Positions 1-64,000 of a stretch of DNA of 64,000 nucleotides are shown here, one piece after another. The stretch is from Candidatus Latescibacterota bacterium (GTDB lineage Bacteria > Latescibacterota > UBA2968). Made by a program: the position numbers and the translations under genes. The stretch covers positions 1,280,001-1,344,000 of the forward strand of contig OZ242320.1 of the NCBI GenBank assembly GCA_965208125.1. The letters are read 5' to 3'. Positions within the stretch are counted from its first letter, which is position 1. Each line of letters opens with the position of its first letter. The notes beneath the pieces are model-generated. The model was not told the DNA's origin. It worked only from the letters and a program-made list of their open reading frames with translations, and did no database searches.

Positions 1-460
1 AGTAATCGGCGAAGTCCCACCCGAACCGCGAGGCCATCTCGACGGCATGGGCACCGGCACAAATGGCATGCCAAAAGGCGTGTACCGCCGCGGATTCACG
101 GCCTTCGCCGTCATCTATCTCGCCGACGTACCCGAACCCTACAGCGGCAACTTCACCGTCTGGCCCCAATCCCATCGCTTCTTTGAAAACTACCTCAAAC
201 GCGAGGGCCTCGAAACACTCTCCAACGGCACCCCCCGCGTTGACCTGCCCGAAGGACCGGACATGGTCACCGGAAACGCTGGCGACCTCATCATCGCACA
301 CCATCAGATGATCCACACCGGTGGCCCCAACGCCTCGCCCAACATACGCTACGCCGCCATCGCGCGCCTCCGCCACATCGACTGCGACAAAAATGGCAAC
401 GACGGCTTCCAGGACATCTGGCGCGAATTTCCCTGCGTACGCGAAGCAGTAGCGGCGTAA
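1..460 (+). CDS. Phytanoyl-CoA dioxygenase (PhyH) family Fe(II)/2OG enzyme, 5' end outside the window
   Basis: The frame is open from base 2 (VIGEVPPEPRGHLDGMGTG...). HxD motif (HLD), GNFTVWPQSH, GDLIIAH..MIH..GPN..PNIR. Clear paralog of 487..1248. Confidence 0.85.
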   Translation, partial: VIGEVPPEPRGHLDGMGTGTNGMPKGVYRRGFTAFAVIYLADVPEPYSGNFTVWPQSHRFFENYLKREGLETLSNGTPRVDLPEGPDMVTGNAGDLIIAHHQMIHTGGPNASPNIRYAAIARLRHIDCDKNGNDGFQDIWREFPCVREAVAA

Positions 461-486
461 ACCATCTCACTGGGGGAAATAACACC

Positions 487-1248
487 ATGTTAAACCAGGC
501 ACAAAAACGCCAATTCGCAGAAGAAGGCTACCTCAAAATCCCAGGAGCTGTCCCCAAAAGCATGATCGAAACATCTCTCCGCGCCGTCAACCATTCCATC
601 GGCAACGTCGGCATTGGCGGTGAAGACCTCTCCAGGCATCGCTCCGGCTTCTTTTGCGCCGAACTTCTGGATGCGCCCTTCATACTCGACATGTACAACA
701 AAACTCCGGTCATGCAAATCGCCGAATCGCTCATGGGCAAAGGCAATGTCCTCCCCGTTGAACGCGCCAAAACCTATCCGCGCTTTCCCCTCCCTCTCGG
801 ACAAGAACCATCGCCACCGCGCGGACACATCGACGGCATTGGCAGCGGCACCAACGGCACGGCCAAAGGCGATTACAAACGCTCATTCGCCGCCTTCGCC
901 GTCGTCTATCTCGTCGATGTACCCGAACCCTACAGCGGCAACTTCACCGTCTGGCCCCAATCCCATCGCTTCTTTGCCTCCTACTTCACAGAACACGGCC
1001 ACGAAGTACTCGCCAACGGCATGCCCAGGCCCGACCTGCCCAAAGACCCCATAATGATCACCGGCAACGCGGGCGACCTCATCATCGCGCATCATCAAGT
1101 CGTTCACGGAGCCTGTCTCAACGCATCGCCCAACGTGCGCCTGGCAACCATCACCCGCCTCAAGCACAAAGACACCGACGAAATCGGCAAAGACGCGTAC
1201 ACAGACATCTGGCGCGAGTGGCCTGGCGTCCGCGACATCCTATCATAA
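487..1248 (+). CDS. PhyH family dioxygenase
   Basis: N-terminal F.EEGYL, HID (HxD), GNFTVWPQSH, distal H (VVHG..N....R). RBS GGGGGA upstream. Confidence 0.85.
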   Translation: MLNQAQKRQFAEEGYLKIPGAVPKSMIETSLRAVNHSIGNVGIGGEDLSRHRSGFFCAELLDAPFILDMYNKTPVMQIAESLMGKGNVLPVERAKTYPRFPLPLGQEPSPPRGHIDGIGSGTNGTAKGDYKRSFAAFAVVYLVDVPEPYSGNFTVWPQSHRFFASYFTEHGHEVLANGMPRPDLPKDPIMITGNAGDLIIAHHQVVHGACLNASPNVRLATITRLKHKDTDEIGKDAYTDIWREWPGVRDILS

Positions 1249-1256
1249 GATCCACC

Positions 1257-2039
1257 ATGTCCATCACCATCACCGAAGCGCAAAAACAACAATACAAAGA
1301 CGAAGGCTATTTCATCCTCGAAGCCGTCATACCCGAGCACCACCTCGAACTCCTGCGCGACGAATGCCAGACCTTCATCGACACCATGCACGCGCGCATG
1401 GACGAGCAGGGCACGGACACCATCGGCATCAACCACCGCAACAAACGCTACTTCGTCTCCAACTGCTTTCGCCAGCAACCCAAACTCCGCGCCTTCCTCT
1501 TCAGCGACCTCATGGCCGAAATATGCCGTGCCACCCTCGGCGAAAACGCGTACCTCTTCTGGGAACAATACGTCGTCAAAGGCGCGGAAACCGGCATGAA
1601 ATTCTCCTGGCATCAGGACTCGGGCTATGTCGGTTATCCCGACCACAAACCGTATCTCACCTGCTGGTGCGCGCTCGACGACATGAGCGAAGAAAACGGC
1701 ACCGTCCATCTCCTGCCCTATTCGCGCAGCGGCATTCGCTCGTGGGTACACCACATCGTCGAAGAAGGCAGCAATGACAAAGTCGGCTACTTTGGCAGCG
1801 ACCCCGGCCTCATTGCAGAAGTCCCCGCAGGCAGCATTGTTGCCTTCTCCAGCATCGTCTTCCACAGCAGCAGCACCAACACCACCTCAAAACTGCGCCG
1901 CGCGTACCTGGGCCAATACTCCTGCGAACCCATCCTATCCTCCGACGGCAACAAACTCTGGGGCAACGCCGAACCCTTCCTCCGCAATGGCAAATCCACA
2001 GTCGGCGAATCCCCACCCGACCTGCCATCGAGATTGTAA
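1257..2039 (+). CDS. PhyH family dioxygenase
   Basis: YKDEGYFILE, WHQD, WCALDD...ENG.V..LP.S, FHSS..N....R. Start moved to ATG 1257, just after the upstream stop. Confidence 0.9.
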   Translation: MSITITEAQKQQYKDEGYFILEAVIPEHHLELLRDECQTFIDTMHARMDEQGTDTIGINHRNKRYFVSNCFRQQPKLRAFLFSDLMAEICRATLGENAYLFWEQYVVKGAETGMKFSWHQDSGYVGYPDHKPYLTCWCALDDMSEENGTVHLLPYSRSGIRSWVHHIVEEGSNDKVGYFGSDPGLIAEVPAGSIVAFSSIVFHSSSTNTTSKLRRAYLGQYSCEPILSSDGNKLWGNAEPFLRNGKSTVGESPPDLPSRL

Positions 2040-2040
2040 A

Positions 2041-3366
2041 CTAAAACTCCCGCCACCAGTACGGATTGGACAACTCCCCCGGATAATTGGAATGCACCAA
2101 TTCGTAAACCCCCGTACCCCGCCGATCTCTAAACACAAATTCGTAGCGCCGCGCGATCTCGTAAAACCACACCTCCGACGGTTTCTGACCCGCTGCAGAA
2201 GTCCGGTAATCAATATCATCGGGCGGCCCATACTGTATATAAACCCGTCCACGGTCCGTATCCGATCCCCTTACACCAGCCCCAAAATGCGTCTCCACAT
2301 AATGCATACGCATCAAATGCTGTAACAGACGCTCATTAGTCGGCGTATCGGGCGCGTCGTCCAACTGCTTCCAAAATACCTTCAAAAATGCCAGCCTGGC
2401 AGGCCAGGTCTCCAGCGCGTCATAAGTCCTCCGCGTCTTCTCATCGGTGATATACCGGATATCTGCATAATACCCGATCAAATCCCTCTGCACCTGAGTA
2501 AGCCCCTCGGGCAAATCTTTTGACACCAGAAAAATGGGACGTCTCGTCTGAAAATACTGCCGACTGCTCCCATCAAACGCCTCCACCTGAAGATCATAAG
2601 TCCCCTTCCGCAAACCCTCTGTATCCAGAACCTCCGCCCTCACACAACTCTCCCCCGGCTTTAAAAACCGCTTGGCCGGATAAGTACGCACAACCATCCC
2701 CTCCGCATCGATCAGACGGTACCCCATAATAAAACTCTCGCCCGACGACGACAGATTATACACCTCAAAATAAATCTGCAGCGGCTCTCCGATAACATAA
2801 TTTCGGGTAATATTCGGCACGACCTTCCAGCCCTGCTTGACAAACCGATGCACTTCCCCGCTTCGCGCCACGCTAAAAGCCAGTTGCAGATCGCTAAACA
2901 CCAGCCCCACGCGACGCTCGTAATCCGGTATCTGAAGCGGCACAGTACAACGCCCACTCTCCTCCGCGTGGATATCCTTAATCTGCACAATCAGCCGATA
3001 AGCACCCGGCGTCAAATCAAAGAAAACAGCATCCTTAAACGGTGCCCCAATCCCCACATCCAATTCCGGAACAGCAACCTGCTGAACCCATGTCCGGTGA
3101 ACCACCCGATTATCCAGCGTATCCAGCACCACAGCGACCAGAGAAATCTTTCCAACAGACTCACCCGCCTGTTCCCGCAGCTCAAGCTGACTCGCATCCA
3201 GCAACAGTGCCACCTCCTGACGGGTATATCCCTCAGGACCCCGAAAAGCCGACAAATCGACAAAAAAACGCAGGTTGCCCACACTCTTCAAAGGCAAATC
3301 CTGCGCTCCTATGCCATCTGCATGCAACCAGATGAGCAGCACCGCGACACAACGTATCCATCTCAT
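2041..3366 (-). CDS. Secreted GWxTD-domain protein
   Basis: Signal peptide. C-terminal FW...D..P.T..NE...H..R..Y....F...GSDTDRGRVYIQYGPPD...EVWFY matches the GWxTD domain signature (W replaced by S). Confidence 0.8.
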   Translation of the reverse strand: MRWIRCVAVLLIWLHADGIGAQDLPLKSVGNLRFFVDLSAFRGPEGYTRQEVALLLDASQLELREQAGESVGKISLVAVVLDTLDNRVVHRTWVQQVAVPELDVGIGAPFKDAVFFDLTPGAYRLIVQIKDIHAEESGRCTVPLQIPDYERRVGLVFSDLQLAFSVARSGEVHRFVKQGWKVVPNITRNYVIGEPLQIYFEVYNLSSSGESFIMGYRLIDAEGMVVRTYPAKRFLKPGESCVRAEVLDTEGLRKGTYDLQVEAFDGSSRQYFQTRRPIFLVSKDLPEGLTQVQRDLIGYYADIRYITDEKTRRTYDALETWPARLAFLKVFWKQLDDAPDTPTNERLLQHLMRMHYVETHFGAGVRGSDTDRGRVYIQYGPPDDIDYRTSAAGQKPSEVWFYEIARRYEFVFRDRRGTGVYELVHSNYPGELSNPYWWREF

Positions 3367-3378
3367 GTCGTATCTTTC

Positions 3379-4230
3379 TCAATTAGAAATTAAATGACCA
3401 GCCTCCTCCATCAATCGCAGCCAATCCTCATGACCGCTTGCCACCCGACCCGGGTCTATCTCACTTCTCGCAACAAAGCCCGGCACCTCCTCGCGCCCGG
3501 TTGGCAACCTGTAATCGCTATATCGAATATCCAGACTCCAGCGAATATGATCGGACGCATTCGGGAATGAGCGATGTATTGTCTTATGCTGAATCAGCGC
3601 GGCACCCCCGGCTGGCAGCACGGACAAAACGCGATCGCCCGGCGGCAGCCTATCCTCGGGAATCTCCTTCTCTGAATCCGCCGGATCGTGCGGAATAATA
3701 CCGTGCTTGTGACTCCCCGCCAAAATCTCCAGACAGCCATTCTCCACATCCGTATCCACCAGCGGCACCCAGAAATTGATCATAAACGTCTTCTCCACCT
3801 CCGGATCCAGAAACGCGATATCCTGATGCCACAACACCTCTGCTTCGCCGGGCATCTTTGCGCGGATATTAAACTGCGGATGCACCAGAATTTCCGGCCC
3901 AATAATCAACTCTACCACATCCAGAATAGCCGGATGCGTCAGCAAAAAAAACAAACCCGCAGTCTTGTGAGCCTTACCCAAAATCTCACCTGCAAAACGC
4001 TTATCCGTCCCCAGAGCCTCGCACAAATAAGCCAATCGACACTCAAAAGGCGCGTCCTCAAAAAGACTCTCCAATTGACCCAGAGCATAAGCCTCTCTCG
4101 CCTTTTGTCCAATCACCGCATCAAACTCATCCACAAGCGGCTGATACGCCTCCGAGGGCAAACATTCGTCCAGCAACAAATACCCTTCATCCTTGTAAAA
4201 AGCAATCTGCTCACCAGTCAAACCGCCCAT
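3379..4230 (-). CDS. PhyH family dioxygenase
   Basis: LTGEQIAFYKDEGYL, WHQD, WVPLVD...ENGCL....GSH, IHRS.PN.SD..RWSLDIRY. Confidence 0.9.
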   Translation of the reverse strand: MGGLTGEQIAFYKDEGYLLLDECLPSEAYQPLVDEFDAVIGQKAREAYALGQLESLFEDAPFECRLAYLCEALGTDKRFAGEILGKAHKTAGLFFLLTHPAILDVVELIIGPEILVHPQFNIRAKMPGEAEVLWHQDIAFLDPEVEKTFMINFWVPLVDTDVENGCLEILAGSHKHGIIPHDPADSEKEIPEDRLPPGDRVLSVLPAGGAALIQHKTIHRSFPNASDHIRWSLDIRYSDYRLPTGREEVPGFVARSEIDPGRVASGHEDWLRLMEEAGHLISN

Positions 4231-4240
4231 GATTTATCTC

Positions 4241-5020
4241 CTATTGATTCCACACCTCGCAGCCACCAAACGCCATAGTCTCACCCGGAACATATCGCGG
4301 ACGCGCCGCATACACATTTGCAACATCCGGAGAGGCTTTGCCCCGCACGAGAATATTCTCGTGATCTTCTCTATTCACCCATGTCGTCGTCGGAATATAC
4401 CGCAACGTGAGACCAACGCGCCACTGATCCGAAGTATTGGCATTGGAACCGTGGATAATATTCGGATTGTGGATCGAAACATCGCCCGCATTGAGCTCCA
4501 GATCAACCGCATCGGAATCGTCGATCTGATCCGGATGAATACCCACACCCAGCACGTACTTTTCCTGATCCAGATCAATGAGATCGCGGCGCTTGAGCAA
4601 ATGCTTGTTATGCGTCCCCGGCAACACTCGCATACAGCCATTCTCAACCTTCGAAGGCGTCCCCGCAACCCACAAAGTCGTCACTTCCATCGGCTCGAGG
4701 GGCCAATAAGATCCATCTTGATGCCACTGTACCGCCTGACCATCGCCCGGAGGTTTGGCGATATAATGTGCGGCAAACATCGCGACATTCGGCCCGAGAA
4801 ATTGCTCGGCAATATCTACAAGGCGTTCATCGCCCACGAGCCGGTGCATAAATGGATCGCGGGCGAGCAAATGGTGATGCAAACGCTCTGGACGCACGCC
4901 GGGATTCCTCTCAATAAGCCAATGGACGTGTTGCACCGTCTCCTCTGCGAGCGCCGCATCAATAGCCTTACGCGCGATAGCATAGCCATTTTGATCGTAT
5001 TCATTACGCAAATTATTCAT
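4241..5020 (-). CDS. PhyH family dioxygenase
   Basis: Y..NGY, WHQDGSYW, ENGCMRVLPGTH, AGDVSIH...IHGS.AN.S..WR. Confidence 0.9.
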   Translation of the reverse strand: MNNLRNEYDQNGYAIARKAIDAALAEETVQHVHWLIERNPGVRPERLHHHLLARDPFMHRLVGDERLVDIAEQFLGPNVAMFAAHYIAKPPGDGQAVQWHQDGSYWPLEPMEVTTLWVAGTPSKVENGCMRVLPGTHNKHLLKRRDLIDLDQEKYVLGVGIHPDQIDDSDAVDLELNAGDVSIHNPNIIHGSNANTSDQWRVGLTLRYIPTTTWVNREDHENILVRGKASPDVANVYAARPRYVPGETMAFGGCEVWNQ

Positions 5021-5046
5021 AGTACGCTTTCAAACGACAGTTGATA

Positions 5047-5072
5047 GGTCGGGAAAAGGATTTCCCTCCTAC
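5047..5072 (-). repeat. GTAG-type REP-like hairpin (third class)
   Basis: Minus strand reads GTAG-GA-GGGAAA-TCCT-TTTCCC-GAC, intergenic. Single copy in the window. Confidence 0.45.
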
Positions 5073-5139
5073 AAGGTGGCTCAACATCATCCCTCCAGCC
5101 TTTAATCACTGGATAGAGGCGTTCCAGTGCAGGCTCTGA

Positions 5140-6597
5140 TCATCCTGATCGAATTTGTCGCAACCTGTTCGCCATCCGCTCGGCAACATCGGGATGGATC
5201 GACGCCATATTCTCAATCTGCCCGATATCATCCGCAAGATAGTAAAGTTGAGGAACTGGAGAATTGCCAGTCTCAATATTCACATTCGTATTCACAGGCG
5301 GACCCTGATGGGGCGGAATAAACACCCAATCCCCCTGCCTCAAAACGGTCTTTGCCTGAATACCCTCCAGAACAATCTCCGCGCGACCCTCATCGCTTTG
5401 CCCCAGCAGAGCATCGAGCACATCCACACTATCGGGACCCGCATTCGCATCCAGCGACACGCCTGCAAGAGCAGCAAAAGACGCGAAAAAATCGACCTGA
5501 CTGACCAGCGCATCAGATTCGCCTATCTCCACAGCACCGGGCCAGGAAACAATAAAAGGCACGCGAGTACCCCCATCGTACATACTGTATTTTCCCCCGC
5601 GCAACGGACCTGCCGGCCGGTGATCGCCGCACAGCTCAACCGCCTCGTCGTAATAACCATCATTCAACACCGGACCGTTATCACTGGAAAAAACCACAAC
5701 AGTATCTTCTTTCAAACCACACCGATCAAGCGCATCGAGCATCTCGCCCACACACCAATCCATCTCGGCAATCGCATCGCCGCGCGAGCCCAATCCAGTG
5801 CTACCCACAAATCGGGGATGGGGCAACCGCGGAACATGGGGCTGGTGAAAAGCGTAATACAAGAAAAAAGGACCATCCTTGTTCTTCTCGACAAATGAAA
5901 CGGCCTTTTCCAAAAACACATCGGCCATATCTTCATCCACCCAAAGAGCTGCCTCGCCCCCCCTCATATACCCGATCCGACTCACGCCATTGACAATACT
6001 CATATCGTGCCCGTGGTGGAACTTCATCTTCAGCAACTCGGGATTGTCTTTCCCGGTCGGCAAACCGGGAAACGGCTTATTCTTATCGTACTCCACCTCA
6101 ATCGGATCGGACGGATCGAGACCCACAACATCTCTGCCATCCAGATACACACAGGGCACGCGATCATTGGTCGCGGCCATGATATAAGAATAGTCAAACC
6201 CAATATCCAGAGGCGTTAGCGGAAGCGGCTCATTCCAATTCTGATTCCCCTCTCCAATACCCAGATGCCACTTACCAACAACACCCGTTGTATAACCAGC
6301 CTCCTTGAGAACAGAAGGCAACGTAGCAGTACCCGGATCTATAATAAGCGGAGCATCGCCGGGCAAAATATGCGCGCGTTCATTGCGCCAGGAATAAGAC
6401 CCTGTAAGCAGGCTATAGCGCGAAGGAGTACACGTCGCCGCCGTAGCATACCCGTGGTAAAACACCAACCCCTCGGAAGCCAACCGATCAATATTGGGCG
6501 TATCGAGCGCCGTAGCACCATAACAACTCACATCTCCAAAACCGAGATCATCCGCGTACATAACAACAATATTGGGACGCTTTGCCGAATCCGTCAT
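5140..6597 (-). CDS. Arylsulfatase (formylglycine-dependent, S1 family)
   Basis: RPNIV..ADDLG, CTPSRYSLLTG (CxPxR), GKWHLG, PHVP, SDNG. RBS GAAAGGA before ATG 6597. Confidence 0.93.
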   Translation of the reverse strand: MTDSAKRPNIVVMYADDLGFGDVSCYGATALDTPNIDRLASEGLVFYHGYATAATCTPSRYSLLTGSYSWRNERAHILPGDAPLIIDPGTATLPSVLKEAGYTTGVVGKWHLGIGEGNQNWNEPLPLTPLDIGFDYSYIMAATNDRVPCVYLDGRDVVGLDPSDPIEVEYDKNKPFPGLPTGKDNPELLKMKFHHGHDMSIVNGVSRIGYMRGGEAALWVDEDMADVFLEKAVSFVEKNKDGPFFLYYAFHQPHVPRLPHPRFVGSTGLGSRGDAIAEMDWCVGEMLDALDRCGLKEDTVVVFSSDNGPVLNDGYYDEAVELCGDHRPAGPLRGGKYSMYDGGTRVPFIVSWPGAVEIGESDALVSQVDFFASFAALAGVSLDANAGPDSVDVLDALLGQSDEGRAEIVLEGIQAKTVLRQGDWVFIPPHQGPPVNTNVNIETGNSPVPQLYYLADDIGQIENMASIHPDVAERMANRLRQIRSG

Positions 6598-6743
6598 ATT
6601 TGTTCTATCCTTTCTCATGCATGGTAATGAACTACTGGCGCAATTGTACCTCGTTGCGTACATTACGGGTTCGCAATATAGGGCGTTATCCAAACCACAA
6701 GCAAGCGGAAACGATTACCACACCCATTTACAAAGGAGAATAT

Positions 6744-7532
6744 ATGATTACTCGATTAACAATTCTCGCATTATTGTTGACCCTGACCGCCCAAAATGCC
6801 ATGGCGGAAACCAATCCCCCAGCCGAAGGATTCAACCAATCAGAATCCGACGCAAAGGCAATAGAAATTGCCGATGCAGTCATGGCAAAAATGGGTGGAT
6901 GGGAAAATTGGAATCAGACCCGATACCTTACATGGCGTTTCTTTGGACGGCGCCTGCACGTATGGGATAAATGGACGGGCAACCTGCGGCATGAAGACGG
7001 GGACATGCTCATCTTGACGAACATAAACACCAAAAAAGGCCGCGTCTGGTTCGGAGGAACAGAGCAAACAAACCCCGACTCAGTAAAAAAATATATGAAC
7101 CAGGGTTACAGGCGGTGGATCAACGACTCTTACTGGCTCGTCATGCCCTATAAATTGAAAGACACGGGCGTCACCTTAAAATACAGCGGCGAAGACAAAA
7201 CCTTGAATGACCGCCCCGCGCACAAATTGACCCTCACCTTTCAAAACACCGGCGTCACGCCGCGAAACAAATACGATGTATGGGTAGATCAGGAGCAGAA
7301 CCTGGTCACAGAATGGGCTTTTTATCCCAAAGCATCGGACGCAGAACCGCGATTCCGCAGCCCGTGGACAAACTGGACAAAACACGGCAACATCCTGCTC
7401 TCCGACGGACGCGGATCAACGCGCAGAGGCGAACGCAAACATACGGATATAGCCGTCTTTGATACATTACCCGCCTCGGTATTTGAAAGCCCCGACCCCG
7501 TAGATCTGATGGCCCTAAAAGGATCGATGTGA
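6744..7532 (+). CDS. Secreted hypothetical protein (possibly DUF6503/LolA-like fold)
   Basis: RBS AAGGAG, signal peptide (..AMA|E), motifs MGGWENW, WINDSYWLVMPYKL.D.GV.L.Y, G.TP...Y. Family assignment is tentative. Confidence 0.7.
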   Translation: MITRLTILALLLTLTAQNAMAETNPPAEGFNQSESDAKAIEIADAVMAKMGGWENWNQTRYLTWRFFGRRLHVWDKWTGNLRHEDGDMLILTNINTKKGRVWFGGTEQTNPDSVKKYMNQGYRRWINDSYWLVMPYKLKDTGVTLKYSGEDKTLNDRPAHKLTLTFQNTGVTPRNKYDVWVDQEQNLVTEWAFYPKASDAEPRFRSPWTNWTKHGNILLSDGRGSTRRGERKHTDIAVFDTLPASVFESPDPVDLMALKGSM

Positions 7533-7534
7533 AT

Positions 7535-7978
7535 CTATCCCGCGAGAATATCCTTGAGCGAATCAAAACCACCTTGAAAAACCCCATTGCCCACAAAATC
7601 GACCAGTTCATCTTCTTCATCTGCTGGACAGCCAAATTCTGCAGTCCACTGAATATACGTCCGATTGCCATCCGTAATAGGCGTCAAACTCAAAGTCGCC
7701 ACATAGTCTTCAACCGGCATGGGCGACTCGAGAATAGAATACGTACACGTAAAAGTAACATCGCTCAACGTAAGCAATTGTTCGCGAATATTGCCGCCAT
7801 CATGCAAATTAAAATTGCGAATACAGCCCACACTATCGCTGGGTTCACCACCTTCAATATGGCTATCTGCAATCGCGGGATGCCATTTGGGCAGCGCATT
7901 AAAATCGCGAATCTTTTCCCACACAGCATCTACTGAAGCGTCGAGAACCGAACTGATAAATACATTGGCCTTGGCCAT
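7535..7978 (-). CDS. SRPBCC / polyketide cyclase (START-like, MxaD-like) protein
   Basis: AS.D.VW..IRDF..L..WHP.I..S......VG.IR....G..IRE.L. RBS GGAGG. Confidence 0.85.
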   Translation of the reverse strand: MAKANVFISSVLDASVDAVWEKIRDFNALPKWHPAIADSHIEGGEPSDSVGCIRNFNLHDGGNIREQLLTLSDVTFTCTYSILESPMPVEDYVATLSLTPITDGNRTYIQWTAEFGCPADEEDELVDFVGNGVFQGGFDSLKDILAG

Positions 7979-8090
7979 ATCATCTTCCTCCATGTGTTAT
8001 TGTTTGAATAGCGCAGCATGGTATAGTACAGTTTAAGATGCAACCTCTTTCCATTCCAGGCGGACTTTAAGTCCATTCAATTGCCCCCAA

Positions 8091-8339
8091 TTAAAGGCGA
8101 TAGGCGGCCTCAATGCCGAGCCATACGTTCGCGTCAACGCCCAGCACTCTTTCAAACTGTAATGCCGTCGCTGGCTCAAGGGAGGCTTTCCCAGAGATGA
8201 TCTCGCTGATCAGCTTCGGAGAACGCCCACACCGCCGCGCGAACTCGGCCTGGGATATACCTTGCGCTTCCAAACGCTCCTCCAAAACCCAGCCCGGCGG
8301 GACCGCATAGTCTGGAAGATACTCATGAACTGCTGCCAT
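8091..8339 (-). CDS. higA: HigA-type HTH antitoxin, probably C-terminally truncated
   Basis: PDYAVPPG..L.E.LE..GISQAEFARR.G.S.K.ISEIISGK...TA..FE.VLG..A..WL.IE..YRL. RBS AAGGAG. Confidence 0.75.
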   Translation of the reverse strand: MAAVHEYLPDYAVPPGWVLEERLEAQGISQAEFARRCGRSPKLISEIISGKASLEPATALQFERVLGVDANVWLGIEAAYRL

Positions 8340-8353
8340 TGCTCGCTCCTTGT

Positions 8354-8431
8354 TCAGTGGTAGTCGATCACTTCAATGATCGTGATTGCACTCACTTTCT
8401 TCGCATCTATTCCACCATCCTCCTTACTCAA
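8354..8431 (-). pseudogene. C-terminal remnant of a HigB/killer-type toxin
   Basis: Minus strand reads LSKEDGGIDAKKVSAITIIEVIDYH*, resembling the DGGID...V..I.I.EV.DYH end of HigB-like toxins. An in-frame TAA lies two codons upstream. It ends 14 bp before higA. Confidence 0.65.
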
Positions 8432-8587
8432 AAATTAGCCGATAGAAATAGAAAAATGCAAGAATAATCTGGTAGCAATAGTATCGCTGTCTGGCGAACA
8501 GTGTAAAAAGCTCCTTTGCCAGACCATATTAACCTGCTATATTCCTGATCCTACTATTCCTCGCCCAATCAATAACAGGAGATAAAC

Positions 8588-9637
8588 ATGGAACTATTAA
8601 AAGAATTGTGTGAATGTTCGGGAGTCCCCGGGCGCGAAGAGCGGTTGCGCGAAATCGTGCGGCGAGAGTTGGAACCCATCGCAGATGAACTTCGCGTAGA
8701 TGGAATGGGCAACTTGATAATCAAAAAGAACGCAAGCGCGGAAGAAAATCCAAAAAAACTGATGCTGGCCGCGCACATGGACGAAATAGGCTTTGTCGTA
8801 TCCCACATCGACAAACAGGGGCTCTTGCGCCTCGTACCCCTCGGCGGGCACGACCCCCGCAACATGGTAGCGCAACGAGTCACCGTCGCAGGCACCGAAA
8901 AAGACTACACCGGCCTGCTCTATCCCGGCGTAAAACCCCCGCATATCCAGACAGAAGCCGACCGCAACAAAAAATTAGACGTCAGCGACTTTGTCGTAGA
9001 TCTCTACATGTCAGCCGACGACGTCAAAGAAGAAATCGAAATCGGCGCAATGGTAACACTACAACGCGACTTTGTCGAAATTGGCAACGGCGTAAGTTGT
9101 AAAGCCATGGACAATCGGCTCGCCGTATATGTCATGATCGAAGCCGTAAAACGGGCCGACTCCTTCGCCTTTGAAACGTATCCCGTAGCCACAGTGCAGG
9201 AAGAAATTGGCCTGCGAGGGGCAACCGCGAGTGCCTTTGGCGTAAACCCAGACGTGGGCGTGGCACTGGACATCACACTGGCAGCCGACATACCGGGCAT
9301 CCCAGAGCACGAACAGGTCACGCGCCTGGGAGAAGGCGCTGCGATAAAAATTCAGGATTCCAGCTCAATTTCACACCCGGGATTAGTCGCACACATGAAA
9401 ACCCTCGCAAAAGAGCGCGACATCAAATACCAGATGGAAATACTGCCTCGGGGCGGCACAGACGCAGGTGGAATACAGCGGATTCGAGCCGGCGTACCCG
9501 TAATCACCCTCTCCATCCCCACGCGCTACGTACACACATCAATCGAATTGGCCGACAAAGACGACATCGAAGCCACCATTCAACTATTGGCAGCCTTTCT
9601 CGAAGAAGGCCACCGCACGAACTGGGACATGGTGTGA
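8588..9637 (+). CDS. M42 family (TET/FrvX) aminopeptidase
   Basis: GVPGRE, AAHMDEIG, KAMDNR, TVQEEIGLRGA, ALDIT, GGTDAG, PTRYVHT. Confidence 0.93.
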   Translation: MELLKELCECSGVPGREERLREIVRRELEPIADELRVDGMGNLIIKKNASAEENPKKLMLAAHMDEIGFVVSHIDKQGLLRLVPLGGHDPRNMVAQRVTVAGTEKDYTGLLYPGVKPPHIQTEADRNKKLDVSDFVVDLYMSADDVKEEIEIGAMVTLQRDFVEIGNGVSCKAMDNRLAVYVMIEAVKRADSFAFETYPVATVQEEIGLRGATASAFGVNPDVGVALDITLAADIPGIPEHEQVTRLGEGAAIKIQDSSSISHPGLVAHMKTLAKERDIKYQMEILPRGGTDAGGIQRIRAGVPVITLSIPTRYVHTSIELADKDDIEATIQLLAAFLEEGHRTNWDMV

Positions 9638-9643
9638 GTTTCG

Positions 9644-10597
9644 TCACCGCCTCTGCTCCTCATGAAAAAGAAACGAAAGCAACGTAAACCGACGTCCCCG
9701 GGTCACCGGCTGGACCTCGTGGAGAAAAGAACTGGAAAACGCGATCGCATCGCCTGCTGGCGGGCGATAGCGGTGGGGACCAAACTCGGGAAAAACCAGA
9801 TAACCACCTGTGTAATCGTCATTGAGATTGAGCGTAAGCGCAAAGCGGCGATGGGCAGTTGAAGGACTGAGATTATCGCGATGAGCGCGAAAAAAACCGC
9901 CACTCTCTGCGTCATAACACGCGATTTTGAAACCCTCAAACCGCGTCGCCCGGTAGTGGAAAGCGCGTTGTACCTCGGGCATAACCCGCCGCCCCACCGT
10001 AGAAGTAAGCAACCGCAAAAGTCGGGCATCGGTAACCTCGTGGTCTCGCCGCTTCTTGTTCTGATAGTCAATAACATCGCGCCGCACGCCAGATTGGGAA
10101 CTTTCAACGCCAGTTTCTATATTGCCCTTTGTCGCCCATACATTGATAAGCGCCTGGCAGATATCCGGAGTCAGAACATTGGGAATAAGCAGAACCGGAG
10201 CCTGGACAGTGACATCAATCGCCTGGTGAGAAGGCAAGCTCTCAAACGCGCGATAAATCTGATCAAACGCATTCGGATCCTCAATCCCCGACAGAACCCG
10301 CAGATTGGCATCCAGCGCGAACGCGGCAAAATCTCCCTCGAGACCATAAGCTTTGCCAACCGCGTTTTCACTGTCGATAAACACTGTAACACTCGCCTTT
10401 GCGAGCTCCGACGGACCAACAACAAAAACATCTACCTCTTCCGAAACTTCCAAACCTTCTAAAACCTGCTCTTCCCCCGTAAAAATCAAAAGTGTCGGGC
10501 GACCACCTGCGCGAGAATAAAAGCGTGTGTGAGGACCGTCTATTGTCGGAAGAACAAAATCGGAAGCGCGTTCACCCCGGTTGAGAATACTCATCAT
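9644..10597 (-). CDS. Fe(II)/2OG oxygenase with N-terminal redoxin-like domain
   Basis: N-terminal GERASDFVLP...VGKAYG...LDANLRV (AhpC/TSA-like, no Cys). C-terminal FRAHRDN, LNLNDDY.GG.L.FPE, LHEV.PVT.G.R. Start uncertain (10594/10597/10618). Confidence 0.8.
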   Translation of the reverse strand: MMSILNRGERASDFVLPTIDGPHTRFYSRAGGRPTLLIFTGEEQVLEGLEVSEEVDVFVVGPSELAKASVTVFIDSENAVGKAYGLEGDFAAFALDANLRVLSGIEDPNAFDQIYRAFESLPSHQAIDVTVQAPVLLIPNVLTPDICQALINVWATKGNIETGVESSQSGVRRDVIDYQNKKRRDHEVTDARLLRLLTSTVGRRVMPEVQRAFHYRATRFEGFKIACYDAESGGFFRAHRDNLSPSTAHRRFALTLNLNDDYTGGYLVFPEFGPHRYRPPAGDAIAFSSSFLHEVQPVTRGRRFTLLSFLFHEEQRR

Positions 10598-10616
10598 GAG
10601 CCTCTTAGCGTTTAAC

Positions 10617-12536
10617 ATGAACCATCATTCACATTGCATTTATCTATTTCTCTTCTTTCTCGGATGCCTTGCCCCCGATTCCGGTCAGAACACACCTGCT
10701 CAATCCACATCCAGCACTCAAAAACACGCACCTCAGACCCGTGCCCCCCTCAAAATTGATCCCGTCATACTCCAGAACCGCACCTTTAACGAAGCCCCCA
10801 TGTTCTCGGAACAGGTCAAACATGGCAAACTCCCACCCGTCTCTGAGCGACTGCCCGAAAATCCCCTCGTCATCGTACCCATCGAAGAAATCGGCACCTA
10901 CGGCGGCACGCTGAGACGCGCCCTCACCGGCGACATCGTACAAACCCCGGGACCCAACAAAACCCTCAACGAAAACCTCATGGGCTATGAACGCCCCTTT
11001 CCAAACAGCATCCAACACAACCTATCTGAGCACTTTACTTATGAGGACAGTGGCAAAGTCGCAATTTTCAAAATCCGCAAAGGCGTCAAATGGTCCGACG
11101 GCCACCCATTCACCGTTGACGACATCCTCTTCTGGTATTACGACATGACCTTTGATGACGACGCCCGTCAAAATCCCTTTCCGCCAGCGGGATGGATGGT
11201 AGATGGCAAACCCATGCAGTTCAAAAAAATTGATCCACACACCCTTGAAATCTCATCGCCCAAACCTCTGGGTCGCGTACTTCACGAACTCAGCCGCGCT
11301 CTAATCGCCGCGCCAAAACACATCCTGTCCCCCCTGCACCCCAAATACAATTCCAAAACCGATTACAACGCCTTTCGCGAAGCCACGACCAGCGCGCAAT
11401 TGCTCATGCAGCCCGGCATCCCTCGCATCTCTGCCTGGATCCCCGTCGAATGGATTAGAGGTCAGCGCATTGTCTATGAGCGCAACCCCTACTACTGGAA
11501 AATAGATACAGCGGGCAATCAGCTTCCCTATGCCGACCGCATCATCTTCAACATCATCCAGGACCCCCAGGTAATCCTGCTAAAATTCATCAACGGCGAA
11601 CTCGACTTAATCGGGCGTTATACCCGCATCGACATGTTCCCCACCCTCAAGGTAAAAGAGAAAAACGGGAAATTCAATCTCCGAATCACCGGACCCAACA
11701 GAGGCCCTGCCTACCACCTCAACTGGGACGCACCCAACCCCGCCTTGCGAGAAGCTTTTCGCAACAAAAACGTCCGCATCGCACTCTCACACGCTATAAA
11801 CCGCGAAGAAATTGACGAAATAGTCTTCCACGGCCTCCTCGACCCCTCGGGCTATTCCTTCGGGCCTATAAGCCCCTATTTTTCTCCAAAAGCCTATAAA
11901 AAATACGCCGAATACGACCCCGACAAAGCCAGACGTCTCCTCGACAGCGAAGGCTATATCGACACCGATGGCGATGGCATCCGCGAACTTCGGGATGGCT
12001 CGCGCTTTGAACTCACCATCGACTTCGTACATCCCGGCGGCATGTTCAACGGCCAACCCGTCTCCGAACTGGTTGCCGACCACTGGCGAACTGTGGGGAT
12101 CAAAGTCAACCTCAACGGCGGCCTGCGCGACATCATTGTCCCTCGCCGCTACAACTGCGAATACGATGTTCACTACTGGGGCCTCGAAGGACCTAACGCC
12201 CCCTTAACATATCCCATTGGCTGGGCTATCCTGGCTAAAAACGTACCCTACTGGCATCAGAAAGCCTGGGACGAAGGTCCCCCCTGGCTGCGCGAAGCCA
12301 CCAGATACGTCCGATTGGCGATGACCACCGTCGATACTGCAAAACTCCGCACATACATGACCCGCGTGCGCGACCTCCACACGGAAAACGTCCCCATCAT
12401 CACCATCGGTTCTGCGTACCACGTTTGGGGTGCCAGCAGTCGCCTGGGCAATATCCCTTATGAAAACGTGGCCGACAACGCCTTTCTGGGCTGGAGTCGG
12501 CCGGTATTTCACGAGCAGATATTTGTGAAAAAATAG
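10617..12536 (+). CDS. ABC transporter substrate-binding protein, family 5 (probable lipoprotein)
   Basis: EAPM....V..G.LPPV.ERLP.NP, IG.YGGTL, IRKGVKWSDG.PFT.DD, RNPYYWK.D..GNQLPY.D, R.ALS.AINR. Lipobox-like FLGC. Confidence 0.9.
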   Translation: MNHHSHCIYLFLFFLGCLAPDSGQNTPAQSTSSTQKHAPQTRAPLKIDPVILQNRTFNEAPMFSEQVKHGKLPPVSERLPENPLVIVPIEEIGTYGGTLRRALTGDIVQTPGPNKTLNENLMGYERPFPNSIQHNLSEHFTYEDSGKVAIFKIRKGVKWSDGHPFTVDDILFWYYDMTFDDDARQNPFPPAGWMVDGKPMQFKKIDPHTLEISSPKPLGRVLHELSRALIAAPKHILSPLHPKYNSKTDYNAFREATTSAQLLMQPGIPRISAWIPVEWIRGQRIVYERNPYYWKIDTAGNQLPYADRIIFNIIQDPQVILLKFINGELDLIGRYTRIDMFPTLKVKEKNGKFNLRITGPNRGPAYHLNWDAPNPALREAFRNKNVRIALSHAINREEIDEIVFHGLLDPSGYSFGPISPYFSPKAYKKYAEYDPDKARRLLDSEGYIDTDGDGIRELRDGSRFELTIDFVHPGGMFNGQPVSELVADHWRTVGIKVNLNGGLRDIIVPRRYNCEYDVHYWGLEGPNAPLTYPIGWAILAKNVPYWHQKAWDEGPPWLREATRYVRLAMTTVDTAKLRTYMTRVRDLHTENVPIITIGSAYHVWGASSRLGNIPYENVADNAFLGWSRPVFHEQIFVKK

Positions 12537-13373
12537 CTATTTTAAAAAAGACCTCAGAAAATTCGCAGACCGGATCGCGGCTTCATCGGGTGGCAGGTCC
12601 CCACCAAAGGCGTGATGCAGCGTTACATAACCGCGGTAATTGATGCTGTGCAACCCATCAAAAACTTTCTGAAAATCTATACCGCCAGATTCATCGAGTG
12701 GTCGCAAAGTGGAATAAACCGTACCGCGCACATAGGTGGTCATAGGCATATCGCCATTGGGGTCTGGAACGTGATTTTGCAAATAAACGTTAAAAAGATA
12801 CGGTGCAAAACGTTTGAGGGTATCGGAACCGTAGTCTTCCCCACACAGAGCCAAATTAGCAGGCTCGTAAATAATCCCAAAATTAGGTCGGCCAATACTC
12901 TGAAGCGTCTCAATCGACCCCGCAACAGTTTCAAAAAGGCTCTGAGTATGCGATTGATGTGCCAGACGTATATCTCGCTCGGCTGCCTCATCGGCTGCGC
13001 GCTGGGCGTGCGCGATATCTGCATCGGTCTTGATACAGACGCGCAGTAAATCGCAGCCAAGCGCGTCTGCCAGATCGAGGTGCGGGGTAATATTGCGCAA
13101 GCTCTCCGGTCCATTGGTGCCATTCTCGGGTATTGCAAAATCGCCGGTTGCCATTGAAACCGCGAGATTGTGTCTCTTCAAAATATGTTGCACTTCAACA
13201 ATGCGTTCGGGCGGACTGTGCGTACCCACGCCCGATGCGCGCATGCAAAGTGCTTTATAACCTGCGCTTTGGGCAATCTCCGCGAGTTCGGGCAGGGCAA
13301 TTGCCAAATCGCGTTTATTGCGAAAGCTTTCCGCCACGCGGACTGAGAGAGAAAGTTGCATCGCAGTCTCCAT
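12537..13373 (-). CDS. Sugar phosphate isomerase/epimerase (xylose-isomerase-like TIM barrel)
   Basis: A...GY..L..R, A..LG..LLRV, R.NFG..YEPANL, G.IDF..VF..L....Y.GYVT. Start may be 13361. Confidence 0.8.
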   Translation of the reverse strand: METAMQLSLSVRVAESFRNKRDLAIALPELAEIAQSAGYKALCMRASGVGTHSPPERIVEVQHILKRHNLAVSMATGDFAIPENGTNGPESLRNITPHLDLADALGCDLLRVCIKTDADIAHAQRAADEAAERDIRLAHQSHTQSLFETVAGSIETLQSIGRPNFGIIYEPANLALCGEDYGSDTLKRFAPYLFNVYLQNHVPDPNGDMPMTTYVRGTVYSTLRPLDESGGIDFQKVFDGLHSINYRGYVTLHHAFGGDLPPDEAAIRSANFLRSFLK

Positions 13374-13551
13374 TGGAAGTGTGAAGGATGAAGTGTGAAG
13401 TAGGAAATTGGATGAGGCATCAGCTTTAGGGTGGTGAGGCGGGGCCTTCTAACTTCTCCTGGTGAAAATTTCAACTTGCATCAGATTGGTTTTTAACTAT
13501 TCTTACCCTTATCACATATTTTTCCTTGCCACTGCGATGGAAGGTGATGTC

Positions 13552-14208
13552 ATGATTGAAATGCGGGTTGTAGATTTACGTCAAGAGCATTCAGAACAGA
13601 ACGTGGTGTGGCTGCAAAGTGTTGAGGGCAGTGTAATGGTGCCCATTGAAATTGGTCATATCGAATATCGGTCTATTCGTTCAGAACTCGAAGGTAAATC
13701 CATGCCGCGACCTCTTGCCTATGATTTGATGTGTACAATGTTGGCACATTTTGATGCCGAAGTTGAGCAGGTGCAGATTGTCGAATTGAAAGATCACATC
13801 TTCTACGCCGAACTCATCCTCTTTGCCCGGGGTGAACAAGTGCGTTTAGACGCCCGCCCCAGTGATAGTATCGTGCTGGCACTCAAATTTGGCGCACCCA
13901 TCTATATGGATGCCAAAATTATTCAACAAGTGGGATTCAAAGTCCGCCGCACCGAATATGGTTATGAACTTGAGCAATTGAATCCACCCCGGGAACAAGA
14001 CGTTCTTGAAGAACCTGTTTTGGACATCGCGCAGGCAGCCGAGCAGCCACTGGAAGGTGTTGATTTGCAGGGACAAGATATCGATCCAGATGAACTGCTG
14101 AAAATTTTGAAAGAGCAGATGAATAAAGCGGTTCAAGAAGAGCGGTACGAAGATGCGGGAATAATTCGAGATGAAATTGAGCGGATAGAAGAAAAAAGTG
14201 AGAAGTAA
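13552..14208 (+). CDS. Bifunctional nuclease (DUF151) with C-terminal UVR domain
   Basis: PIEIG..E..SI......PRPL.YDL, IFYA.L, DARPSDSI.LAL..G.PIY. C-terminal A...ERYE.A..IRDEI. RBS GGAAGGTGA. Confidence 0.9.
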   Translation: MIEMRVVDLRQEHSEQNVVWLQSVEGSVMVPIEIGHIEYRSIRSELEGKSMPRPLAYDLMCTMLAHFDAEVEQVQIVELKDHIFYAELILFARGEQVRLDARPSDSIVLALKFGAPIYMDAKIIQQVGFKVRRTEYGYELEQLNPPREQDVLEEPVLDIAQAAEQPLEGVDLQGQDIDPDELLKILKEQMNKAVQEERYEDAGIIRDEIERIEEKSEK

Positions 14209-14216
14209 GATTTCTC

Positions 14217-14244
14217 GTAGGGGCGACCCCTTGTGGTCGCCCGC
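14217..14244 (+). repeat. GTAG-type REP element (class A)
   Basis: GTAG-GGGCGACC-ccttgt-GGTCGCCC, near-identical to copies at 47408 and 57911. Confidence 0.8.
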
Positions 14245-14281
14245 GCTCGGGTAGGGTGTCCCTCTCACCTCTCACAGCCTT

Positions 14282-15046
14282 TTAAACAGGTATCAACACA
14301 GTGCTGTGCGCCTCGACATGACCGATATTCTCGTCGATTTCGCTGCGATTCATCATGCCAACAGTAATGGCGTCAATCGCTGGAATATCGAGAACGTAGT
14401 GGATGGCATCGCGTGCGGGCAGGTCGCCGCGGCCCACGACTTTCATCCCATAAACACCGATATCATTGGCATCCATTTCTTCCAGAATGGGAACGACGCG
14501 TTCGGGCGGACCATCCATATTTTTCCCTGCGTAATTGATACGCGCCAAAACAACATCGACCCATGGGGTAATAGCTGCACGCTGGAAGGCATCGATATCG
14601 TGACAGGAAACACCATGTGCGCGAATGATGCCTTTTTGCTTTTTATCGGCCAGGACATCCATAACCCCGCGATAGGAACTGGGCCAGTCTTCATCTGTCA
14701 GACAGTGCATGAGAACGATATCGATATAATCCGTATCTAACTCGCTCAAAATGCGATCCATATCGCGCTCTGCCTCATAGGCTGTTGTCGCGCGAATTTT
14801 GGATGTAATAACAACCCGATCGCGATCGATATGCGCCAATGCGCCCGCGAGATGGGCATGACTGCCGTATTGATCGGCACTATCCCAAAATGTGATGCCT
14901 CGCTCAAAGCCATAGATGAGCAAATCAACAAGTTCGCTCGTCCCCAGATCCGTCTGATTGGAACGCCCGCCCCAGCCATTGGTACCAGTACCAAAACTGA
15001 GTTGCGAGACCAATATACCAGTCGTGCCGAGTTCGACAGTTTTCAC
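14282..15046 (-). CDS. Aldo/keto reductase
   Basis: LG.TG..VS.L.FGT, GITFWDSADQYG, ITSK, L.TDYIDIVLMH, KG.IRA.GVS.H. RBS AAGGAG before GTG 15046. Confidence 0.9.
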   Translation of the reverse strand: MKTVELGTTGILVSQLSFGTGTNGWGGRSNQTDLGTSELVDLLIYGFERGITFWDSADQYGSHAHLAGALAHIDRDRVVITSKIRATTAYEAERDMDRILSELDTDYIDIVLMHCLTDEDWPSSYRGVMDVLADKKQKGIIRAHGVSCHDIDAFQRAAITPWVDVVLARINYAGKNMDGPPERVVPILEEMDANDIGVYGMKVVGRGDLPARDAIHYVLDIPAIDAITVGMMNRSEIDENIGHVEAHSTVLIPV

Positions 15047-15165
15047 GGTAAACTCCTTTCCCGTCTTCAGTATTTTTTCCTGCAATTTTTAGTATATTAA
15101 AGCACAGTCTTGCATCCGTCAACGGATTTTGGTCCCCTCTCCTCTGAGGAAGGAATATTACCGCC

Positions 15166-16206
15166 ATGAGACTCGGGCTAATTGGATTGCCGCAGGTCGG
15201 AAAAAAAACGCTATTCCGTTTGCTAACCGGGCACACAGGTGAAATGGGTCAGGCAAAGGTAAGAGATGTGCGGTTTGATCGGCTCGTGGAAATGTATAAA
15301 CCCGCACGCGAAGTACCTGCAGAAATAGCATTTGTACTATTGCCCGACCTGGACATACAGGCCGATCGCAACATACCTGTTTTCCAGGATCTCGCGCGGG
15401 TAGATGTAATCTGCTTCCTCGCCCGGGTATTTGAAAACGACACCGTATTTCACATTGCTGGCGATATAAATCCCAAACGCGACATACGGTCTTTTTGGGA
15501 AGAACTATTGCTCGCCGACCTGATCTTTGTAGAAAAGCGACTGGAGCGAATAGCACAAGACCGGCACACAAAAGACAGACTGCGAATAGAGCAAGAAAAG
15601 AACTTAATGACGCGCATGCAGGCGCATCTGGAAGCCGGAAACCCCCTGCGTCAATTTCCACTGACCTCAGACGAAGTAAAACTGACATCCAGCTATCCCT
15701 TCTTAACCACCAAAGCAGTGCTCGTAGTGCTGAACACAGGCGAAGACCAAATCGGCGAAGACGGAATCATAGATGAAATAGCCGCTGATTTTGCCGACTG
15801 TGATTTTGAATGGATCGCAATATCCGCACAAATCGAAGAAGAAATCTCGCTACTTGACGACGAAACACGCGAGGAATTTCTAGCCGACCTCGGCATTGAA
15901 CAGCCCGCGCTGGACCGGCTCACCTTATTGTGTTATGAAACCCTGGGATTGATTTCATTCTTCACAGTAGTCAATGACGAAGTACACGCCTGGACGATTC
16001 CGAGAGGTTCCCTGGCACCGCAGGCGGGAGGCGCAGTTCACGGAGACATCGAGCGGGGATTCATCCGGGCTGAAGTCATGCGCTACGAAGACTTAATCGC
16101 ATTGGGAGAAGAGCAAAAAGTAAAAGCAGCGGGCAAGCTCATGGTCAAAGGAAAAGACGCAGAGATCTTTGATGGCGATGTGATACACTTCTTGTTTAAG
16201 GTTTGA
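15166..16206 (+). CDS. ychF: YchF/Ola1-like ATPase (DUF933), atypical G-motifs
   Basis: GLPQVGKKTLF..LT, D.RFD.L, ELLLADL, LGLISFFT, AWTI..G..APQA.G..H.D.ERGFIRAEV, GKD....DGDV..F.F.V. Confidence 0.8.
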   Translation: MRLGLIGLPQVGKKTLFRLLTGHTGEMGQAKVRDVRFDRLVEMYKPAREVPAEIAFVLLPDLDIQADRNIPVFQDLARVDVICFLARVFENDTVFHIAGDINPKRDIRSFWEELLLADLIFVEKRLERIAQDRHTKDRLRIEQEKNLMTRMQAHLEAGNPLRQFPLTSDEVKLTSSYPFLTTKAVLVVLNTGEDQIGEDGIIDEIAADFADCDFEWIAISAQIEEEISLLDDETREEFLADLGIEQPALDRLTLLCYETLGLISFFTVVNDEVHAWTIPRGSLAPQAGGAVHGDIERGFIRAEVMRYEDLIALGEEQKVKAAGKLMVKGKDAEIFDGDVIHFLFKV

Positions 16207-16307
16207 GATCAATCCTTTATCCGTTATTTTTCTTTACATATAGACCCTTTTTGCATATTATTTCACGCTCTACAAAGATCTGTTTCACCCCAACAGGAGA
16301 TTGCATT

Positions 16308-16592
16308 ATGGCCGCCAAAATCTCGGAAATATTCACCGAATACGAAGAAGCGAACAAAGGCCTGGAACCCACTGGCAGTAAGTTTGATACCGAACAAGAA
16401 ATCCCGGTAGAAAAATATTGCTGCATCACGGGTGAAGCGGTAAAATCGAGCTTTTGCCGTTATCCCGACCTAAAAGAAGACACCATGATGGTCATGTCAA
16501 AAGAGCAGATGCTATTGCACTCCCGCAATGGTGGCAATATTTCAAAAATATTTAAACAAGTACTGGCACTTCGCAGAAAACGGGAACAGTAG
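16308..16592 (+). CDS. Hypothetical protein (94 aa)
   Basis: RBS CAGGAG before ATG, protein-like composition, co-oriented with its neighbours. No family recognised. Confidence 0.6.
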   Translation: MAAKISEIFTEYEEANKGLEPTGSKFDTEQEIPVEKYCCITGEAVKSSFCRYPDLKEDTMMVMSKEQMLLHSRNGGNISKIFKQVLALRRKREQ

Positions 16593-16634
16593 GCGACGCC
16601 CCATCGCGATTTCCAACCCTCACCCCTTTCGAGA

Positions 16635-17519
16635 ATGCGCGTGAAAGACGGCGTTTTGAAATACGGATTTGTGGGTCCGGCACTGATCTTTCTGATCGCG
16701 TTCAACATCTTTCCCCTCTTCTACAACATCTACCTCAGCTTTACCGATGCCGAACTCAGTGGTGGTATTGCACAGCTCATAGGCGGGCGCAACTACGGCA
16801 TCATCTTTGACGACACGCGCTATAGCACGGCCCTTCGCACCACCGGACTATTCGTGGTCCTGGCAGTCGCGGTCGAACTCCTTCTCGGCTTTGCCCTTGC
16901 CCTCGCCCTTCAAAAACCCTTCTGGGGCAAACCCGCCATCACCACCATACTCCTGGTACCCATGATGCTATCCCCCGCAGTCATGGGCCTGTACTGGAAC
17001 TTTATCCTCAATGGCCACTACGGCGTCGTCAATCAAGCACTATCCATCTTTGGCCTCTTTCAACCGCAATGGCTAACCGACCCCGACTTGAAACTCTTCT
17101 CCATCCTGATGATCGACATCTGGATGTGGACGCCATTTATGATGCTCATCGCACTCGCAGGTCTCAACGCCATACCCAATCACCTCTACGAAGCCGCGGC
17201 CATTGATCGGGCATCCAGATGGACCGTCTTTCGGCGCATCACCCTTCCCCTGTGCTCACCCCTCCTCTTTCTCGCAGTCCTGCTGCGCACCACAGATGCC
17301 CTCAAACAATTTGACCTCGTCATGGCGGTCACGGGACCCAATGACCGCGCGACCCAAACATTGAGCGCCCTCCTCTATCAAGTCATGTTTCGCGGCTACA
17401 AAATCGGACTGGGCAGTTCTTATAGCATTGTCATACTCCTCATCGTCATCGCGCTCGCAAGTATATTCATCCGATACATCGCTGGTATCCAGGCAAAACA
17501 GGGAAGGGAAACCGCGTGA
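16635..17519 (+). CDS. Carbohydrate ABC transporter permease
   Basis: Hydrophobic helices, DIW.WTPF..LI.LAGL..IP..LYEAA.ID.AS (EAA motif). Confidence 0.92.
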   Translation: MRVKDGVLKYGFVGPALIFLIAFNIFPLFYNIYLSFTDAELSGGIAQLIGGRNYGIIFDDTRYSTALRTTGLFVVLAVAVELLLGFALALALQKPFWGKPAITTILLVPMMLSPAVMGLYWNFILNGHYGVVNQALSIFGLFQPQWLTDPDLKLFSILMIDIWMWTPFMMLIALAGLNAIPNHLYEAAAIDRASRWTVFRRITLPLCSPLLFLAVLLRTTDALKQFDLVMAVTGPNDRATQTLSALLYQVMFRGYKIGLGSSYSIVILLIVIALASIFIRYIAGIQAKQGRETA

Positions 17520-18379
17520 AATATTTGAGATGGCTCGTCATCATCCCGTATTTTTGTCTGGCCACACTCCCCCTGTGCTGGCTATTTCTCACCTCCCTGA
17601 AAACTCAGGAAGCGGCGATCAGTTCCACAGCCTCTCTCATACCATCCACCGCAGAAAACATCGCCCCCGGAGACCTGACCTTTTCGGCCACATTGGACGC
17701 CTATCGCAAACTGGCAACACCACACACGGGTAAAGCACACGCATTTTTTCACTACCTCTTCAACAGCGTCATCATCGGCCTGCTCAGCACCCTGACATCG
17801 GTCGTCCTCGGAACGGGCTGCGCGTATGGATTTAGCCGATTTCGCATCGCAGGTGCGCGGCACTGGCTATTCTTCATCCTCTCGACCCGATTCCTGCCTC
17901 CGCTTGCCGTCGTAGTCCCCGTATTGATGATGTACCGCATCTTTGACCTGCCCAATACACACCTGGGCCTCATCCTCCTCTACACGGCATTTAACCTCTC
18001 GCTCGCGGTCTGGCTAATGAAGGGATTCATAGACGAAATTCCCCGGGCGTATGAAGAAGCCGCACTCGTCGATGGATACAGCCCATTTCAAGCATTTTAC
18101 AAAATCATCTTACCCCACTCTACAACCGGCATGGCAGTAACTGCCGTCTTCTGTCTCATATCCGCCTGGAATGAATACGGTTTCGCGCTCGCACTCAACA
18201 ACGCCGAAGCCGTAACCGTACCCGTGTATTTTGCCGGGCTTCAGGGCAATATCCAGGGCATACCCTGGCCGCAAATTGCCGCAGGTGTTCTCATTTTTGT
18301 CGTCCCAATTGCGGTCTTCACAGTACTCGTCCGCAACCATCTGCTGCGGGGCGTGACATTTGGAACGATTAAACAGTGA
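17516..18379 (+). CDS. Carbohydrate ABC transporter permease
   Basis: NS.II, AYGFSRF, IP...EEAALVDG, AWNEY. GTGA overlap with the upstream stop. Confidence 0.92.
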   Translation: MKYLRWLVIIPYFCLATLPLCWLFLTSLKTQEAAISSTASLIPSTAENIAPGDLTFSATLDAYRKLATPHTGKAHAFFHYLFNSVIIGLLSTLTSVVLGTGCAYGFSRFRIAGARHWLFFILSTRFLPPLAVVVPVLMMYRIFDLPNTHLGLILLYTAFNLSLAVWLMKGFIDEIPRAYEEAALVDGYSPFQAFYKIILPHSTTGMAVTAVFCLISAWNEYGFALALNNAEAVTVPVYFAGLQGNIQGIPWPQIAAGVLIFVVPIAVFTVLVRNHLLRGVTFGTIKQ

Positions 18380-18382
18380 ACC

Positions 18383-19441
18383 ATGCCATTTCTCGAACTT
18401 CAAAATCTTCAAAAAACCTTTCCCGACGGCACGCGGGCAGTCAGAGGTATTGACCTGCGTGTTGACAAAGGGGAATTTATCGTCCTTCTGGGTCCATCTG
18501 GATGTGGAAAAACAACCACATTGCGGATGATCGCAGGGCTGGAAAACCCAACGGGCGGACGGATCACACTCGACAATCAAAACGTCACGCACCTGCCGCC
18601 ATCTCAACGCGACGTGGGATTTGTCTTCCAGTTTTACGCCCTCTACCCGCACATGACCGTCCAAAAAAACATCGCCTTTCCACTTGAGAACATCGGCACA
18701 TCCCCCGCAGATACCGAAGCGGCGATTGATCGCGTTACCTGCGCCCTGGGTATCGAAACATTACGCAATCAATACCCCAGACAACTTTCAGGCGGTGATC
18801 AACAGCGCGTCTCTCTTGCCCGTGCAATGGTACGCACACCGGATATCTATCTCCTGGACGAACCCCTGGGCACACTCGACGCAGAACACCGATTGGAACT
18901 CAGAGCATTTATACGCCGCCAACAACTGGCCCTCTCCATAACCGCCATCTACGTCACACACGACCAGGAAGAAGCCATGAGTCTGGCGGATCGCATTGTC
19001 GTCATGGAAGGCGGCAAAATCAGACAAATCGGATCCCCATCAGAAATCTACAACCATCCCGCGGACCTCTTTGTCGCAAACTTCGTCGGCAGCCCGGGCA
19101 TGAATCTATTAACCGGACAAATAGTGCAACGCGAGGACGGACTGTCCTTTACCCGTCCGGATACAGATATTTACATCCCCATCCACGCGAACATTGCGCC
19201 CGCACAAGTCATCTTCGGCATACGCCCGGAATTTATCCGCCCCGCCAATCGCGGCATACCGGGTAAAGTCATCCTCAGCGAATACCTCGGCAGCCACGGT
19301 TACGTACATGTCAATACGCCAATAGGCGAACTGGTCATGCGTTCAACCGACCGCTTTGCCATCGGAGAAACAATCCACCTGCACCTGAATGAAACGCATA
19401 TTCGCCTATTCGATCCAGACACGGAAACAGCCCTCACATGA
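18383..19441 (+). CDS. Sugar ABC transporter ATP-binding protein (MalK-like)
   Basis: GPSGCGKTT, LSGGDQQR, LLDEP, VTHDQEEA, FVGSPGMN. Confidence 0.93.
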   Translation: MPFLELQNLQKTFPDGTRAVRGIDLRVDKGEFIVLLGPSGCGKTTTLRMIAGLENPTGGRITLDNQNVTHLPPSQRDVGFVFQFYALYPHMTVQKNIAFPLENIGTSPADTEAAIDRVTCALGIETLRNQYPRQLSGGDQQRVSLARAMVRTPDIYLLDEPLGTLDAEHRLELRAFIRRQQLALSITAIYVTHDQEEAMSLADRIVVMEGGKIRQIGSPSEIYNHPADLFVANFVGSPGMNLLTGQIVQREDGLSFTRPDTDIYIPIHANIAPAQVIFGIRPEFIRPANRGIPGKVILSEYLGSHGYVHVNTPIGELVMRSTDRFAIGETIHLHLNETHIRLFDPDTETALT

Positions 19442-20487
19442 ATGAACCATTTCTCAAAATCGATAACCTGTCTAAAAACTACGGCGAAACCCGGGCACTC
19501 TCGGAAATTTCACTCTCTCTTCGCGCCGAAGAACTCCTCGTCATCCTGGGACCAACAGGTGCGGGCAAAACAACGCTACTGCGCATCATCGCGGGCCTCG
19601 AAGCAGCGGATACCGGACGTATAACCGTCAATGGCACAGACATAACCCATCAGCTACCCGCAGAACGCGACATCGCCCTCGTCTTTCAGAACTTCTCACT
19701 TTACCCCAACAAAACCGTGCGCCAGAACCTCGAATTTCCACTCCAGGCACCCGGACGCAACCTCTCAAAAGAAGACATAGCAAACAGAATTTCTCACACC
19801 GCCGACCTGCTTCGCATACCCCCGCTATTAGACCGACCCGCCACGCACCTGTCCGGCGGCGAAATGCAACGCGTCGCAATCGGACGCGCCATCGTGCGCC
19901 AACCCCGACTCTTTCTTCTGGACGAACCCCTCACCAACCTGGATGCAAAATTGCGCGAAGTATTGCGCGTCGAACTCATCCGCCTTCAGCGGAACCTCAG
20001 CACACCCATGATTTACGTCACGCACGACCGGATTGAAGCCCTCTCAATGGGCGACCGAATCGCCGTATTGTCCGAAGGAAAAATCCTGCAAATCGGCTCT
20101 CCAGAAGAAATCTACCAGCAACCCAATTCCCCGACCGTCGCCCGTCAACTCGGCTATCCCCCCATCAACACCATAGACGTCCACAAACAGCGAAACCAAT
20201 GGTTCACCACCACGAATCAACCCATCATGACCACAGACCACAACGCCCCTTCAAACGCCACCCTCGGCATCCGCGCGGAAGATATTTCACCCCGTGGAGG
20301 CGAAATCCCTGCGACCATCGAAGTCATCGAAGACCTCGGCGCATCGACCATCTTGCTCGCCGACTGGGCGGGACAACCCATCCAGATTTTGACCTCCGGT
20401 GAGCAACAATGTCGCGTTGGAGATGAAATATACCCGTCCATTGATCCGGACCGCGTTCTGGTGTGGGAAAGGCACCGTCAAGAGTGA
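19438..20487 (+). CDS. Sugar ABC transporter ATP-binding protein (second copy)
   Basis: GPTGAGKTT, LSGGEMQR, LLDEPL.NLDAKLR, VTHD. ATGA overlap. Confidence 0.93.
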   Translation: MNEPFLKIDNLSKNYGETRALSEISLSLRAEELLVILGPTGAGKTTLLRIIAGLEAADTGRITVNGTDITHQLPAERDIALVFQNFSLYPNKTVRQNLEFPLQAPGRNLSKEDIANRISHTADLLRIPPLLDRPATHLSGGEMQRVAIGRAIVRQPRLFLLDEPLTNLDAKLREVLRVELIRLQRNLSTPMIYVTHDRIEALSMGDRIAVLSEGKILQIGSPEEIYQQPNSPTVARQLGYPPINTIDVHKQRNQWFTTTNQPIMTTDHNAPSNATLGIRAEDISPRGGEIPATIEVIEDLGASTILLADWAGQPIQILTSGEQQCRVGDEIYPSIDPDRVLVWERHRQE

Positions 20488-20517
20488 TGTACAACTGGTC
20501 GATTTACAGACCAGTTC

Positions 20518-20551
20518 ATCAGGATAGGCAGGGTTGAAGGATGAACAGGAT
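20518..20551 (+). repeat. 34-bp CAGGAT-rich repeat, copy 1
   Basis: ATCAGGATAGGCAGGGTTGAAGGATGAACAGGAT, 31/34 identical to 24484..24517. Confidence 0.75.
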
Positions 20552-20608
20552 AAAAGACGGAAGGTATCCGCAGATGGGCGCATCAGACATATGCGGAATT
20601 TTTCGTTC

Positions 20609-20638
20609 TTGACATTGAAGTAGCAATCGTGTTACCAT
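20609..20638 (+). promoter_or_regulatory. Putative sigma70 promoter
   Basis: TTGACA-18 nt-TACCAT with extended -10 TG, 66 bp upstream of the DUF2059 gene. Confidence 0.55.
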
Positions 20639-20704
20639 ACGGCTTAGCATGCACTCAACTCGAGTACCGCGTAACGTCGTAAACCGAGAAAGGAGACATA
20701 CAGT

Positions 20705-21181
20705 ATGAAAACGCGAATCATCATATGGGTGGCTTCATTGGCTTTAACAGGGGCATTTAATGTTGTCGCAGAAGAAATGCCTGACCCGGCTGCTGTATCC
20801 AAGAGAGCGGATATCAAACGCCTGATGGAAATAACCGATGTGGACAATCTCAGCATGCAAATTATGAATCGGCTGATTCTCACCATGAAGCAAGGCCGCT
20901 CTGAAGCTCGGGAAAAGTTCTGGGATGATTTCAAGGCTGAAGTTAACCCAAATGATCTTATCGAAATGATAATACCCATTTATGCGAAGCATTTTACCCA
21001 TGAGGAAATCAAGCAACTGATCGCATTTCATGAGTCTCCTATAGGGAAAAAGCTGATTAAAGTCCAACCTCAAATCATGATGGAATCCATGGCGGCGGGC
21101 GAAGAATGGGGGAAAGATCTGGCCAAGAAGATCATGAAGAAACTCCATGAAGAAGAAATGCAGGCTGAAGAAGAAATGTAG
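20705..21181 (+). CDS. DUF2059 domain secreted protein
   Basis: RBS AAGGAG, signal peptide, IPIYAKHFT.EEIKQLIAF.ESP.GKKL....P.I..ESM.AG..WG. Confidence 0.85.
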   Translation: MKTRIIIWVASLALTGAFNVVAEEMPDPAAVSKRADIKRLMEITDVDNLSMQIMNRLILTMKQGRSEAREKFWDDFKAEVNPNDLIEMIIPIYAKHFTHEEIKQLIAFHESPIGKKLIKVQPQIMMESMAAGEEWGKDLAKKIMKKLHEEEMQAEEEM

Positions 21182-21264
21182 AATAAATAGGTGTGTTTCA
21201 AAAAACATTATTTGGAGGTAGATCTCTGAATCCGCCCCCTGGCTCATTATATTGAAGATTCAAA

Positions 21265-21305
21265 GAAGGTTCTTTCAGGCTTGCTGGAAGAACCTTCTCA
21301 TTTTA
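21265..21305 (+). terminator. Putative intrinsic terminator
   Basis: AGAAGGTTCTTTCAG-gcttg-CTGGAAGAACCTTCT followed by CATTTT. Confidence 0.5.
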
Positions 21306-21537
21306 TACTGAGCAGTGCAAGAGGTCCAGGCAGACAGGCCATCGGATGCGTGACGCAATTTTAAGCATTTGGCCTTCGAGGAAAGCATATCGAAATAAAT
21401 TGCTATAAAACAATTATTTTTTATCAGTAATACATACGTTTGTGAAAATATGGACTTGATCTGTTTTGGTGGATACCTCAGCAGTAGTTAGAAGGGATGT
21501 ACGAAACAGCGATTTCCAACTTTGCCGAGTATCAAAC

Positions 21538-23025
21538 ATGATACAAACTTACTCAATCATCTCATTCCTCGTATGCGTCTTGCAGACCAGCACTTGTGTT
21601 GCCTACGATCTTATTGGCACAGCTGCATTATCTGAAGAACTCGTCGCGCAGCACTACACCATCAATCCCAACCTCGACGCCGTTATTGTTGTGGACCGGA
21701 CAATTCCGACCTTTGAATACCATACCTACTACTGCGCTGGCTCAGCAGATGAAGAGGAAGGGAAACAAGGACGGCTACACTTCTTAGAGCACATCATGGC
21801 AGGTACTGGAAGCCATGAATATGGAAAACTCAATCAGATCATTAACGAGAATGGGGGACAATCAAATGCCTATACTTCTTCCCATTTTACATACTTTGTA
21901 ATGAGATTTCCAAAGGACAAATTTGATCTCGCAGTTGAAATAGACTCGGATAGATATCACAGCACAAGGATTGATGAAGAAGTTGTTGAAAAGGAAAAGA
22001 GAATCGTACTGACGGAAATAAGTCGCGGACAGTCAGATTTTGGGAGAAATTTCTCCAATCGCTTTTGGGGCCTGGTCTATAAAAAAAAGAATTTTGATGG
22101 CCTTGGCGCTGAGGATTTTATTAAACAACTCAAACCTGATGATTTGAAAGTGTACCATGAAAATTTTTTGCGTCGCCAAAAAAAATTGATCGTTGTAATC
22201 GGCGATGTGGAGATTGACCATGTTCTGACCAAACTGGACGAAGCTTATGGCAATGAACAAATATCAGGTGGATTGTCGGACGAATTGCCTCCTCCGCAAT
22301 TACCCAATCCCGAAATACTCGGGAAAAAAGAAAAACTCACTTCAAAAAATCTCAGTGTTGCCAAATTCCGGAAAAGTTGGCACACCCCTCATTTAGGCCA
22401 TCGCGACTATGCGACCTTGCTCATTCTTGCTCGCATTCTAAATAAAAGCTCAAATTCCCTGCGGTCTTCTGTGATTGATTCTAAGCTCGCAAGGGTTTTC
22501 AGTGTATCGTTTTATCATAATAAAGGATTTAGTTTACTGAGTTGCTCGGCAGACCTGCCGCTCGACACTACCATAGATGCCATTGAAACCACTGTCCAAA
22601 CAGAATTAGAGAAGATCAGAGCGCATGGTGTCTCTGAAGATGACTTTACTGCGGCTCGAAATTTGCAGTTAAAGTCAATGTATTCCAGATTTTACGACCG
22701 CTCATATATGGCCAATGAGTTCGGACGGGCATTCGCCTATGCCAACGGTCCCCTGCTATATCCAAAATTGATAAAAGATCTCAAATCTGTCCGTAGAGAC
22801 GATATCCCGCACTTGATAGATCAATATCTGACAAATAACAATTCCATAACTCTATCACTAACGATGCCAGAAAAAAAACGGTCTATCGGCGCTGTAATAG
22901 TGGGAAGTATTTTTATTATTTTTTCTGCTATTATGGTTCTATTTGCGGTGATAGAGGTTATCAAAAAATTGATCAGTAAATCCTCCCAAAAGGCCAATGA
23001 ATATGTTCCTGAAAGTGATACTTAG
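21538..23025 (+). CDS. M16 (pitrilysin/insulinase) zinc peptidase, catalytic subunit, with signal peptide and C-terminal TM helix
   Basis: AGS.DE..G..G..HFLEH (HxxEH), GG.SNAYTS, EK..VL.E. Hydrophobic IGAVIVGSIFIIFSAIMVLFAVI near the C-terminus. Confidence 0.85.
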   Translation: MIQTYSIISFLVCVLQTSTCVAYDLIGTAALSEELVAQHYTINPNLDAVIVVDRTIPTFEYHTYYCAGSADEEEGKQGRLHFLEHIMAGTGSHEYGKLNQIINENGGQSNAYTSSHFTYFVMRFPKDKFDLAVEIDSDRYHSTRIDEEVVEKEKRIVLTEISRGQSDFGRNFSNRFWGLVYKKKNFDGLGAEDFIKQLKPDDLKVYHENFLRRQKKLIVVIGDVEIDHVLTKLDEAYGNEQISGGLSDELPPPQLPNPEILGKKEKLTSKNLSVAKFRKSWHTPHLGHRDYATLLILARILNKSSNSLRSSVIDSKLARVFSVSFYHNKGFSLLSCSADLPLDTTIDAIETTVQTELEKIRAHGVSEDDFTAARNLQLKSMYSRFYDRSYMANEFGRAFAYANGPLLYPKLIKDLKSVRRDDIPHLIDQYLTNNNSITLSLTMPEKKRSIGAVIVGSIFIIFSAIMVLFAVIEVIKKLISKSSQKANEYVPESDT

Positions 23026-24463
23026 TTTTGCCCTGTGCTACGTGGTTGGTATCCTGCCCGCTTATGCAGAGATTTCTAACCACCAAATTTTTTATCGTCA
23101 GGACAAACGCGCCCCATTGACCAAAATTGAGATTGTCTTTCTCGGAGCGGGAAGCAACCAGGAACAGCCTTCCCAGATTGAGCTTGCAAGGACGGTCTCA
23201 AAGTTGATTTGGGAGTCTGCAAAAAAGCGAGGGTACATAGATCAATTGGCAGTATTAGGGACTGATTTATCTGTCCTTCCCAACACAACATCCCTGACCA
23301 TATCCGCTTCTACCCTATCTGAGAATTGTGCTGAGTCCATAGAAATAATCCGCGATGTCATATATAATTTCGATTTTTCCGAATCCGACCTGGAAGATAT
23401 AAAAAAACAGAGAGTTATTTATTACCAGAACCATCTCAGGAACAAATCCTATATTTATTTAAGACATTTTGCATTTTCAGAAATAAAAGTGAAAAAGACG
23501 TACAAGCCCTTAAAAATGCTGAAGAACCTTTCTGAAAAGGACATCAGGCAATATTATGCACGGCTTCTGAAAACAGAAGTGGTGTTCTTTAAGACGATCT
23601 CAAACCGAGATTCCACTGAGGTCGCTAAACTGCTTCGTCCAATTATAGAAGATAGGGAGAATCGCCCACGGCGACAGGCAGACGGGTTTGTAGATTCACT
23701 GAGATCTCCACCATTTAAGATACTCTCAGACCGAGATTCCACCGAGATTGCCAAATTGTTTCGTCCACTACCACGACAGGCAGACGGGTTTGTGCATTCA
23801 TTCGTACCTCCAGCAATCGATCATCATTTTGGCCCTTCGGTTTTTGTCCTGGATTCAAACCTGAAGAATATTTGGTGTTATTGGCTGATCCCTTATGGAA
23901 GTATAGGGGAGACAAATTATATTCCTTCAATGATATCCCTGGTGCTTGGACGATATGGTGCTCGAGGATTGCTTTACAAATATTTTAGAGAAGAGTTGGG
24001 ATTGGTTTATGGTATTGGTAGTGATTATCCATTAGTGCAATATATCAGATTTCTCAAAATTTACGCCGATCCCCAGTTACAGAATAGCGAAGAATTGATC
24101 GGAAAAATGTCCGATTTCATACGAGGGCTTCCCGATAACCCCCGCTTCTGGGTGGGAATAAAAGAGTTGCGTGAGAATAGCAATATCGCCTATGCCCATG
24201 TCCATGAACGACTGACACCGCAGCAAAGACTGGATGGTGAAGTATATCGAGCCATCTATAATCCACCACATCGCAAAGGCGGTTATAAGTCAATTACCGA
24301 TGCTGAGATACGTGCCTATCTCGAAAAATTTTTCGTCCCGGAAAATATGGTCATGATGTTTATCGGACCAAAGGATAATATTATAGAGATTTTAAATGCA
24401 AACTGGCCTGAAGTTGAAGTTCAGGTGCAGAGTTTGCAGAGCTTGCAGAATTTCCTAAAATAA
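22997..24463 (+). CDS. M16 peptidase non-catalytic partner subunit
   Basis: Signal peptide, P..KI.IVF.GAGS..E, no HxxEH, L...FREELGLVYGI (R/Y pair). Overlaps the upstream gene by 29 bp. Confidence 0.75.
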   Translation: MNMFLKVILSFALCYVVGILPAYAEISNHQIFYRQDKRAPLTKIEIVFLGAGSNQEQPSQIELARTVSKLIWESAKKRGYIDQLAVLGTDLSVLPNTTSLTISASTLSENCAESIEIIRDVIYNFDFSESDLEDIKKQRVIYYQNHLRNKSYIYLRHFAFSEIKVKKTYKPLKMLKNLSEKDIRQYYARLLKTEVVFFKTISNRDSTEVAKLLRPIIEDRENRPRRQADGFVDSLRSPPFKILSDRDSTEIAKLFRPLPRQADGFVHSFVPPAIDHHFGPSVFVLDSNLKNIWCYWLIPYGSIGETNYIPSMISLVLGRYGARGLLYKYFREELGLVYGIGSDYPLVQYIRFLKIYADPQLQNSEELIGKMSDFIRGLPDNPRFWVGIKELRENSNIAYAHVHERLTPQQRLDGEVYRAIYNPPHRKGGYKSITDAEIRAYLEKFFVPENMVMMFIGPKDNIIEILNANWPEVEVQVQSLQSLQNFLK

Positions 24464-24483
24464 TAAAAGCAAGCACCGTCAAA

Positions 24484-24517
24484 ATCAGGATAGGCAGGAT
24501 GGAAGGATGATCAGGAT
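24484..24517 (+). repeat. 34-bp CAGGAT-rich repeat, copy 2
   Basis: ATCAGGATAGGCAGGATGGAAGGATGATCAGGAT, direct repeat of 20518..20551. Confidence 0.75.
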
Positions 24518-24594
24518 GAGAACCCGTAGGGTGGAGAACGTAGCATAAGCACATAGATCAGAGAACGTATAACCACTAACATGAGGAACCGACT

Positions 24595-25197
24595 GTGGAA
24601 GCGTTTATTATTTTGACCATTCTCATTATTGTAATCCTTGGGACTTTTGGCCGATGGGCAAAGAATTTCTTTGGTTGTTGTTGCCACGAATGTGGAACCA
24701 AAATGCAGCCATTCGAGAAATTGCCCGATAATGACAAGTCCGATATTCTGGAATACTTCAGGCGTTTTGAGAACCGCGAGCCAAACACAGAGGGCATTTT
24801 CGCGTGTGGGCATTGTCTGATGGTGTACGACGACTTCTCGGGTGAAAAGCGAACGATGGATGGTGACGAAAAGTCATTCTGCAAAGTGTGCAACTCTGCA
24901 GGTGTATCGTATATAGGTCCCATGGTGGTTTCCGGCGAGTTGGAAAAATTCCAGGAACGCAACAAAAACCTGATCGAACAAATTGAGTGCCTGCGATGCC
25001 AAAGAAAACCTTCGGGAGTTTGGGACTGCATCCCCTGCGACACAGAGATCAAGATAACGGCTTGCCGACGTTGCTATTCGGTCTATGCTCAGATGCCTAT
25101 TAATGGCAGTCGATACAGATTTCATGTCCTGCTTTCGGACAATACAGTAATCAAGGAGTCTGCCGACTCAAAGTGGGGTTTATTTGAACCAGATTAA
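24595..25197 (+). CDS. Membrane-anchored Cys-rich (six CxxC) hypothetical protein
   Basis: GAGG RBS before GTG, N-terminal TM helix, CHEC, CGHC, CKVC, CLRC, CIPC, CRRC. Confidence 0.7.
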   Translation: MEAFIILTILIIVILGTFGRWAKNFFGCCCHECGTKMQPFEKLPDNDKSDILEYFRRFENREPNTEGIFACGHCLMVYDDFSGEKRTMDGDEKSFCKVCNSAGVSYIGPMVVSGELEKFQERNKNLIEQIECLRCQRKPSGVWDCIPCDTEIKITACRRCYSVYAQMPINGSRYRFHVLLSDNTVIKESADSKWGLFEPD

Positions 25198-25224
25198 ACA
25201 ATGATATGCAAAGCGAATCCAAAC

Positions 25225-25260
25225 AAAAAAGCCGACGCGCAAACGTCGGTTTTTATTTTT
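25225..25260. terminator. Bidirectional intrinsic terminator
   Basis: AAAAAA-GCCGACG-cgcaaa-CGTCGGT-TTTTATTTT between convergent genes. Confidence 0.75.
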
Positions 25261-25273
25261 CTCAGTCCACTCC

Positions 25274-27439
25274 TCAAGACGAACTCTCCGGCGGATCTTC
25301 GAGGCGATAAGCAGAGGTAATATTGGGAATCTTGCGGAGGTTTTGCAGAAGTCCTTCGAGGTGGTCGGCATCTTTGATCTCCACCTGGAACTGGTTGTTA
25401 ATCTCCTCGCGCCTGGTCTCGATACTGGCACCCACAATGGGAACACCGAGATTGGACATAACCTGTGTCATATCGGACAACAAATTGGTGCGATCCCTGC
25501 CCGTGACCTGGATGGTAGCAGTAAAAGTTTCCGTCTGATCGGTTTCCCAATCGAGTTCGACCACGCGACCGGGGTCAGAAGACAAATTGGGCAAATTGGA
25601 ACACCCCCGGCGATGGACAGATATACCGCGTCCGCGCGTCACAATACCAATAACCGGATCGCCCGCAATGGGATTGCAGCACCGGGCATACTGAATCATC
25701 AAATCGTTCAACCCGTGAATGCGCAGCGCATCCGCATTCTTTTTTCGGCTCTCCTTTTGAACATCGCCAAGAGGCTTGCGCGCCGTGGGAAAAAGCTGAT
25801 TGATAAACTTGCCAATTGAAATATCGCCATTGCCTATCGCGGCAAAAAGATGATCTGTATCTTCTTGTTTCAGTGCTTTGGCTACGCTTTTCAGCTCCTC
25901 ATTGCTCGCGCGTTTGCGCTGCTGTCGCAACTCGCGATCGACCATCTCGCGCCCCAGTCGAACGCTCTGATTAAAAGCCTCTTCGCGCAGAACCCGTCGA
26001 ATACAACTTCGCGCTTTGGCACTCTTGACAAAATCGAGCCAATCGCGGTGCGGACGCTGGTGTGGCGACGTAATAATCTCAACCGTCTGCCCTGTCTCAA
26101 GCGGCGTAGATAATGGCACCATCTGACTGTCAATGCGGGCGCCCACACAGCGATTGCCAATTTCGGTATGCACTGCAAAGGCAAAATCGACGGGCGTGGC
26201 CTCATCGGGAAGCTGAATCAAATCGCCCTGAGGTGTAAAAACATAAATCTCATTTGAAAAGAGATCGACCTTGAGTTCCTCGATAATTTCTTGAGGATCT
26301 GATGTCTCCCCCTGCCACTCGAGCATATTGCGAAGCCCGTCTATTTGTTGATCGAGTTCCGACCTTTCTGGAGACCCCTCTTTGTAAAGCCAGTGTGCTG
26401 CAATACCCTCTTCTGCTGTCTGGTGCATCTCGTGGGTGCGTATCTGCACCTCGATCATCAACCCTCGAGGGCCTATCACCGTCGTGTGCAAAGACTGATA
26501 CATATTGCTCTTGGGCGTTGCAATAAAATCCTTAAAACGGGGCATAACCGGTGTATAGAGCGAGTGAATCATACCCAGAACGTGATAACATTCCTGAACC
26601 GTATCGACCAGTATGCGGATGGCTAACAAATCGTAGATATCTTCAAAAGCTTTGCTCCGCGTCTGCATCTTCTGGTGAATACTGAAGAAATTCTTGGGAC
26701 GTCCTGTAATTTCCGCCCGAATATTCTCTTTTTTTAGAATTTTTTGCAGCGGCACGCGCATCTCTTCGATATAGGCCTCGCGCGCGCGTCTCTTGAGGCG
26801 GATCTTTTTGCTAATCGCACGATAGGCTTCGGGTTCAAGCCACTTGAGAGCCAGATCTTCAAGCTCCCACCGAATGCGCGCAATCCCCAAACGGTGCGCC
26901 AGAGGCGCGTAAATATCGAGACTCTCGCGCGCCATGCGTTCGCGCGTTTCAGGAGGCAGGGGATCCAGCGTGCGCATATTGTGCAGGCGTTCGCAAAACT
27001 TAATAAGAACAACGCGCAAATCGTTGATCAAAGACAGAAACATCTTGCGGAAATTCTCAGCTTGCTCGGCCTCTTGCGACTGGAAGGACAGATCTTTGAT
27101 CCGGGTCACACCGCCAACCAGATCGGCAATATGAGAACCAAAATGACGCGCAATTTGTGCGTGGGTTGCTGTGCCGTGCGCTATGGTATCGTGCAAAATA
27201 CCAGCCACCAGAGTTGCAGTATCCTGATTGAGGTCTATCAGAATGCGTCCAACCTCAAGCGCGTGAACAATATACGGCTGGCCCGACTTGCGAAAATGAT
27301 CCTGATGTGCTTTCCTCGCAAAATGAAAGGCGCGGGTCAAGAGTTTTACATTGTGATCGGAGCGGCTTTGAAGAGCCTGTTGGAGAAATGCGTCAAAGAT
27401 GGGATCATCTGCGAAGGATTTTTGGGGGAGTTTGGTCAT
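25274..27439 (-). CDS. rel: Long RelA/SpoT homolog (HD-SYNTH-TGS-ZFD-ACT)
   Basis: RKSG.PYI.H, IYAPLAHRLG, GRPK..FSI..KM, DIYDL.AIR, RFKDFIA.PK.N.YQSLHT, EVQIRT, FTPQG..LP..ATPVDFA, CCNP..GD, C-terminal ACT. Confidence 0.95.
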   Translation of the reverse strand: MTKLPQKSFADDPIFDAFLQQALQSRSDHNVKLLTRAFHFARKAHQDHFRKSGQPYIVHALEVGRILIDLNQDTATLVAGILHDTIAHGTATHAQIARHFGSHIADLVGGVTRIKDLSFQSQEAEQAENFRKMFLSLINDLRVVLIKFCERLHNMRTLDPLPPETRERMARESLDIYAPLAHRLGIARIRWELEDLALKWLEPEAYRAISKKIRLKRRAREAYIEEMRVPLQKILKKENIRAEITGRPKNFFSIHQKMQTRSKAFEDIYDLLAIRILVDTVQECYHVLGMIHSLYTPVMPRFKDFIATPKSNMYQSLHTTVIGPRGLMIEVQIRTHEMHQTAEEGIAAHWLYKEGSPERSELDQQIDGLRNMLEWQGETSDPQEIIEELKVDLFSNEIYVFTPQGDLIQLPDEATPVDFAFAVHTEIGNRCVGARIDSQMVPLSTPLETGQTVEIITSPHQRPHRDWLDFVKSAKARSCIRRVLREEAFNQSVRLGREMVDRELRQQRKRASNEELKSVAKALKQEDTDHLFAAIGNGDISIGKFINQLFPTARKPLGDVQKESRKKNADALRIHGLNDLMIQYARCCNPIAGDPVIGIVTRGRGISVHRRGCSNLPNLSSDPGRVVELDWETDQTETFTATIQVTGRDRTNLLSDMTQVMSNLGVPIVGASIETRREEINNQFQVEIKDADHLEGLLQNLRKIPNITSAYRLEDPPESSS

Positions 27440-27443
27440 AGTA

Positions 27444-29987
27444 TCACGCCCAGGTAATTAATCCGGTATCACATATCGAATTGAGGTCCTGATGGTGTGG
27501 GAGAATGCGAACCGTATAGCCCCATCGGCCGCTTTTTTGCAAAGGCAGGTACCCCACAAAAGTATGGGGACCTTTGAGTACCATAGGCAGCGACTCGCCC
27601 TGGACAATCTGCCCCTCTGCGCCGACCTGCCCGTGAAAAATTTCGACAGCCACATCCTCTACACGCAAGTCGCCCAACGCGACATCTGCGCGAATTTCGA
27701 CCTTGTCGCCCACATGTGATGTTTGCGCCTGGCTCGACGTTACAGAACGGACCGCGACATCCTTCCATCCATGGCGAACTCTATCTTTCCATTCAGCCAG
27801 AGCACTGGCTCTCGCGCCATTGTTATCCGAAAGATTTTTTGATCGTAAATGCGCCTTCAAATAGAACCGCTCGGTATATTCCTGCACCATGCGGTGAGTA
27901 TTGAACTTCGGACACAACACGCGCATAGCATTCTTCATGCGGGCGATCCATCCTCTGGGCAATCCATCCACACCGCGATTATAAAAAAGCGGCACCGCTT
28001 CTTTTTCGAGAATATTGTAAATCGCCCGCGCTTCAATCTGGTTTTGATACGCCGGATCGTCGTATTCTTTGCCGTGACCGATCTCCCAGCCCAATTCCGG
28101 TTGATACGCTTCTGCCCACCAGCCATCGAGCACGCTGAGATTTAATGCGCCATTGGCAACGGCTTTCATGCCACTGGTACCGCTCGCTTCCTGGGGTCTC
28201 ATCGGCGTATTCAGCCAGATATCGACCCCCTGCACGAGATAACGCGCCACACACATATCGTAATTCTCGATAAAAACCAGACGGCGGTGGAGATACTCGC
28301 GCTGCGTAAGACTGAAAATTTCCTGAATAAATTCTTTTCCCGCATGGTCTTGCGGATGCGCCTTGCCCGCAAAAATAACCTGAACGGGACGTTCTTCATT
28401 GCACAAAATGCGCGTGAGTCTCTCGAGATCGTGAAACAAGAGGGTGGCGCGTTTATACGTTGCAAAACGCCTGGCAAATCCAATCGTAAGCGCATCAGAA
28501 GTCAGGACCTCGTCGGCGCGCGCCATATCGATTGACGACGCTGTTTCTCGCTGCAACTGCTTTCTAAGACGCTGCCGCGCAAATGCAACGAGGCGTTCTC
28601 TCCTGCGCTCGTGGACGCGCCAGAGTTCCTCGGGCGGAATGTGATCTATCGTCTCCCACACACTCTGATCGTGTGGTTCCTCCAGGCGCCGAGGCCCCAT
28701 ATAGTTGTCTTCAAGAGCGCGCATTTGTTGCGAAATATGGGAAGCAATATGAACGCCATTGGTAATGGATTCGACGGGTATTTCACTCTTCGGCAGTCCG
28801 GGCCACAGCGACTGCCACATATTGCGCGAGACCTCGCCGTGAAGTTTGCTAACGCCATTGCGATAGGACGACAGCCTGAACGCGAGCACTGTCATATTAA
28901 AACCATCGCTGATATTATTGGGATTCTCGCGCCCCAAAGCGAGGAATGCAGGCATAGAAAGACCGAGGTCATGCGCGTAAGATCTGAAGTATTTTTCAAT
29001 CAGAGAAACGGGAAAGACATCGTGCCCGGCCGGAACGGGAGTATGGGTCGTAAAAACGTGACCTGCTGACGTGTACTCTGCCGCCTGATCAAACGTGGCA
29101 CCATTGTTGTGCATCGCCTGACGGATGCGCTCCAGCCCCAGAAAAGCCGAATGCCCTTCATTCATGTGGCATACGGTGGGCTGTATGCCCAATGCGTTGA
29201 GCGCGCGCACACCGCCAATACCCAGCAGAATTTCCTGCCGGATGCGCGTCTCACTATCGCCACCGTAGAGTTGTGCTGTAATTTCGCGGATAGATGGCGG
29301 ATTTTCCATCAAATTGGTATCGAGCAAGTACAGGGGGATGCGCCCAACCTGCACCTTCCATATCCGCACCCGCGCTTCTGCTTCGGGATATGAGAGCGTA
29401 ATCGCGATATCCCGACCGCGCTCATCGCGAACAATCTGGACGGGCAGCGCGTAATAGTCATTTTCGGTATATTCTTCCTGTTGCCAACCGTCATTTGTGA
29501 GATACTGATTGAAATATCCGTGTTGATACAGCAGACCCACAGCAAAAAATGGCAATCCCAGAGTACTCGCAGATTTGAGATGATCTCCGGCCAACACCCC
29601 CAGACCACCTGAATAAATCGGCAGGCTTTCGGTAAGACCAAACTCCGCAGAGAAATAGGCGATTTGAATATCGGACGCGGTTTTGCCATGGGCAGAGTGA
29701 AAATAGGTCTCCCCATCCATAAACGCGCGGAAAGACTCAGACACGCGCTTAAAATGCGCCATGAATCCCGGATTTTCAGAAAGTTGATTCAGGCGTTCCT
29801 GGCTGATATCATTGAGCAGGCGCACCGGATTGTGATAAACTGTTTCCCAGAGAATGGGATCAATGCGTCGAAACAGATCCATCGTGTCCGGATCCCAGGC
29901 CCAGCGCAGATTATACGCCAGTGCTTCCAGGCCCTGAAGAGATTTGGGCAGCGAGGGTTTGACAACAAATGTAGAAATTGGTTTCAA
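27444..29987 (-). CDS. glgP: Alpha-glucan (glycogen) phosphorylase
   Basis: LAYNL.W.W, AYFSAEFG, YSGGLG.LAGDH.K, HMNEGH, ITNGVH, FARRFATYKR, EASGTSGMK. TTG start chosen so it does not overlap the upstream gene. Confidence 0.95.
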   Translation of the reverse strand: MKPISTFVVKPSLPKSLQGLEALAYNLRWAWDPDTMDLFRRIDPILWETVYHNPVRLLNDISQERLNQLSENPGFMAHFKRVSESFRAFMDGETYFHSAHGKTASDIQIAYFSAEFGLTESLPIYSGGLGVLAGDHLKSASTLGLPFFAVGLLYQHGYFNQYLTNDGWQQEEYTENDYYALPVQIVRDERGRDIAITLSYPEAEARVRIWKVQVGRIPLYLLDTNLMENPPSIREITAQLYGGDSETRIRQEILLGIGGVRALNALGIQPTVCHMNEGHSAFLGLERIRQAMHNNGATFDQAAEYTSAGHVFTTHTPVPAGHDVFPVSLIEKYFRSYAHDLGLSMPAFLALGRENPNNISDGFNMTVLAFRLSSYRNGVSKLHGEVSRNMWQSLWPGLPKSEIPVESITNGVHIASHISQQMRALEDNYMGPRRLEEPHDQSVWETIDHIPPEELWRVHERRRERLVAFARQRLRKQLQRETASSIDMARADEVLTSDALTIGFARRFATYKRATLLFHDLERLTRILCNEERPVQVIFAGKAHPQDHAGKEFIQEIFSLTQREYLHRRLVFIENYDMCVARYLVQGVDIWLNTPMRPQEASGTSGMKAVANGALNLSVLDGWWAEAYQPELGWEIGHGKEYDDPAYQNQIEARAIYNILEKEAVPLFYNRGVDGLPRGWIARMKNAMRVLCPKFNTHRMVQEYTERFYLKAHLRSKNLSDNNGARASALAEWKDRVRHGWKDVAVRSVTSSQAQTSHVGDKVEIRADVALGDLRVEDVAVEIFHGQVGAEGQIVQGESLPMVLKGPHTFVGYLPLQKSGRWGYTVRILPHHQDLNSICDTGLITWA

Positions 29988-30006
29988 AGAGTTTGACCCC
30001 TGAATT

Positions 30007-31029
30007 TTACACATCTTCAACAGCGACGACCGCATCTGTTTCCCACGATTTTATCGCCGCTTCAATAACCATCTGCGCTTTGAGTGCTTCTTCACCCGAA
30101 CCTTCGATATCTTCGGGAGATGCGCCTTCGAGATTTTGCTCTATCCACCGCCCAATGCGGCTTTGGAATGTTTCGTTGAACCCCATCATACCGCCGATAT
30201 AGTCATAGCGTTCGAGTTCCATTGAGCGGCGGGGATGAAAATGCAGGCGTTCACAGGCTTCTTCCAGCACAAAGCGAGCATCTGATCCGGCAACTTCGAG
30301 ACGTTCAAGACCATAAGACCCCCCCGGTCCCGTGGCGTCGTAACTTCCAGTGAGATTGCCCACCGTACCATCAGCAAAGCACATGTTGAGTTGCATATTT
30401 GACCAGCACACGCGGCGATTGCCATCTTTGTCCAGACCGCGCTTAAAAAAGGCACTTACTTTTTCAATATCACCGCAAAAGTAGCGCATAACGTCGATAG
30501 AGTGCGGGTGCAGGGCGCGAATGTGGAACCACGGCGACGTTTCTCGGGGGTTATTGATCCACATAGTCATATTAATAATATTGATCTCGCCCAGCCTACC
30601 CTGATCAACCCATTCTTTGGCGCGCGCAGCAGCAGGTGTAAAGCGGTGATTGAGGTCAACACCATAGCGCAGATTTTTATCTTTTGCTCTGGCAACCATC
30701 TCTTTTGCCTCGTCAATATTATTCGAAATCGGCTTTTCCCCGAGTACATGAACACCCGCTTCGAGGAGTTCCATTGTGGGTTTGTAGTGATCGCCACCAT
30801 TTTCATGACCGGCAGTCGCAACACTTGCCACCGTGATATCCAGCCCCGCGTCGAGCATATCTTGCACAGCGTAAAATGCTCTAACACCGTATTGCGACGC
30901 CGCGGCATCTGCGCGTCTTCGGTCTATATCGCAAACAGCAGCGAGATTGCATTGGTCGTGACCATTATAAATAGTGGCGTGTCGGTTGCCAATCCCCCCC
31001 AAACCGACCACGGCGACATTTAATCCCAT
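30007..31029 (-). CDS. Gfo/Idh/MocA family oxidoreductase
   Basis: VAVVGLGGIG, HVLGEKP, N.RF.P, H..D..R. Confidence 0.92.
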   Translation of the reverse strand: MGLNVAVVGLGGIGNRHATIYNGHDQCNLAAVCDIDRRRADAAASQYGVRAFYAVQDMLDAGLDITVASVATAGHENGGDHYKPTMELLEAGVHVLGEKPISNNIDEAKEMVARAKDKNLRYGVDLNHRFTPAAARAKEWVDQGRLGEINIINMTMWINNPRETSPWFHIRALHPHSIDVMRYFCGDIEKVSAFFKRGLDKDGNRRVCWSNMQLNMCFADGTVGNLTGSYDATGPGGSYGLERLEVAGSDARFVLEEACERLHFHPRRSMELERYDYIGGMMGFNETFQSRIGRWIEQNLEGASPEDIEGSGEEALKAQMVIEAAIKSWETDAVVAVEDV

Positions 31030-31042
31030 TGAAAACTCCCTT

Positions 31043-31738
31043 CTACCAGTTGCTGAGTATCCGACCTACAAATGCCGGGACTTCGTCTGTAAAAAAATAC
31101 ATGATGGCAAAGATCGCAAAGAGAATATAGATCCCGATTACAGTGAACATAATCGTCTTTTTGCGCTTGCTCATCCCGGTGCGAGACGCAGTTCTGAGAT
31201 CGCGCGGTTGTTTGAGGAAGGGTTCTGACTTGTCCTCATCATCGGATGTCGATTCGGAAGCATCCGCTTCCGGTGGTGCTGCCTCTTCTTCTCCTTCTTC
31301 AGCACTTTCCTCCGATACTTTTTGCTCGGTTTCCTCCTCTGCGTCTGCAGGCGGATCCGGTTCTGTCTCTAATTTGGCTATGTCGAACACATGCGCTATT
31401 TTTTCGATAAGTGTTTTGTCCTCAAATGGTCTTTCAACCATGCCGTAAACACCCTGCTCCAGGAGTGTTTTGGCTTCTGCTTCCTCGATGGGAAACGATA
31501 CCACAATCACCGGTACCTCAAAGCCTTCTTCGCGGATAAATTCGATCAAGACATCGCCGCGAATGATTGGCATCTCGAGGTTGATCAACACCAGATCGGG
31601 TTGTCCGTGAGCGATCGCGTCAACCGCTTCGACCCACGTTGTCGCGGTCTGTGCCTCATAATTATTGGATTCGAGAATCTTGACAATCCGTTCAACAGCG
31701 GCTTCTTCACTGTCAATAGTCAAAATTTTTGTCATCAT
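31043..31738 (-). CDS. Atypical response-regulator receiver with acidic linker and C-terminal TM helix
   Basis: KILTIDSE, PDLVLINLEMP...G, PVIVVS, ERPF. E/D/A-rich linker. KRKK followed by a hydrophobic helix. Confidence 0.8.
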   Translation of the reverse strand: MMTKILTIDSEEAAVERIVKILESNNYEAQTATTWVEAVDAIAHGQPDLVLINLEMPIIRGDVLIEFIREEGFEVPVIVVSFPIEEAEAKTLLEQGVYGMVERPFEDKTLIEKIAHVFDIAKLETEPDPPADAEEETEQKVSEESAEEGEEEAAPPEADASESTSDDEDKSEPFLKQPRDLRTASRTGMSKRKKTIMFTVIGIYILFAIFAIMYFFTDEVPAFVGRILSNW

Positions 31739-31913
31739 GTCCCCCTGTGCGTAGTAGGGAAAATATTGGCGATTGAAAGTATAAAACGAATAAAGTCCAA
31801 TGACAAGGATTTTCCCTGTGCATGTCACATAGTGAGTTCTCTCTTGATGGGTGAACGTGTGTATAGTATATTGCAATGTCAATGGAAATTAAAAATTAAA
31901 AACTGGGAATTTT

Positions 31914-34900
31914 ATGGAAACAAAAAGCATCGTCGTAAAAGGTGCGCGAGTACACAACTTGCAAAATGTAGATCTGACGTTGCCCCGACACGCGCTAATA
32001 TGTTTTACCGGCGTTTCCGGTTCGGGCAAGTCGTCGATGGCTTTTGACACCATCTATGCCGAAGGTCAGCGGCGTTATGTAGAATCCCTATCGGCGTATG
32101 CGCGTCAATTTTTGGGACAGATGGAAAAACCCGAAGTAGATCAAATTACGGGATTGTCGCCAACGATCTCCATCGAACAAAAGACCGCGGGGCGCAATCC
32201 CCGCTCAACCGTGGGCACAATAACCGAAATCTACGACTATTTGCGCGTATTATTTGCGCGAATTGGCACCCCCCATTGCGCACATGACGACACGCCAATT
32301 GGGGCGCAAACGCGCGACGGCATTGTAGATCAAATCATGGCACTGGGTGAGGGCACGCGCATTCACATACTCTCTTCTCTCGTACAGGGGCGAAAAGGGG
32401 AATACCAGGACCTGTTTGAAAATTTGCAAAAAGAGGGATATATCCGCGCGCGCGTGGATGGACAGATTGTAACATTGACCCAGACCCCGAAATTGGAGCG
32501 CTACAAAAGACACGATATCGAAGTCGTAATCGATCGGATTATCGCAAAAAAAACAATGCAGGGGCGCATAGGCGAAGCCGTTGATGCCGGTCTCATAATG
32601 GGTAAAGGAGCGGTCATTGTCAGCGCAGAAGGTGAAGACGACCTTCTGCTGAGTACGCACTTTTCCTGCCCCACCTGTGGACGCAGCGCACAGGAACCTG
32701 TACCGCAATTATTCTCATTCAACAGCCCACAGGGCATGTGCCCCGGCTGTCGCGGTTTGGGCACGCGCTTTGCAATGGATCTGGCAAAAGCCGTTCCCAA
32801 TCCCGAATTGTCCGTACTGGAAGGCGCTATCGCGCCGCTGGGCGTGCCCAAAAATCGGTGGAAATCTCACTATTACGCGGGCGTTTTGAAGCGCCATGGT
32901 GCAAATTTGCAAACGCCATGGAAACGCATTTCACCAGAGGGCCAACAGGCATTATTATACGGCATAGACGGCAAAATGACCTTTGAATGGCGCCGCAGCA
33001 ACGGCAGTATAAAACGCCATCGCGATGGGTTTGAGGGCATCCTGCCCCCAATGGAGCGGCAGTTTGCCGAGGGACGGAGTCTCATCGTACGCAAACGACT
33101 GGCACCCTTCATGCGTGTGGGTATATGTCCCGTATGCGAAGGCACCCGCTTAAAACCCGAAGCCCTCTCCGTCAAAATCGAAGGACACACGCTACCCGAT
33201 GTCACGGCAATGACCGTCGATCGCGCGCACGCCTTTTTTCAGAACCTCAAATTGACCGAGATCCAGGCGCGAATTGCCGAAGACGCCCTGAAAGAAATTC
33301 GCGGGCGATTGAAATTTCTCCTCGATGTGGGTCTCGACTATCTCACACTCAACCGCACGGCACCGACACTATCGGGCGGCGAAGCGCAACGCATTCGCCT
33401 CGCCAGCCAGATTGGATCTGGATTGGTCGGTGTAACCTATGTACTGGACGAACCGTCAATTGGTCTGCACCACCGCGACAATCGGCGATTGCTCAATGCC
33501 CTGTGTCACCTGCGAGATGTGGGCAATACTGTGATCGTCGTCGAACACGACGAAGACACCATGCGGCGCGCGGATCGGGTGGTGGATTTTGGACCCGGTC
33601 CCGGGCACCTCGGTGGTCGAATAGTCGCCGAGGGATCGTGGAAACAGGTAGCGAGAAGAACCCGCTCGGTAACGGGCGCTTATCTCTCGGGAAAAGAAAA
33701 AATAGCAGTGCCCGAAAGGCGCTCCGTATCGCATCGCGGCTTATGGATTCGGGGTGCTCACCACAATAATCTCAAAAATATCGACGTGAAAATTCCCGTC
33801 GGCGTATTTACCTGTGTCACGGGCGTATCCGGATCGGGAAAATCATCGCTAATTGCCGATATCCTCTATCCCGCTCTCGCGCGAGAACTCAACCGCGCAG
33901 AAACGGAAACAGGCGCGCACCGCTGCATTGAGGGCATAGATCTCCTGGACAAAGTCATCGAGATCAACCAGCAACCCATCGGGCGCACACCGCGCAGCAA
34001 CGCGGCGACATACACGGGTGTATTTGATCCCATTCGAAAATTATTTGCCGAATTGCCCGAGTCAAAAGTACGGGGATACAAACCCGGACGCTTTAGTTTT
34101 AACGTAAAGGGCGGCCGGTGCGAGGCGTGTAAGGGCAATGGCGCAAACCTCGTCGAAATGGATTTTCTCGCCGACGTGTGGGTGACGTGTCCCGTGTGTG
34201 AAGGGCGGCGTTTTAATCGCGAAACCCTGGACGTGAAGTATAAGGGCAAATCCATTGCCGATGTGCTGGCGATGGAAGTCGAAGAGGCGCATCTGTTTTT
34301 TCAAGCGATCCCCGGTATTCACCGCATTCTCCAAACCCTGGTTGATGTGGGAATGGGCTACGTCAAATTGGGCCAGCCCGCGCCAACACTCTCCGGTGGC
34401 GAAGCACAACGGGTCAAACTATCAAAAGAACTGTGCCGCAGAAGCACGGGCAAAACCCTGTACATCCTGGACGAACCGACGACGGGCCTGCATTTTGCCG
34501 ATATACAAAATCTCTTGAATGTATTGCATCGGCTCGTGAATATGGGCAATTCCGTGGTGGTTATCGAGCACAACCTGGACGTAATCAAAACCGCGGATTG
34601 GGTAATCGATCTGGGACCTGAAGGCGGCGAAGATGGCGGACAAATTCTGACAGAAGGCACACCCGAACACCTGACGCAATCTCCCAACTCTCATACAGGA
34701 CACGCGCTTTGCGAAGTGCTATCGCGCACGCCACTCGTATCTGGGAAAAACGGTAAACGAATCGCCAATGGCCATGTGCGGACCATTGACATTGTGGGTG
34801 CGCGGGAGAACAACTTACAAAATGTGGATGTATCCATTCCCCGCGAAAAAATGACCGTGATCTCCGGCGTATCGGGTTCGGGAAAATCTTCCCTGGCACT

Positions 34901-37574
34901 CGACACAATTTACGCTGAGGGACAGCGGAGATATGTCGAATCCCTATCCGCTTATGCGCGGCAATTTCTGGGACAGATGCCCAAGCCAAAGGTAGATCGC
35001 GTGGTGGGCTTATCGCCCGCGATCGCCATAGAACAAAAAGCCGCGAGCAAAAACCCGCGCTCGACCGTAGGCACCGTAACAGAGGTTTACGATTACCTGC
35101 GGGCACTCTACGCATTATTGGGCGATACCTATTGCCCAGATTGCGATGTATTGGCGGGCAGTCAGTCCGTTCGGGAAATTGTAACGCGCGTGCTGAAAAT
35201 GAAACGACGCCTCTACCTTCTCGCACCCGTAGAACTCGGCAAAGGCGAAGATTATACCAGCTTGATCAACCGCTTTCGCCGCGAAGGCTACTTGCGCGGC
35301 AGACTCAATGGCGATGTCTTCAACCTGTCAAACCCACCCGAAATCGATTACAGACAGACTCACAGGCTCGAAATCCTGATAGATCGCATAATCGCAGAAA
35401 AAAAGAACCGCAAACGCATCGCGGATTCCATCGAAAGCGCGCTGGATATTTCGGGAGGCATTTTGATCGTCGCATCGCCCGACGACAGCGAAGAAACGCG
35501 ATTCAGCCAGCATCTCTCGTGTCCATCCTGCGGGCGCAGTTTTGAAACAATAACCCCTCAGCATCTATCTTTTAACAGCTCTGAAGGCTGGTGCTTATCG
35601 TGCGAAGGACTGGGAACGCAGCGCGGCATGGGCATCCACACATTAATCCCCGACACTCACAAATCACTGTCCGAAGGCGCAGTACTCGCCTGGGGAAAGG
35701 TAGAACCGCACACACAACTGGGCAACATGCTATCTGCGGTCGGCGAAGCCGCGGGCTTTGACCTGCACATCCCTTTTGCGCAAATATCGGCAAAGGGACA
35801 ACACGCGATCTTATACGGCCTGGGCACACAGTGGCTAAAGACCTCTAAAAATCTCTCATTCCAATTCAAGGGCCTGTTTCCCACAATTGAGACCCTCGTG
35901 CGGCAAGCGCCGCGTTTTCGGCGTCTAATGGGAGACTTTATCCAGGATGTGCCGTGTCCGTCCTGCAAGGGAACCCGTCTAAAGCCAGAAAGTACTGCCA
36001 TAAAACTCTTCGGCAAAACAATGCCCCAACTGGTAGCAATGCCCATCCGCGAAGTACGCACCTATTTCGACACAATGGTATTGGAAGGACAGGCGCGCGA
36101 AGCCGCCGCAGAGGTATTGCACGAAATCCAGAGCCGCCTGCGGTTTCTCGACGAAGTGGGCCTGGGATATTTGAACCTGGGACGGCGAGCACCCACGCTA
36201 TCGGGCGGCGAAGCACAGCGCATTCGCCTCGCCAGTCAGATCGGCTCCGGTCTCACCGGAGTACTCTACGTACTCGACGAACCGACAATTGGCCTGCACC
36301 AGCGCGACAACCACCAGTTATTGGCCGCACTGACACAACTGCGCGACCTGGGCAACTCGCTCCTCATTGTCGAACACGACCGCGAGACCCTGAACAGGGC
36401 GGATCACATTTTGGACTTTGGACCCGGCGCGGGTGTTGAAGGCGGGCGCATAGTAGCTGCGGGCAATCCGCGCAATTTGAAAAGCAACAACGGCTCGGTA
36501 ACCGCGCATTATCTCGCGGGCGATCTGCAAATCGAGGTCCCCGATGTGCGGCGAAACCCCGAACGGGGATCGCTTTCTGTGGTAGGCGCGCGGCATAACA
36601 ATTTAAAAAATGTCCATGTCTCATTTCCGCTGGGCACCTTGACCTGCGTGACCGGCGTATCTGGCTCGGGTAAAAGTTCGCTCGTCAACGACGTACTCTT
36701 CGGCGCGCTCGCCGCCCGCGTGAACCGCGCACAAAAAGCCTGGGGAGAACACGACGATGTGCTGGGACTGGAACTCATCGACAAAGTGATCAACATCGAC
36801 CAGACACCCATTGGCTATTCGCCGCGCAGCAATCCCGCGACCTATGTCAAAGTATTCGACAAAATACGCACCCTGTATGCCAGTTTGCCAGACGCCCAGG
36901 TGCGCGGATTTAAAACCGGGCATTTCAGCTTTAATCACAAGCACGGGCGGTGCGATGCCTGTGCGGGCCTGGGCGCGCGCTGTATAGAAATGCACTTCTT
37001 GCCCGATGTGTGGATCACATGTGAAAATTGTGGCGGAAAGCGCTACAACCGCGACGTGATCGACATAACCTATAAGGGTGCGTCAATCGCCGATGTCCTA
37101 AAAATGACAGTAGCCGAAGCCCTATCGCATTTTACCCATATACCCGGCATCCAGCGATCGCTCCAAACCCTATTTGACGTGGGCCTGGGCTATATCAAAA
37201 TGGGACAGGCATCGACCACACTCTCGGGCGGCGAAGCCCAGCGCGTAAAATTGGCGCGCGAATTGGCGCGACCGAGCACCGGAAAAACCGTGTATATCCT
37301 CGACGAACCGACAACGGGACTGCACTTTGCCGACATCCAGAAATTGCTCGACGTACTCAACCGACTCGTCAACGCGGGCAATACCGCAATCGTAATCGAA
37401 CACAACCTGGACGTAATCAAAACCGCCGACTGGGTCATCGACCTGGGACCAGAAGGCGGAGAAGACGGTGGCGATTTAATAGCTTGTGGAACGCCCGAAG
37501 ACGTGGTATCTGTCACAGCTTCACACACCGGACGATTCTTGAAGGACGTATTGGCAGGTATTGAAACAGGGTAA
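31914..37574 (+). CDS. uvrA: Excinuclease ABC subunit A, tandem double-length form (1886 aa)
   Basis: Two complete UvrA units. Four GVSGSGKSS Walker A, four LSGGEAQR, four LDEP, and zinc fingers in both halves. Confidence 0.97.
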   Translation: METKSIVVKGARVHNLQNVDLTLPRHALICFTGVSGSGKSSMAFDTIYAEGQRRYVESLSAYARQFLGQMEKPEVDQITGLSPTISIEQKTAGRNPRSTVGTITEIYDYLRVLFARIGTPHCAHDDTPIGAQTRDGIVDQIMALGEGTRIHILSSLVQGRKGEYQDLFENLQKEGYIRARVDGQIVTLTQTPKLERYKRHDIEVVIDRIIAKKTMQGRIGEAVDAGLIMGKGAVIVSAEGEDDLLLSTHFSCPTCGRSAQEPVPQLFSFNSPQGMCPGCRGLGTRFAMDLAKAVPNPELSVLEGAIAPLGVPKNRWKSHYYAGVLKRHGANLQTPWKRISPEGQQALLYGIDGKMTFEWRRSNGSIKRHRDGFEGILPPMERQFAEGRSLIVRKRLAPFMRVGICPVCEGTRLKPEALSVKIEGHTLPDVTAMTVDRAHAFFQNLKLTEIQARIAEDALKEIRGRLKFLLDVGLDYLTLNRTAPTLSGGEAQRIRLASQIGSGLVGVTYVLDEPSIGLHHRDNRRLLNALCHLRDVGNTVIVVEHDEDTMRRADRVVDFGPGPGHLGGRIVAEGSWKQVARRTRSVTGAYLSGKEKIAVPERRSVSHRGLWIRGAHHNNLKNIDVKIPVGVFTCVTGVSGSGKSSLIADILYPALARELNRAETETGAHRCIEGIDLLDKVIEINQQPIGRTPRSNAATYTGVFDPIRKLFAELPESKVRGYKPGRFSFNVKGGRCEACKGNGANLVEMDFLADVWVTCPVCEGRRFNRETLDVKYKGKSIADVLAMEVEEAHLFFQAIPGIHRILQTLVDVGMGYVKLGQPAPTLSGGEAQRVKLSKELCRRSTGKTLYILDEPTTGLHFADIQNLLNVLHRLVNMGNSVVVIEHNLDVIKTADWVIDLGPEGGEDGGQILTEGTPEHLTQSPNSHTGHALCEVLSRTPLVSGKNGKRIANGHVRTIDIVGARENNLQNVDVSIPREKMTVISGVSGSGKSSLALDTIYAEGQRRYVESLSAYARQFLGQMPKPKVDRVVGLSPAIAIEQKAASKNPRSTVGTVTEVYDYLRALYALLGDTYCPDCDVLAGSQSVREIVTRVLKMKRRLYLLAPVELGKGEDYTSLINRFRREGYLRGRLNGDVFNLSNPPEIDYRQTHRLEILIDRIIAEKKNRKRIADSIESALDISGGILIVASPDDSEETRFSQHLSCPSCGRSFETITPQHLSFNSSEGWCLSCEGLGTQRGMGIHTLIPDTHKSLSEGAVLAWGKVEPHTQLGNMLSAVGEAAGFDLHIPFAQISAKGQHAILYGLGTQWLKTSKNLSFQFKGLFPTIETLVRQAPRFRRLMGDFIQDVPCPSCKGTRLKPESTAIKLFGKTMPQLVAMPIREVRTYFDTMVLEGQAREAAAEVLHEIQSRLRFLDEVGLGYLNLGRRAPTLSGGEAQRIRLASQIGSGLTGVLYVLDEPTIGLHQRDNHQLLAALTQLRDLGNSLLIVEHDRETLNRADHILDFGPGAGVEGGRIVAAGNPRNLKSNNGSVTAHYLAGDLQIEVPDVRRNPERGSLSVVGARHNNLKNVHVSFPLGTLTCVTGVSGSGKSSLVNDVLFGALAARVNRAQKAWGEHDDVLGLELIDKVINIDQTPIGYSPRSNPATYVKVFDKIRTLYASLPDAQVRGFKTGHFSFNHKHGRCDACAGLGARCIEMHFLPDVWITCENCGGKRYNRDVIDITYKGASIADVLKMTVAEALSHFTHIPGIQRSLQTLFDVGLGYIKMGQASTTLSGGEAQRVKLARELARPSTGKTVYILDEPTTGLHFADIQKLLDVLNRLVNAGNTAIVIEHNLDVIKTADWVIDLGPEGGEDGGDLIACGTPEDVVSVTASHTGRFLKDVLAGIETG

Positions 37575-37620
37575 TGCAGTATAAAAAGTCTTTCCTGCAT
37601 ATACAGTTTTTTCCTTTTAT

Positions 37621-37800
37621 GCCTTCGGCGACCGACTTTTTGTCACCAGCAACAAAAAGTCGGCAAAAAATGCCGCTCTCAAACGCCGAGGGGCTGGCAC
37701 AGCGCAAATCGTTTTTGTGATAGTACAACATGCAGTGGCCTTCACAGTTGGGATGCCATAAAAACATCCGCTGCGAGACGGACTCACGCGCTGTGCACCA
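37621..37800. other. Structured non-coding element (MITE-like or ncRNA)
   Basis: Nested inverted repeats: 37622-30/37684-92, 37632-43/37652-63 (12 bp perfect), 37697-705/37788-96, 37732-38/37768-74. Confidence 0.5.
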
Positions 37801-37941
37801 CGACTTTAAAAGACCAAATAGTGACGAAAATTGGAAAATGTTGTATTCCTTGGAGGAAATAGCTTATCTTGGTTGTCATTGCGGCATGGTGTTTAGCCGC
37901 AATCCAGTCTGCCAAATAAGAACAAAATGAGGTAAACAGTT

Positions 37942-40107
37942 ATGACTCTTAAAACTCATGACGGAGTATCCTCGCTCTCTGAAACCGAGAGCGTAATTAG
38001 AGAATATGAAACAGGAGAAGAGCAGCGACATGCCCAACAATTACTCGGCTCTCTCGTACAGGCCGATCAGTATGTAGGGGAGGTCTATTCGCTTGGGTAT
38101 GAGACCGCTCTTGTGCAAATTCACGATTTCCACCGCCGAGAGGTTGGCGGTATTCCAAGTCTTTGCTTTCTCATCGCCACGCGAATTGGTCCGGACGAGA
38201 CATTCGACTACACTAAGGAAGATAGTTCGATAATTCTACTACGCGTAATGGATGCAGCACCGTTGCCAAACGCGGACGAGGCGACCAGAGTGCGTGTACA
38301 GGCTGCGCAGCAGGTATCTGGTCCTACTGAAGAGCATTGGGATCATTCCGACGTGATGGACTTTAATACTTCACAGCTATTAAGTTACGCCGGAGTGCAG
38401 TGCCGTGTCATCGGGACGTTCTATTTGCAACCTTCAGGCGTTGGGGTCGATGAACGGCTACGTCTCCAGTTTGGTGCTGACCTGTCGAACTATTACCCCA
38501 ACCAAGGGCTGAAGGTTTATAAACCGAATGGCAAGGCTTTGCGGCAGATAGTAAATTATCGTGAGATAGACAGCACTGGAGTGGACATCGGCGAAGTTCG
38601 GTACGCCTCAACCAACCGCGCTTTTCAAGGCATTTTCGACGTTCCAGTGACAATTGTACCGGAAGACTTGTTAGGGCAAAAAAGCGCACTATTCGGGATG
38701 ACACGGACTGGTAAGTCGAATACGACGAAGATCATAGCAGAGGCGGTGTTCAATCTTCGATATAATTCGAATTCGCCGCGGAAGGTGGGGCAGATCATCT
38801 TCGATCCGAATGGAGAATACGCTAATGCCAATGCACAAGACTCCGGTGGGGAGGCTCCAAATGCGCTCAAGAACGTGTGGCGTGGACGCAAGGAGGGTAA
38901 TTCCGAAGATGTGGTTACTTATGGAATCCTTGATCATCCCAATGATCCCGAACGGGAGTTCATGTTGCTAAACTTCCACGCCGAAGAGAACCTACCTATT
39001 GGAAAAGAAATCATTGACGGGGTGCTGCCAGCACGAGACTCAAAGTACATCCAGAACTTCCAGCAAGTTCGTTTACAGCCACTTGAATCAGGAGCGGGAT
39101 TCGGAGACCAGATCCGCTACGCTCGACAAGTGTTGGCATATCGTACCTTGCTGGTAAAGTCTGACTTTACCGCTCCCAACACTATTCAGCCGCGCACTAC
39201 CCTCCCCAACAACCTCTTTAACCAAGACCTGATCCAAGCACTGACAGATAACGGAGACCCCGAATTTGCGTCCGCGGCGCGAACATTTGGAACAGAAATA
39301 CCGAGTTGGGACCGACTGGCGCAGGCGTTCGAAGCACTCCATAGGTTCATAGGGACTAACGATTACAAAAGTTTTGAGAATGAATACATTCAAAACTCCT
39401 CTTCTGGCGAGGCGTGGGCTGATGGAGATCTAAAAGCCATATTAGAGATGATTGCACGTCCGAATGGTGCTCAACTCATTAGACAGGCACGGCCTCAGCA
39501 TACCGAGAGCACTACTACGGATTATGTTGACGATATTTATAATGCGTTAGTTGCTGGGAAACTCGTGATCGTGGATCAGTCCAGCGGAGATGAGGAAATA
39601 AACGACGCCTCGGCGCGTCGAATCGTGCAACGCATCTTTGACGGCAATAAAGAAGCATTCAGAGAGGGACGCTCGAAGGAAGAAATACCGGATATTCTCA
39701 TTTACGCTGAGGAAGCGCATAACCTGCTTCCGTCGGATCGCGAGACAGATTATCGAGATATATGGGTTCGCACAGCAAAGGAAGGCGCAAAGTACAATCT
39801 CGGCTTGATCTACGTCACACAGGAAGTGTCGAGTATCCAAAGGAATATTCTAAAGAATACTGCGAACTGGTTTATCGGCCACCTCAATAACACGGATGAA
39901 ACGCGAGAACTTCGAAAGTTCTATGACTTCGCTGATTTTGAAGGGTCGATTCTCCGCGCCCAAGATAAAGGCTTTCTCCGAGTCAAAACTATTTCAAATC
40001 CTTTCGTGGTCCCCATACAGGTGCAGGAGTTTAAGTTAAAGCTGGTTAAACTGGAGGCTTCTGCATCACAGTCGGGGACTCCTACACAACAACTCAACTT
40101 GGTATAG
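37942..40107 (+). CDS. herA: HerA/FtsK-superfamily ATPase (DUF87)
   Basis: N-terminal HAS-barrel-like region, Walker A GMTRTGKSN, IFDPNGEY, Walker B IYAEEAHN, KEGAKY..GL..VTQ. RBS GAGGT. Confidence 0.88.
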   Translation: MTLKTHDGVSSLSETESVIREYETGEEQRHAQQLLGSLVQADQYVGEVYSLGYETALVQIHDFHRREVGGIPSLCFLIATRIGPDETFDYTKEDSSIILLRVMDAAPLPNADEATRVRVQAAQQVSGPTEEHWDHSDVMDFNTSQLLSYAGVQCRVIGTFYLQPSGVGVDERLRLQFGADLSNYYPNQGLKVYKPNGKALRQIVNYREIDSTGVDIGEVRYASTNRAFQGIFDVPVTIVPEDLLGQKSALFGMTRTGKSNTTKIIAEAVFNLRYNSNSPRKVGQIIFDPNGEYANANAQDSGGEAPNALKNVWRGRKEGNSEDVVTYGILDHPNDPEREFMLLNFHAEENLPIGKEIIDGVLPARDSKYIQNFQQVRLQPLESGAGFGDQIRYARQVLAYRTLLVKSDFTAPNTIQPRTTLPNNLFNQDLIQALTDNGDPEFASAARTFGTEIPSWDRLAQAFEALHRFIGTNDYKSFENEYIQNSSSGEAWADGDLKAILEMIARPNGAQLIRQARPQHTESTTTDYVDDIYNALVAGKLVIVDQSSGDEEINDASARRIVQRIFDGNKEAFREGRSKEEIPDILIYAEEAHNLLPSDRETDYRDIWVRTAKEGAKYNLGLIYVTQEVSSIQRNILKNTANWFIGHLNNTDETRELRKFYDFADFEGSILRAQDKGFLRVKTISNPFVVPIQVQEFKLKLVKLEASASQSGTPTQQLNLV

Positions 40108-40110
40108 ACT

Positions 40111-41475
40111 ATGCCATTTGAAGGCGAATTTGCAAGTTATAAGCCACTCGCACGGATCGCTAATAGCGAACGCGTTCAGGATATTGTGAGTCGATGTAAG
40201 AAACAGGTACCCGATGAAGGGCCAGCAGAGGCAGAACTACTTATTGCCGATGTGAAACCGAGTGACTGGCTACCCGATCTCGTTCTCGCCATAGATGGAA
40301 GTCTCCATCCGCCGGTACCAGTCGAGAATGGATATCCTGGGGCAGAACTGGCCTACCTCACTGTTGCCTCAGTTATTATCGATGTGAAGAAACAACGTGA
40401 ATTGGACCGAAACCGCCCGGTGGCTCCGTTGGTGGCGCGTACAACCGAAGGGGCGGGTAGCATCGACTGTGCGCTTCCCGGTTGCAACGTAGTTGTGGAT
40501 AATGAACTGACTCCAAACGCTTCATTCCGCCGCGTATTCTTTGAGGCCATCCAGGAGAAACGTCCATTCTCTGACGGAGAAACACTACTTGAGACATACG
40601 AGGCACTTTTGAAGTACAAACCTTCGATACGATCGCAGCAGTGTCCCTATGAGGGTTGCGAGTTTGACTACGATCCGCGCCCAGGTATGATGGATTGCAG
40701 ATGCGAACAGAAATTGAATTGGTACTCAACCGATGCCCTCCGCATTCACGAGAGGTTTAATCCGGTAGGACCAAATGGAGCAGTTTTTACAGAGGCAATG
40801 CAGGTGTGGGAGCGGGTGTGGATCGTGAACTTTCTTCGCTGGATTGAGCGCGATCCTCGACGCTTCCGACTGCTTCGCAACCTCGCCATTATTCTCGATG
40901 GACCGCTTGCGGTATTTGGACAACCGGCCTGGCTTAGCCAAGCGATACGTCAAGAATTAAAACGCATCAACGAGGCTGTTCGCAAAGTGATAGATAGCGA
41001 TATTCTGATCGTCGGTATCGTAAAAAGCGGGGCATTTGTTGATCACTACGAGATATTAGATACTCCTACACATGGAACAAACGGAAACTCACGATTCAAG
41101 CCACAGACAGCAGTACTCCTCACAAACGAATATATCCGTACTCACATCGCCATCAGTGCCATCAATGATAAACCGTTTGGTGATGCCACTTACTTTGGGC
41201 GGACGTTTTTCTATAAAACCTCTTCAGGTGCTCGGATCGTTGCCTCCCTTCCCTTTCTCACAGAGGATGCACGGGACCTATCGAGTGGGGATGCAAGGCA
41301 CTTTCCGCGCCTTGCTGATGCCATGAGCCTGCTTGATGCGACCTTCTCAGCACGCTTTCCGAATGCGGTGGCTCCGCTCGTATCAGCCCACGCCGAGGCA
41401 GCGATTCCACTTAATCTTGGACGCGAAGTCCTCGAGCAACTTGCAAAGAAGCTGATGTCCGAGGAGCAATCATGA
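40111..41475 (+). CDS. nurA: NurA-domain (RNase H-fold) nuclease
   Basis: LAIDGS, ILDGPL, VGIVKSG, FFYK, P..P...AH..A. Starts 3 bp after herA. Confidence 0.75.
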   Translation: MPFEGEFASYKPLARIANSERVQDIVSRCKKQVPDEGPAEAELLIADVKPSDWLPDLVLAIDGSLHPPVPVENGYPGAELAYLTVASVIIDVKKQRELDRNRPVAPLVARTTEGAGSIDCALPGCNVVVDNELTPNASFRRVFFEAIQEKRPFSDGETLLETYEALLKYKPSIRSQQCPYEGCEFDYDPRPGMMDCRCEQKLNWYSTDALRIHERFNPVGPNGAVFTEAMQVWERVWIVNFLRWIERDPRRFRLLRNLAIILDGPLAVFGQPAWLSQAIRQELKRINEAVRKVIDSDILIVGIVKSGAFVDHYEILDTPTHGTNGNSRFKPQTAVLLTNEYIRTHIAISAINDKPFGDATYFGRTFFYKTSSGARIVASLPFLTEDARDLSSGDARHFPRLADAMSLLDATFSARFPNAVAPLVSAHAEAAIPLNLGREVLEQLAKKLMSEEQS

Positions 41476-42556
41476 TACAAGAGGGGATAGCACGCTGGGC
41501 TGCCGTAGGTCCGTACTATGCAATGTTTCCAATGCACTTTGCTTTCGAGGTTATTGAGGGGTACACGCAGCCCGGAGACCGCATCCTTGATCCATTCGTT
41601 GGACGAGGGTCAAGTATCTATGCTGCTGCAGCTAAAGAACGAACAGGATGTGGTATAGAGATTAATCCAGTCGGATGGGTGTACAGTAGCGTAAAACTAC
41701 GCCCAGTAACACAAGGGCGCGTTCTTAAGCGCTTGCGAGAAATCGGATATGAGGCTAAAAGAATAGCCATAGGTCGTGCGAACCTACCTACGTTCTTCGA
41801 ATGGGCTTATGCGCCAGATGTGTTGCGTTTTTTACTGGCCTCTCGTGATATCCTGCGCTGGAGAGATAGTAAAGTAGATCGTACATTGATGGCGTTTATC
41901 CTGATACACCTGCACGGCAAACGCCTGGGTTCGCTATCTAACCAGATGCGGGACAGTAAATCAATGGCTCCTGATTATGCCGTGCGGTGGTGGCGCAAGC
42001 GCGAAATGAGACCTCCTGACATAGATCCTGTAGCCTTTTTAGAACAGCGGATTGAACGGCGGTATAAGAAGGGAACACCTGACTTGGAGGGTGAAGTGCT
42101 TCTTGGGGACAGTGTTCAACTACTTAATTCAAATAGGCGACGACGCGCTTTTGCTTTGCCATTTGATCTCCTGTTCACGTCGCCACCCTACTATGGCGTG
42201 ACCAACTATCACTACGACCAGTGGCTCCGTTTATGGATGCTCGGACATGATCCAACTCCGCGATGGCGAGGAGGGCGTTGGCAGAGAAAATTTCAGTCGA
42301 GGTCTGATTACCTCGAACTACTTGCGGATGTGTTTGGTGGGGCTGCCCACGCATGCGCGATAATGCTATTGTCATAGTTCGTACAGATGCTCGTGAGTTT
42401 ACGCACTCGGCTACTGTCCAGGCACTACGAACAGCCTTTCCCAACAAGGATCTGCGTGAAGAACCTCGTCCTTTAAAAAGAAAAACACAAACCGCTCTAT
42501 ACGGCGATACTTCGAAGAAGCCTGGGGAAGTAGATATTATTATGACTCCTAAATGA
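41472..42556 (+). pseudogene. DNA methyltransferase (N4-C/N6-A type), split by a -1 frameshift near 42340-42353
   Basis: GPYYAMFP, motif I ILDPFVGRGS, GIEINP, motif IV FTSPPY. The frame stops at 42377 but the protein appears to continue in 42353..42556 (AIVIVRTDAR...KPGEVDII). ATGA overlap with nurA. Confidence 0.8.
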
Positions 42557-42588
42557 TTGGGAATTATGTAGGATAGTGCCGAAAAAAC

Positions 42589-42617
42589 TTGATATTATGC
42601 TATTACTTTTGTATAAT
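42589..42617 (+). promoter_or_regulatory. Near-consensus sigma70 promoter
   Basis: TTGATA-17 nt-TATAAT with an A-tract immediately upstream. Confidence 0.75.
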
Positions 42618-42623
42618 ATAAAT

Positions 42624-42697
42624 AATTAACCACCCCTGTTGCTTCGGGAGCAGGGCACGGAGCCGTATAGAGATTCTATACGGCTCCTGTATTTTTT
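42624..42697 (+). ncRNA. Putative ~75-nt leader/antitoxin-like RNA (UUCG hairpin plus terminator)
   Basis: CCCTGTT-g-C(TTCG)G-g-AGCAGGG, then a 13-bp perfect stem GGAGCCGTATAGA/TCTATACGGCTCC followed by TGTATTTTTT. It lies between the promoter and the NYN start codon. Confidence 0.5.
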
Positions 42698-42706
42698 GGA
42701 GATTTA

Positions 42707-43360
42707 ATGAAAACAAATGTCTATATTGATGGGCTTAATTTATATTATAGAGCCGTTCAGGGCACACCTTATAAGTGGCTGGATATAGTTAAATTAGTTC
42801 AAAAAAGGTACCCTCAAAACACTATTCGTAAAATTAAGTATTTCACTTCGATTGTACAATCGCGCTCTGATGACCCAGGAAAACCAGTGCGTCAACAGAT
42901 ATACTTGCGGGCTTTACGGACTTTTTCACAAATTGAAATTATTGAAGGAAAATTTCAGACCAACAAAGTTAGACTGCCATTGGCATCACCACCACATAAC
43001 ACTGTAGAAGTTTTGAGAACCGAAGAAAAAAGTTCAGATGTCAATCTGGCTGTTCATCTGTTAAACGATGCTTACAAAAAGGATTATGAAGTTGCTATTG
43101 TTGTGTCAAATGATTCTGATTTATCAGAAGCCTTACGAATTGTGACTCAAGACCTAAACCTGACAGTAGGTGTTGTATTTCCTACTGGTGCGATTGATCC
43201 ACATACAGGCACACGGCATATAGTTAGAAAATCGAGAGATCTTCAAAAATATGCCACATTTATAGGCGAAATTAGATTAGGAGGTCTCTCGCGCAGTCAA
43301 CTGCCTAATACATTGAAAGATGCAAAAGGCACTTTTCATAAACCACCAGAATGGCAGTAA
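42707..43360 (+). CDS. NYN domain (PIN-fold, LabA/DUF88) ribonuclease
   Basis: VYIDGLNLYY, IKYFTS, RQ..YL.AL, EEKSSDVNLA..LL.DA, VVSNDSDL (catalytic Asp set intact). Confidence 0.9.
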   Translation: MKTNVYIDGLNLYYRAVQGTPYKWLDIVKLVQKRYPQNTIRKIKYFTSIVQSRSDDPGKPVRQQIYLRALRTFSQIEIIEGKFQTNKVRLPLASPPHNTVEVLRTEEKSSDVNLAVHLLNDAYKKDYEVAIVVSNDSDLSEALRIVTQDLNLTVGVVFPTGAIDPHTGTRHIVRKSRDLQKYATFIGEIRLGGLSRSQLPNTLKDAKGTFHKPPEWQ

Positions 43361-43476
43361 AGCCTCTAACCTTCCGGCACTACGCTGTATAATCTCAAAA
43401 TGATTTAAGCAACGTTGAATTTAAAATTACGAGAAATAGTGTCATGAGATTACGTGCTTTCGAAAATTTGGATTGA

Positions 43477-43506
43477 GCCATAGCATACGGATGTTATGGC
43501 TTTTTG
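43477..43506 (+). terminator. Intrinsic terminator downstream of the NYN gene
   Basis: AGCCATAGCAT-acgg-ATGTTATGGCT-TTTT. Confidence 0.65.
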
Positions 43507-43592
43507 GTTTTTGAAACAGTTTGGATGCCTATCTCTTTCTTGTGAGCAAACGATTCGGAGTCAAACTATAAAGCGTTAAAAAGGAGTAAAAA

Positions 43593-44777
43593 ATGATTTT
43601 TCGCATATTGCTATCCGTCGCATTACTCTCTACGAGCAGTGCCATAGCCGACCCCTCCAAAATCGACTTTTGGGACACGCAGCGCAAAGGCGCCAATCAA
43701 CAAAATGCACAACACCGTCCCGAATGGTACGTTGCAGCGGGGGAATTGGGATTGGATTATGTACGCCTCTTACCCGATGCATGGCCCGCCGAGGACAGAG
43801 ACTTCCTGATAGGCAATGCGGACAACTTCGAAGCAATCAACGAAACCGATCTATCCCTATTGATCAAAGCACTCGACGAAGCCGAACGCAACGGGATCAA
43901 AGTCGTCCTTACAATGGTCAGCTTACCCGGCGCACGCTGGAAACAATTGAACAATGACCGGGACGATGCGCGACTCTGGAAAGACAAAAAATATCATCTC
44001 CAAGCCTTTGAGTTCTGGCGCCAACTCGCCGCACGCCTGAAAACACACCCCGCCATTGTCGCCTACAATCCCCTCAACGAACCACACCCGGACAAGGCAT
44101 TCGGCTTTGATGCGCCGGACGAAAAATTCGCCCAGTGGTTCAAACGCATCCAGAACACGCCAGCCGACCTCAATCAATTCAACCGGGAAATGGTCAAAGC
44201 AATCCGCTCCGTCGATAAGGACACCCCCATCATCCTCGACGGCTGGTTCTATGCATCTCCCCAGGCATTCGATTATAATCGACCCGTTGACGATGACAAG
44301 GTCTTATACGCCTTTCACAACCCCGGTCCCTGGCAAATGGTAACCTATCGCGTCAATCAAGGCAGATACGCCTATCCAGACCGCGTGCCCAAATCGTGGA
44401 ACGGACCAACGGAATCCTGGACCATTGATCGCCTTGCGCGGGAAATGCACGCAGTTCAACAATTTTCCGAACAATACAACATACCCCCACATCGAATCAT
44501 CGCCTCGGAATTCTGGTACGACCGTCGCCTTGAAGGCGCGGCAGCATATATGGCCGACCTCATCGAAATCTATAACCAGCGCAACTGGCACTGGGCTTTT
44601 TACGCATATCGCGGCACTGGCACATGGGCCGGACTCGATTACGAAATCGCGCCAGGACAAAAAATGGGATGGCGTTACTGGCAGGCTGTTGAACAGGGCA
44701 AAGACCCCGAACCTCTCAAACCGAGGGGGCCAAACCCATTGTGGGAAGTACTGCAGCGGCAGTTTGAAAAAAAATGA
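43593..44777 (+). CDS. Secreted glycoside hydrolase family 5
   Basis: RBS AAGGAG, signal peptide, YVRL, FW..LA.R...HP....Y..LNEP (acid/base), YAFH, SEF (nucleophile), W.WAFY. Confidence 0.85.
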   Translation: MIFRILLSVALLSTSSAIADPSKIDFWDTQRKGANQQNAQHRPEWYVAAGELGLDYVRLLPDAWPAEDRDFLIGNADNFEAINETDLSLLIKALDEAERNGIKVVLTMVSLPGARWKQLNNDRDDARLWKDKKYHLQAFEFWRQLAARLKTHPAIVAYNPLNEPHPDKAFGFDAPDEKFAQWFKRIQNTPADLNQFNREMVKAIRSVDKDTPIILDGWFYASPQAFDYNRPVDDDKVLYAFHNPGPWQMVTYRVNQGRYAYPDRVPKSWNGPTESWTIDRLAREMHAVQQFSEQYNIPPHRIIASEFWYDRRLEGAAAYMADLIEIYNQRNWHWAFYAYRGTGTWAGLDYEIAPGQKMGWRYWQAVEQGKDPEPLKPRGPNPLWEVLQRQFEKK

Positions 44778-44797
44778 ATCGGTTATCCTGTCTTACT

Positions 44798-45148
44798 CTA
44801 TCGTGTGATATACTTGGGACGATTGACGGCTTCTGCGACCTGAATATGTGCGCTATGCCCAATTTTTGGCCGAACGACAATATCGATGTCCCGGTCTAAT
44901 GCCCGCAAGAAAGACAACAGACGCTCGATAGAAAATCCGGCCAATCGTCCATTTTTGAGAGCCGATACTTTGGGTTGGTCAATGCCGAGAACACCTGCGG
45001 CTTTTTTTTGCGTCCAACCTTTTTGTCCAATGATTTTATTAATTTGAATTGCTAAATCTGATTTTGCCAATTCTTCTTCTGGACGGTCAAATTCCAGGTC
45101 CTTGAATACGTTGCCCGACCCGACTGTGTAGTCTGCTTTTTCGCTCAT
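44798..45148 (-). CDS. XRE-family HTH antitoxin
   Basis: GSGNVF.DL, K..L...I......TQ..AA..LGI.QPKVS.L..G.L..FS.ERL..FL..L...I.I.V. Confidence 0.9.
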   Translation of the reverse strand: MSEKADYTVGSGNVFKDLEFDRPEEELAKSDLAIQINKIIGQKGWTQKKAAGVLGIDQPKVSALKNGRLAGFSIERLLSFLRALDRDIDIVVRPKIGHSAHIQVAEAVNRPKYITR

Positions 45149-45504
45149 GTTTTATTTTCCTTTGCAATTTGTTCTGCCATTTTCAAACGTCTTTTTATCG
45201 TATCCAGATCGCGTTTTGTTGTTGCAATACCGCGTTTTGATTTTTTTTGAAAGACATGCAAGACATAGATGTTGTCGTCAATTTTTATTGCATAAACTGC
45301 TCGATAAGTGTTTGTTGCATAATCGCTGACAATTTCAATGACGCCAGAAAAGCCCTTTAACGTCTTTGCTTTATGAGATCTTTCTCCAACTTCCTCCATG
45401 TGAAGCGCGTGTCCAATTTCTCGTCTCACTGCACCTGGAAGTTTCCGCAGGTCTCTTAGCGATGAACCGATCCAGATAATGGATCTTTGGAGTTTTGCAT
45501 CCAT
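45145..45504 (-). CDS. RelE/ParE-family (Gp49/DUF891-like) toxin
   Basis: W.GSS..DL..LP..VR..IG..L, K.LKG..GV.EI, YRAVY, IYVLHVFQKKSK.GI.T...D...I..R. ATGA coupling to the antitoxin. Confidence 0.9.
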   Translation of the reverse strand: MDAKLQRSIIWIGSSLRDLRKLPGAVRREIGHALHMEEVGERSHKAKTLKGFSGVIEIVSDYATNTYRAVYAIKIDDNIYVLHVFQKKSKRGIATTKRDLDTIKRRLKMAEQIAKENKT

Positions 45505-45511
45505 AATAGAT

Positions 45512-45533
45512 AATATGCTAAATTTAGCATATT
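45512..45533. promoter_or_regulatory. 22-bp perfect palindrome, probable TA autorepression operator
   Basis: AATATGCTAAATTTAGCATATT, 7 bp upstream of the toxin ATG and next to TTGCAA. Confidence 0.7.
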
Positions 45534-45620
45534 TTTGCAAGTGGACTTGACCTGTTTTGGTGGTTACCTTATTAGTATTCTTAATTTTCAATTTCTAATT
45601 AGCATTCTCAGGAGGCATTA

Positions 45621-46400
45621 ATGTCATTGTTTTCACTTGAAGGTCGCGTCGCCATAGTAACTGGAGCGGGGCGTGGTATTGGACGCGGTATTGCAGAGGG
45701 ATTGGCTGCACAGGGCGCGAAAATTGTATGTGCTGCACGCACGCGGTCTCAACTTGACGAAGTCGTAGCCGCAATTCGAAATGCAGGAGGCGACGCGCTC
45801 GCTTATGAAATGGACATGAAAGACCTGGATTCCGTGCGCGGAGGCGTCGATACAGCACTTGAAACCTACGGACAAATCGATATCCTCGTCAACAACGCGG
45901 GCATGAACATACGCGAGCCATTTGAAGACGTAACAGAAGAACACTACGACGAAATCATGGCCGTCAACTTGAAGGGCCTCTACTTCTTAACACAGACCGC
46001 AGTCAAACACATGATCTCGCGCAAACAGGGCAAAATCATCCACATCGGCTCATTGACAACCGACTGGTCCTTATCGCAAATTTCGGTCTATACCGCCACC
46101 AAAGGCGCAGTTGGGCAACTCGCCAAAGCCCAAGCATTAGAACTGGGCAAGCACAACATCCAGGTAAACACAATATGCCCGGGCTTTGTGGTCACGCCAT
46201 TGACCGAGCGGCTCTGGGAAAATGATACAATGCGCGAATGGGGAGTATCCCGTCTGCCCATAAAGCGATTGGCAACACCCGAAGACCTCGTCGGCACAGC
46301 CGTATTCCTCGCCGCGCCCGCATCGGACTACGTCACCGGACAATCCATCTACGTAGATGGCGGCTTCATGGCCGGCGAAGCCTGGCCCTTGCCGGAGTAA
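45621..46400 (+). CDS. SDR oxidoreductase (gluconate 5-dehydrogenase-like)
   Basis: TGAGRGIG, NNAG, YTATK, PG, DGG. RBS AGGAGG. Confidence 0.92.
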   Translation: MSLFSLEGRVAIVTGAGRGIGRGIAEGLAAQGAKIVCAARTRSQLDEVVAAIRNAGGDALAYEMDMKDLDSVRGGVDTALETYGQIDILVNNAGMNIREPFEDVTEEHYDEIMAVNLKGLYFLTQTAVKHMISRKQGKIIHIGSLTTDWSLSQISVYTATKGAVGQLAKAQALELGKHNIQVNTICPGFVVTPLTERLWENDTMREWGVSRLPIKRLATPEDLVGTAVFLAAPASDYVTGQSIYVDGGFMAGEAWPLPE

Positions 46401-46412
46401 AGGAAGAAAACA

Positions 46413-47411
46413 ATGGCACAATATGGCATTCAACAAGAAAACTTTCACGGACACACACTCTGCGTACTGCGCGATTTTGAAGCCAGCCAGGAAGCGAGGA
46501 TCCTACCCTCGGTAGGCAACAACTGCATCTCGTACAAAATCCCAAAAGGCGATGCGCTATTAGAACTCATTTACTCCCCACCCGATCCCGACACCCTGAA
46601 AGGCCGCGCCAGCGGATACGGCACCCCCATCTTATACCCCTGGCCCAACCGCATAGACAGCGGCAAATTCACATTTGACGGCGCAGAATACCAGCTCCAA
46701 ACCCCTGCCCCGGGCGAACACGCCTCCCACGGCTACGTCCACGAACGCCCCTGGCGCGTAGTCGAATCCGGCACATCGGAAGGCGCGTGGGTAACCAGCG
46801 TCTTCACATCAACGGACTTTCCCGAAATCGGCGCACACTTTCCCTTCCCCTTTGAAGCGCGGGTAACATATCGGCTGAAAGACGGCGTACTATCCCTCGA
46901 ATTTGAAAGCACCAACATCGGCGATAGCGACATGCCCGTCGGCCTCGGCATCCACCCCTATTTCCCCCTACCGCTCACTGAAAATGGCAACCGGGATACA
47001 TGCACCGTGCGCATGCCCGCATCGACCTACTGGCCCTTGCGCGACGACCCGATACCCACAGGAGAAATACTACCCGTTGACAGCACCATATTTGACGTAC
47101 GCGAAAACACGCCATTGAAAGATCGGTATTACGACAACGTCTGGTCCGGCGTATCTATAGCCGATGGATGGAGCAGATGTGAGTACACCGACCCAACCGA
47201 AGGCGTAACCATCGCAATGGAAGCCAATGACGCATTCCGCGAACTCGTACTCTACGCCCCCGACACCCGTCCCATTATCTGCTTTGAACCCTACACCTGT
47301 GTCACCAACGCCTTCAATCTGCAAAACCAGAGCATCGACGCGGGCCTGATACGCCTACAACCCGGTGAAAAGCTAACTGGAATAATGCGGATTGTAGGTG
47401 AAATATTGTAG
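46413..47411 (+). CDS. Aldose 1-epimerase family protein
   Basis: G.PIL.PWPNRI..G.F.F.G, HG, FPFPF, G.HPYF, ICFEP. Confidence 0.9.
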   Translation: MAQYGIQQENFHGHTLCVLRDFEASQEARILPSVGNNCISYKIPKGDALLELIYSPPDPDTLKGRASGYGTPILYPWPNRIDSGKFTFDGAEYQLQTPAPGEHASHGYVHERPWRVVESGTSEGAWVTSVFTSTDFPEIGAHFPFPFEARVTYRLKDGVLSLEFESTNIGDSDMPVGLGIHPYFPLPLTENGNRDTCTVRMPASTYWPLRDDPIPTGEILPVDSTIFDVRENTPLKDRYYDNVWSGVSIADGWSRCEYTDPTEGVTIAMEANDAFRELVLYAPDTRPIICFEPYTCVTNAFNLQNQSIDAGLIRLQPGEKLTGIMRIVGEIL

Positions 47412-47466
47412 GGGCGACCCCCTGTGGTCGCCCGCTGACTGGGACGGCACAGGGGCCGTCCCCTAC
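47408..47466. repeat. REP doublet (class A plus inverted class B)
   Basis: GTAGGGGCGACCccctgtGGTCGCCC-gctgact-GGGACGGCacagggGCCGTCCCCTAC. The first GTAG supplies the stop codon of the epimerase gene. Confidence 0.8.
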
Positions 47467-47490
47467 CGCTGATCGCTGAAAGCTTTTACC

Positions 47491-48084
47491 ATGACCGACC
47501 GATTACAACAACAAATTGCATTTCTCCTCGAAATCGATAAACTCAAACAAATCGTTCGGCAAACCTATTTGCTCGACGAAACGCGAAAAGAAAACGACGC
47601 CGAACACTCGTGGCATTTTGCCATGTTTGCACTCATCCTCGTGGAATACGCGCCCGAGCCAGTGGATATCCTGAAAGTAATCAAAATGGCACTGGTACAC
47701 GACCTCGTGGAAATCGACGCGGGCGACACTTTTCTCTACGACGAATCCGGCAATGCCGACAAAGCCGAACGCGAAGCAAAAGCTGCCGAACGCATCTTTG
47801 CACTCTTGCCTGCAGAACAGGGCGCAGAAATACGCGCATTGTGGGAAGAATTTGAAGCAAAAGAAACGCCCGAAGCAAAATTCGCAGGCGCGCTGGATCG
47901 ATTCCAACCCTTTCTACACAATTGCAATACTCAAGGACGCGCCTGGCAAGAGCACGGAATCACAGCCGACCGCGTCTTACAAAGCAACAGCCACATCTCA
48001 ATCGGCGCGCCCATTCTATGGAACCGCGTACAAGAATTGGTTGATGAAATGGTCGCTAAGGGATATATTGAGCCTGGAAAATAA
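47491..48084 (+). CDS. HD-domain hydrolase (HDDC2/YfbR-like)
   Basis: EIDKLK...R, ENDAEHSWH, LVHDLVEIDAGD, LWEEFE...T.EA.FA.ALDR.QP. Confidence 0.9.
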   Translation: MTDRLQQQIAFLLEIDKLKQIVRQTYLLDETRKENDAEHSWHFAMFALILVEYAPEPVDILKVIKMALVHDLVEIDAGDTFLYDESGNADKAEREAKAAERIFALLPAEQGAEIRALWEEFEAKETPEAKFAGALDRFQPFLHNCNTQGRAWQEHGITADRVLQSNSHISIGAPILWNRVQELVDEMVAKGYIEPGK

Positions 48085-48109
48085 TGACCAAAAAACTGGA
48101 GGACCGAAC

Positions 48110-49966
48110 ATGAGTCAGACACTCAAGGACTTATTGAATGATAGTTTTGAACAGCATGCGGATCGCACGGCGGTACGCGTATTGCGTCAACCAGAGGAAC
48201 CCGGCGAAAGGCGATTGCAATATGTGCCGTTGACATATCGGCAATTGAAGGCACAGCGAGACCGATTGGCATCGAGCCTGGCGCAAATAGGATTGGAAAA
48301 AGGGCAGCGTATCGGGCTACTGACCGATGGCGGTCTGGAATCTGTACTCGTCTTCCTATCCTGCGACATACTGGGATTATCAGCAGTGCCCATCTGCAAC
48401 AAATTGCCCGATGATCTGCTGGTACACAGCATCAACCACTCGGGCATTGCCTATTTGTTCACAGATACAAAAAGCCTGGAACAGGTCGAACGCGTGCGCG
48501 ATCAACTGAACAATCCGCCTCAGATCGTCCTGACAGAAGGACAGGGCGATAACGCACGCTCATTTTTTGACTTAATCCAAAAAGGCGCAGAATCACCGCC
48601 GCCAGACATAGCAATAGAACCCGACGACGAATCGAAAATCGTGTACACATCGGGATCATCGGGATTGCCCAAAGGCGTGGTTCAAACCCATGGCAATCTC
48701 GTCGGCAACCTCCTGTCCGTATGGGATACGATCAGCAACCGCGACCCCCTCATCTTATTCAAATCCGCGCCCGATTATCACACCATGGGCATATTAAATA
48801 TCTATTACCCCCTGGCAAAAGGCTGGACACTGGACCTGGCGCGGTCGCCGGATCGCGTACTCGTAGATATCCGATATTCTGAACCCCACGGCTTTTTGAC
48901 AGTCCCCCTGATCTTAGACAAAGTATTTGGCAATGTGCGAAAAGAAATTGATGCCGGTGGAGCAAAGGGCGCATTAGTCGCCCGGTCAGTAAGCGCCAAA
49001 CAGCGCGTTGCGCGCGGTGAAGCATCGGTCATTGACCACCTCGTCAATGCCACACTGGGCAAAAAGGTCGTCGGACAAATCAAAGAAAAACTCTCGCAGC
49101 GCGTGGGCAGTCACCTCGAATTGTTAATCGTCGGCTCGGCAAAAGCCGACCCCGAAGCCCTCGACTTTTTCCAGGACGTACTGGACATCACCTCGCTCGA
49201 AGGCTATGGCGTCACCGAATGCAGTCCGCTAATCGCGGCAAATGTTCTGAACGGACAAAAAACTGGCACCGTTGGAAAACCATTACAAGAAGTAAAAATC
49301 ATCGCCGAAACAGGCGAGGAAATCGCCCACGGTGACCCAAAAACAGGAACCTATAGCGGCAGCGGCGATGGCATTGGCGAATTGTGGGTACACGGCAATC
49401 ACGTCATGACGGGATATCTCAACGACCCCGAACGCACCGCCGAAGTACTCGTAACCGATGAAGCGGGCAAAGTGTGGTATCGCACAGGTGATTTGTTCAG
49501 CATGGACGACGAGGGATTTTTGACATTCCAGGGACGCTTTGGACGACAATTTAAATTGAGCAACGGCGAATTTGTCAATCCAGAACGCCTCGAACGCATA
49601 TTCGCCCGCGTATCGCTCATAGAACACGTCTTAATCTGCGGCGATCAGACCCGCACATTCCCCCTGCCCGTCGTCACCGTAAATGTAGAAGAAGCGCAAT
49701 TGCAAACAGATATTCCCGATCTCCCTACAAACGACGAGGAAGCACTGTGCAGCCATCCCGCAATAGCCGAACGCATTCGCGAACAATTGTTAAAAGAAGC
49801 CACGGCATCTGGCCTTCCCGCGCACGAGCGCCCGCAAAAAGTACTGATCTTGCCGGACCAGTTGAGCGAAGAAACGGGAACCCTCACGCGGGGATTAAAA
49901 AAGGTCGTACCCGGGAGAATTGAAGAAATTTACGCAAACGAAATCGCCGCAGCGTATGATGGATAA
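48110..49966 (+). CDS. AMP-binding enzyme (long-chain acyl-CoA synthetase-like)
   Basis: YTSGSSGLPKG, EGYGVTECSP, GEL.V.G..VM.GY, WYRTGDL, K...GE.V.P. RBS GGAGG before ATG 48110. Confidence 0.9.
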   Translation: MSQTLKDLLNDSFEQHADRTAVRVLRQPEEPGERRLQYVPLTYRQLKAQRDRLASSLAQIGLEKGQRIGLLTDGGLESVLVFLSCDILGLSAVPICNKLPDDLLVHSINHSGIAYLFTDTKSLEQVERVRDQLNNPPQIVLTEGQGDNARSFFDLIQKGAESPPPDIAIEPDDESKIVYTSGSSGLPKGVVQTHGNLVGNLLSVWDTISNRDPLILFKSAPDYHTMGILNIYYPLAKGWTLDLARSPDRVLVDIRYSEPHGFLTVPLILDKVFGNVRKEIDAGGAKGALVARSVSAKQRVARGEASVIDHLVNATLGKKVVGQIKEKLSQRVGSHLELLIVGSAKADPEALDFFQDVLDITSLEGYGVTECSPLIAANVLNGQKTGTVGKPLQEVKIIAETGEEIAHGDPKTGTYSGSGDGIGELWVHGNHVMTGYLNDPERTAEVLVTDEAGKVWYRTGDLFSMDDEGFLTFQGRFGRQFKLSNGEFVNPERLERIFARVSLIEHVLICGDQTRTFPLPVVTVNVEEAQLQTDIPDLPTNDEEALCSHPAIAERIREQLLKEATASGLPAHERPQKVLILPDQLSEETGTLTRGLKKVVPGRIEEIYANEIAAAYDG

Positions 49967-49971
49967 ACCCC

Positions 49972-51003
49972 ATGCCAATTTTAAACCCCGATAAACTGCG
50001 GCGCATCGGCCGCGAAGTCTTCGAACGCATAGGCGCAACGCCCGAAGAAGCCCAAATTGTGGCTGATCTGCTCGTATCGTCCAATCTCGCGGGACACGAC
50101 TCGCACGGCGTAGTCCGCATTCCGCAATACGTATCCGGCGTTCAGAGCGGTCAAATACAACTCGGAACAACCGTGGAAATCGAGCGGGAAACCGATGCAA
50201 CAGCCGTCGTAAACGGACACTGGGGATTTGGGCACGTAACCGCAACAGAAGCCATGCACATCGCCATCCAAAAAGCCCGAAAAAGTGCCGTTGGCATCGC
50301 AACAGTACACCAGTGCAATCACATCGGACGATTGGGTGGATATCCCGTCCTCGCCGCGGCTGAAAACATGGCCGGACTAATGAGCAACAACGGTCACGGC
50401 GCCGACCTCTCCATGGCACCCTGGGGAGGACTGGGACGCATCCTGCCCGCGAATTGCCTCGCCGTTGCATTTCCCTCAGACCGAGACTTTCCCATTGCAC
50501 TGGACTTAACCGCCGCAACCGCGGCAGGTGGCAAAATGAGGGTCGCTCTTGCCCGGGGCGAACGCGTACCCGAAAATTGGCTAATCGACGCCGAAGGCAA
50601 CCCCACGACAGATCCCGCCGACTACGTACACGGCAATGCCGCACTAACCCCCTTTGGCGACCACAAAGGATATGGCCTATCATTCATCTTCGACATCTTA
50701 TCCGGCGCCCTATCGCCTGCCGGTTGCACCCGCAAAAACTCACCCGTAACGGGCAACGCCCTATTTGTACAGGCCATTCGCATCGATGCGTTCCAGCCCA
50801 TCGCCGATTTTAAAGCCGAAGTCGGACGATTCATCGACTACGTAAAATCGGCAAAAACCGCACCGGGATTTGACGAAATACTCGTACCCGGCGAACGCTC
50901 CTATCGCACGGGTTGTGAACGCGAGGCAAATGGGATTCCCTTAGAAGAAATGACCTGGGAACAAATTTGCGAAACCGCAAAAAAATTTGATGTGGAAATT
51001 TAA
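49972..51003 (+). CDS. Ldh_2 family (malate/lactate/ureidoglycolate-type) dehydrogenase
   Basis: G.DSHG..R..Y, HIGRLG.Y, G.PTTDP, FGDHKGYGL, PGE. Confidence 0.9.
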   Translation: MPILNPDKLRRIGREVFERIGATPEEAQIVADLLVSSNLAGHDSHGVVRIPQYVSGVQSGQIQLGTTVEIERETDATAVVNGHWGFGHVTATEAMHIAIQKARKSAVGIATVHQCNHIGRLGGYPVLAAAENMAGLMSNNGHGADLSMAPWGGLGRILPANCLAVAFPSDRDFPIALDLTAATAAGGKMRVALARGERVPENWLIDAEGNPTTDPADYVHGNAALTPFGDHKGYGLSFIFDILSGALSPAGCTRKNSPVTGNALFVQAIRIDAFQPIADFKAEVGRFIDYVKSAKTAPGFDEILVPGERSYRTGCEREANGIPLEEMTWEQICETAKKFDVEI

Positions 51004-51127
51004 GAATGCTTCAAATATCTACTTGCAGTAAATGTATTCCCCTTCTTCTGGCTCTCTACCTCCAAATGGTTTCATCACCGCACGGGTCGCACGCGTCTCT
51101 CTCTCCTCAACCACAGGCTTTGGCACG

Positions 51128-53020
51128 CTAAAACTGCACATCAACCCCTCTTGTCCGAAGAGCGGGAATGTGCGTATTGCGCGATATGGCACTTAGCGGG
51201 TTATTCCTCACATCAACCCTATCGCCACTACCCAATCCCGTATTTGCAACCAATGGTGCGATATCCGAGATATTGTTTTCGCGAAGCCACAGCACTGTCA
51301 GGTTGGTCAGGGAAGACAGTGACGATATGTCCGAGATGCTGTTGAAGCGAAGATACAGATTTGTCAACCCGGTCAAGCGAGATAAGGGTGTGATATCCGA
51401 AATCCTGTTGCCGGAAAGCTCCAGCCATGCCAGCATGGTCAAGCCGGATAGAGGTGTGATGGCCGAGATACTGTTGCCGGAAAGACTCAGCCTTGTCAGA
51501 TTGGTCAAGCCGGACAGAGGTGTGATGTCCGAGATGCTGTTGCTGTTGACAAGAGTGTTATCCACAACCTCGTAACCGAGGTCCAGCACTGTTAGACCAG
51601 TTGCAAACTCAAGCCCGGTCAAATCGCTGATGTTCGAGTTCGGTGCCTCAAGGCGCGTCAAGCTCGCCATCTCGGATGGAGTGATCGGCGCACCACTCGC
51701 CTTGTTCAGACTGTCCTCAATAACAGCGCGAAGGTTCGCATCTTGGATACGCACGGTTGGAGGGGGTGATGGCGGCTGTTGCTCACAGGTAGTGTCGAAC
51801 ACATCGACAAAGAGCATAAAATCTGCCACATCTATCGTCCCATTGCTGTCCATGTCCATCAGTACGTTATACGTCGCATCACCAGATCGCTTGCCAAACA
51901 CGTCACCAAAAAGCATAAAATCTGCCATGTTGACGATCTCATTGTCGTCAAAATCGCCAGGACAAATGGACACGGGCACAAAGGAAAGCGCCGCGTTGGA
52001 CACATCCAGAGATTGTAGTCCCTCACCCGCAACAGCAAGAAAAGCACTTGTAACGCGCAGCGTGTCTTCGTCGGTCAGCACACCTGTCACCTCAAGGTCT
52101 ATTTGACCCAGATATCCTGTCATAGGTGCAGTCGCAGCATAGATAAACAGCCCACTCAGCGTCGGGTTGTCCGATACAGATAATCCGGAGTAGAGGGAAC
52201 CCCCCATCCAATCACTGCCGGATATGCTACTGATAAAATTGGCAAATGTCTTGCCCTGTAAGGCCAGTTCGAGTGTGAAAGCCTGGATGTCCTGACCTGC
52301 TGCATCGGGCACAAAAAGCTGAATTTGGAGAGTATCTCCCGGCCTATTACCCGTGAAGGTCAGCACGTTGTTGTTCTGTGCAGGACTTTCAATCTGTGTA
52401 TCGAGATGAAGAAGTGGAGACTCAACGGGCGGTGTCGGATCTGGCGGTGTCGGATCTGGCGGTGTCGGATCTGGCGGTGTCGGATCTGGCGGTGTCGGGT
52501 CAACCGTCTTAGTATTAAACATGATGGCACCTGACACGCCAGCCTTGACAACAGCTAATATAGCGTCGGGAAGACCTGAGGCCACAATACTCTCAGGATC
52601 AATACCAATGGAAAACGTCTCACCCGCTGCTATATCTCTTTTTATGGTAAACGTAATCGTCGCCAACACTGCGGGCGGAACGACCGGACCTGCTCCCGAT
52701 GCATTGACCCAAACTAAATTGCCACCAAAGTTAAACAGGCCAGTAAGATCATACCCATTGCCATTTACAGCTGTCGTAAGCTCTAAAAGATCCCCATCAA
52801 AAACAGGTGAAAAGCTGTAACTCTGCAAAGGAGGAAGGGAAATACCCGTTATGGACAATTCAACAACAACCTCCGTACCTGCTGCTCCGGAGACCACGTT
52901 TTTGGTGCCACCTGCACCAGGAACATGTTTGAACGACACTGGCGACACCTGTGCAGAAACCTGACCTGCAAACACAAGCAACGTCAGGGCGACCATTAAA
53001 AACAAATTCTTGCGTGTCAT
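51128..53020 (-). CDS. Secreted multidomain protein: cohesin-like, (PTPPD)n linker, dockerin/EF-hand pair, internalin-like LRRs
   Basis: Signal peptide (VSA|Q), DFDDNEIVNMADF and DMDSNGTIDVADF, IQDANLRAVI cap, 22-aa LRRs (N.ISDITPLSGLT.L..L.L). Confidence 0.8.
   Translation of the reverse strand: MTRKNLFLMVALTLLVFAGQVSAQVSPVSFKHVPGAGGTKNVVSGAAGTEVVVELSITGISLPPLQSYSFSPVFDGDLLELTTAVNGNGYDLTGLFNFGGNLVWVNASGAGPVVPPAVLATITFTIKRDIAAGETFSIGIDPESIVASGLPDAILAVVKAGVSGAIMFNTKTVDPTPPDPTPPDPTPPDPTPPDPTPPVESPLLHLDTQIESPAQNNNVLTFTGNRPGDTLQIQLFVPDAAGQDIQAFTLELALQGKTFANFISSISGSDWMGGSLYSGLSVSDNPTLSGLFIYAATAPMTGYLGQIDLEVTGVLTDEDTLRVTSAFLAVAGEGLQSLDVSNAALSFVPVSICPGDFDDNEIVNMADFMLFGDVFGKRSGDATYNVLMDMDSNGTIDVADFMLFVDVFDTTCEQQPPSPPPTVRIQDANLRAVIEDSLNKASGAPITPSEMASLTRLEAPNSNISDLTGLEFATGLTVLDLGYEVVDNTLVNSNSISDITPLSGLTNLTRLSLSGNSISAITPLSGLTMLAWLELSGNRISDITPLSRLTGLTNLYLRFNSISDISSLSSLTNLTVLWLRENNISDIAPLVANTGLGSGDRVDVRNNPLSAISRNTHIPALRTRGVDVQF
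52428..52502. repeat. 15-bp tandem repeat x5 (Pro-rich linker)
   Basis: (GGCGGTGTCGGATCT)4 plus one variant copy. Confidence 0.95.
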
Positions 53021-53229
53021 CTTCCAATTCCTCCCTTCAGGATACAACGACAGCGCCGTGTTGCGGATAAGGGGCAGCGAGAGCCTGCCTCGTGATGATT
53101 CTACTGAAAAAATAATTCAATAACGTTTGCAATACAATAAAATATATGGGTGCATTCCTGTGTAAAGGCAGCGGTGGGTGGCTATGCCTTAGCCATTTGC
53201 GGAATTGGATCAACTAACAGCCTCAACCA

Positions 53230-53267
53230 AACAAAAAACCCGTTCCTTATGGCGCGGGTTTTTTGTT
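53230..53267 (-). terminator. Intrinsic terminator
   Basis: AACAAAAAACCCG...CGGGTTTTTTGTT immediately after the DUF4097 gene stop. Confidence 0.7.
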
Positions 53268-53275
53268 AAATCACC

Positions 53276-54649
53276 TTATTTTTCAGGTGGATCAGGTGGA
53301 TCAGGTGGATCAGGTGGTTCGGGTGGCGTGGGCGTTTCAGGCGCATCTATCTCTTCATCTGAATGCAAGCTCAGACTGCCCCGACCGAGTTCAATCGCAA
53401 CCTTAGTACCTCCGCCATTGAGCCGACCCGTCACAACCTGTGAAGTGCGCGACACGCCGGTAATAGACAGAGGCAGGTCGGTCTGGATACTCCCGCGCCC
53501 GACATAACCGTGTACATCGACTGCCGAACCATCGGGAATAATGAGATCAACCGCACCATCTTTATTTTGAATCGCGTAGTCATCGCCAATGGGTTTGTGT
53601 GGACGCACCGCAATATTGCTGCCGCGGCTTTGTATCATGACGCCCGCTGCGGGATTTTCAATTTCGATAGCTCCCCGGTTGGCCTGTACAGTAGTTGCAC
53701 CGGCAATATTTTTCAGGCGCGTTGTACCGCGATTATTTTTCACAACCGCACGACCACCAACCCGACCAACGTTAATCGAACCGCGGTTACTTTTTGCACT
53801 AAAATTACCTCCAACATGTTGCACCGCGACATCGCCGCGGTTCTGTTTGACCCTTATATTGCCCGACGCGCCTTCAAAAATCGTTTTACCGCGGTGATTA
53901 TTGAGATTTGCTGCACCATCAATTTGGGGAAGCGTGATATTTCCGCGACTGGCTCGCACATCGAGATCAACTTTTTCGGGATGACGCAACTCAAAGTCGA
54001 TCATCACAGATCGAATCGGATCGCCTTTTTTGCGTTTGGGCACATTGGGTCGTATCTGCACAGCATCGGATTCCCGCCGTACTTGAATATCAATTTGCTC
54101 GGCAAAAGCCTGCACCGCTTCTTCATCAGTTCCCCAAACCGAAATCGTCGCGTCAACCTGAACCTCATCGCGATCCCAAATTTTTGAAGTAACATGGCCT
54201 CTTGGCGTCCGTACGGATAGGCGATCAGAGACCTGGATCGGTGTTGTCTCAACCTGTTGTCGAACAGCTTTTTCGGGATGCTTTCTATCGCTATCTTCCA
54301 CCCATTGTGAAACGGCTTCAGACGCTGTTTGCATCGCTTCCTGAACAATCTCGCCCACATCGGGAATTGAGCGCATAGCCTCGCGCACCGCGCGTCTGGC
54401 TCTGGGCATAGACTTACGCAGGGTCTCTTGCGCTTCGCGGATGCTTTCCTGCACTTTAACCTGAATATCCGCACCGCCGCGTCGGCGTCGGCGTTGGCGC
54501 TGCCGACTTCCATTGCGTCTGCGCTGGCGACCTTCACCTCGCGGTTCTTCTGCGGTATCCCCAAGCGCATCGAGTAATTTCACTGCATCTTCTGCCGTTA
54601 TTTTTCCATCCTGAATCATCTCGAGAACCTTCATGCGTTCTTCTTTCAC
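53276..54649 (-). CDS. DUF4097 beta-strand-repeat protein with N-terminal SHOCT-like helix (YvlB/LiaX-like)
   Basis: EERMKVLEM..DGKIT.EDA..LL.AL, repeated (N/S)RG.I.. beta units, G.L.GGG..V, Pro-rich tail from a 9-bp TCAGGTGGA repeat. Confidence 0.85.
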   Translation of the reverse strand: MKEERMKVLEMIQDGKITAEDAVKLLDALGDTAEEPRGEGRQRRRNGSRQRQRRRRRGGADIQVKVQESIREAQETLRKSMPRARRAVREAMRSIPDVGEIVQEAMQTASEAVSQWVEDSDRKHPEKAVRQQVETTPIQVSDRLSVRTPRGHVTSKIWDRDEVQVDATISVWGTDEEAVQAFAEQIDIQVRRESDAVQIRPNVPKRKKGDPIRSVMIDFELRHPEKVDLDVRASRGNITLPQIDGAANLNNHRGKTIFEGASGNIRVKQNRGDVAVQHVGGNFSAKSNRGSINVGRVGGRAVVKNNRGTTRLKNIAGATTVQANRGAIEIENPAAGVMIQSRGSNIAVRPHKPIGDDYAIQNKDGAVDLIIPDGSAVDVHGYVGRGSIQTDLPLSITGVSRTSQVVTGRLNGGGTKVAIELGRGSLSLHSDEEIDAPETPTPPEPPDPPDPPDPPEK

Positions 54650-54664
54650 GATATACTCCTTTCT

Positions 54665-55054
54665 TTATTCTCTCTTCATTCTTTCGAGTTCTTCCGCTGC
54701 ATTCTCCACCGTAATCTCACCGGATTCGAGACGGTCGAGAACCTCTTGCTGGGAAGCAGTGGACAAATCCTCCCCCTCGGGATGTGTTCCCGTTGCAAAA
54801 CCGAGTTCTGCAATCACATCGTCGAGATGGTTGCGAATCGTGCTATAGGGCACGCGGAGTTCGCGCGTCATCTCTCTGACATTGCCACGCAATCGGACAA
54901 ATGTCTCGACAAAAGTCAGATTTTCGGGCGTCAGCCGGTTAAAAATCGTGGGCTGAAACTCTCCAATAACCTCACATTCACATTGCGTACAGCGAATGCG
55001 GGTGACAATCACATCATTCTGGCAGGCTGGGCATTTTTCAATAATTTTACGCAT
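54665..55054 (-). CDS. DUF2089 family protein (Zn ribbon plus HTH)
   Basis: CPAC...V.RI.C..C...V.GEF, FV..F....GN..EM...L..PY.TIR..LD..I, L..GEIT.E.A. Confidence 0.9.
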   Translation of the reverse strand: MRKIIEKCPACQNDVIVTRIRCTQCECEVIGEFQPTIFNRLTPENLTFVETFVRLRGNVREMTRELRVPYSTIRNHLDDVIAELGFATGTHPEGEDLSTASQQEVLDRLESGEITVENAAEELERMKRE

Positions 55055-55306
55055 TTCTCTCCTTTTTTTCATTTTAGACATCATTTTTTAACAAAAAGTT
55101 TCACAAAAATATAAAATATTTCATATTTTCATGCAAATTATTTTTTACAACAACTGATCTATCAAATAAATTTGATTACATCCTTATATTTATCTAAGAC
55201 TGGATTAAGACAATAAACTTATTTGAAGGACCAAAACCTTCTCATTTGACTTTTTCTAATAATTTCTTTCCTTGTTATGTCCTCTCACCCCATAACAAGG
55301 CTCCCA

Positions 55307-57898
55307 ATGACACGCCTACTAATCGTCCTCATCGCACTGATCGGCCTGAGCACATCGGCTCAGTCTCGCGTTGACCTCAGCTATTACTTGCCCGAGGGAA
55401 CGACCTACAATCCCGACATCCCCACACCCGAAGCCTTTTTCGGATTTCAGATTGGCGATTGGCACCTGCGGCACGACCTCATCGTGAACTACATGCACGC
55501 ATTGGCCGAACGCTCCGAACGCATAGTCCTCACGCAATATGCCCAAACACACCAGCAGCGCCCCCTATTATTACTCACCATCACATCCCAGCAAAATCAC
55601 CAGAATCTCGAAACCATCCAGATACAACACCGGCAACTCACAAACCCGGACCAGTCGCCCGCGCTCGACATCAACACAATGCCCGTAGTCGTGTACATGG
55701 GATATAGCATCCACGGCAATGAACCCAGCGGCGGCAACGCCACGCCATTAATTGCATATCATCTGGCGGCGGCGCAAGGTCCTGCCATAGACAACCTGCT
55801 CGCCAACGCCGTCATCTTGCTCGATCCCGTATCCAATCCCGATGGCTTTGACCGCTTTGCACACTGGGCAAACACCCACCGCAGCAAACAACTCATTGCC
55901 GACCCCGAACACCGGGAACATCGAGAAATCTGGCCGAGCGGACGCACCAATCACTACTGGTTTGACCTCAACCGCGACTGGGTGTTTATCCAGCATCCCG
56001 AAAGCCGGGGGCGGATTGAAACCTTCCACGCGTGGAAGCCCAACATGCTCACCGATCACCATGAAATGAACACCAATTCCACTTACTTTTTTCAACCGGG
56101 CATACCCTCGCGCAACAATCCCCTCACCCCGGCACGCACCTATGAACTCACCGCTGCAATCGCCAAACGCCACGTCAGCGCGCTCAATGAAATCGGCACC
56201 CTGTATTACACGCAGGAATCATTCGACGACTTTTACATCGGCAAGGGATCGACCTATCCCGATCTCAATGGCGGCGTGGGCCTTCTCTTTGAGCAAGCCA
56301 GCGCACGCGGGCTTATACAAGAAAGCATTCACGGACCGATCTCCTTTCCCTTTGCCATACGCAATCAGGTACGAACTGCCCTATCAGCACTCAAAGCAGC
56401 CCGTGAACTGCGCACCGAACTGCTATCGCATCAACGCGATTTTTACATCTCCGCATCCCGGGACGCCACAAGTTCCGCCATCAAAGCTTATGTCTTTGGC
56501 GACCCGGATGACGTGGCGCGCACCCATCATTTTATCGACATACTCCAGCAGCACCACATACAGATTTACGACCTCGCGCGCCCCCTGCGCGTCGGCGGTC
56601 AGACCTTCCGGCCCGGCTCGTCCTATATCATTCCCACCGCGCAACCGCAATACCGCCTGCTCACCAGCCTGTTTGAACGCCGAACGACCTTTCGTGACAG
56701 CTTATTTTACGATGTCTCGGCCTGGACATTACCCCTATCTTTTAACATGCCCCTGGTCGAAATCAAATCGTCATCCCAGGAATTTATCGGCGACCTGTTG
56801 CCACCGTCTAAATTTCCTCGAGGCCGCCTGTCTGCCTTCAACCCGGAGATCAACACTTATGCGTACCTTTTTGAATGGAATGGACATTATGCACCCCGCG
56901 CACTCTACCGCCTGCAAAAAGCCGGCATAAGAGCTAAAGTAGCCTCGCGACCGTTCGGCATGCGTATTTCCTCAGACTCGGAGAATGAGCACTTATTTGA
57001 CTACGGCACCATACTCATCCCCATGGGCATTCAAAAAAATGATCCACAGGCGATTCGAAACCTCCTGCAAACAATCGCACGCGAAGATGCGCTTGAAGTA
57101 TTTGCCGTCTCCACCGGACAGACCGACAGCGGTATTGACCTGGGCAGCCCGGGGTTTGTCCCTCTCAAAACACCTCAAATAGCCCTTTTAATAGGCAAAG
57201 GCACCGATGTCTATAACGCCGGTGAAGTGTGGCATTTATTAGACCAGCGCTATAATATGTCCATCAGTCTCATAGACGTCAGCCATGTGCGCGATATAGA
57301 CCTCAATCGCTACAATACGGTAATCGCAGCAGGCGGATCTTATAGCAACCTCGACTCCACAGGTGTCAACGCCTTAAAACAGTGGCTGCGTCAGGGCAAT
57401 ACGCTCATAGCACTCAACAGTGCGGTTCGCTGGGCCATCAATTCCAAACTCGCCAGTGCCCAATTCGTCGAGCGAAATCGAGAAAATCGCAGCGAACGCA
57501 AAGCTTATATCAATGCACCCAGCGATCGGGGAGCGCAAATCATTGGCGGCGCTATCTTTCAAGTTCACCTGGATCGCACCCATCCCCTCGCCTATGGGTA
57601 TCGCAGCGATATTCTGCCGGTCTTTCGGCGCGGCACGCTCTTTATCAAACCAGTAAACCCTTATGCCACCCCTTTGCAATACACCAAACAGCCCTTACTC
57701 GCGGGTTATATCTCCGAACAGAACCACAATTACATCGCCGAATCCGCATCCACTCTCGTCGCCAAACAGGGCAATGGCCGCGTCATACTCATGCTCGACA
57801 ACCCCACCTTCCGCGCCTATTGGTACGGCACCCAAAAACTTTTTGCCAACGCCCTCTTCTTTGGCCCCACCATCCGTCTTAGCACATTGGATGAATAA
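55307..57898 (+). CDS. M14 zinc carboxypeptidase family protein, secreted
   Basis: Signal peptide, IHGNE.SG, NPDG, R.NHY.FDLNRD, DHHEM, LFEQAS. Start 55277 is also possible. Confidence 0.9.
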   Translation: MTRLLIVLIALIGLSTSAQSRVDLSYYLPEGTTYNPDIPTPEAFFGFQIGDWHLRHDLIVNYMHALAERSERIVLTQYAQTHQQRPLLLLTITSQQNHQNLETIQIQHRQLTNPDQSPALDINTMPVVVYMGYSIHGNEPSGGNATPLIAYHLAAAQGPAIDNLLANAVILLDPVSNPDGFDRFAHWANTHRSKQLIADPEHREHREIWPSGRTNHYWFDLNRDWVFIQHPESRGRIETFHAWKPNMLTDHHEMNTNSTYFFQPGIPSRNNPLTPARTYELTAAIAKRHVSALNEIGTLYYTQESFDDFYIGKGSTYPDLNGGVGLLFEQASARGLIQESIHGPISFPFAIRNQVRTALSALKAARELRTELLSHQRDFYISASRDATSSAIKAYVFGDPDDVARTHHFIDILQQHHIQIYDLARPLRVGGQTFRPGSSYIIPTAQPQYRLLTSLFERRTTFRDSLFYDVSAWTLPLSFNMPLVEIKSSSQEFIGDLLPPSKFPRGRLSAFNPEINTYAYLFEWNGHYAPRALYRLQKAGIRAKVASRPFGMRISSDSENEHLFDYGTILIPMGIQKNDPQAIRNLLQTIAREDALEVFAVSTGQTDSGIDLGSPGFVPLKTPQIALLIGKGTDVYNAGEVWHLLDQRYNMSISLIDVSHVRDIDLNRYNTVIAAGGSYSNLDSTGVNALKQWLRQGNTLIALNSAVRWAINSKLASAQFVERNRENRSERKAYINAPSDRGAQIIGGAIFQVHLDRTHPLAYGYRSDILPVFRRGTLFIKPVNPYATPLQYTKQPLLAGYISEQNHNYIAESASTLVAKQGNGRVILMLDNPTFRAYWYGTQKLFANALFFGPTIRLSTLDE

Positions 57899-57910
57899 TC
57901 GGCGCATATC

Positions 57911-57984
57911 AGCGGGCGACCACAGGGGGTCGCCCCTACAAACCACAATATCATCGTAGGGGACGGCCCCTGTGCCGTCCCAGT
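57911..57984. repeat. REP doublet (inverted class A plus class B)
   Basis: 57911-40 is the reverse complement of 47407-36, and 57956-84 is the reverse complement of 47438-66. Confidence 0.85.
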
Positions 57985-57996
57985 ATTCAGCGAATA

Positions 57997-58036
57997 AAAA
58001 AAGAGCACTGATTCTAAGAACCAGTGCTCTTTTTAT
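57997..58036. terminator. Bidirectional intrinsic terminator
   Basis: AAAAAGAGCACTG-loop-CAGTGCTCTTTTT between convergent genes. Confidence 0.75.
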
Positions 58037-58053
58037 TATCCGCATCACATTAT

Positions 58054-58824
58054 TCATCGTTGAATATCGTGACGTATGGCATCTCTGGGCACGGGCAAAA
58101 CAAAGTCCTTGTCGGACAGACCCGTATTAATAGCACGCGATTTGACCTGAATGAGAATGATATCCTCACCTTGCCGAATCTCGATGCGACGAGGTAGTGC
58201 AAAACCGTCATCCAGGCGATAATCAGACAGAATGCGCGCCGATACGAGTTGTCCATCGGCATTATAAACTCTTTCTTCGCGCAAAAAACCCGTACGCGCT
58301 TCAATCCAGAGACGGCGCAAATAGAGGTCGTATTGCAACTCGATAAAAATATGTTTTTCCCCGGGTTCAAAACGCACCACGCGGGAGGCATCTATGGGAG
58401 AGAGATTGGGCAAACCGAGAATGGCGCGATCATACGCATAATAGGACAAATCAACATCCGTGAGTACGTAGAGCACATCTTCGGGATTGCCCACGAGATA
58501 GCGATTCTCGCGGGGCAGGTGAACGTGCAGCGTATCATCCCGGGCACGCGCGGCCATAACCACAGTGCCGAAACCACCAACGACGAGTTTGAGATCCGAA
58601 GGAAATCGGTGACGCACAAGAGCAGAAGCCCTGCGTTCGCGCACCCCATCAATAGTGAGGTCAACGCTGGCGCGAACCTCCTGATTGTGCAAACTGTCGT
58701 AACGGGTAGCGATGAGATGGAAAAATTCGGTTGAAGAAGTAATAGGCGGCAAAAGAGCGGGGCGGTTGGCGACACAGCCAGCGATCAGAAAGAGGAGAAT
58801 AAGTAGGCATCTACGATTGTGCAT
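58054..58824 (-). CDS. Lipoprotein, DUF4292/LolA-LolB-like fold
   Basis: Lipobox LIAGC, Y...DG..LP..I.I and N.GL....F.L..P motifs. Lies downstream of the TPR gene. Confidence 0.7.
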   Translation of the reverse strand: MHNRRCLLILLFLIAGCVANRPALLPPITSSTEFFHLIATRYDSLHNQEVRASVDLTIDGVRERRASALVRHRFPSDLKLVVGGFGTVVMAARARDDTLHVHLPRENRYLVGNPEDVLYVLTDVDLSYYAYDRAILGLPNLSPIDASRVVRFEPGEKHIFIELQYDLYLRRLWIEARTGFLREERVYNADGQLVSARILSDYRLDDGFALPRRIEIRQGEDIILIQVKSRAINTGLSDKDFVLPVPRDAIRHDIQR

Positions 58825-58882
58825 TGAGCCTTTGGGGTGGTAGGGTGGGGTGAACTGCTGGCGCAGTTGTACACCGTTCCGT

Positions 58883-60790
58883 CTATTCGGAAGTACTCGC
58901 GTCTTTGGAAAGATTTTTGAATTTTTCCCGCAGAGTCTGGTTATCGGGATCAAATTCTATAGCGCGTTCATAATGGTGGCTCGCGCGGGAAAAATCGCCC
59001 ATTTTGTGCGCTGTGTCTCCCGCGTGCTCGTGGATGACCGCGAGATTTTCGCGCAAGCCATCTACGATCGGAGAATTGGGGTTGGTTTGGCGAAGGGTTT
59101 CTTCCTCTACGGTAAGTGCGCGGTCCAGCCAGCGCGCGGCATTTTCATACTGTTTGAGCTGATAATAGACCCAGCCGAGGCTATCGAGATACGCGCCGTT
59201 CTCAGGGTCATTTTTCAGAGCGCGTTCAATTAACTTTTTCGCTTCAGTGAGGCGTTCACCGCGCTCGGCGAGCATATACCCCAAATAATTGCTGGCCTCT
59301 GCGTGATCCTGGTCCAGTGCTAAAAGACGTTGAAATATAGCGACAGCGCGATCGAAATGTCCCGCCCGTTCAAGACTGCGCCCCAGATCAAAGAGCACAT
59401 GCTCGAGAAATTCGGGACTGTCTTCCGTATCAGCGACGAGTGGCTCCAGCAGGGGAATGGCTTTTTCCCAGTTGCGATCAAAAAGATATGTACGCGCCAG
59501 TTCGTAGCGAAAACCCGTGTGTTCTGGCCTCGCCTCAACAGCCTGTTGATAGATATTGCGCGCACTGGCAATTTCGTCCTGCCGCAGAAAAACGCGGGCG
59601 AGATCAAACGCGATTTGATCGTAATACTCGCTTTCAGGGCGCGTATCCCGATGGAGTTTTTCCAAAATCTGTTGCGCGCTCGCCCAATTTTCTTCGATCC
59701 TGTAAGAACGGGCTATGCCGAGATGATATTCTGTCTTTTCACCCTGTAAATTGGCGTGGCGATAGGTTCTGCGCGCATCTGTCGTACGATTGACATCGAG
59801 CAACAGACCGGCTTTTGTGCCCAGCAGGGTCTGATTTTCGGGATCGGTTTGCAACTGGTGATTGAGAACGCGTTCGGCCATATCGGCAAATAGCATTTTC
59901 TCGTCGTGATCGTGACGGCCCCTCACCATTCTGAGAAGCACATTGCCCAATCGATTGACCAGGTGGGTATCTGGTGGTATTTCTTCAAGAAGGCGATTTA
60001 GATAGTCTGCATGGGTGTAAATATGTACCAATTGAACCCAAACCGGAACAGTCTCCCTGGTAACGTTATAATCTTGCCGCGCGATTATCCGCCGAAAATT
60101 TTGTTCAGCAGATAGTGTATCGCCTCGAGAGAGCTGTGTTATGCCCAATTGAAAAAGGAGATCGTCGTTATTGGGATCATCTTCGAGGACATCGCGATAA
60201 ATTTGTGCTGCTTTGTCAAATGCGCGCAGCCGGTGGTAGTTTTCAGCGGCAAAGAGCTTTTCCTGCGAGCCCTGTCCCGGGACGGCAACGATGCTATCGA
60301 GCACCGTTATGACGTTGCTGCGTTGTCCCCGGGCATTGTAAATTTGGAGAAGTTGATGATAAGCACTCAGGTCTCTCGGCGCGAGCCGCACAATAGTATT
60401 TAACTGGTCAATAGCTGTGGTGGTGTCGCGCAAGCCCCGGCTGAGAGCGTGATAATAGAGCCAGCGGGTCTGCACATTTTTGGGATTAATTTGAACGGCT
60501 CGTCGCGCGGGTTCGACCGCATCTTGAAACCGCCGAACAGCATTGAGATTGCGAGCCAGTGCACTGTAAAGCGTCGCAGAAGTCGAGTCGTACTGCACAG
60601 CAGCTCGCAGTTCGGAAATAGCCCGATCGCGTTGGCCTGCGGCTTCTGCAAATCGCGCCCGCAAAAAGTGCGTAACTGCTTGGGGATGCGGAAGTGTTTT
60701 CTTTGGTACAGGCCGCAAGCTAATTTGCGGTTGCTGCGCTGTTGCACAGCCGATGAGCAATGTGAGCAAACAAAAGAATGCGTAACGCAT
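58883..60790 (-). CDS. TPR-repeat lipoprotein
   Basis: Lipobox LIGC, many TPR units, NYLGYMLA...A...I.RAL..DP.N.AYLDSLGWVYY, EH.GD. Confidence 0.88.
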   Translation of the reverse strand: MRYAFFCLLTLLIGCATAQQPQISLRPVPKKTLPHPQAVTHFLRARFAEAAGQRDRAISELRAAVQYDSTSATLYSALARNLNAVRRFQDAVEPARRAVQINPKNVQTRWLYYHALSRGLRDTTTAIDQLNTIVRLAPRDLSAYHQLLQIYNARGQRSNVITVLDSIVAVPGQGSQEKLFAAENYHRLRAFDKAAQIYRDVLEDDPNNDDLLFQLGITQLSRGDTLSAEQNFRRIIARQDYNVTRETVPVWVQLVHIYTHADYLNRLLEEIPPDTHLVNRLGNVLLRMVRGRHDHDEKMLFADMAERVLNHQLQTDPENQTLLGTKAGLLLDVNRTTDARRTYRHANLQGEKTEYHLGIARSYRIEENWASAQQILEKLHRDTRPESEYYDQIAFDLARVFLRQDEIASARNIYQQAVEARPEHTGFRYELARTYLFDRNWEKAIPLLEPLVADTEDSPEFLEHVLFDLGRSLERAGHFDRAVAIFQRLLALDQDHAEASNYLGYMLAERGERLTEAKKLIERALKNDPENGAYLDSLGWVYYQLKQYENAARWLDRALTVEEETLRQTNPNSPIVDGLRENLAVIHEHAGDTAHKMGDFSRASHHYERAIEFDPDNQTLREKFKNLSKDASTSE

Positions 60791-60795
60791 GATCG

Positions 60796-62052
60796 TTAAT
60801 CCCTGGGTGGACGAATTTTTGATTTGGGTTTTTTGAACTCCCACATCAGTTCGCTGCGGCCAAAATCGGTTTCGTGAGACTGCACGATGAGTTTGATATA
60901 CTTTGTCTGATCTGAAACAACCGATGTTTTCATAACCGTGTGCGCGGAAAAATAGAGTATAAGCAATTTTTCATTGCCCACATAAGTAATATTCATGGGC
61001 GGCTCTGCAAAATAGCGCACTTTTTCACCGGGCCTATAAGTGGGATAAATATACGTACCAAATACATCTGTGACTTCGATTTCTCTACCCGGTACAGAAA
61101 CCTGGAGTGCTTCGAGCGGATAAAATGCCCGCTCTTCAATATTGTCGGGTTCATACCCGATCTCTTCGCTGTCTTCGAGATAAATTGTCCAGCGACTCAG
61201 ATCGAGATACCCTTTGTCGTAAATGGTATTGAATTTTACGCGAATTTGAATATCGTCATCGAGTTGGTTTTGGCTGGCATACGCATCCCATGTGTGGGCA
61301 GAAATGCTGTCGGGACCGTAGTGGGTTTGCAACATGTCAAACTCTGAACGCACGAGATCCGGGACGTATAGCGTCGCTGAGATAAGCAACGGGGAACGCA
61401 CGACGCGATAGCGTTCGGAAACCCCCAACTCTCGGAATTGCAAATCTGGATGATCGGCAATACTCGGTGCCTGTGACAAATTATCTATGGGACGCACCGA
61501 GGGAATAAAGCTGCGCACAGTCCATATCTTGAGCAATTGCGGATATGTCCAGGTATTATCTGGATCCGGTTTTGAAGGCAGAGTGAGTTTATACACCTCT
61601 TTTTTTCCCGAAAATTCGGGAAAAAGTGGAGAGTTCTGAACGTGATAATAGGGATGTTCCGCAATGGGGATAGCAAAAACATCGCCTTTTTCAATGAGCT
61701 TATCCAGGCGTTCGATTTGCTTGCTATCGAGCGCAGTTTTGAGCGCATCAAACACAGCACTCGCACTGTCATTAGCACTTTGTCGCAGACTTTTCAGATC
61801 TTTGAGTTTGGGAATATAGCCCTGCCACAAAAGGGCTTCATTGGTTCGGCGAGCGCGTTCGGTTTGATATTCAATCACGATATCGCGAAGCGCAGAAACG
61901 TGATTGGCAATATGTTCTTTCTGATCGCCCCTCGCCTTGAGGTGCTTGCTCAATCGATCCGCTTCAAGGAGATCCTTCGTATTGGCACCCCAGGCAGTTT
62001 GAAGCGCGAAAACAAAAAGAAAAAGGAGGGTTGAGGCAATTCGCAAAAACAT
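60796..62052 (-). CDS. Secreted hypothetical protein
   Basis: 418-aa ORF with signal peptide (AWG|A), tightly packed in the operon. No family recognised. Confidence 0.7.
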   Translation of the reverse strand: MFLRIASTLLFLFVFALQTAWGANTKDLLEADRLSKHLKARGDQKEHIANHVSALRDIVIEYQTERARRTNEALLWQGYIPKLKDLKSLRQSANDSASAVFDALKTALDSKQIERLDKLIEKGDVFAIPIAEHPYYHVQNSPLFPEFSGKKEVYKLTLPSKPDPDNTWTYPQLLKIWTVRSFIPSVRPIDNLSQAPSIADHPDLQFRELGVSERYRVVRSPLLISATLYVPDLVRSEFDMLQTHYGPDSISAHTWDAYASQNQLDDDIQIRVKFNTIYDKGYLDLSRWTIYLEDSEEIGYEPDNIEERAFYPLEALQVSVPGREIEVTDVFGTYIYPTYRPGEKVRYFAEPPMNITYVGNEKLLILYFSAHTVMKTSVVSDQTKYIKLIVQSHETDFGRSELMWEFKKPKSKIRPPRD

Positions 62053-62055
62053 AGG

Positions 62056-62472
62056 TCAATGTTCCGATGAACCGATTTCGACGTGTACGCTCCACCAGTT
62101 AAAATTCTGTCCGCTGGCCTCAAGTGTGACCGGGCTTGTCTGTCCTGCTGTCATATTCATTCTGGAGGTAGGACCGAGTTCAACCCTGTTTGACAGGTGG
62201 ATTTCGACACGGACATTGGAGACAGTCGCGTTGGTCGTATTGGTCAATGTTCCCGTGAACATCTCTTGCTGACTGTCGTAGCGCATGACGAGCTCAACTC
62301 CGCTTCGGGCCTCCTTAGCCTCATCTGCCAGTCCATACTGAGTACCTGATTCACCTGCTTCACCCGATTCGGTCGGACTGCCCGCGCACGCCATGAGGAC
62401 CAGCGTAAAGACACAAGCCAGAGCATAGAGAGATATGGTTCGAGATGGTTCAGGGTGTGTGGATGTTGACAT
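62056..62472 (-). CDS. Hypothetical lipoprotein (Ig-like, possibly FxLYD-like)
   Basis: RBS CAGGAGG, lipobox LMAC, beta-rich G.L.N.T...V.NVRVE.HL..G..LGPT. Confidence 0.7.
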   Translation of the reverse strand: MSTSTHPEPSRTISLYALACVFTLVLMACAGSPTESGEAGESGTQYGLADEAKEARSGVELVMRYDSQQEMFTGTLTNTTNATVSNVRVEIHLSNRVELGPTSRMNMTAGQTSPVTLEASGQNFNWWSVHVEIGSSEH

Positions 62473-62643
62473 GGTTATATCCTCCTGTCGGAATGTGTTA
62501 TCCACTTCTTTTTCGGAATGTATAGTTCTAATGTCTAAATATAAAAAAGGTTCAAATTTTTTAAAAAATCGAAAATGATCATTGTAGTTCTATCTCTTAA
62601 AAAACAATATGTTGTAAACATAAACCACACACGATATATTTTG

Positions 62644-64000
62644 TTATTTTCGTCGATGTCGCGTGCGTTTGGCGCGATTGTTGCGGCGATGTGGGATGTG
62701 TTTCAGCAGGTGAAAATCTATCCGCAGGCGTTGCTGGTCGAGCTGGGCGAGTTGTACCCGAACCGAATCTCCAAGTCGGAAAATCGTCCCCGTGGATTCA
62801 CCAATGAGCGCGCCTTGCAACTCGTGGTAAATATAATAATCATCGTAGAGATATTTTACGTGAACCAGACCCTCAATGAGTACATCATTGAGCTGAACAA
62901 AAAACCCGATAGAACGCACATCGACGATAACAGCATCAAAACACTCGCCCATCTTATCTTTCAAATACAGAATCTGCATAAGCCGAATAGCATCCCACTC
63001 GGCTTGTTGCGCAGCGATCTCGCGTTGCGTCGCCAGATCCCCAATATCGGGCAAGCGGCGTGCCCGGCGCGCCATCTGTCCGGGCGTGATCGCATCGTTA
63101 ATCGCATCGCGCAAGATGCGGTGAAGAATCAAATCGGGATAGCGCCGAATGGGCGATGTGAAATGCGTATAAGTATCGCAGGCCAATCCAAAATGACCGA
63201 CATTGTCGGGTGTGTACACCGCTTTCTTCATTGAGCGCAACAGGCGATTACTCAAAATATAACCAACAGGCTCATCCTTGAAATTTGCGAGAAACGCCTG
63301 GATATTTTCCGCCCGCGAGGGATTTGAAAGGCGATATCCCAGTGATTTTGCCAGATCGCAAAATTCGGCGAGTTTTTCACCATCGGGCGGTTCGTGGACG
63401 CGATAGAGAATCGGGACGCCGCTATCGGCCATGTGCCGCGCAACGATTTCATTTGCCAGAAGCATAAATTCTTCAATGAGACGGTGGCTATTCAAACGAG
63501 CGCGGGGACCAATGTGAATGGGATGACCCTGATCGTCGAGGACAATACGCGGTTCGGGAATCTCAAAATCAATCGTACCCCTTGCCATGCGTCTCTCTGT
63601 CAGACGACTCCTCAGAGCTTCCATATGCATGAGAACATCGGCATGCGATTCGGCGGGATTGGTCGCGCCCCTATCGCAATCGAGCACGCGCTGAACCTCT
63701 TCATAAGACAGGCTCGCGCGGCTGCGTATAACCGTCTCTGCAATTTGGGTGTCAATCAGCTCGCCATCGGGGGTAATCTGCGCCAGAACACTCAGCGCCA
63801 GACGATCTTCACCGGGCTGCAGAGAACAGATATTTGCAGAAAGCCTCTCCGGCAACATGGGAATAACGCGATCGGGAAAATACACGCTACTGCCGCGCGC
63901 GAGAGCTTCGTGGTCAAGGGGCGAGCCTTCGGGAACATAGTAGCTGACATCGGCAATATGAATGCCCAGACAATAGGTCTGATCATCGAGAACCTGAAGC
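62644..64000 (-). CDS. rnr: Ribonuclease R (RNB plus S1 plus basic tail), 5' end outside the window
   Basis: HIADVS.YV, YFP..V.PMLP..LS...CSL, LIEEFM..AN, YRVH..P, GHFGLA...Y.HFTSPIRRY.DL..HR, S1 domain, Arg/Lys tail. Confidence 0.95.
   Translation of the reverse strand, partial: LQVLDDQTYCLGIHIADVSYYVPEGSPLDHEALARGSSVYFPDRVIPMLPERLSANICSLQPGEDRLALSVLAQITPDGELIDTQIAETVIRSRASLSYEEVQRVLDCDRGATNPAESHADVLMHMEALRSRLTERRMARGTIDFEIPEPRIVLDDQGHPIHIGPRARLNSHRLIEEFMLLANEIVARHMADSGVPILYRVHEPPDGEKLAEFCDLAKSLGYRLSNPSRAENIQAFLANFKDEPVGYILSNRLLRSMKKAVYTPDNVGHFGLACDTYTHFTSPIRRYPDLILHRILRDAINDAITPGQMARRARRLPDIGDLATQREIAAQQAEWDAIRLMQILYLKDKMGECFDAVIVDVRSIGFFVQLNDVLIEGLVHVKYLYDDYYIYHELQGALIGESTGTIFRLGDSVRVQLAQLDQQRLRIDFHLLKHIPHRRNNRAKRTRHRRK

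Follow-up and report, generated by a model that had tools for sequence, protein, structure and literature searches.

In the TdpABC system of thermophiles, sulfur reportedly blocks translocation of TdpAB on self DNA, and solved structures of the system are deposited as PDB entries 8wet, 8wfd and 8y1k (An et al., Nat Chem Biol, 2025). Tdp is classed as a phosphorothioate-based restriction-modification (R-M) system with a single modification gene, tdpC, which makes the phosphorothioate (PMC12914056). A second point of comparison is the operon on ICETh1 of Thermus thermophilus, in which a type IIG enzyme (TthHB27I/Tth111II), a NurA-like nuclease, the HerA/FtsK-like ATPase TdtA and a putative pfam01555 methylase are co-transcribed (PMC5365140, PMC7767461), and for which it has been proposed, under the term ‘transjugation’, that the NurA-like nuclease and TdtA expel donor DNA from the donor cell.

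The locus described here lies in a window of 64,000 nucleotides (the whole stretch of DNA that was analysed) from a Candidatus Latescibacterota bacterium. Domain, fold and coordinate evidence agree with an earlier note in placing three co-oriented genes for a HerA-type ATPase, a NurA nuclease and a DNA methyltransferase at 37942-42556 on the + strand (Table 1), and these are coupled in the manner it described, with the herA TAG stop followed by a 3-bp gap before the nurA ATG, and the methylase ATG lying in an ATGA shared with the nurA stop. Also as it had stated, neither Mre11/Rad50 (SbcCD) nor a recognisable restriction endonuclease turned up when the remaining 46 window ORFs of at least 100 aa were examined (43 ORFs plus UvrA, NYN and GH5). 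The codon style, which had been thought distinct from the flanks, is not significantly different, the GC3 of the trio being 0.46-0.50, at z -0.7 to -1.2 relative to 43 background genes (0.558 ± 0.082). The proposed position between uvrA and a GH5 gene is correct on the uvrA side but not on the other, where an NYN gene intervenes.

Table 1. Features of the three-gene locus, in window coordinates.
Feature	Position	Strand	Remarks
Conserved non-coding block, putative promoter/operator	37803-37941	+	aligns with herA-upstream DNA of L001 and L006
herA homologue, HerA/FtsK-type hexameric ATPase-translocase	37942-40107	+	721 aa, apparently intact
nurA homologue, NurA-fold nuclease	40111-41475	+	454 aa, apparently intact
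DNA amino-methyltransferase, frameshifted	41472-42556	+	frame 1 = 41472-42377 (301 aa)
1-bp deletion site in methyltransferase gene	42346-42348	+	CCC versus CCCC in L001 and L005
Terminator-like hairpin and T-run	42659-42697	+	13-bp stem, 7 GC pairs, then TGTATTTTTT
NYN gene, low GC	42707-43360		between the trio and GH5

The ATPase carries the Pfam DUF87/HerA central domain (E 1.6e-12) and is matched by several PADLOC HerA models (best 1.6e-19) as well as by mad8 (2.5e-12). In an alignment of 28 sequences, the Walker A (GKS) and EEAH Walker B motifs are invariant columns, and the window copy keeps every invariant column of the family, these included. Among solved structures, the profile of the ATPase family finds TdpA (8wet_A) at E 1.3e-21, with both Walker regions aligned, and next Sulfolobus HerA at 1e-10. 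The window nuclease itself has no match in Pfam, NCBIfam or PADLOC, and 18 of the 25 aligned members of its family are matched by Pfam NurA (PF09376). Its AlphaFold model (pLDDT 74.7) retrieves only NurA structures in Foldseek at E<=0.001, the best being chain G of the TdpAB complex (8wfd_G; 7.3e-7, TM 0.56 on the target), followed by D. radiodurans NurA (7f6d_G) and then Sulfolobus NurA (2ygk). The family conserves DGS (as an invariant IDGS motif), a second DG and a C-terminal AHxE region, and all three NurA motifs given in a recent review, namely two ‘DG’ motifs and a C-terminal one of the LxxAHxxxA type (PMC13748450), are readable in the window protein. A four-cysteine insertion (C178, C183, C196 and C198) is also present, of which C178, C196 and C198 are invariant. 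Relative to the closest loci L001, L005 and L002, dN/dS is 0.10-0.14 for the ATPase and 0.08-0.14 for the nuclease; the range across all three genes is 0.08-0.20.

The third protein scores 37.4 bits with Pfam N6_N4_Mtase, above the cut-off of 26.7 (E 3.4e-9), and matches PADLOC MTase_II (PDLC03325, 2.1e-20), with motif I near the N-terminus and a TSPPY motif IV near residue 238, which is the alpha-class (Dam-like) order. Its L001 orthologue is intact (361 aa, 98% identical) and yields a model (pLDDT 90.7) whose best matches are E. coli Dam, DpnM and T4 Dam. The window copy does need repair, as the earlier note had held: in a DNA alignment its C-run is short by one C relative to L001, L005 and L002, and the last ~70 codons, which are conserved, are readable at 42347-42556 in another frame when both frames are aligned as protein. 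Judged from these alignments, the frameshift may be either a real mutation, and the copy freshly inactivated, or a one-base assembly error.

Conservation of the trio was assessed in a census of 80 loci from species-representative genomes, these being the top-ranking ones of 187 relatives that were confirmed out of 415 pattern matches. Among these best 80, a HerA match lies upstream of NurA in 78 and a same-strand methylase match downstream of NurA in 79, so that a methylase missing from beside herA-nurA homologues, which the earlier note had named as an observation that would speak against it, is found only in L007. In 77 loci the methylase follows NurA directly, the remainder including L034, with a 0.6-kb gap, and L052, with a 4-kb insertion; in L052 an AAA_21 and DUF4276 pair is embedded within the trio. 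All-against-all clustering of 935 ORFs gives three widespread clusters (79, 78 and 74 loci) and a next largest of 8 loci; no fourth conserved gene emerged from this clustering across the 80 loci, and the flanking genes bear no relation from one locus to the next. The whole trio is intact in 60 of the 80 loci, and the median gaps over 57 loci are 3 bp between HerA and NurA and <=23 bp between NurA and the methylase. Furthermore, the three proteins co-diverge, with correlations between their pairwise distance matrices of r 0.79-0.86 (Mantel p 0.001, 59 loci), the value for NurA versus the methylase being 0.86. From gene content and order, the trio is evidently a self-contained three-gene module.

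The module is also, on phylogenetic grounds, one that is exchanged among many bacterial phyla, with a patchy spread. Phyla are intermingled in the NurA tree, which requires 22 phylum-label changes for 15 phyla (minimum 14) and places the Latescibacterota clade as sister to a Rhodothermota and Cyanobacteriota pair (support 99). More distant versions occur in a Vibrio prophage, between integrase and excisionase, on a haloarchaeal (Halorarius) plasmid and on a Deferribacter megaplasmid, and close homologues of HerA and NurA lie without a methylase on a Tolypothrix plasmid. The methylase of the Vibrio prophage belongs to the D12-class DPPY family rather than the SPPY one, which suggests that the modification partner of HerA-NurA is swappable; it is encoded on the opposite strand, and in Deferribacter the methylase lies upstream of HerA. 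Within the four nearest ORFs, a transposase or recombinase, R-M, toxin-antitoxin nuclease or SIR2 gene is present at 18 of 41 scanned loci, a raw count from carrier loci alone, whereas the other 23 have none of these gene types, many of their neighbours being housekeeping genes (dnaA/dnaN, HSP70) or lacking a Pfam match. A Type III R-M system lies directly upstream of the trio in L017, L026 and L028.

Compared with TdpABC, the trio shares a three-gene composition of ring ATPase, nuclease and one DNA-modification gene; no solved protein is closer in sequence to the ATPase family than TdpA, or in fold to the nuclease than chain G of TdpAB. The likeness is remote, as the NurA-family profile has no sequence-level match in the PDB, and the proteins differ in size (ATPase 721 versus 586 aa; nuclease 454 versus 358 aa, with the Cys4 insertion) and in the modification enzyme, which here is an SPPY amino-methyltransferase and there TdpC (PMC12914056). 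The SIR2-HerA and DUF4297-HerA systems are likewise compact defence operons that join a HerA-type ATPase to an effector, and PADLOC HerA models match the window ATPase, but here the effector is NurA, those systems are without a modification gene, and NCBIfam HerA_antiphage scores the ATPase at 42.8 and 35.7 bits, far below cut-offs of 800 and 850. No named system fits the trio in a PADLOC 2.0.0 search.

The best explanation, to which a probability of roughly 0.6 may be given on this comparative evidence, is that the trio is a mobile R-M-like defence module which corresponds to Tdp but marks by methylation: the methylase would label self DNA, and HerA-NurA would destroy whatever DNA is unlabelled. 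The methyltransferase would place an N4-cytosine or N6-adenine mark on host DNA, and this mark would be protective. The HerA ring would pump double-stranded DNA with a dimeric NurA nuclease docked on it, together forming the destroying part that threads and degrades mark-free DNA, probably from free ends or breaks; the gene order of ATPase, nuclease and modification enzyme would be that of TdpABC. The R-M-like reading of the earlier note is partly supported, by the conserved trio, the mobile spread and the kinship to Tdp, but its ‘unconventional restriction module’ already has a precedent in the published Tdp, and the Thermus DNA-donation operon, the methylase-free Tolypothrix pair and the pattern of gene breaks weigh against it. 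Methylase-only breaks are seen in 2 of the 80 loci (L032 and L055) and in the window, HerA/NurA-side-only breaks in 5-7 (L008, L030, L042, L043 and L049, possibly also L037 and L071, which are at contig ends); per kilobase the former are about as frequent as the latter and not rarer than chance, although many of these are metagenome bins, where assembly errors can produce frameshifts. With a strictly lethal restriction partner, fewer methylase-only breaks than seen would be expected, and a dependence on DNA ends would explain why loss of the methylase is not necessarily lethal. Conservation is as high in the putative target-recognition part of the methylase as in its catalytic part (majority fraction 0.60 versus 0.60-0.69), so that there is no sign of the specificity diversification often seen in R-M systems.

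Type I and III R-M systems also encode a DNA motor driven by ATP together with a nuclease and a methyltransferase, and the trio could form a single complex of that kind, with the methylase as a sequence-reading subunit docked on HerA-NurA that sets where the motor-nuclease loads or cuts. The overlap of the methylase start with the nurA stop in the window, the closeness of the genes throughout the family, the co-divergence of NurA and methylase, the conserved middle part of the methylase, and the want of any obvious sequence-reading domain in HerA and NurA other than the Cys4 insertion would suit such a complex. We consider it unlikely, as the Vibrio methylase, from another family and on the opposite strand, and the Deferribacter methylase, upstream of HerA, fit a free-standing enzyme more easily. 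Compared with Type I and III systems, the trio has a HerA/FtsK ring where they have an SF2 helicase, an RNase H-like NurA fold where they have PD-(D/E)xK, and no specificity subunit.

That the trio is instead a DNA-export or processing module of a mobile element, with an accessory methylase, is improbable. The ICETh1 operon, compared here by its published description, does contain the same three domain families on a mobile element; mutants in its nurA-like gene or in tdtA no longer donate DNA, donation being the role assigned to the operon (PMC5365140), and loss of its methylase has minor transfer effects (PMC7767461). However, its order is NurA-ATPase-methylase, and it includes a type IIG enzyme and an integrase, neither of which is conserved with the trio in any of the 80 loci. 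Of the 41 loci scanned, just 7 have a transposase or recombinase among the nearest ORFs, and it is TdpA and chain G of TdpAB that come closest to the family among solved structures.

Very improbable is housekeeping end resection of double-strand breaks, as by the archaeal and Deinococcus HerA-NurA pairs (PDB 2ygk, 4d2i, 7f6d, 9x1l-p), with the methylase an unrelated neighbour or regulator. Both folds and the adjacency of the genes are shared with those pairs, relatives are named ‘DNA double-strand break repair nuclease NurA’ at NCBI, and uvrA adjoins the trio in the window, L001 and L006. These three loci are near-identical Latescibacterota, though, and are the only ones with uvrA, flanks elsewhere being unrelated; moreover, the methylase is kept and co-diverges with HerA and NurA, Mre11/Rad50 is absent from the window, the phyletic pattern is patchy, the module has decayed in the close relative L006, and the NCBIfam HerA equivalog models give the ATPase 32-53 bits where their cut-offs are 800-970. 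Equally improbable is a selfish module of addiction (post-segregational killing) that propagates itself without net protection. It would suit the compact unit, its horizontal spread and frequent decay, and in sequence would look the same as a defensive one, but methylase-only breaks with intact HerA-NurA argue against strong addiction.

The conserved block upstream of herA, separated from uvrA in L001 by ~4.7 kb of other genes, is a putative promoter, and a search of its + strand found no sigma-70-like match. Downstream of the operon and ahead of the NYN gene, the terminator-like hairpin is a consensus match only; as a promoter-like site at 42589-42617 precedes it, the NYN gene may be the one to which it belongs.

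The identities of the three components and the conserved linkage of their genes are established. A scan of one genome per species gave 415 pattern matches, including 187 confirmed relatives of the nuclease, the best 80 of which were kept. Among these best 80 of 187 loci, a HerA match lies upstream of NurA in 78 and a same-strand methylase match lies downstream in 79 (directly after NurA in 77, 0.6 kb from it in L034 and past a 4-kb insertion in L052), while the methylase is absent from L007; the retention of a methylase beside herA-nurA homologues, which the reading in the earlier note presupposed, is thereby borne out. Clustering of 935 ORFs from the loci produced three widely shared clusters (79, 78 and 74 loci), and because the next cluster is common to only 8 loci, there is no fourth conserved gene and the flanks are unrelated between loci. 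The whole trio is intact in 60 of the best 80 of 187 loci, with six more cut by contig ends, and the median gaps in 57 loci are 3 bp (HerA-NurA) and at most 23 bp (NurA-methylase). Between the three proteins, pairwise distances are correlated, with r 0.79-0.86 and a Mantel p of 0.001 over 59 loci. On a NurA tree (FastTree, 60 rows, excluding 20 broken or edge-cut loci and one lacking a protein in all three ORF clusters), the phylum label changes 22 times, although 14 changes would suffice for the 15 phyla, and the window groups with three Latescibacterota genomes, the sister group being a pair from Rhodothermota and Cyanobacteriota. The window thus most likely stems from a genome of Latescibacterota.

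In the window itself, the genes are co-oriented and coupled as the earlier note had described, with the short gap and the overlap listed in the table of coordinates. The deviant codon style that was also claimed for the trio relative to its flanks was dropped, the difference not being significant when tested.

Coordinates of the trio, of other window features and of elements in related loci (L-numbers; L083 is the Tolypothrix plasmid NZ_CP050441)
Sequence	Feature	Position	Strand	Remark
Window	Double-UvrA ORF	31914-37574	+	1886 aa, single ORF; two UvrA_inter and two UvrA_DNA-bind domains
Window	ORF 1, HerA/FtsK-type ATPase	37942-40107	+	721 aa
Window	ORF 2, NurA-like nuclease	40111-41475	+	454 aa; 3 bp after ORF 1
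Window	ORF 3, methylase frame 1	41472-42377	+	301 aa; start overlaps ORF 2 stop (ATGA)
Window	C-run short of one C	42346-42348
Window	Strong promoter-like site	42589-42617
Window	Hairpin with T-run	42659-42697
Window	NYN-domain protein gene	42707-43360	+	217 aa; GC 0.378, GC3 0.267, z -3.5
Window	Gp49-like (HigB-type) and HTH_37 genes	44801-45591	-	GC3 0.32 and 0.42; between GH5 and short-chain dehydrogenase genes
L017	Type III R-M pair	1080-5908		directly upstream of trio, co-oriented
L026	Type III R-M pair	935-5892		directly upstream of trio, co-oriented
L028	Type III R-M pair	1057-5913		directly upstream of trio, co-oriented
L052	AAA_21/AAA_15 ATPase and DUF4276 protein	10370-12203		between NurA and methylase
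L008	IS transposase gene (DDE_Tnp_4)	7033-7932		inside nurA
L040	IS transposase gene (DDE_5)	6516-7877		inside nurA
L083	HTH gene, HerA, NurA homologue, RNase_T/STAND-like protein	2623-9326

The product of ORF 1 is a HerA/FtsK-type ATPase, with matches to Pfam PF01935 (DUF87; 48.5 bits, cut-off 23.2, E 1.6e-12) and to the PADLOC HerA models (up to 1.6e-19), and with the GxxGxGKS (Walker A) and EEAH (Walker B) motifs forming invariant columns in a 28-sequence alignment of the family. The window nuclease itself has no Pfam, NCBIfam or PADLOC match at E<=0.01, PF09376 included. It is identified as a NurA with the RNase H-like NurA fold because 18 of its 25 aligned relatives match Pfam NurA (PF09376; best E 7.2e-16), because relatives carry the source name 'DNA double-strand break repair nuclease NurA', and because all four Foldseek matches at E<=0.001 of its AlphaFold model (pLDDT 74.7, pTM 0.77) are NurA or TdpAB chains. 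Within the family alignment D62-G63-S64 and D263-G264 are invariant, and an insertion has four cysteines, three of them invariant and the fourth almost so. The nuclease family is sizeable: a search of 1.84 billion representatives with its profile yields 316 clusters (50% identity) at E<=1e-30.

The methylase is an N4/N6 DNA amino-methyltransferase: it matches Pfam PF01555 (N6_N4_Mtase; 37.4 bits against a cut-off of 26.7), and both DPFxGRG (SAM-binding motif I) and TSPPY (motif IV) are invariant in 26 methylase sequences. As motif I comes first, with TSPPY following about 190 residues later, and as the nearest folds to a model of the intact methylase of the close relative L001 (pLDDT 90.7) are Dam, DpnM and T4 Dam, the enzyme has the alpha-class, Dam-type topology. 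The SPPY motif may point to a specificity for N4-cytosine. Members of the wider methylase family also occur outside the trio, more distant homologues of about 33% identity being encoded on Rhizobium and Allochromatium plasmids away from HerA-NurA.

No PADLOC 2.0.0 or NCBIfam model names the trio and no description of it was found in the literature searched. The closest solved relatives of its motor and nuclease are those of the phosphorothioate-based Tdp system, although these are remote (TM 0.46/0.56, 13% identity, and for the nuclease no sequence-level match). The ATPase-family profile matches TdpA (8wet) with an E-value of 1.3e-21, both Walker regions being aligned, which is eleven orders of magnitude better than its match to Sulfolobus HerA or to the SIR2- and DUF4297-associated HerAs. 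Likewise, the nuclease model finds its top structural match in the TdpAB-DNA complex (8wfd), chain G of which (358 aa; E 7.3e-7) outranks both Deinococcus and Sulfolobus NurA. The phosphorothioation enzyme TdpC, however, is absent from the trio, the third conserved gene encoding a methyltransferase in 79 of the best 80 of 187 loci, and the trio is thus the Tdp gene order with a methyltransferase replacing TdpC. In the Tdp system, sulfur reportedly stops TdpAB on self DNA. Tdp is named among the phosphorothioate-based R-M systems (PMC13223576) and is described elsewhere as a third such system, with tdpC alone making the modification (PMC12914056).

The archaeal HerA-NurA-Mre11-Rad50 repair cluster differs in its Mre11 and Rad50, which, as had been remarked for the immediate neighbourhood, are encoded by none of the window ORFs and are also missing from the conserved clusters of the best 80 of 187 loci. 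A 2026 review describes bacterial NurA-HerA complexes as directed mainly against foreign DNA (PMC13748450), and a 2026 Thermococcus study suggests that the archaeal complex acts against foreign DNA too (PMC12977600). In the SIR2-HerA and DUF4297-HerA systems the effector beside HerA is SIR2 or DUF4297, whereas here it is NurA-like, and the trio ATPase falls far below the cut-offs of the NCBIfam HerA_antiphage models. MADS (mad1-8) gives only weak matches (mad8, 2.5e-12, for the ATPase; mad2, 4.4e-5, for the methylase); PADLOC did not find the multi-gene mad set, and the NurA-like and NYN proteins have no mad match. Two papers on HerA/FtsK 'capture systems' describe other architectures in the text available (PMC10853773, PMC12839542).

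The Thermus element ICETh1 holds the only operon with these three domain families to have been studied by experiment; it was read as a DNA-secretion system that needs the NurA-like and TdtA genes but can almost do without the methylase (PMC5365140, PMC7767461). In contrast to ICETh1, the trio in the window has neither a type IIG enzyme beside it nor an integrase/att-bounded element around it, and no flanking repeats bound it, the only ones seen being short pairs at chance level.

The most likely mechanism, to which we assign a probability of about 0.6, is that the methylase would mark host DNA while a HerA ring together with NurA would thread and degrade unmarked DNA; that the mark protects, and in which direction the system acts, is argued here by analogy with Tdp and from the logic of R-M. 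The principle already exists in Tdp, and the trio would add methylation in place of phosphorothioate. We propose, more tentatively and as something possible rather than probable, that the trio represents a widespread unnamed class of R-M system in at least 15 bacterial phyla and haloarchaea, with exchangeable methylases and a Tdp/HerA-NurA-type ring translocase-nuclease held off self by base methylation instead of phosphorothioate. Since such a system would act from DNA ends, loss of the methylase would be tolerated, unlike in classical R-M addiction.

The state of the methylase genes bears on this point. Alignment with the closest relatives (L001, L005 and L002) reveals that one C is missing from a C-run in the window, interrupting the methylase frame, and the last ~70 conserved codons can be read in another frame to 42556; the intact protein has 361 residues in L001, and the family median is 373. 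Because the window HerA and NurA keep every invariant residue of their family alignments and dN/dS is 0.08-0.20 for all three genes (window versus L001, L005 and L002), the break is either recent or an assembly error. The trio does decay in this lineage, as L006, closely related and with its copy at the same uvrA...GH5 site, has a truncated NurA and has lost most of the methylase. Methylase-only breaks occur in 2 of the best 80 of 187 loci and in the window, and breaks confined to the HerA/NurA side occur in 5-7 of the 80; per gene length the former are not rarer, albeit with small numbers and with most genomes being bins. Furthermore, the middle part of the methylase, which presumably recognises the target, matches the catalytic parts in conservation. 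The lack of asymmetry and the conserved middle part would both argue against a classical R-M picture, and both would be in line with a nuclease that depends on free DNA ends and at first spares an unmarked circular chromosome. A recognisable restriction endonuclease next to the methylase, which a classical Type II R-M system would call for, is lacking: no such family is found among the window ORFs, in agreement with the earlier note.

Distant versions of the trio were found by protein searches of annotated plasmids and phages. A haloarchaeal (Halorarius) plasmid keeps the order of the trio, with a hypothetical protein between DUF87 and a methyltransferase; on a Deferribacter megaplasmid the methyltransferase comes first, then a DUF87 gene split by an IS, then NurA; and two Vibrio prophages have, between integrase and excisionase, a HerA whose annotation is divided into two CDS, a NurA-like gene and, on the opposite strand, a methylase. 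Profile searches identify HerA and NurA of all these versions as homologues (E 1e-40 to 1e-150), and the methylases from Halorarius (3e-33) and Deferribacter (3.5e-43) fall into the SPPY family. The Vibrio methylase is a D12-class DPPY enzyme, and the modification partner can therefore be swapped. On the Tolypothrix plasmid (L083), the genes run from an HTH gene through close HerA (E 1.7e-150) and NurA homologues to one for an 816-aa RNase_T exonuclease/STAND-like NTPase protein, without a methylase; the motor-nuclease pair may here serve a different system.

If the proposal is correct, HerA-NurA, familiar above all as the archaeal machine for DNA-end resection, would do the killing in a broad family of immune systems that depend on modification, and Tdp would be only the phosphorothioate branch of this family. 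The trio would then offer a simple three-gene system for how a backbone-gripping ring motor senses a base methyl group, and the 'DNA donation' operon of ICETh1, with the same three parts, would merit a second look.

The window genes around the trio are those of ordinary metabolism. Among 41 other loci, whose 148 neighbour ORFs were compared with Pfam (raw counts without a control set), 18 have, in the four ORFs closest to the trio, a gene for a transposase or recombinase, for R-M, for a PIN/YoeB/TumE-type toxin or for SIR2, and in 23 the neighbours are housekeeping or unannotated; of a further 130 neighbour ORFs, which lie outside these counts, seven from L052 and L043 were scanned as well. 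Three of the 18 loci, in a Chloroflexota/Cyanobacteriota clade of the NurA tree (L017, L026 and L028), have a Type III pair of Mod (N6_N4_Mtase) and Res (ResIII, RE_endonuc) next to the trio. L052, with its insertion between NurA and the methylase, is from a cultured Pyxidicoccus, and versions of the trio also occur in cultured Micromonospora and Vasconcelosia strains. Of the two loci with a transposase gene in nurA, the methylase is intact in L008 and also broken in L040.

The stretch from uvrA to the downstream dehydrogenase is variable: the window has a low-GC NYN gene and a Gp49/HTH_37 pair, L001 has neither, and in L001 ~4.7 kb of other genes separate uvrA from herA. The NYN gene is a sharply low-GC insert, preceded by the promoter-like site and hairpin listed in the table and missing from the same site in L001, L005 and L006; its product matches HEC-09 (1.2e-36), a candidate defence family of PADLOC, and phrog_7929 (6.9e-51). 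The Gp49-like and HTH_37 genes are likely a toxin-antitoxin pair and, since GH5 and the dehydrogenase are adjacent in L001, represent another insertion in this stretch. Upstream of the trio, the window uvrA comprises two complete UvrA units in one ORF, and L006 has the same double-UvrA ORF of 1886 residues.

Follow-up and report, generated by a model that had tools for sequence, protein, structure and literature searches.

A conserved two-hairpin RNA gene accompanies an NYN-fold nuclease of the HEC-09 family and may control it

The locus described here lies in a window of 64 kb (the whole stretch of DNA that was analysed) and comprises two predicted genes, a small RNA gene of about 74 nt with its own promoter and a gene for a putative NYN-fold ribonuclease of the HEC-09 family. 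The module is housed in a low-GC stretch of the window (0.37-0.38, compared with about 0.50), and its features are as follows:

42589..42617, + strand: sigma-70-type promoter of the small RNA, 11/12 match to the consensus
42624..42698, + strand: predicted small RNA gene, ~74 nt, covariance model R1
42634..42655, + strand: hairpin P1, CCCUGUUGC, UUCG loop, GGAGCAGGG; 9 positions, one of them a G-G mismatch, with a cUUCGg cap
42657..42697, + strand: hairpin P2 and U-tract, an intrinsic terminator; the stem, then A42691 and U42692-42697
42698..42701, + strand: Shine-Dalgarno GGAG of the NYN gene, adjoining the U-tract, with 5 nt between it and the ATG, read from the sequence
42707..43360, + strand: NYN-domain nuclease gene, HEC-09 family, 217 aa (ORF; Pfam; PADLOC)
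43475..43512, + strand: intrinsic-terminator-like hairpin closing the unit, 12 pairs, then TTTGGTTTTT

Every element was confirmed to stand where an initial annotation of this DNA had placed it. The promoter consists of TTGATA (42589-42594), a 17-nt spacer and TATAAT (42612-42617), and transcription is predicted to start near A42624. From the 5' end, the RNA would consist of a single-stranded tail ending in a C-run, P1, a junction of 1-2 nt, P2 and the U-tract. The cUUCGg-capped hairpin that had been described was found at 42634-42655, and the perfect 13-bp stem at 42659-42687, with a 3-nt loop and the T-tract after it; the family consensus extends P2 outwards by two pairs, C42658-G42689 and A42657-U42690, leaving U42688 as a bulge. 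The gap between the T-tract and the start codon, earlier given as about 10 nt, is corrected to 9 nt (42697 to the ATG at 42707) and is occupied by the ribosome-binding site, and the terminator said to follow the nuclease gene is a 12-pair stem at 43475-43502 with a T-run. Since there is no room for a second promoter before the NYN gene, the NYN mRNA in the window would arise from read-through of P2; with the nuclease expressed by read-through alone, the RNA should greatly outnumber the protein.

The 217-aa protein matches the NYN family of Pfam (PF01936, E 2.2e-10) and, over its full length, the HEC-09 model of PADLOC (PDLC04163, E 1.2e-36, profile positions 5-203 of 203), which was its sole PADLOC match; NCBIfam returned nothing for it. 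Its AlphaFold2 model (pLDDT 91.5) has the LabA-like protein 2qip and the MARF1 NYN domains 5yaa and 6fdl as best PDB fold matches and resembles them in fold and in its acidic active site. It differs from them in an added β-hairpin and a C-terminal part of about 60 residues, both seen in the AlphaFold2 model, in the dedicated RNA gene that adjoins it, and in sequence, no PDB chain being detectable by a profile search at E values up to 1. The residues D8, E106, E107, D111, D136 and D138 are invariant in 40 sequences, which bears out the earlier statement that the catalytic aspartates are intact; the equivalence of D8, D111, D136 and D138 to the MARF1 aspartates is taken from the accessible text of a preprint (bioRxiv 10.1101/2024.01.29.577857) and not from a superposition. 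Related proteins numbered 5651 at E values up to 0.001.

When the window was considered by itself, a pattern scan alone was not significant, with 6 promoter-like and 4 terminator-like sites in 4 kb compared with 6.1 and 4.3 in shuffled sequences. A 91-nt stretch folded at -35.3 kcal/mol (z -4.57), and none of 200 shuffles folded as well. The element goes beyond chance because it is conserved across homologous loci. The check that had been proposed for it, in which homologues are collected, their upstream DNA is aligned and covarying hairpins are sought, was run and gave a clearly positive result. We built the covariance model R1 from homologous loci and searched 899,754 bases on both strands. 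Besides the window, 78 of the 80 genome loci have a motif of about 72 nt next to their NYN gene. In the window the match (42624-42701, 67.3 bits, E 5e-18) is the only one in 64 kb; the NYN proteins of the genome loci show 43-69% identity and come from many phyla. In both loci that lack a match the NYN gene stands at a contig end, and no match with E < 0.01 was found away from an NYN gene in the 899,754 bases. Two extra matches were a second copy in one locus (L060) and a weak one in another (L055, E 0.016).

The two hairpins are upheld by compensatory changes at 20 of the 21 base pairs, that is, at all 9 pairs of P1 (49 sequences) and at 11 of the 12 pairs of P2, where 97.6% of cells are paired. 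Overall, 93.9% of cells are paired compared with 76.4% in shuffles, and the covariation score is 0.548, compared with 0.212 for shuffled alignments (0/500 reach the observed score) and 0.09-0.125 for slid partners. The outermost pair of P2, A-U in the window, is G-C in 41 sequences, both sides having changed. Columns of the cUUCGg loop are at least 90% conserved, and conservation across phyla is seen in the 5' single-stranded tail, in the loop and at the base of P2, which has the consensus GCGAGG...CCUCUGC with its bulged U. This conservation of the P2 base exceeds the needs of a terminator, and the antitoxin model set out further on leaves it unexplained.

Several features of the alignment depend on the strand. 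G-U cells outnumber A-C cells by 81 to 11 (of 1015), an excess that fits an RNA read from this strand and not a DNA hairpin; a T-rich tail lies 3' of the motif in 64 of 80 matches; and 45 of 81 R1 matches have a promoter-like site of at least 9/12 in the 45 nt on their 5' side, as against 31 of 4000 windows of 53 nt drawn at random from these loci. All three are strand-specific and therefore mark a transcript. They fit a conserved structured element that is predicted to be transcribed from this strand. An element acting at the level of DNA, such as a recombination site or a protein-binding hairpin of a mobile cassette carrying the NYN gene, would suit the patchy distribution, the frequent mobile contexts and the low-GC stretch in the window; in view of the G-U excess, the promoters and the T-rich tails, we regard it as extremely improbable. 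The initial annotation had itself named a scenario that would undo its proposal, in which the hairpin does no more than terminate the upstream methylase operon. In full, this reading has a HerA/methylase operon ending at the hairpin and takes the promoter match to be due to chance. P2 does lie on the same strand about 100 nt past the last upstream ORF (42353-42556), and it may well stop upstream transcripts too. However, the motif accompanies the NYN gene in 78/80 loci whatever the upstream gene and on either strand; as a sole explanation the operon terminator is thereby refuted and has practically no probability left.

The position of the RNA relative to the nuclease gene is not fixed. Among the 81 R1 matches, 62 lie upstream on the same strand and end a few nucleotides before the ribosome-binding site, 9 lie upstream in divergent orientation and 10 downstream in convergent orientation, and a promoter match scoring 9/12 or better was found for six of the nine divergent copies. 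The divergent and convergent copies indicate that the RNA is a separate gene and not only a leader. It had been suggested earlier that the unit might be an RNA-controlled NYN toxin or a purely attenuated, cis-regulated one; the conserved partner RNA of that proposal is supported by covariance, whereas the 19 of 81 opposite-strand arrangements speak against the purely cis-attenuated variant and for an RNA partner that acts in trans. A cis-acting leader or attenuator that has no trans function and works through regulated read-through of P2, for example by NYN binding its own leader, would be expected always in the 5' UTR on the same strand. The 62 copies at the leader position agree with it, as does the expression of NYN in the window via read-through only, but the 9 divergent and 10 convergent copies lie outside the NYN transcript, the divergent ones have promoters of their own, and inspection of the consensus shows no alternative pairing that could act as an anti-terminator. 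We therefore consider a leader-only role improbable, although cis regulation may operate alongside a trans function. Control of dosage through the terminator does not extend to every locus, since 19 of the 81 copies lie elsewhere than upstream on the NYN strand.

In some type I systems an adjacent, divergently transcribed small RNA is typical. A type I-like reading would make the RNA an antisense regulator whose pairing with the NYN mRNA impairs the translation or the stability of that mRNA. The predicted pairing speaks against this: start-region duplexes had energies of -25.55 kcal/mol for cognate and -25.17 kcal/mol for non-cognate combinations (one-sided Mann-Whitney p 0.40, 76 loci), and pairing with the whole mRNA, compared with dinucleotide shuffles, had a mean z of 0.13, with z < -2 in 6 of 76 loci. 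Furthermore, the RNA has hardly changed in sequence among loci whose proteins are down to 43% identical. An antisense role thus appears very improbable.

By sequence comparison, the RNA is the one constant neighbour that this NYN subfamily has, in many phyla as well as on plasmids and in a prophage. Pfam annotation of 127 flanking ORFs from 32 loci revealed no recurring protein neighbour, in agreement with the earlier observation that the unit holds no protein antitoxin. Some loci are placed between an SNF2/NOV_C helicase and a DUF1156 methylase (the helicase at L005, L040, L043 and L044, the methylase too at L005 and L044), and others adjoin CBASS, HEPN, relaxase, integrase or transposase genes. 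In the window, neighbouring proteins match HerA and type II methylase models. Many loci are surrounded by housekeeping genes, a setting that speaks against the antitoxin model set out below.

An NYN homologue is present in 448 plasmid records. Copies occur on ColE1-type plasmids of 3.5-5.7 kb in E. coli, Klebsiella and Salmonella, a 3461-bp plasmid of river-water E. coli (L081) carries the module, and in a Mycobacterium prophage the homologue lies between the integrase and the immunity repressor. All 11 plasmid or phage loci searched had an R1 match beside the NYN gene, five of them at 63.4 to 26.1 bits and six weak, at 19.2 to 12.9 bits (E 5e-4 to 0.05). In a 4.5-kb plasmid of K. quasipneumoniae (L082), a P1-like unit of 33 nt stands in 3.8 tandem copies ahead of the terminator and the NYN gene; a scan for tandem arrays in 92 loci found this one only. 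The statement in the initial annotation that the RNA has no tandem repeats holds for the window, where none was found between 42300 and 43700. With an array in 1 of 92 loci and a single copy in the window, processing of a repeat precursor cannot be general.

The families toxIN, cptIN and tenpIN are the three classical type III systems, and they share one common toxin fold. The locus resembles them in its succession of promoter, non-coding RNA, intrinsic terminator and ribonuclease gene without a protein antitoxin, and in occurring, as they do, on plasmids, in prophages and near defence genes; with the tandem array of the RNA unit in the L082 lineage, the family stands nearer to their layout than had been expected. 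An RNA upstream of the nuclease gene with an intrinsic terminator is found in the window and in 62 of the 81 matches, but not in the remaining 19. The locus differs from them in its effector, which has the NYN (PIN-like) fold and not that of ToxN, CptN or TenpN; in the RNA, which in the window and in 91 of the 92 scanned loci consists of one two-hairpin unit, where type III systems have a repeat array; in the strand, which for the RNA can be the opposite one; and in that RNA binding and neutralisation are here what we infer.

On this basis we estimate a probability of about one half that the locus is an undescribed RNA-plus-nuclease module in which the RNA neutralises the NYN protein as a type III antitoxin does, a reading built on sequence analysis and analogy. 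The RNA would bind the NYN protein, most likely through the P1 hairpin and the C-rich flank on its 5' side, and, like a type III antitoxin, the bound RNA would keep the nuclease inactive. Should the supply of RNA stop, as when a phage shuts off host transcription or the plasmid is lost, the presumably short-lived RNA would decay, and the freed nuclease would cut cellular or phage RNA. This cutting would lead to a growth stop, either as abortive infection or as post-segregational killing.

In an alternative reading the nuclease needs the RNA as a subunit and is not inhibited by it: the RNA could serve as scaffold, activator or fixed targeting element, and the active enzyme would be a ribonucleoprotein. 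Y RNA, which works with Ro60, provides a model for such an arrangement. The linkage, the covariation and the either-strand placement apply equally to a subunit, and the conserved 5' tail, loop and P2 base would fit specific protein contacts of any kind; a subunit would also explain why toxicity of HEC-09 goes unreported in the accessible text on that family. The conserved unpaired segments are invariant, however, and so cannot be a programmable guide. In addition, the layout of promoter, RNA, terminator and gene with the RNA in excess, and the array in L082, are known hallmarks of RNA antitoxins, and the location on small plasmids fits an addiction function. We consider the subunit reading unlikely, though less so than the leader.

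For the RNA acting as an antitoxin, the nearest precedent for how the module may work, and how this could be proved, is AbiF (Abi_2) with the abiF motif, RCd22 of C. difficile. It has been reported that the abiF RNA motif beside AbiF is a type III-like antitoxin that acts in cis and in trans, according to the accessible text of the source (PMC12373285). RNases outside the three classical families can thus have RNA antitoxins too. The AbiF protein is of the HEPN type, where the effector here is an NYN protein, and its RNA is another motif.

The initial annotation knew of no characterised system with this effector. That statement needs a qualifier, as the family has already been catalogued as the defence candidate HEC-09. 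The accessible text of Payne et al. (bioRxiv 10.1101/2024.01.29.577857) states that a HEC-09 representative gave no protection against any phage tried, and in that text no toxicity is reported and no RNA is mentioned. The lack of protection in this published test is an observation that counts against the antitoxin model. The protein in the window belongs to the same family, with a MARF1-like NYN fold, and according to the same accessible text HEC-09 lies in or beside methylase-containing defence systems; it is described there as a single-gene candidate, whereas here an RNA gene stands alongside. The window neighbours also differ, being HerA-like, unknown and methylase proteins, with no Hma model among the PADLOC matches listed for them (for two neighbours, the best 25 of 32 and the best 25 of 36). 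In our literature searches, no description was found of an RNA beside an NYN gene or of an NYN protein with an RNA antitoxin or in a type III toxin-antitoxin system, and nothing on an NYN domain in small Klebsiella plasmids or on NYN with a non-coding RNA in anti-phage defence; the word 'NYN' is absent from the text of a preprint on non-coding RNAs from genome language models (10.64898/2026.09.22.753630).

Extended to the family, the antitoxin reading would define a novel class of toxin-antitoxin or abortive-infection systems, made of RNA and protein and spread over many phyla, in which a two-hairpin RNA restrains an NYN ribonuclease, a proposal that the sequence comparisons make plausible and that we advance tentatively. 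With similar reserve we suggest that members of this class have one RNA unit in most lineages and an array of units in some enterobacterial plasmids. If true, type III systems would gain a toxin fold new to them and an RNA architecture without repeats, and an NYN protein with a dedicated RNA would extend the RNA-antitoxin principle to another widespread nuclease fold. Furthermore, HEC-09, a catalogued candidate without a function, would become a defined two-component system, and its negative result as a single-gene defence candidate could be explained. The copies on small plasmids of E. coli, Klebsiella and Salmonella make the idea easy to test.

The RNA motif itself represents an undescribed, strongly covarying family that would be suitable for Rfam. 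Rfam holds the abiF motif, and a search of Rfam 15 with the window RNA gave no match at E values up to 10; no match on the RNA reached gathering level in 13 loci. For the copy in L059, weak matches of 10-16 bits, far under the gathering scores, were seen at E values up to 10. A cyano-S1 candidate inside the NYN coding region was rejected as below threshold (19.7 bits, gathering score 39.9). Elsewhere in the searched loci, Rfam matches were to RNAI, a tRNA and a cobalamin riboswitch.

We found that the gene for an NYN-domain nuclease in the window is preceded by a small RNA gene of ~74 nt, and that the two genes form a conserved pair. The initial annotation had proposed an RNA-controlled (type III-like) or attenuated NYN toxin module here, and the elements it relied on (promoter, UUCG-capped hairpin, 13-bp stem with T-tract, and the ATG of the NYN ORF) all read as described:

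42589-42594 and 42612-42617, + strand: promoter, TTGATA, 17 nt, TATAAT (pattern scan, 11/12)
42634-42655, + strand: first hairpin (P1), cUUCGg-closed (sequence reading)
42659-42687, + strand: second hairpin (P2), perfect 13-bp stem with 3-nt loop, then UGUAUUUUUU (sequence reading; listed by the scan as a 13-pair terminator)
42698-42701, + strand: GGAG (sequence reading)
42707-43360, + strand: NYN ORF, 217 aa, ATG at 42707 (ORF reading)
43475-43502, + strand: second terminator (pattern scan)

The scan alone proves nothing, because the numbers of sites in the 4-kb region match those in shuffles (promoter-like, 6 vs 6.1; terminator-like, 4 vs 4.3). Folding of the 91 nt of the RNA stretch gave -35.3 kcal/mol (z -4.57), a value equalled in 0 of 200 shuffles. 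There is no tandem repeat within 42300-43700, in agreement with the earlier remark that the RNA lacks the repeats of toxI.

When one genome per species was scanned for NYN relatives, at least 584 places were found, and the best 80 loci (43-69% identity) were kept. These loci come from Latescibacterota, Chloroflexota, Acidobacteriota, Actinomycetota, Armatimonadota, Gemmatimonadota, Planctomycetota, Verrucomicrobiota, Patescibacteria, a Trueperaceae genome, Alpha- and Betaproteobacteria, and others. Scanned simply for a hairpin plus T-run, 39 of 76 loci had a terminator that ends 9-46 nt 5' of the start of NYN, and UGCUUUUU comes next in nearly all of them. Reading of the upstream DNA showed a single common motif, whose consensus in a MAFFT alignment of 49 copies is AUCCCCCCUGUnGCUUCGGnGGCAGGG-C-GCGAGGCCGCC...GGCGGCCUCUGCUUUUU. 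RNAalifold predicted two hairpins for these copies, a 9-pair P1 capped by a UUCG loop and a 12-pair P2 containing a bulged U. Covarying hairpins upstream of NYN homologues, a check suggested in the initial annotation, were indeed found: 20 of the 21 pairs show pair-preserving changes on both sides, the outermost P2 pair, for example, being A-U in the window copy and G-C in 41 sequences. Counted on the MAFFT alignment, which was fitted to no structure, paired cells reached 93.9% compared to 76.4% after column shuffles, and the covariation score was 0.548 compared to 0.212 (0/500 shuffles attain 0.548), falling to 0.09-0.125 when partners were slid by 1-3 columns. G-U cells outnumbered A-C cells (81 vs 11, of 1015), an excess that an RNA read from this strand would show and a hairpin in DNA would not. 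A comparison with Rfam 15, likewise suggested, returned no family for the RNA.

A covariance model of the RNA (R1), built from homologous loci, was run on both strands of the window and the 80 loci (899,754 bases, E up to 0.1) and gave 81 matches at E ≤0.1. The sole match in the window lies at 42624-42701 (67.3 bits, E 5e-18). A match adjoins NYN in 78 of the 80 loci; in the other two (L027 and L079) NYN is at the contig end, and the only matches beyond one per locus are a second copy in L060 and a weak one in L055 (E 0.016). Sixty-two matches are upstream of NYN on the same strand, most of them stopping 0-34 nt before its start and seven at 47-72 nt; the only same-strand copy at a greater distance, L039:5386-5460, is 525 nt upstream, with a stretch between that looks coding. 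Nine matches, all in Acidobacteriota, are upstream and divergent, and ten are downstream and convergent, including the weak L055 match and the second L060 copy. Within the 45 nt 5' of the motif, 45/81 matches have a promoter-like site (at least 9/12), compared to 31/4000 random windows from the same loci, and in 64 of 80 copies five or more of the ten bases starting 15 nt before the match end, around the end of P2, are T.

This near-complete linkage to NYN, on whichever strand, rules out that the hairpin is merely the terminator of the methylase operon, the scenario that the initial annotation had itself set against its proposal. A solely cis-acting leader is ruled out by the divergent and convergent copies and by linkage regardless of strand. 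In L060 the RNA copies (5914-5985, +; 6674-6746, -) flank the NYN gene, and in L036 a copy at 4950-5020 and a degenerate one before 5093 stand in tandem upstream of NYN.

The 217-aa protein matches the NYN domain PF01936 (Pfam, E 2.2e-10), and the PADLOC model PDLC04163 covers its full length (E 1.2e-36); its family is thus already known as HEC-09. NCBIfam holds no model for it. A protein search gave 5651 relatives at E ≤0.001 among 5849 candidates, the closest 98% identical, and the acidic residues D8, E106, E107, D111, D136 and D138 are unchanged throughout a 40-sequence alignment. The AlphaFold2 model is confident (pLDDT 91.5, pTM 0.86), and its top PDB fold matches are LabA-like 2qip and the MARF1 NYN domains of mouse and human; no PDB chain matched by sequence. 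HEC-09 has been described as a MARF1-like NYN candidate embedded in Hma systems, in passages that mention no RNA (bioRxiv 10.1101/2024.01.29.577857). A search of open-access papers and preprints found none that describes an RNA partnering NYN proteins, and a description may exist elsewhere. Some homologues carry other labels. A longer CDS (313 aa) in L094:1471-2412 (Cupriavidus plasmid) and in H48 (Rhizobium) is called [quoted passage not shown] and possibly represents NYN fused to a domain familiar from toxin-antitoxin systems. The label "6-hydroxy-3-succinoylpyridine hydroxylase / nicB / HspA" on Pseudomonas and Klebsiella plasmids (L090:1974-2936; NC_019328.1, NZ_CP005971.1, OW848835.1) looks like a propagated misannotation.

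NYN homologues were also present in 448 plasmid records (Klebsiella 207, Xanthomonas 59, Escherichia 46) and in 3 phage records, among them a Mycobacterium prophage whose NYN gene has the integrase on one side and the immunity repressor on the other. Run without filters on 11 fetched plasmid and phage loci, R1 matched next to NYN in 11/11:

Mycobacterium prophage: convergent, 63.4 bits
Paenarthrobacter plasmid: convergent, 53.1 bits
Leptospira plasmid: 43.6 bits
3461-bp ColE1-type E. coli plasmid: 35.8 bits
Phaeobacter plasmid: 26.1 bits
Klebsiella, Xanthomonas, Granulicella, Thiothrix, Pseudomonas and Aeromonas: weak, 19.2 to 12.9 bits, E 5e-4 to 0.05

The six weak matches would not stand alone. 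By reading, these 11 loci and four further fetched ones share a common plan of at least one hairpin with a C-rich 5' flank, and an AAACCGC...GCGGUUUUUU-type terminator right before the NYN start. Variants on gammaproteobacterial plasmids (L092:880-1140, L093:500-763, L089, L091, L095) have a different first hairpin with a GCGAUUAAGUU box, of which L092 and L093 hold two each, followed by the AAACCGC...GCGGUUUUUU-type terminator; judged by sequence, this form looks like a second version of the shared RNA plan. The 3461-bp E. coli plasmid (L081), found in 4/5426 complete E. coli genomes, carries the RNAI of a ColE1-type replicon 46 nt past the NYN stop (1113-1214, -; 93.8 bits), and its other annotated genes encode a VbhA-family antitoxin and a helix-turn-helix protein.

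Alone among 92 loci scanned, L082, a 4479-bp K. quasipneumoniae plasmid, has a tandem array (954-1075; TRF score 174), placed after a promoter-like stretch and before the terminator that precedes NYN. It consists of 3.8 copies of a P1-like 33-nt unit, a hairpin CCUGUGGC-GUG-CCGCAGG-like with an AACCC flank, and seventeen plasmid records encode a protein sharing at least 95% identity with its NYN. The array suggests that the P1 hairpin and its C-rich flank are the unit recognised by the NYN protein.

In layout, the RNA-NYN module resembles type III systems. It belongs to none of toxIN, cptIN and tenpIN, differing from them in toxin fold and in the absence of a repeat array from the window. Because P2 separates the sole promoter from the NYN ribosome-binding site, NYN in the window can be made only from read-through transcripts, so a large excess of the RNA is expected. 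Most likely, the RNA would bind NYN and hold it inactive, and the nuclease would be released when RNA synthesis stops, following the same logic as type III toxin-antitoxin systems and the pair of AbiF and its RNA (PMC12373285). Three points speak against an inhibitor: HEC-09, in the tests its preprint describes, gave no protection against any phage tried (bioRxiv 10.1101/2024.01.29.577857), the RNA is single-copy at nearly all loci, and the model has no explanation for the sequence conservation at the P2 base. The RNA might instead be an essential subunit of the nuclease, which we consider less likely. Far less probable is an antisense role, in which the RNA pairs with NYN mRNA: cognate pairing with the start region was no stronger than non-cognate (-25.55 vs -25.17 kcal/mol, p 0.40), and pairing of the RNA with its own mRNA did not exceed that of shuffles (mean z 0.13), in a test blind to pairing of segments conserved at all loci.

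The G+C content is 37-38% at 42500-43499 and ~50% on either side; this low-G+C stretch, exactly the extent of the RNA-NYN module, suggests recent horizontal acquisition. Neighbours were surveyed among 52 long-flank loci, of which 37 (147 ORFs) were chosen and the last five left out, and Pfam revealed no recurring protein partner in the resulting 127 flanking ORFs of 32 loci. The contexts comprised SNF2/NOV_C helicases (with a DUF1156 methylase in L005 and L044), ResIII helicase with N6/N4 methylase, CBASS (SMODS, SAVED), HEPN and HepT proteins, TrwB/TrwC conjugation genes, integrase, transposase, KilA-N, and many genes of ordinary metabolism. In the window, a GH5 cellulase gene lies downstream of NYN, and upstream are:

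31914-37574, + strand: double UvrA, 1886 aa
37942-40107, + strand: HerA-like ATPase
40111-41475, + strand: unknown 454-aa ORF
41472-42377, + strand: DNA methylase ORF
42353-42556, + strand: 67-aa ORF, in another frame than the methylase

The double UvrA comprises two complete tandem copies (NCBIfam UvrA, 2700 bits, 2 stretches) and also matches PADLOC mad3 (E 6e-177). The HerA-like, 454-aa and methylase ORFs are tightly packed, with starts near or overlapping the previous stops, and 37942-42556 (+) may be a defence operon. Since the methylase ORF aligns only to PF01555 profile positions 161-213 and the 67-aa ORF follows in another frame, it may be frameshifted or truncated.
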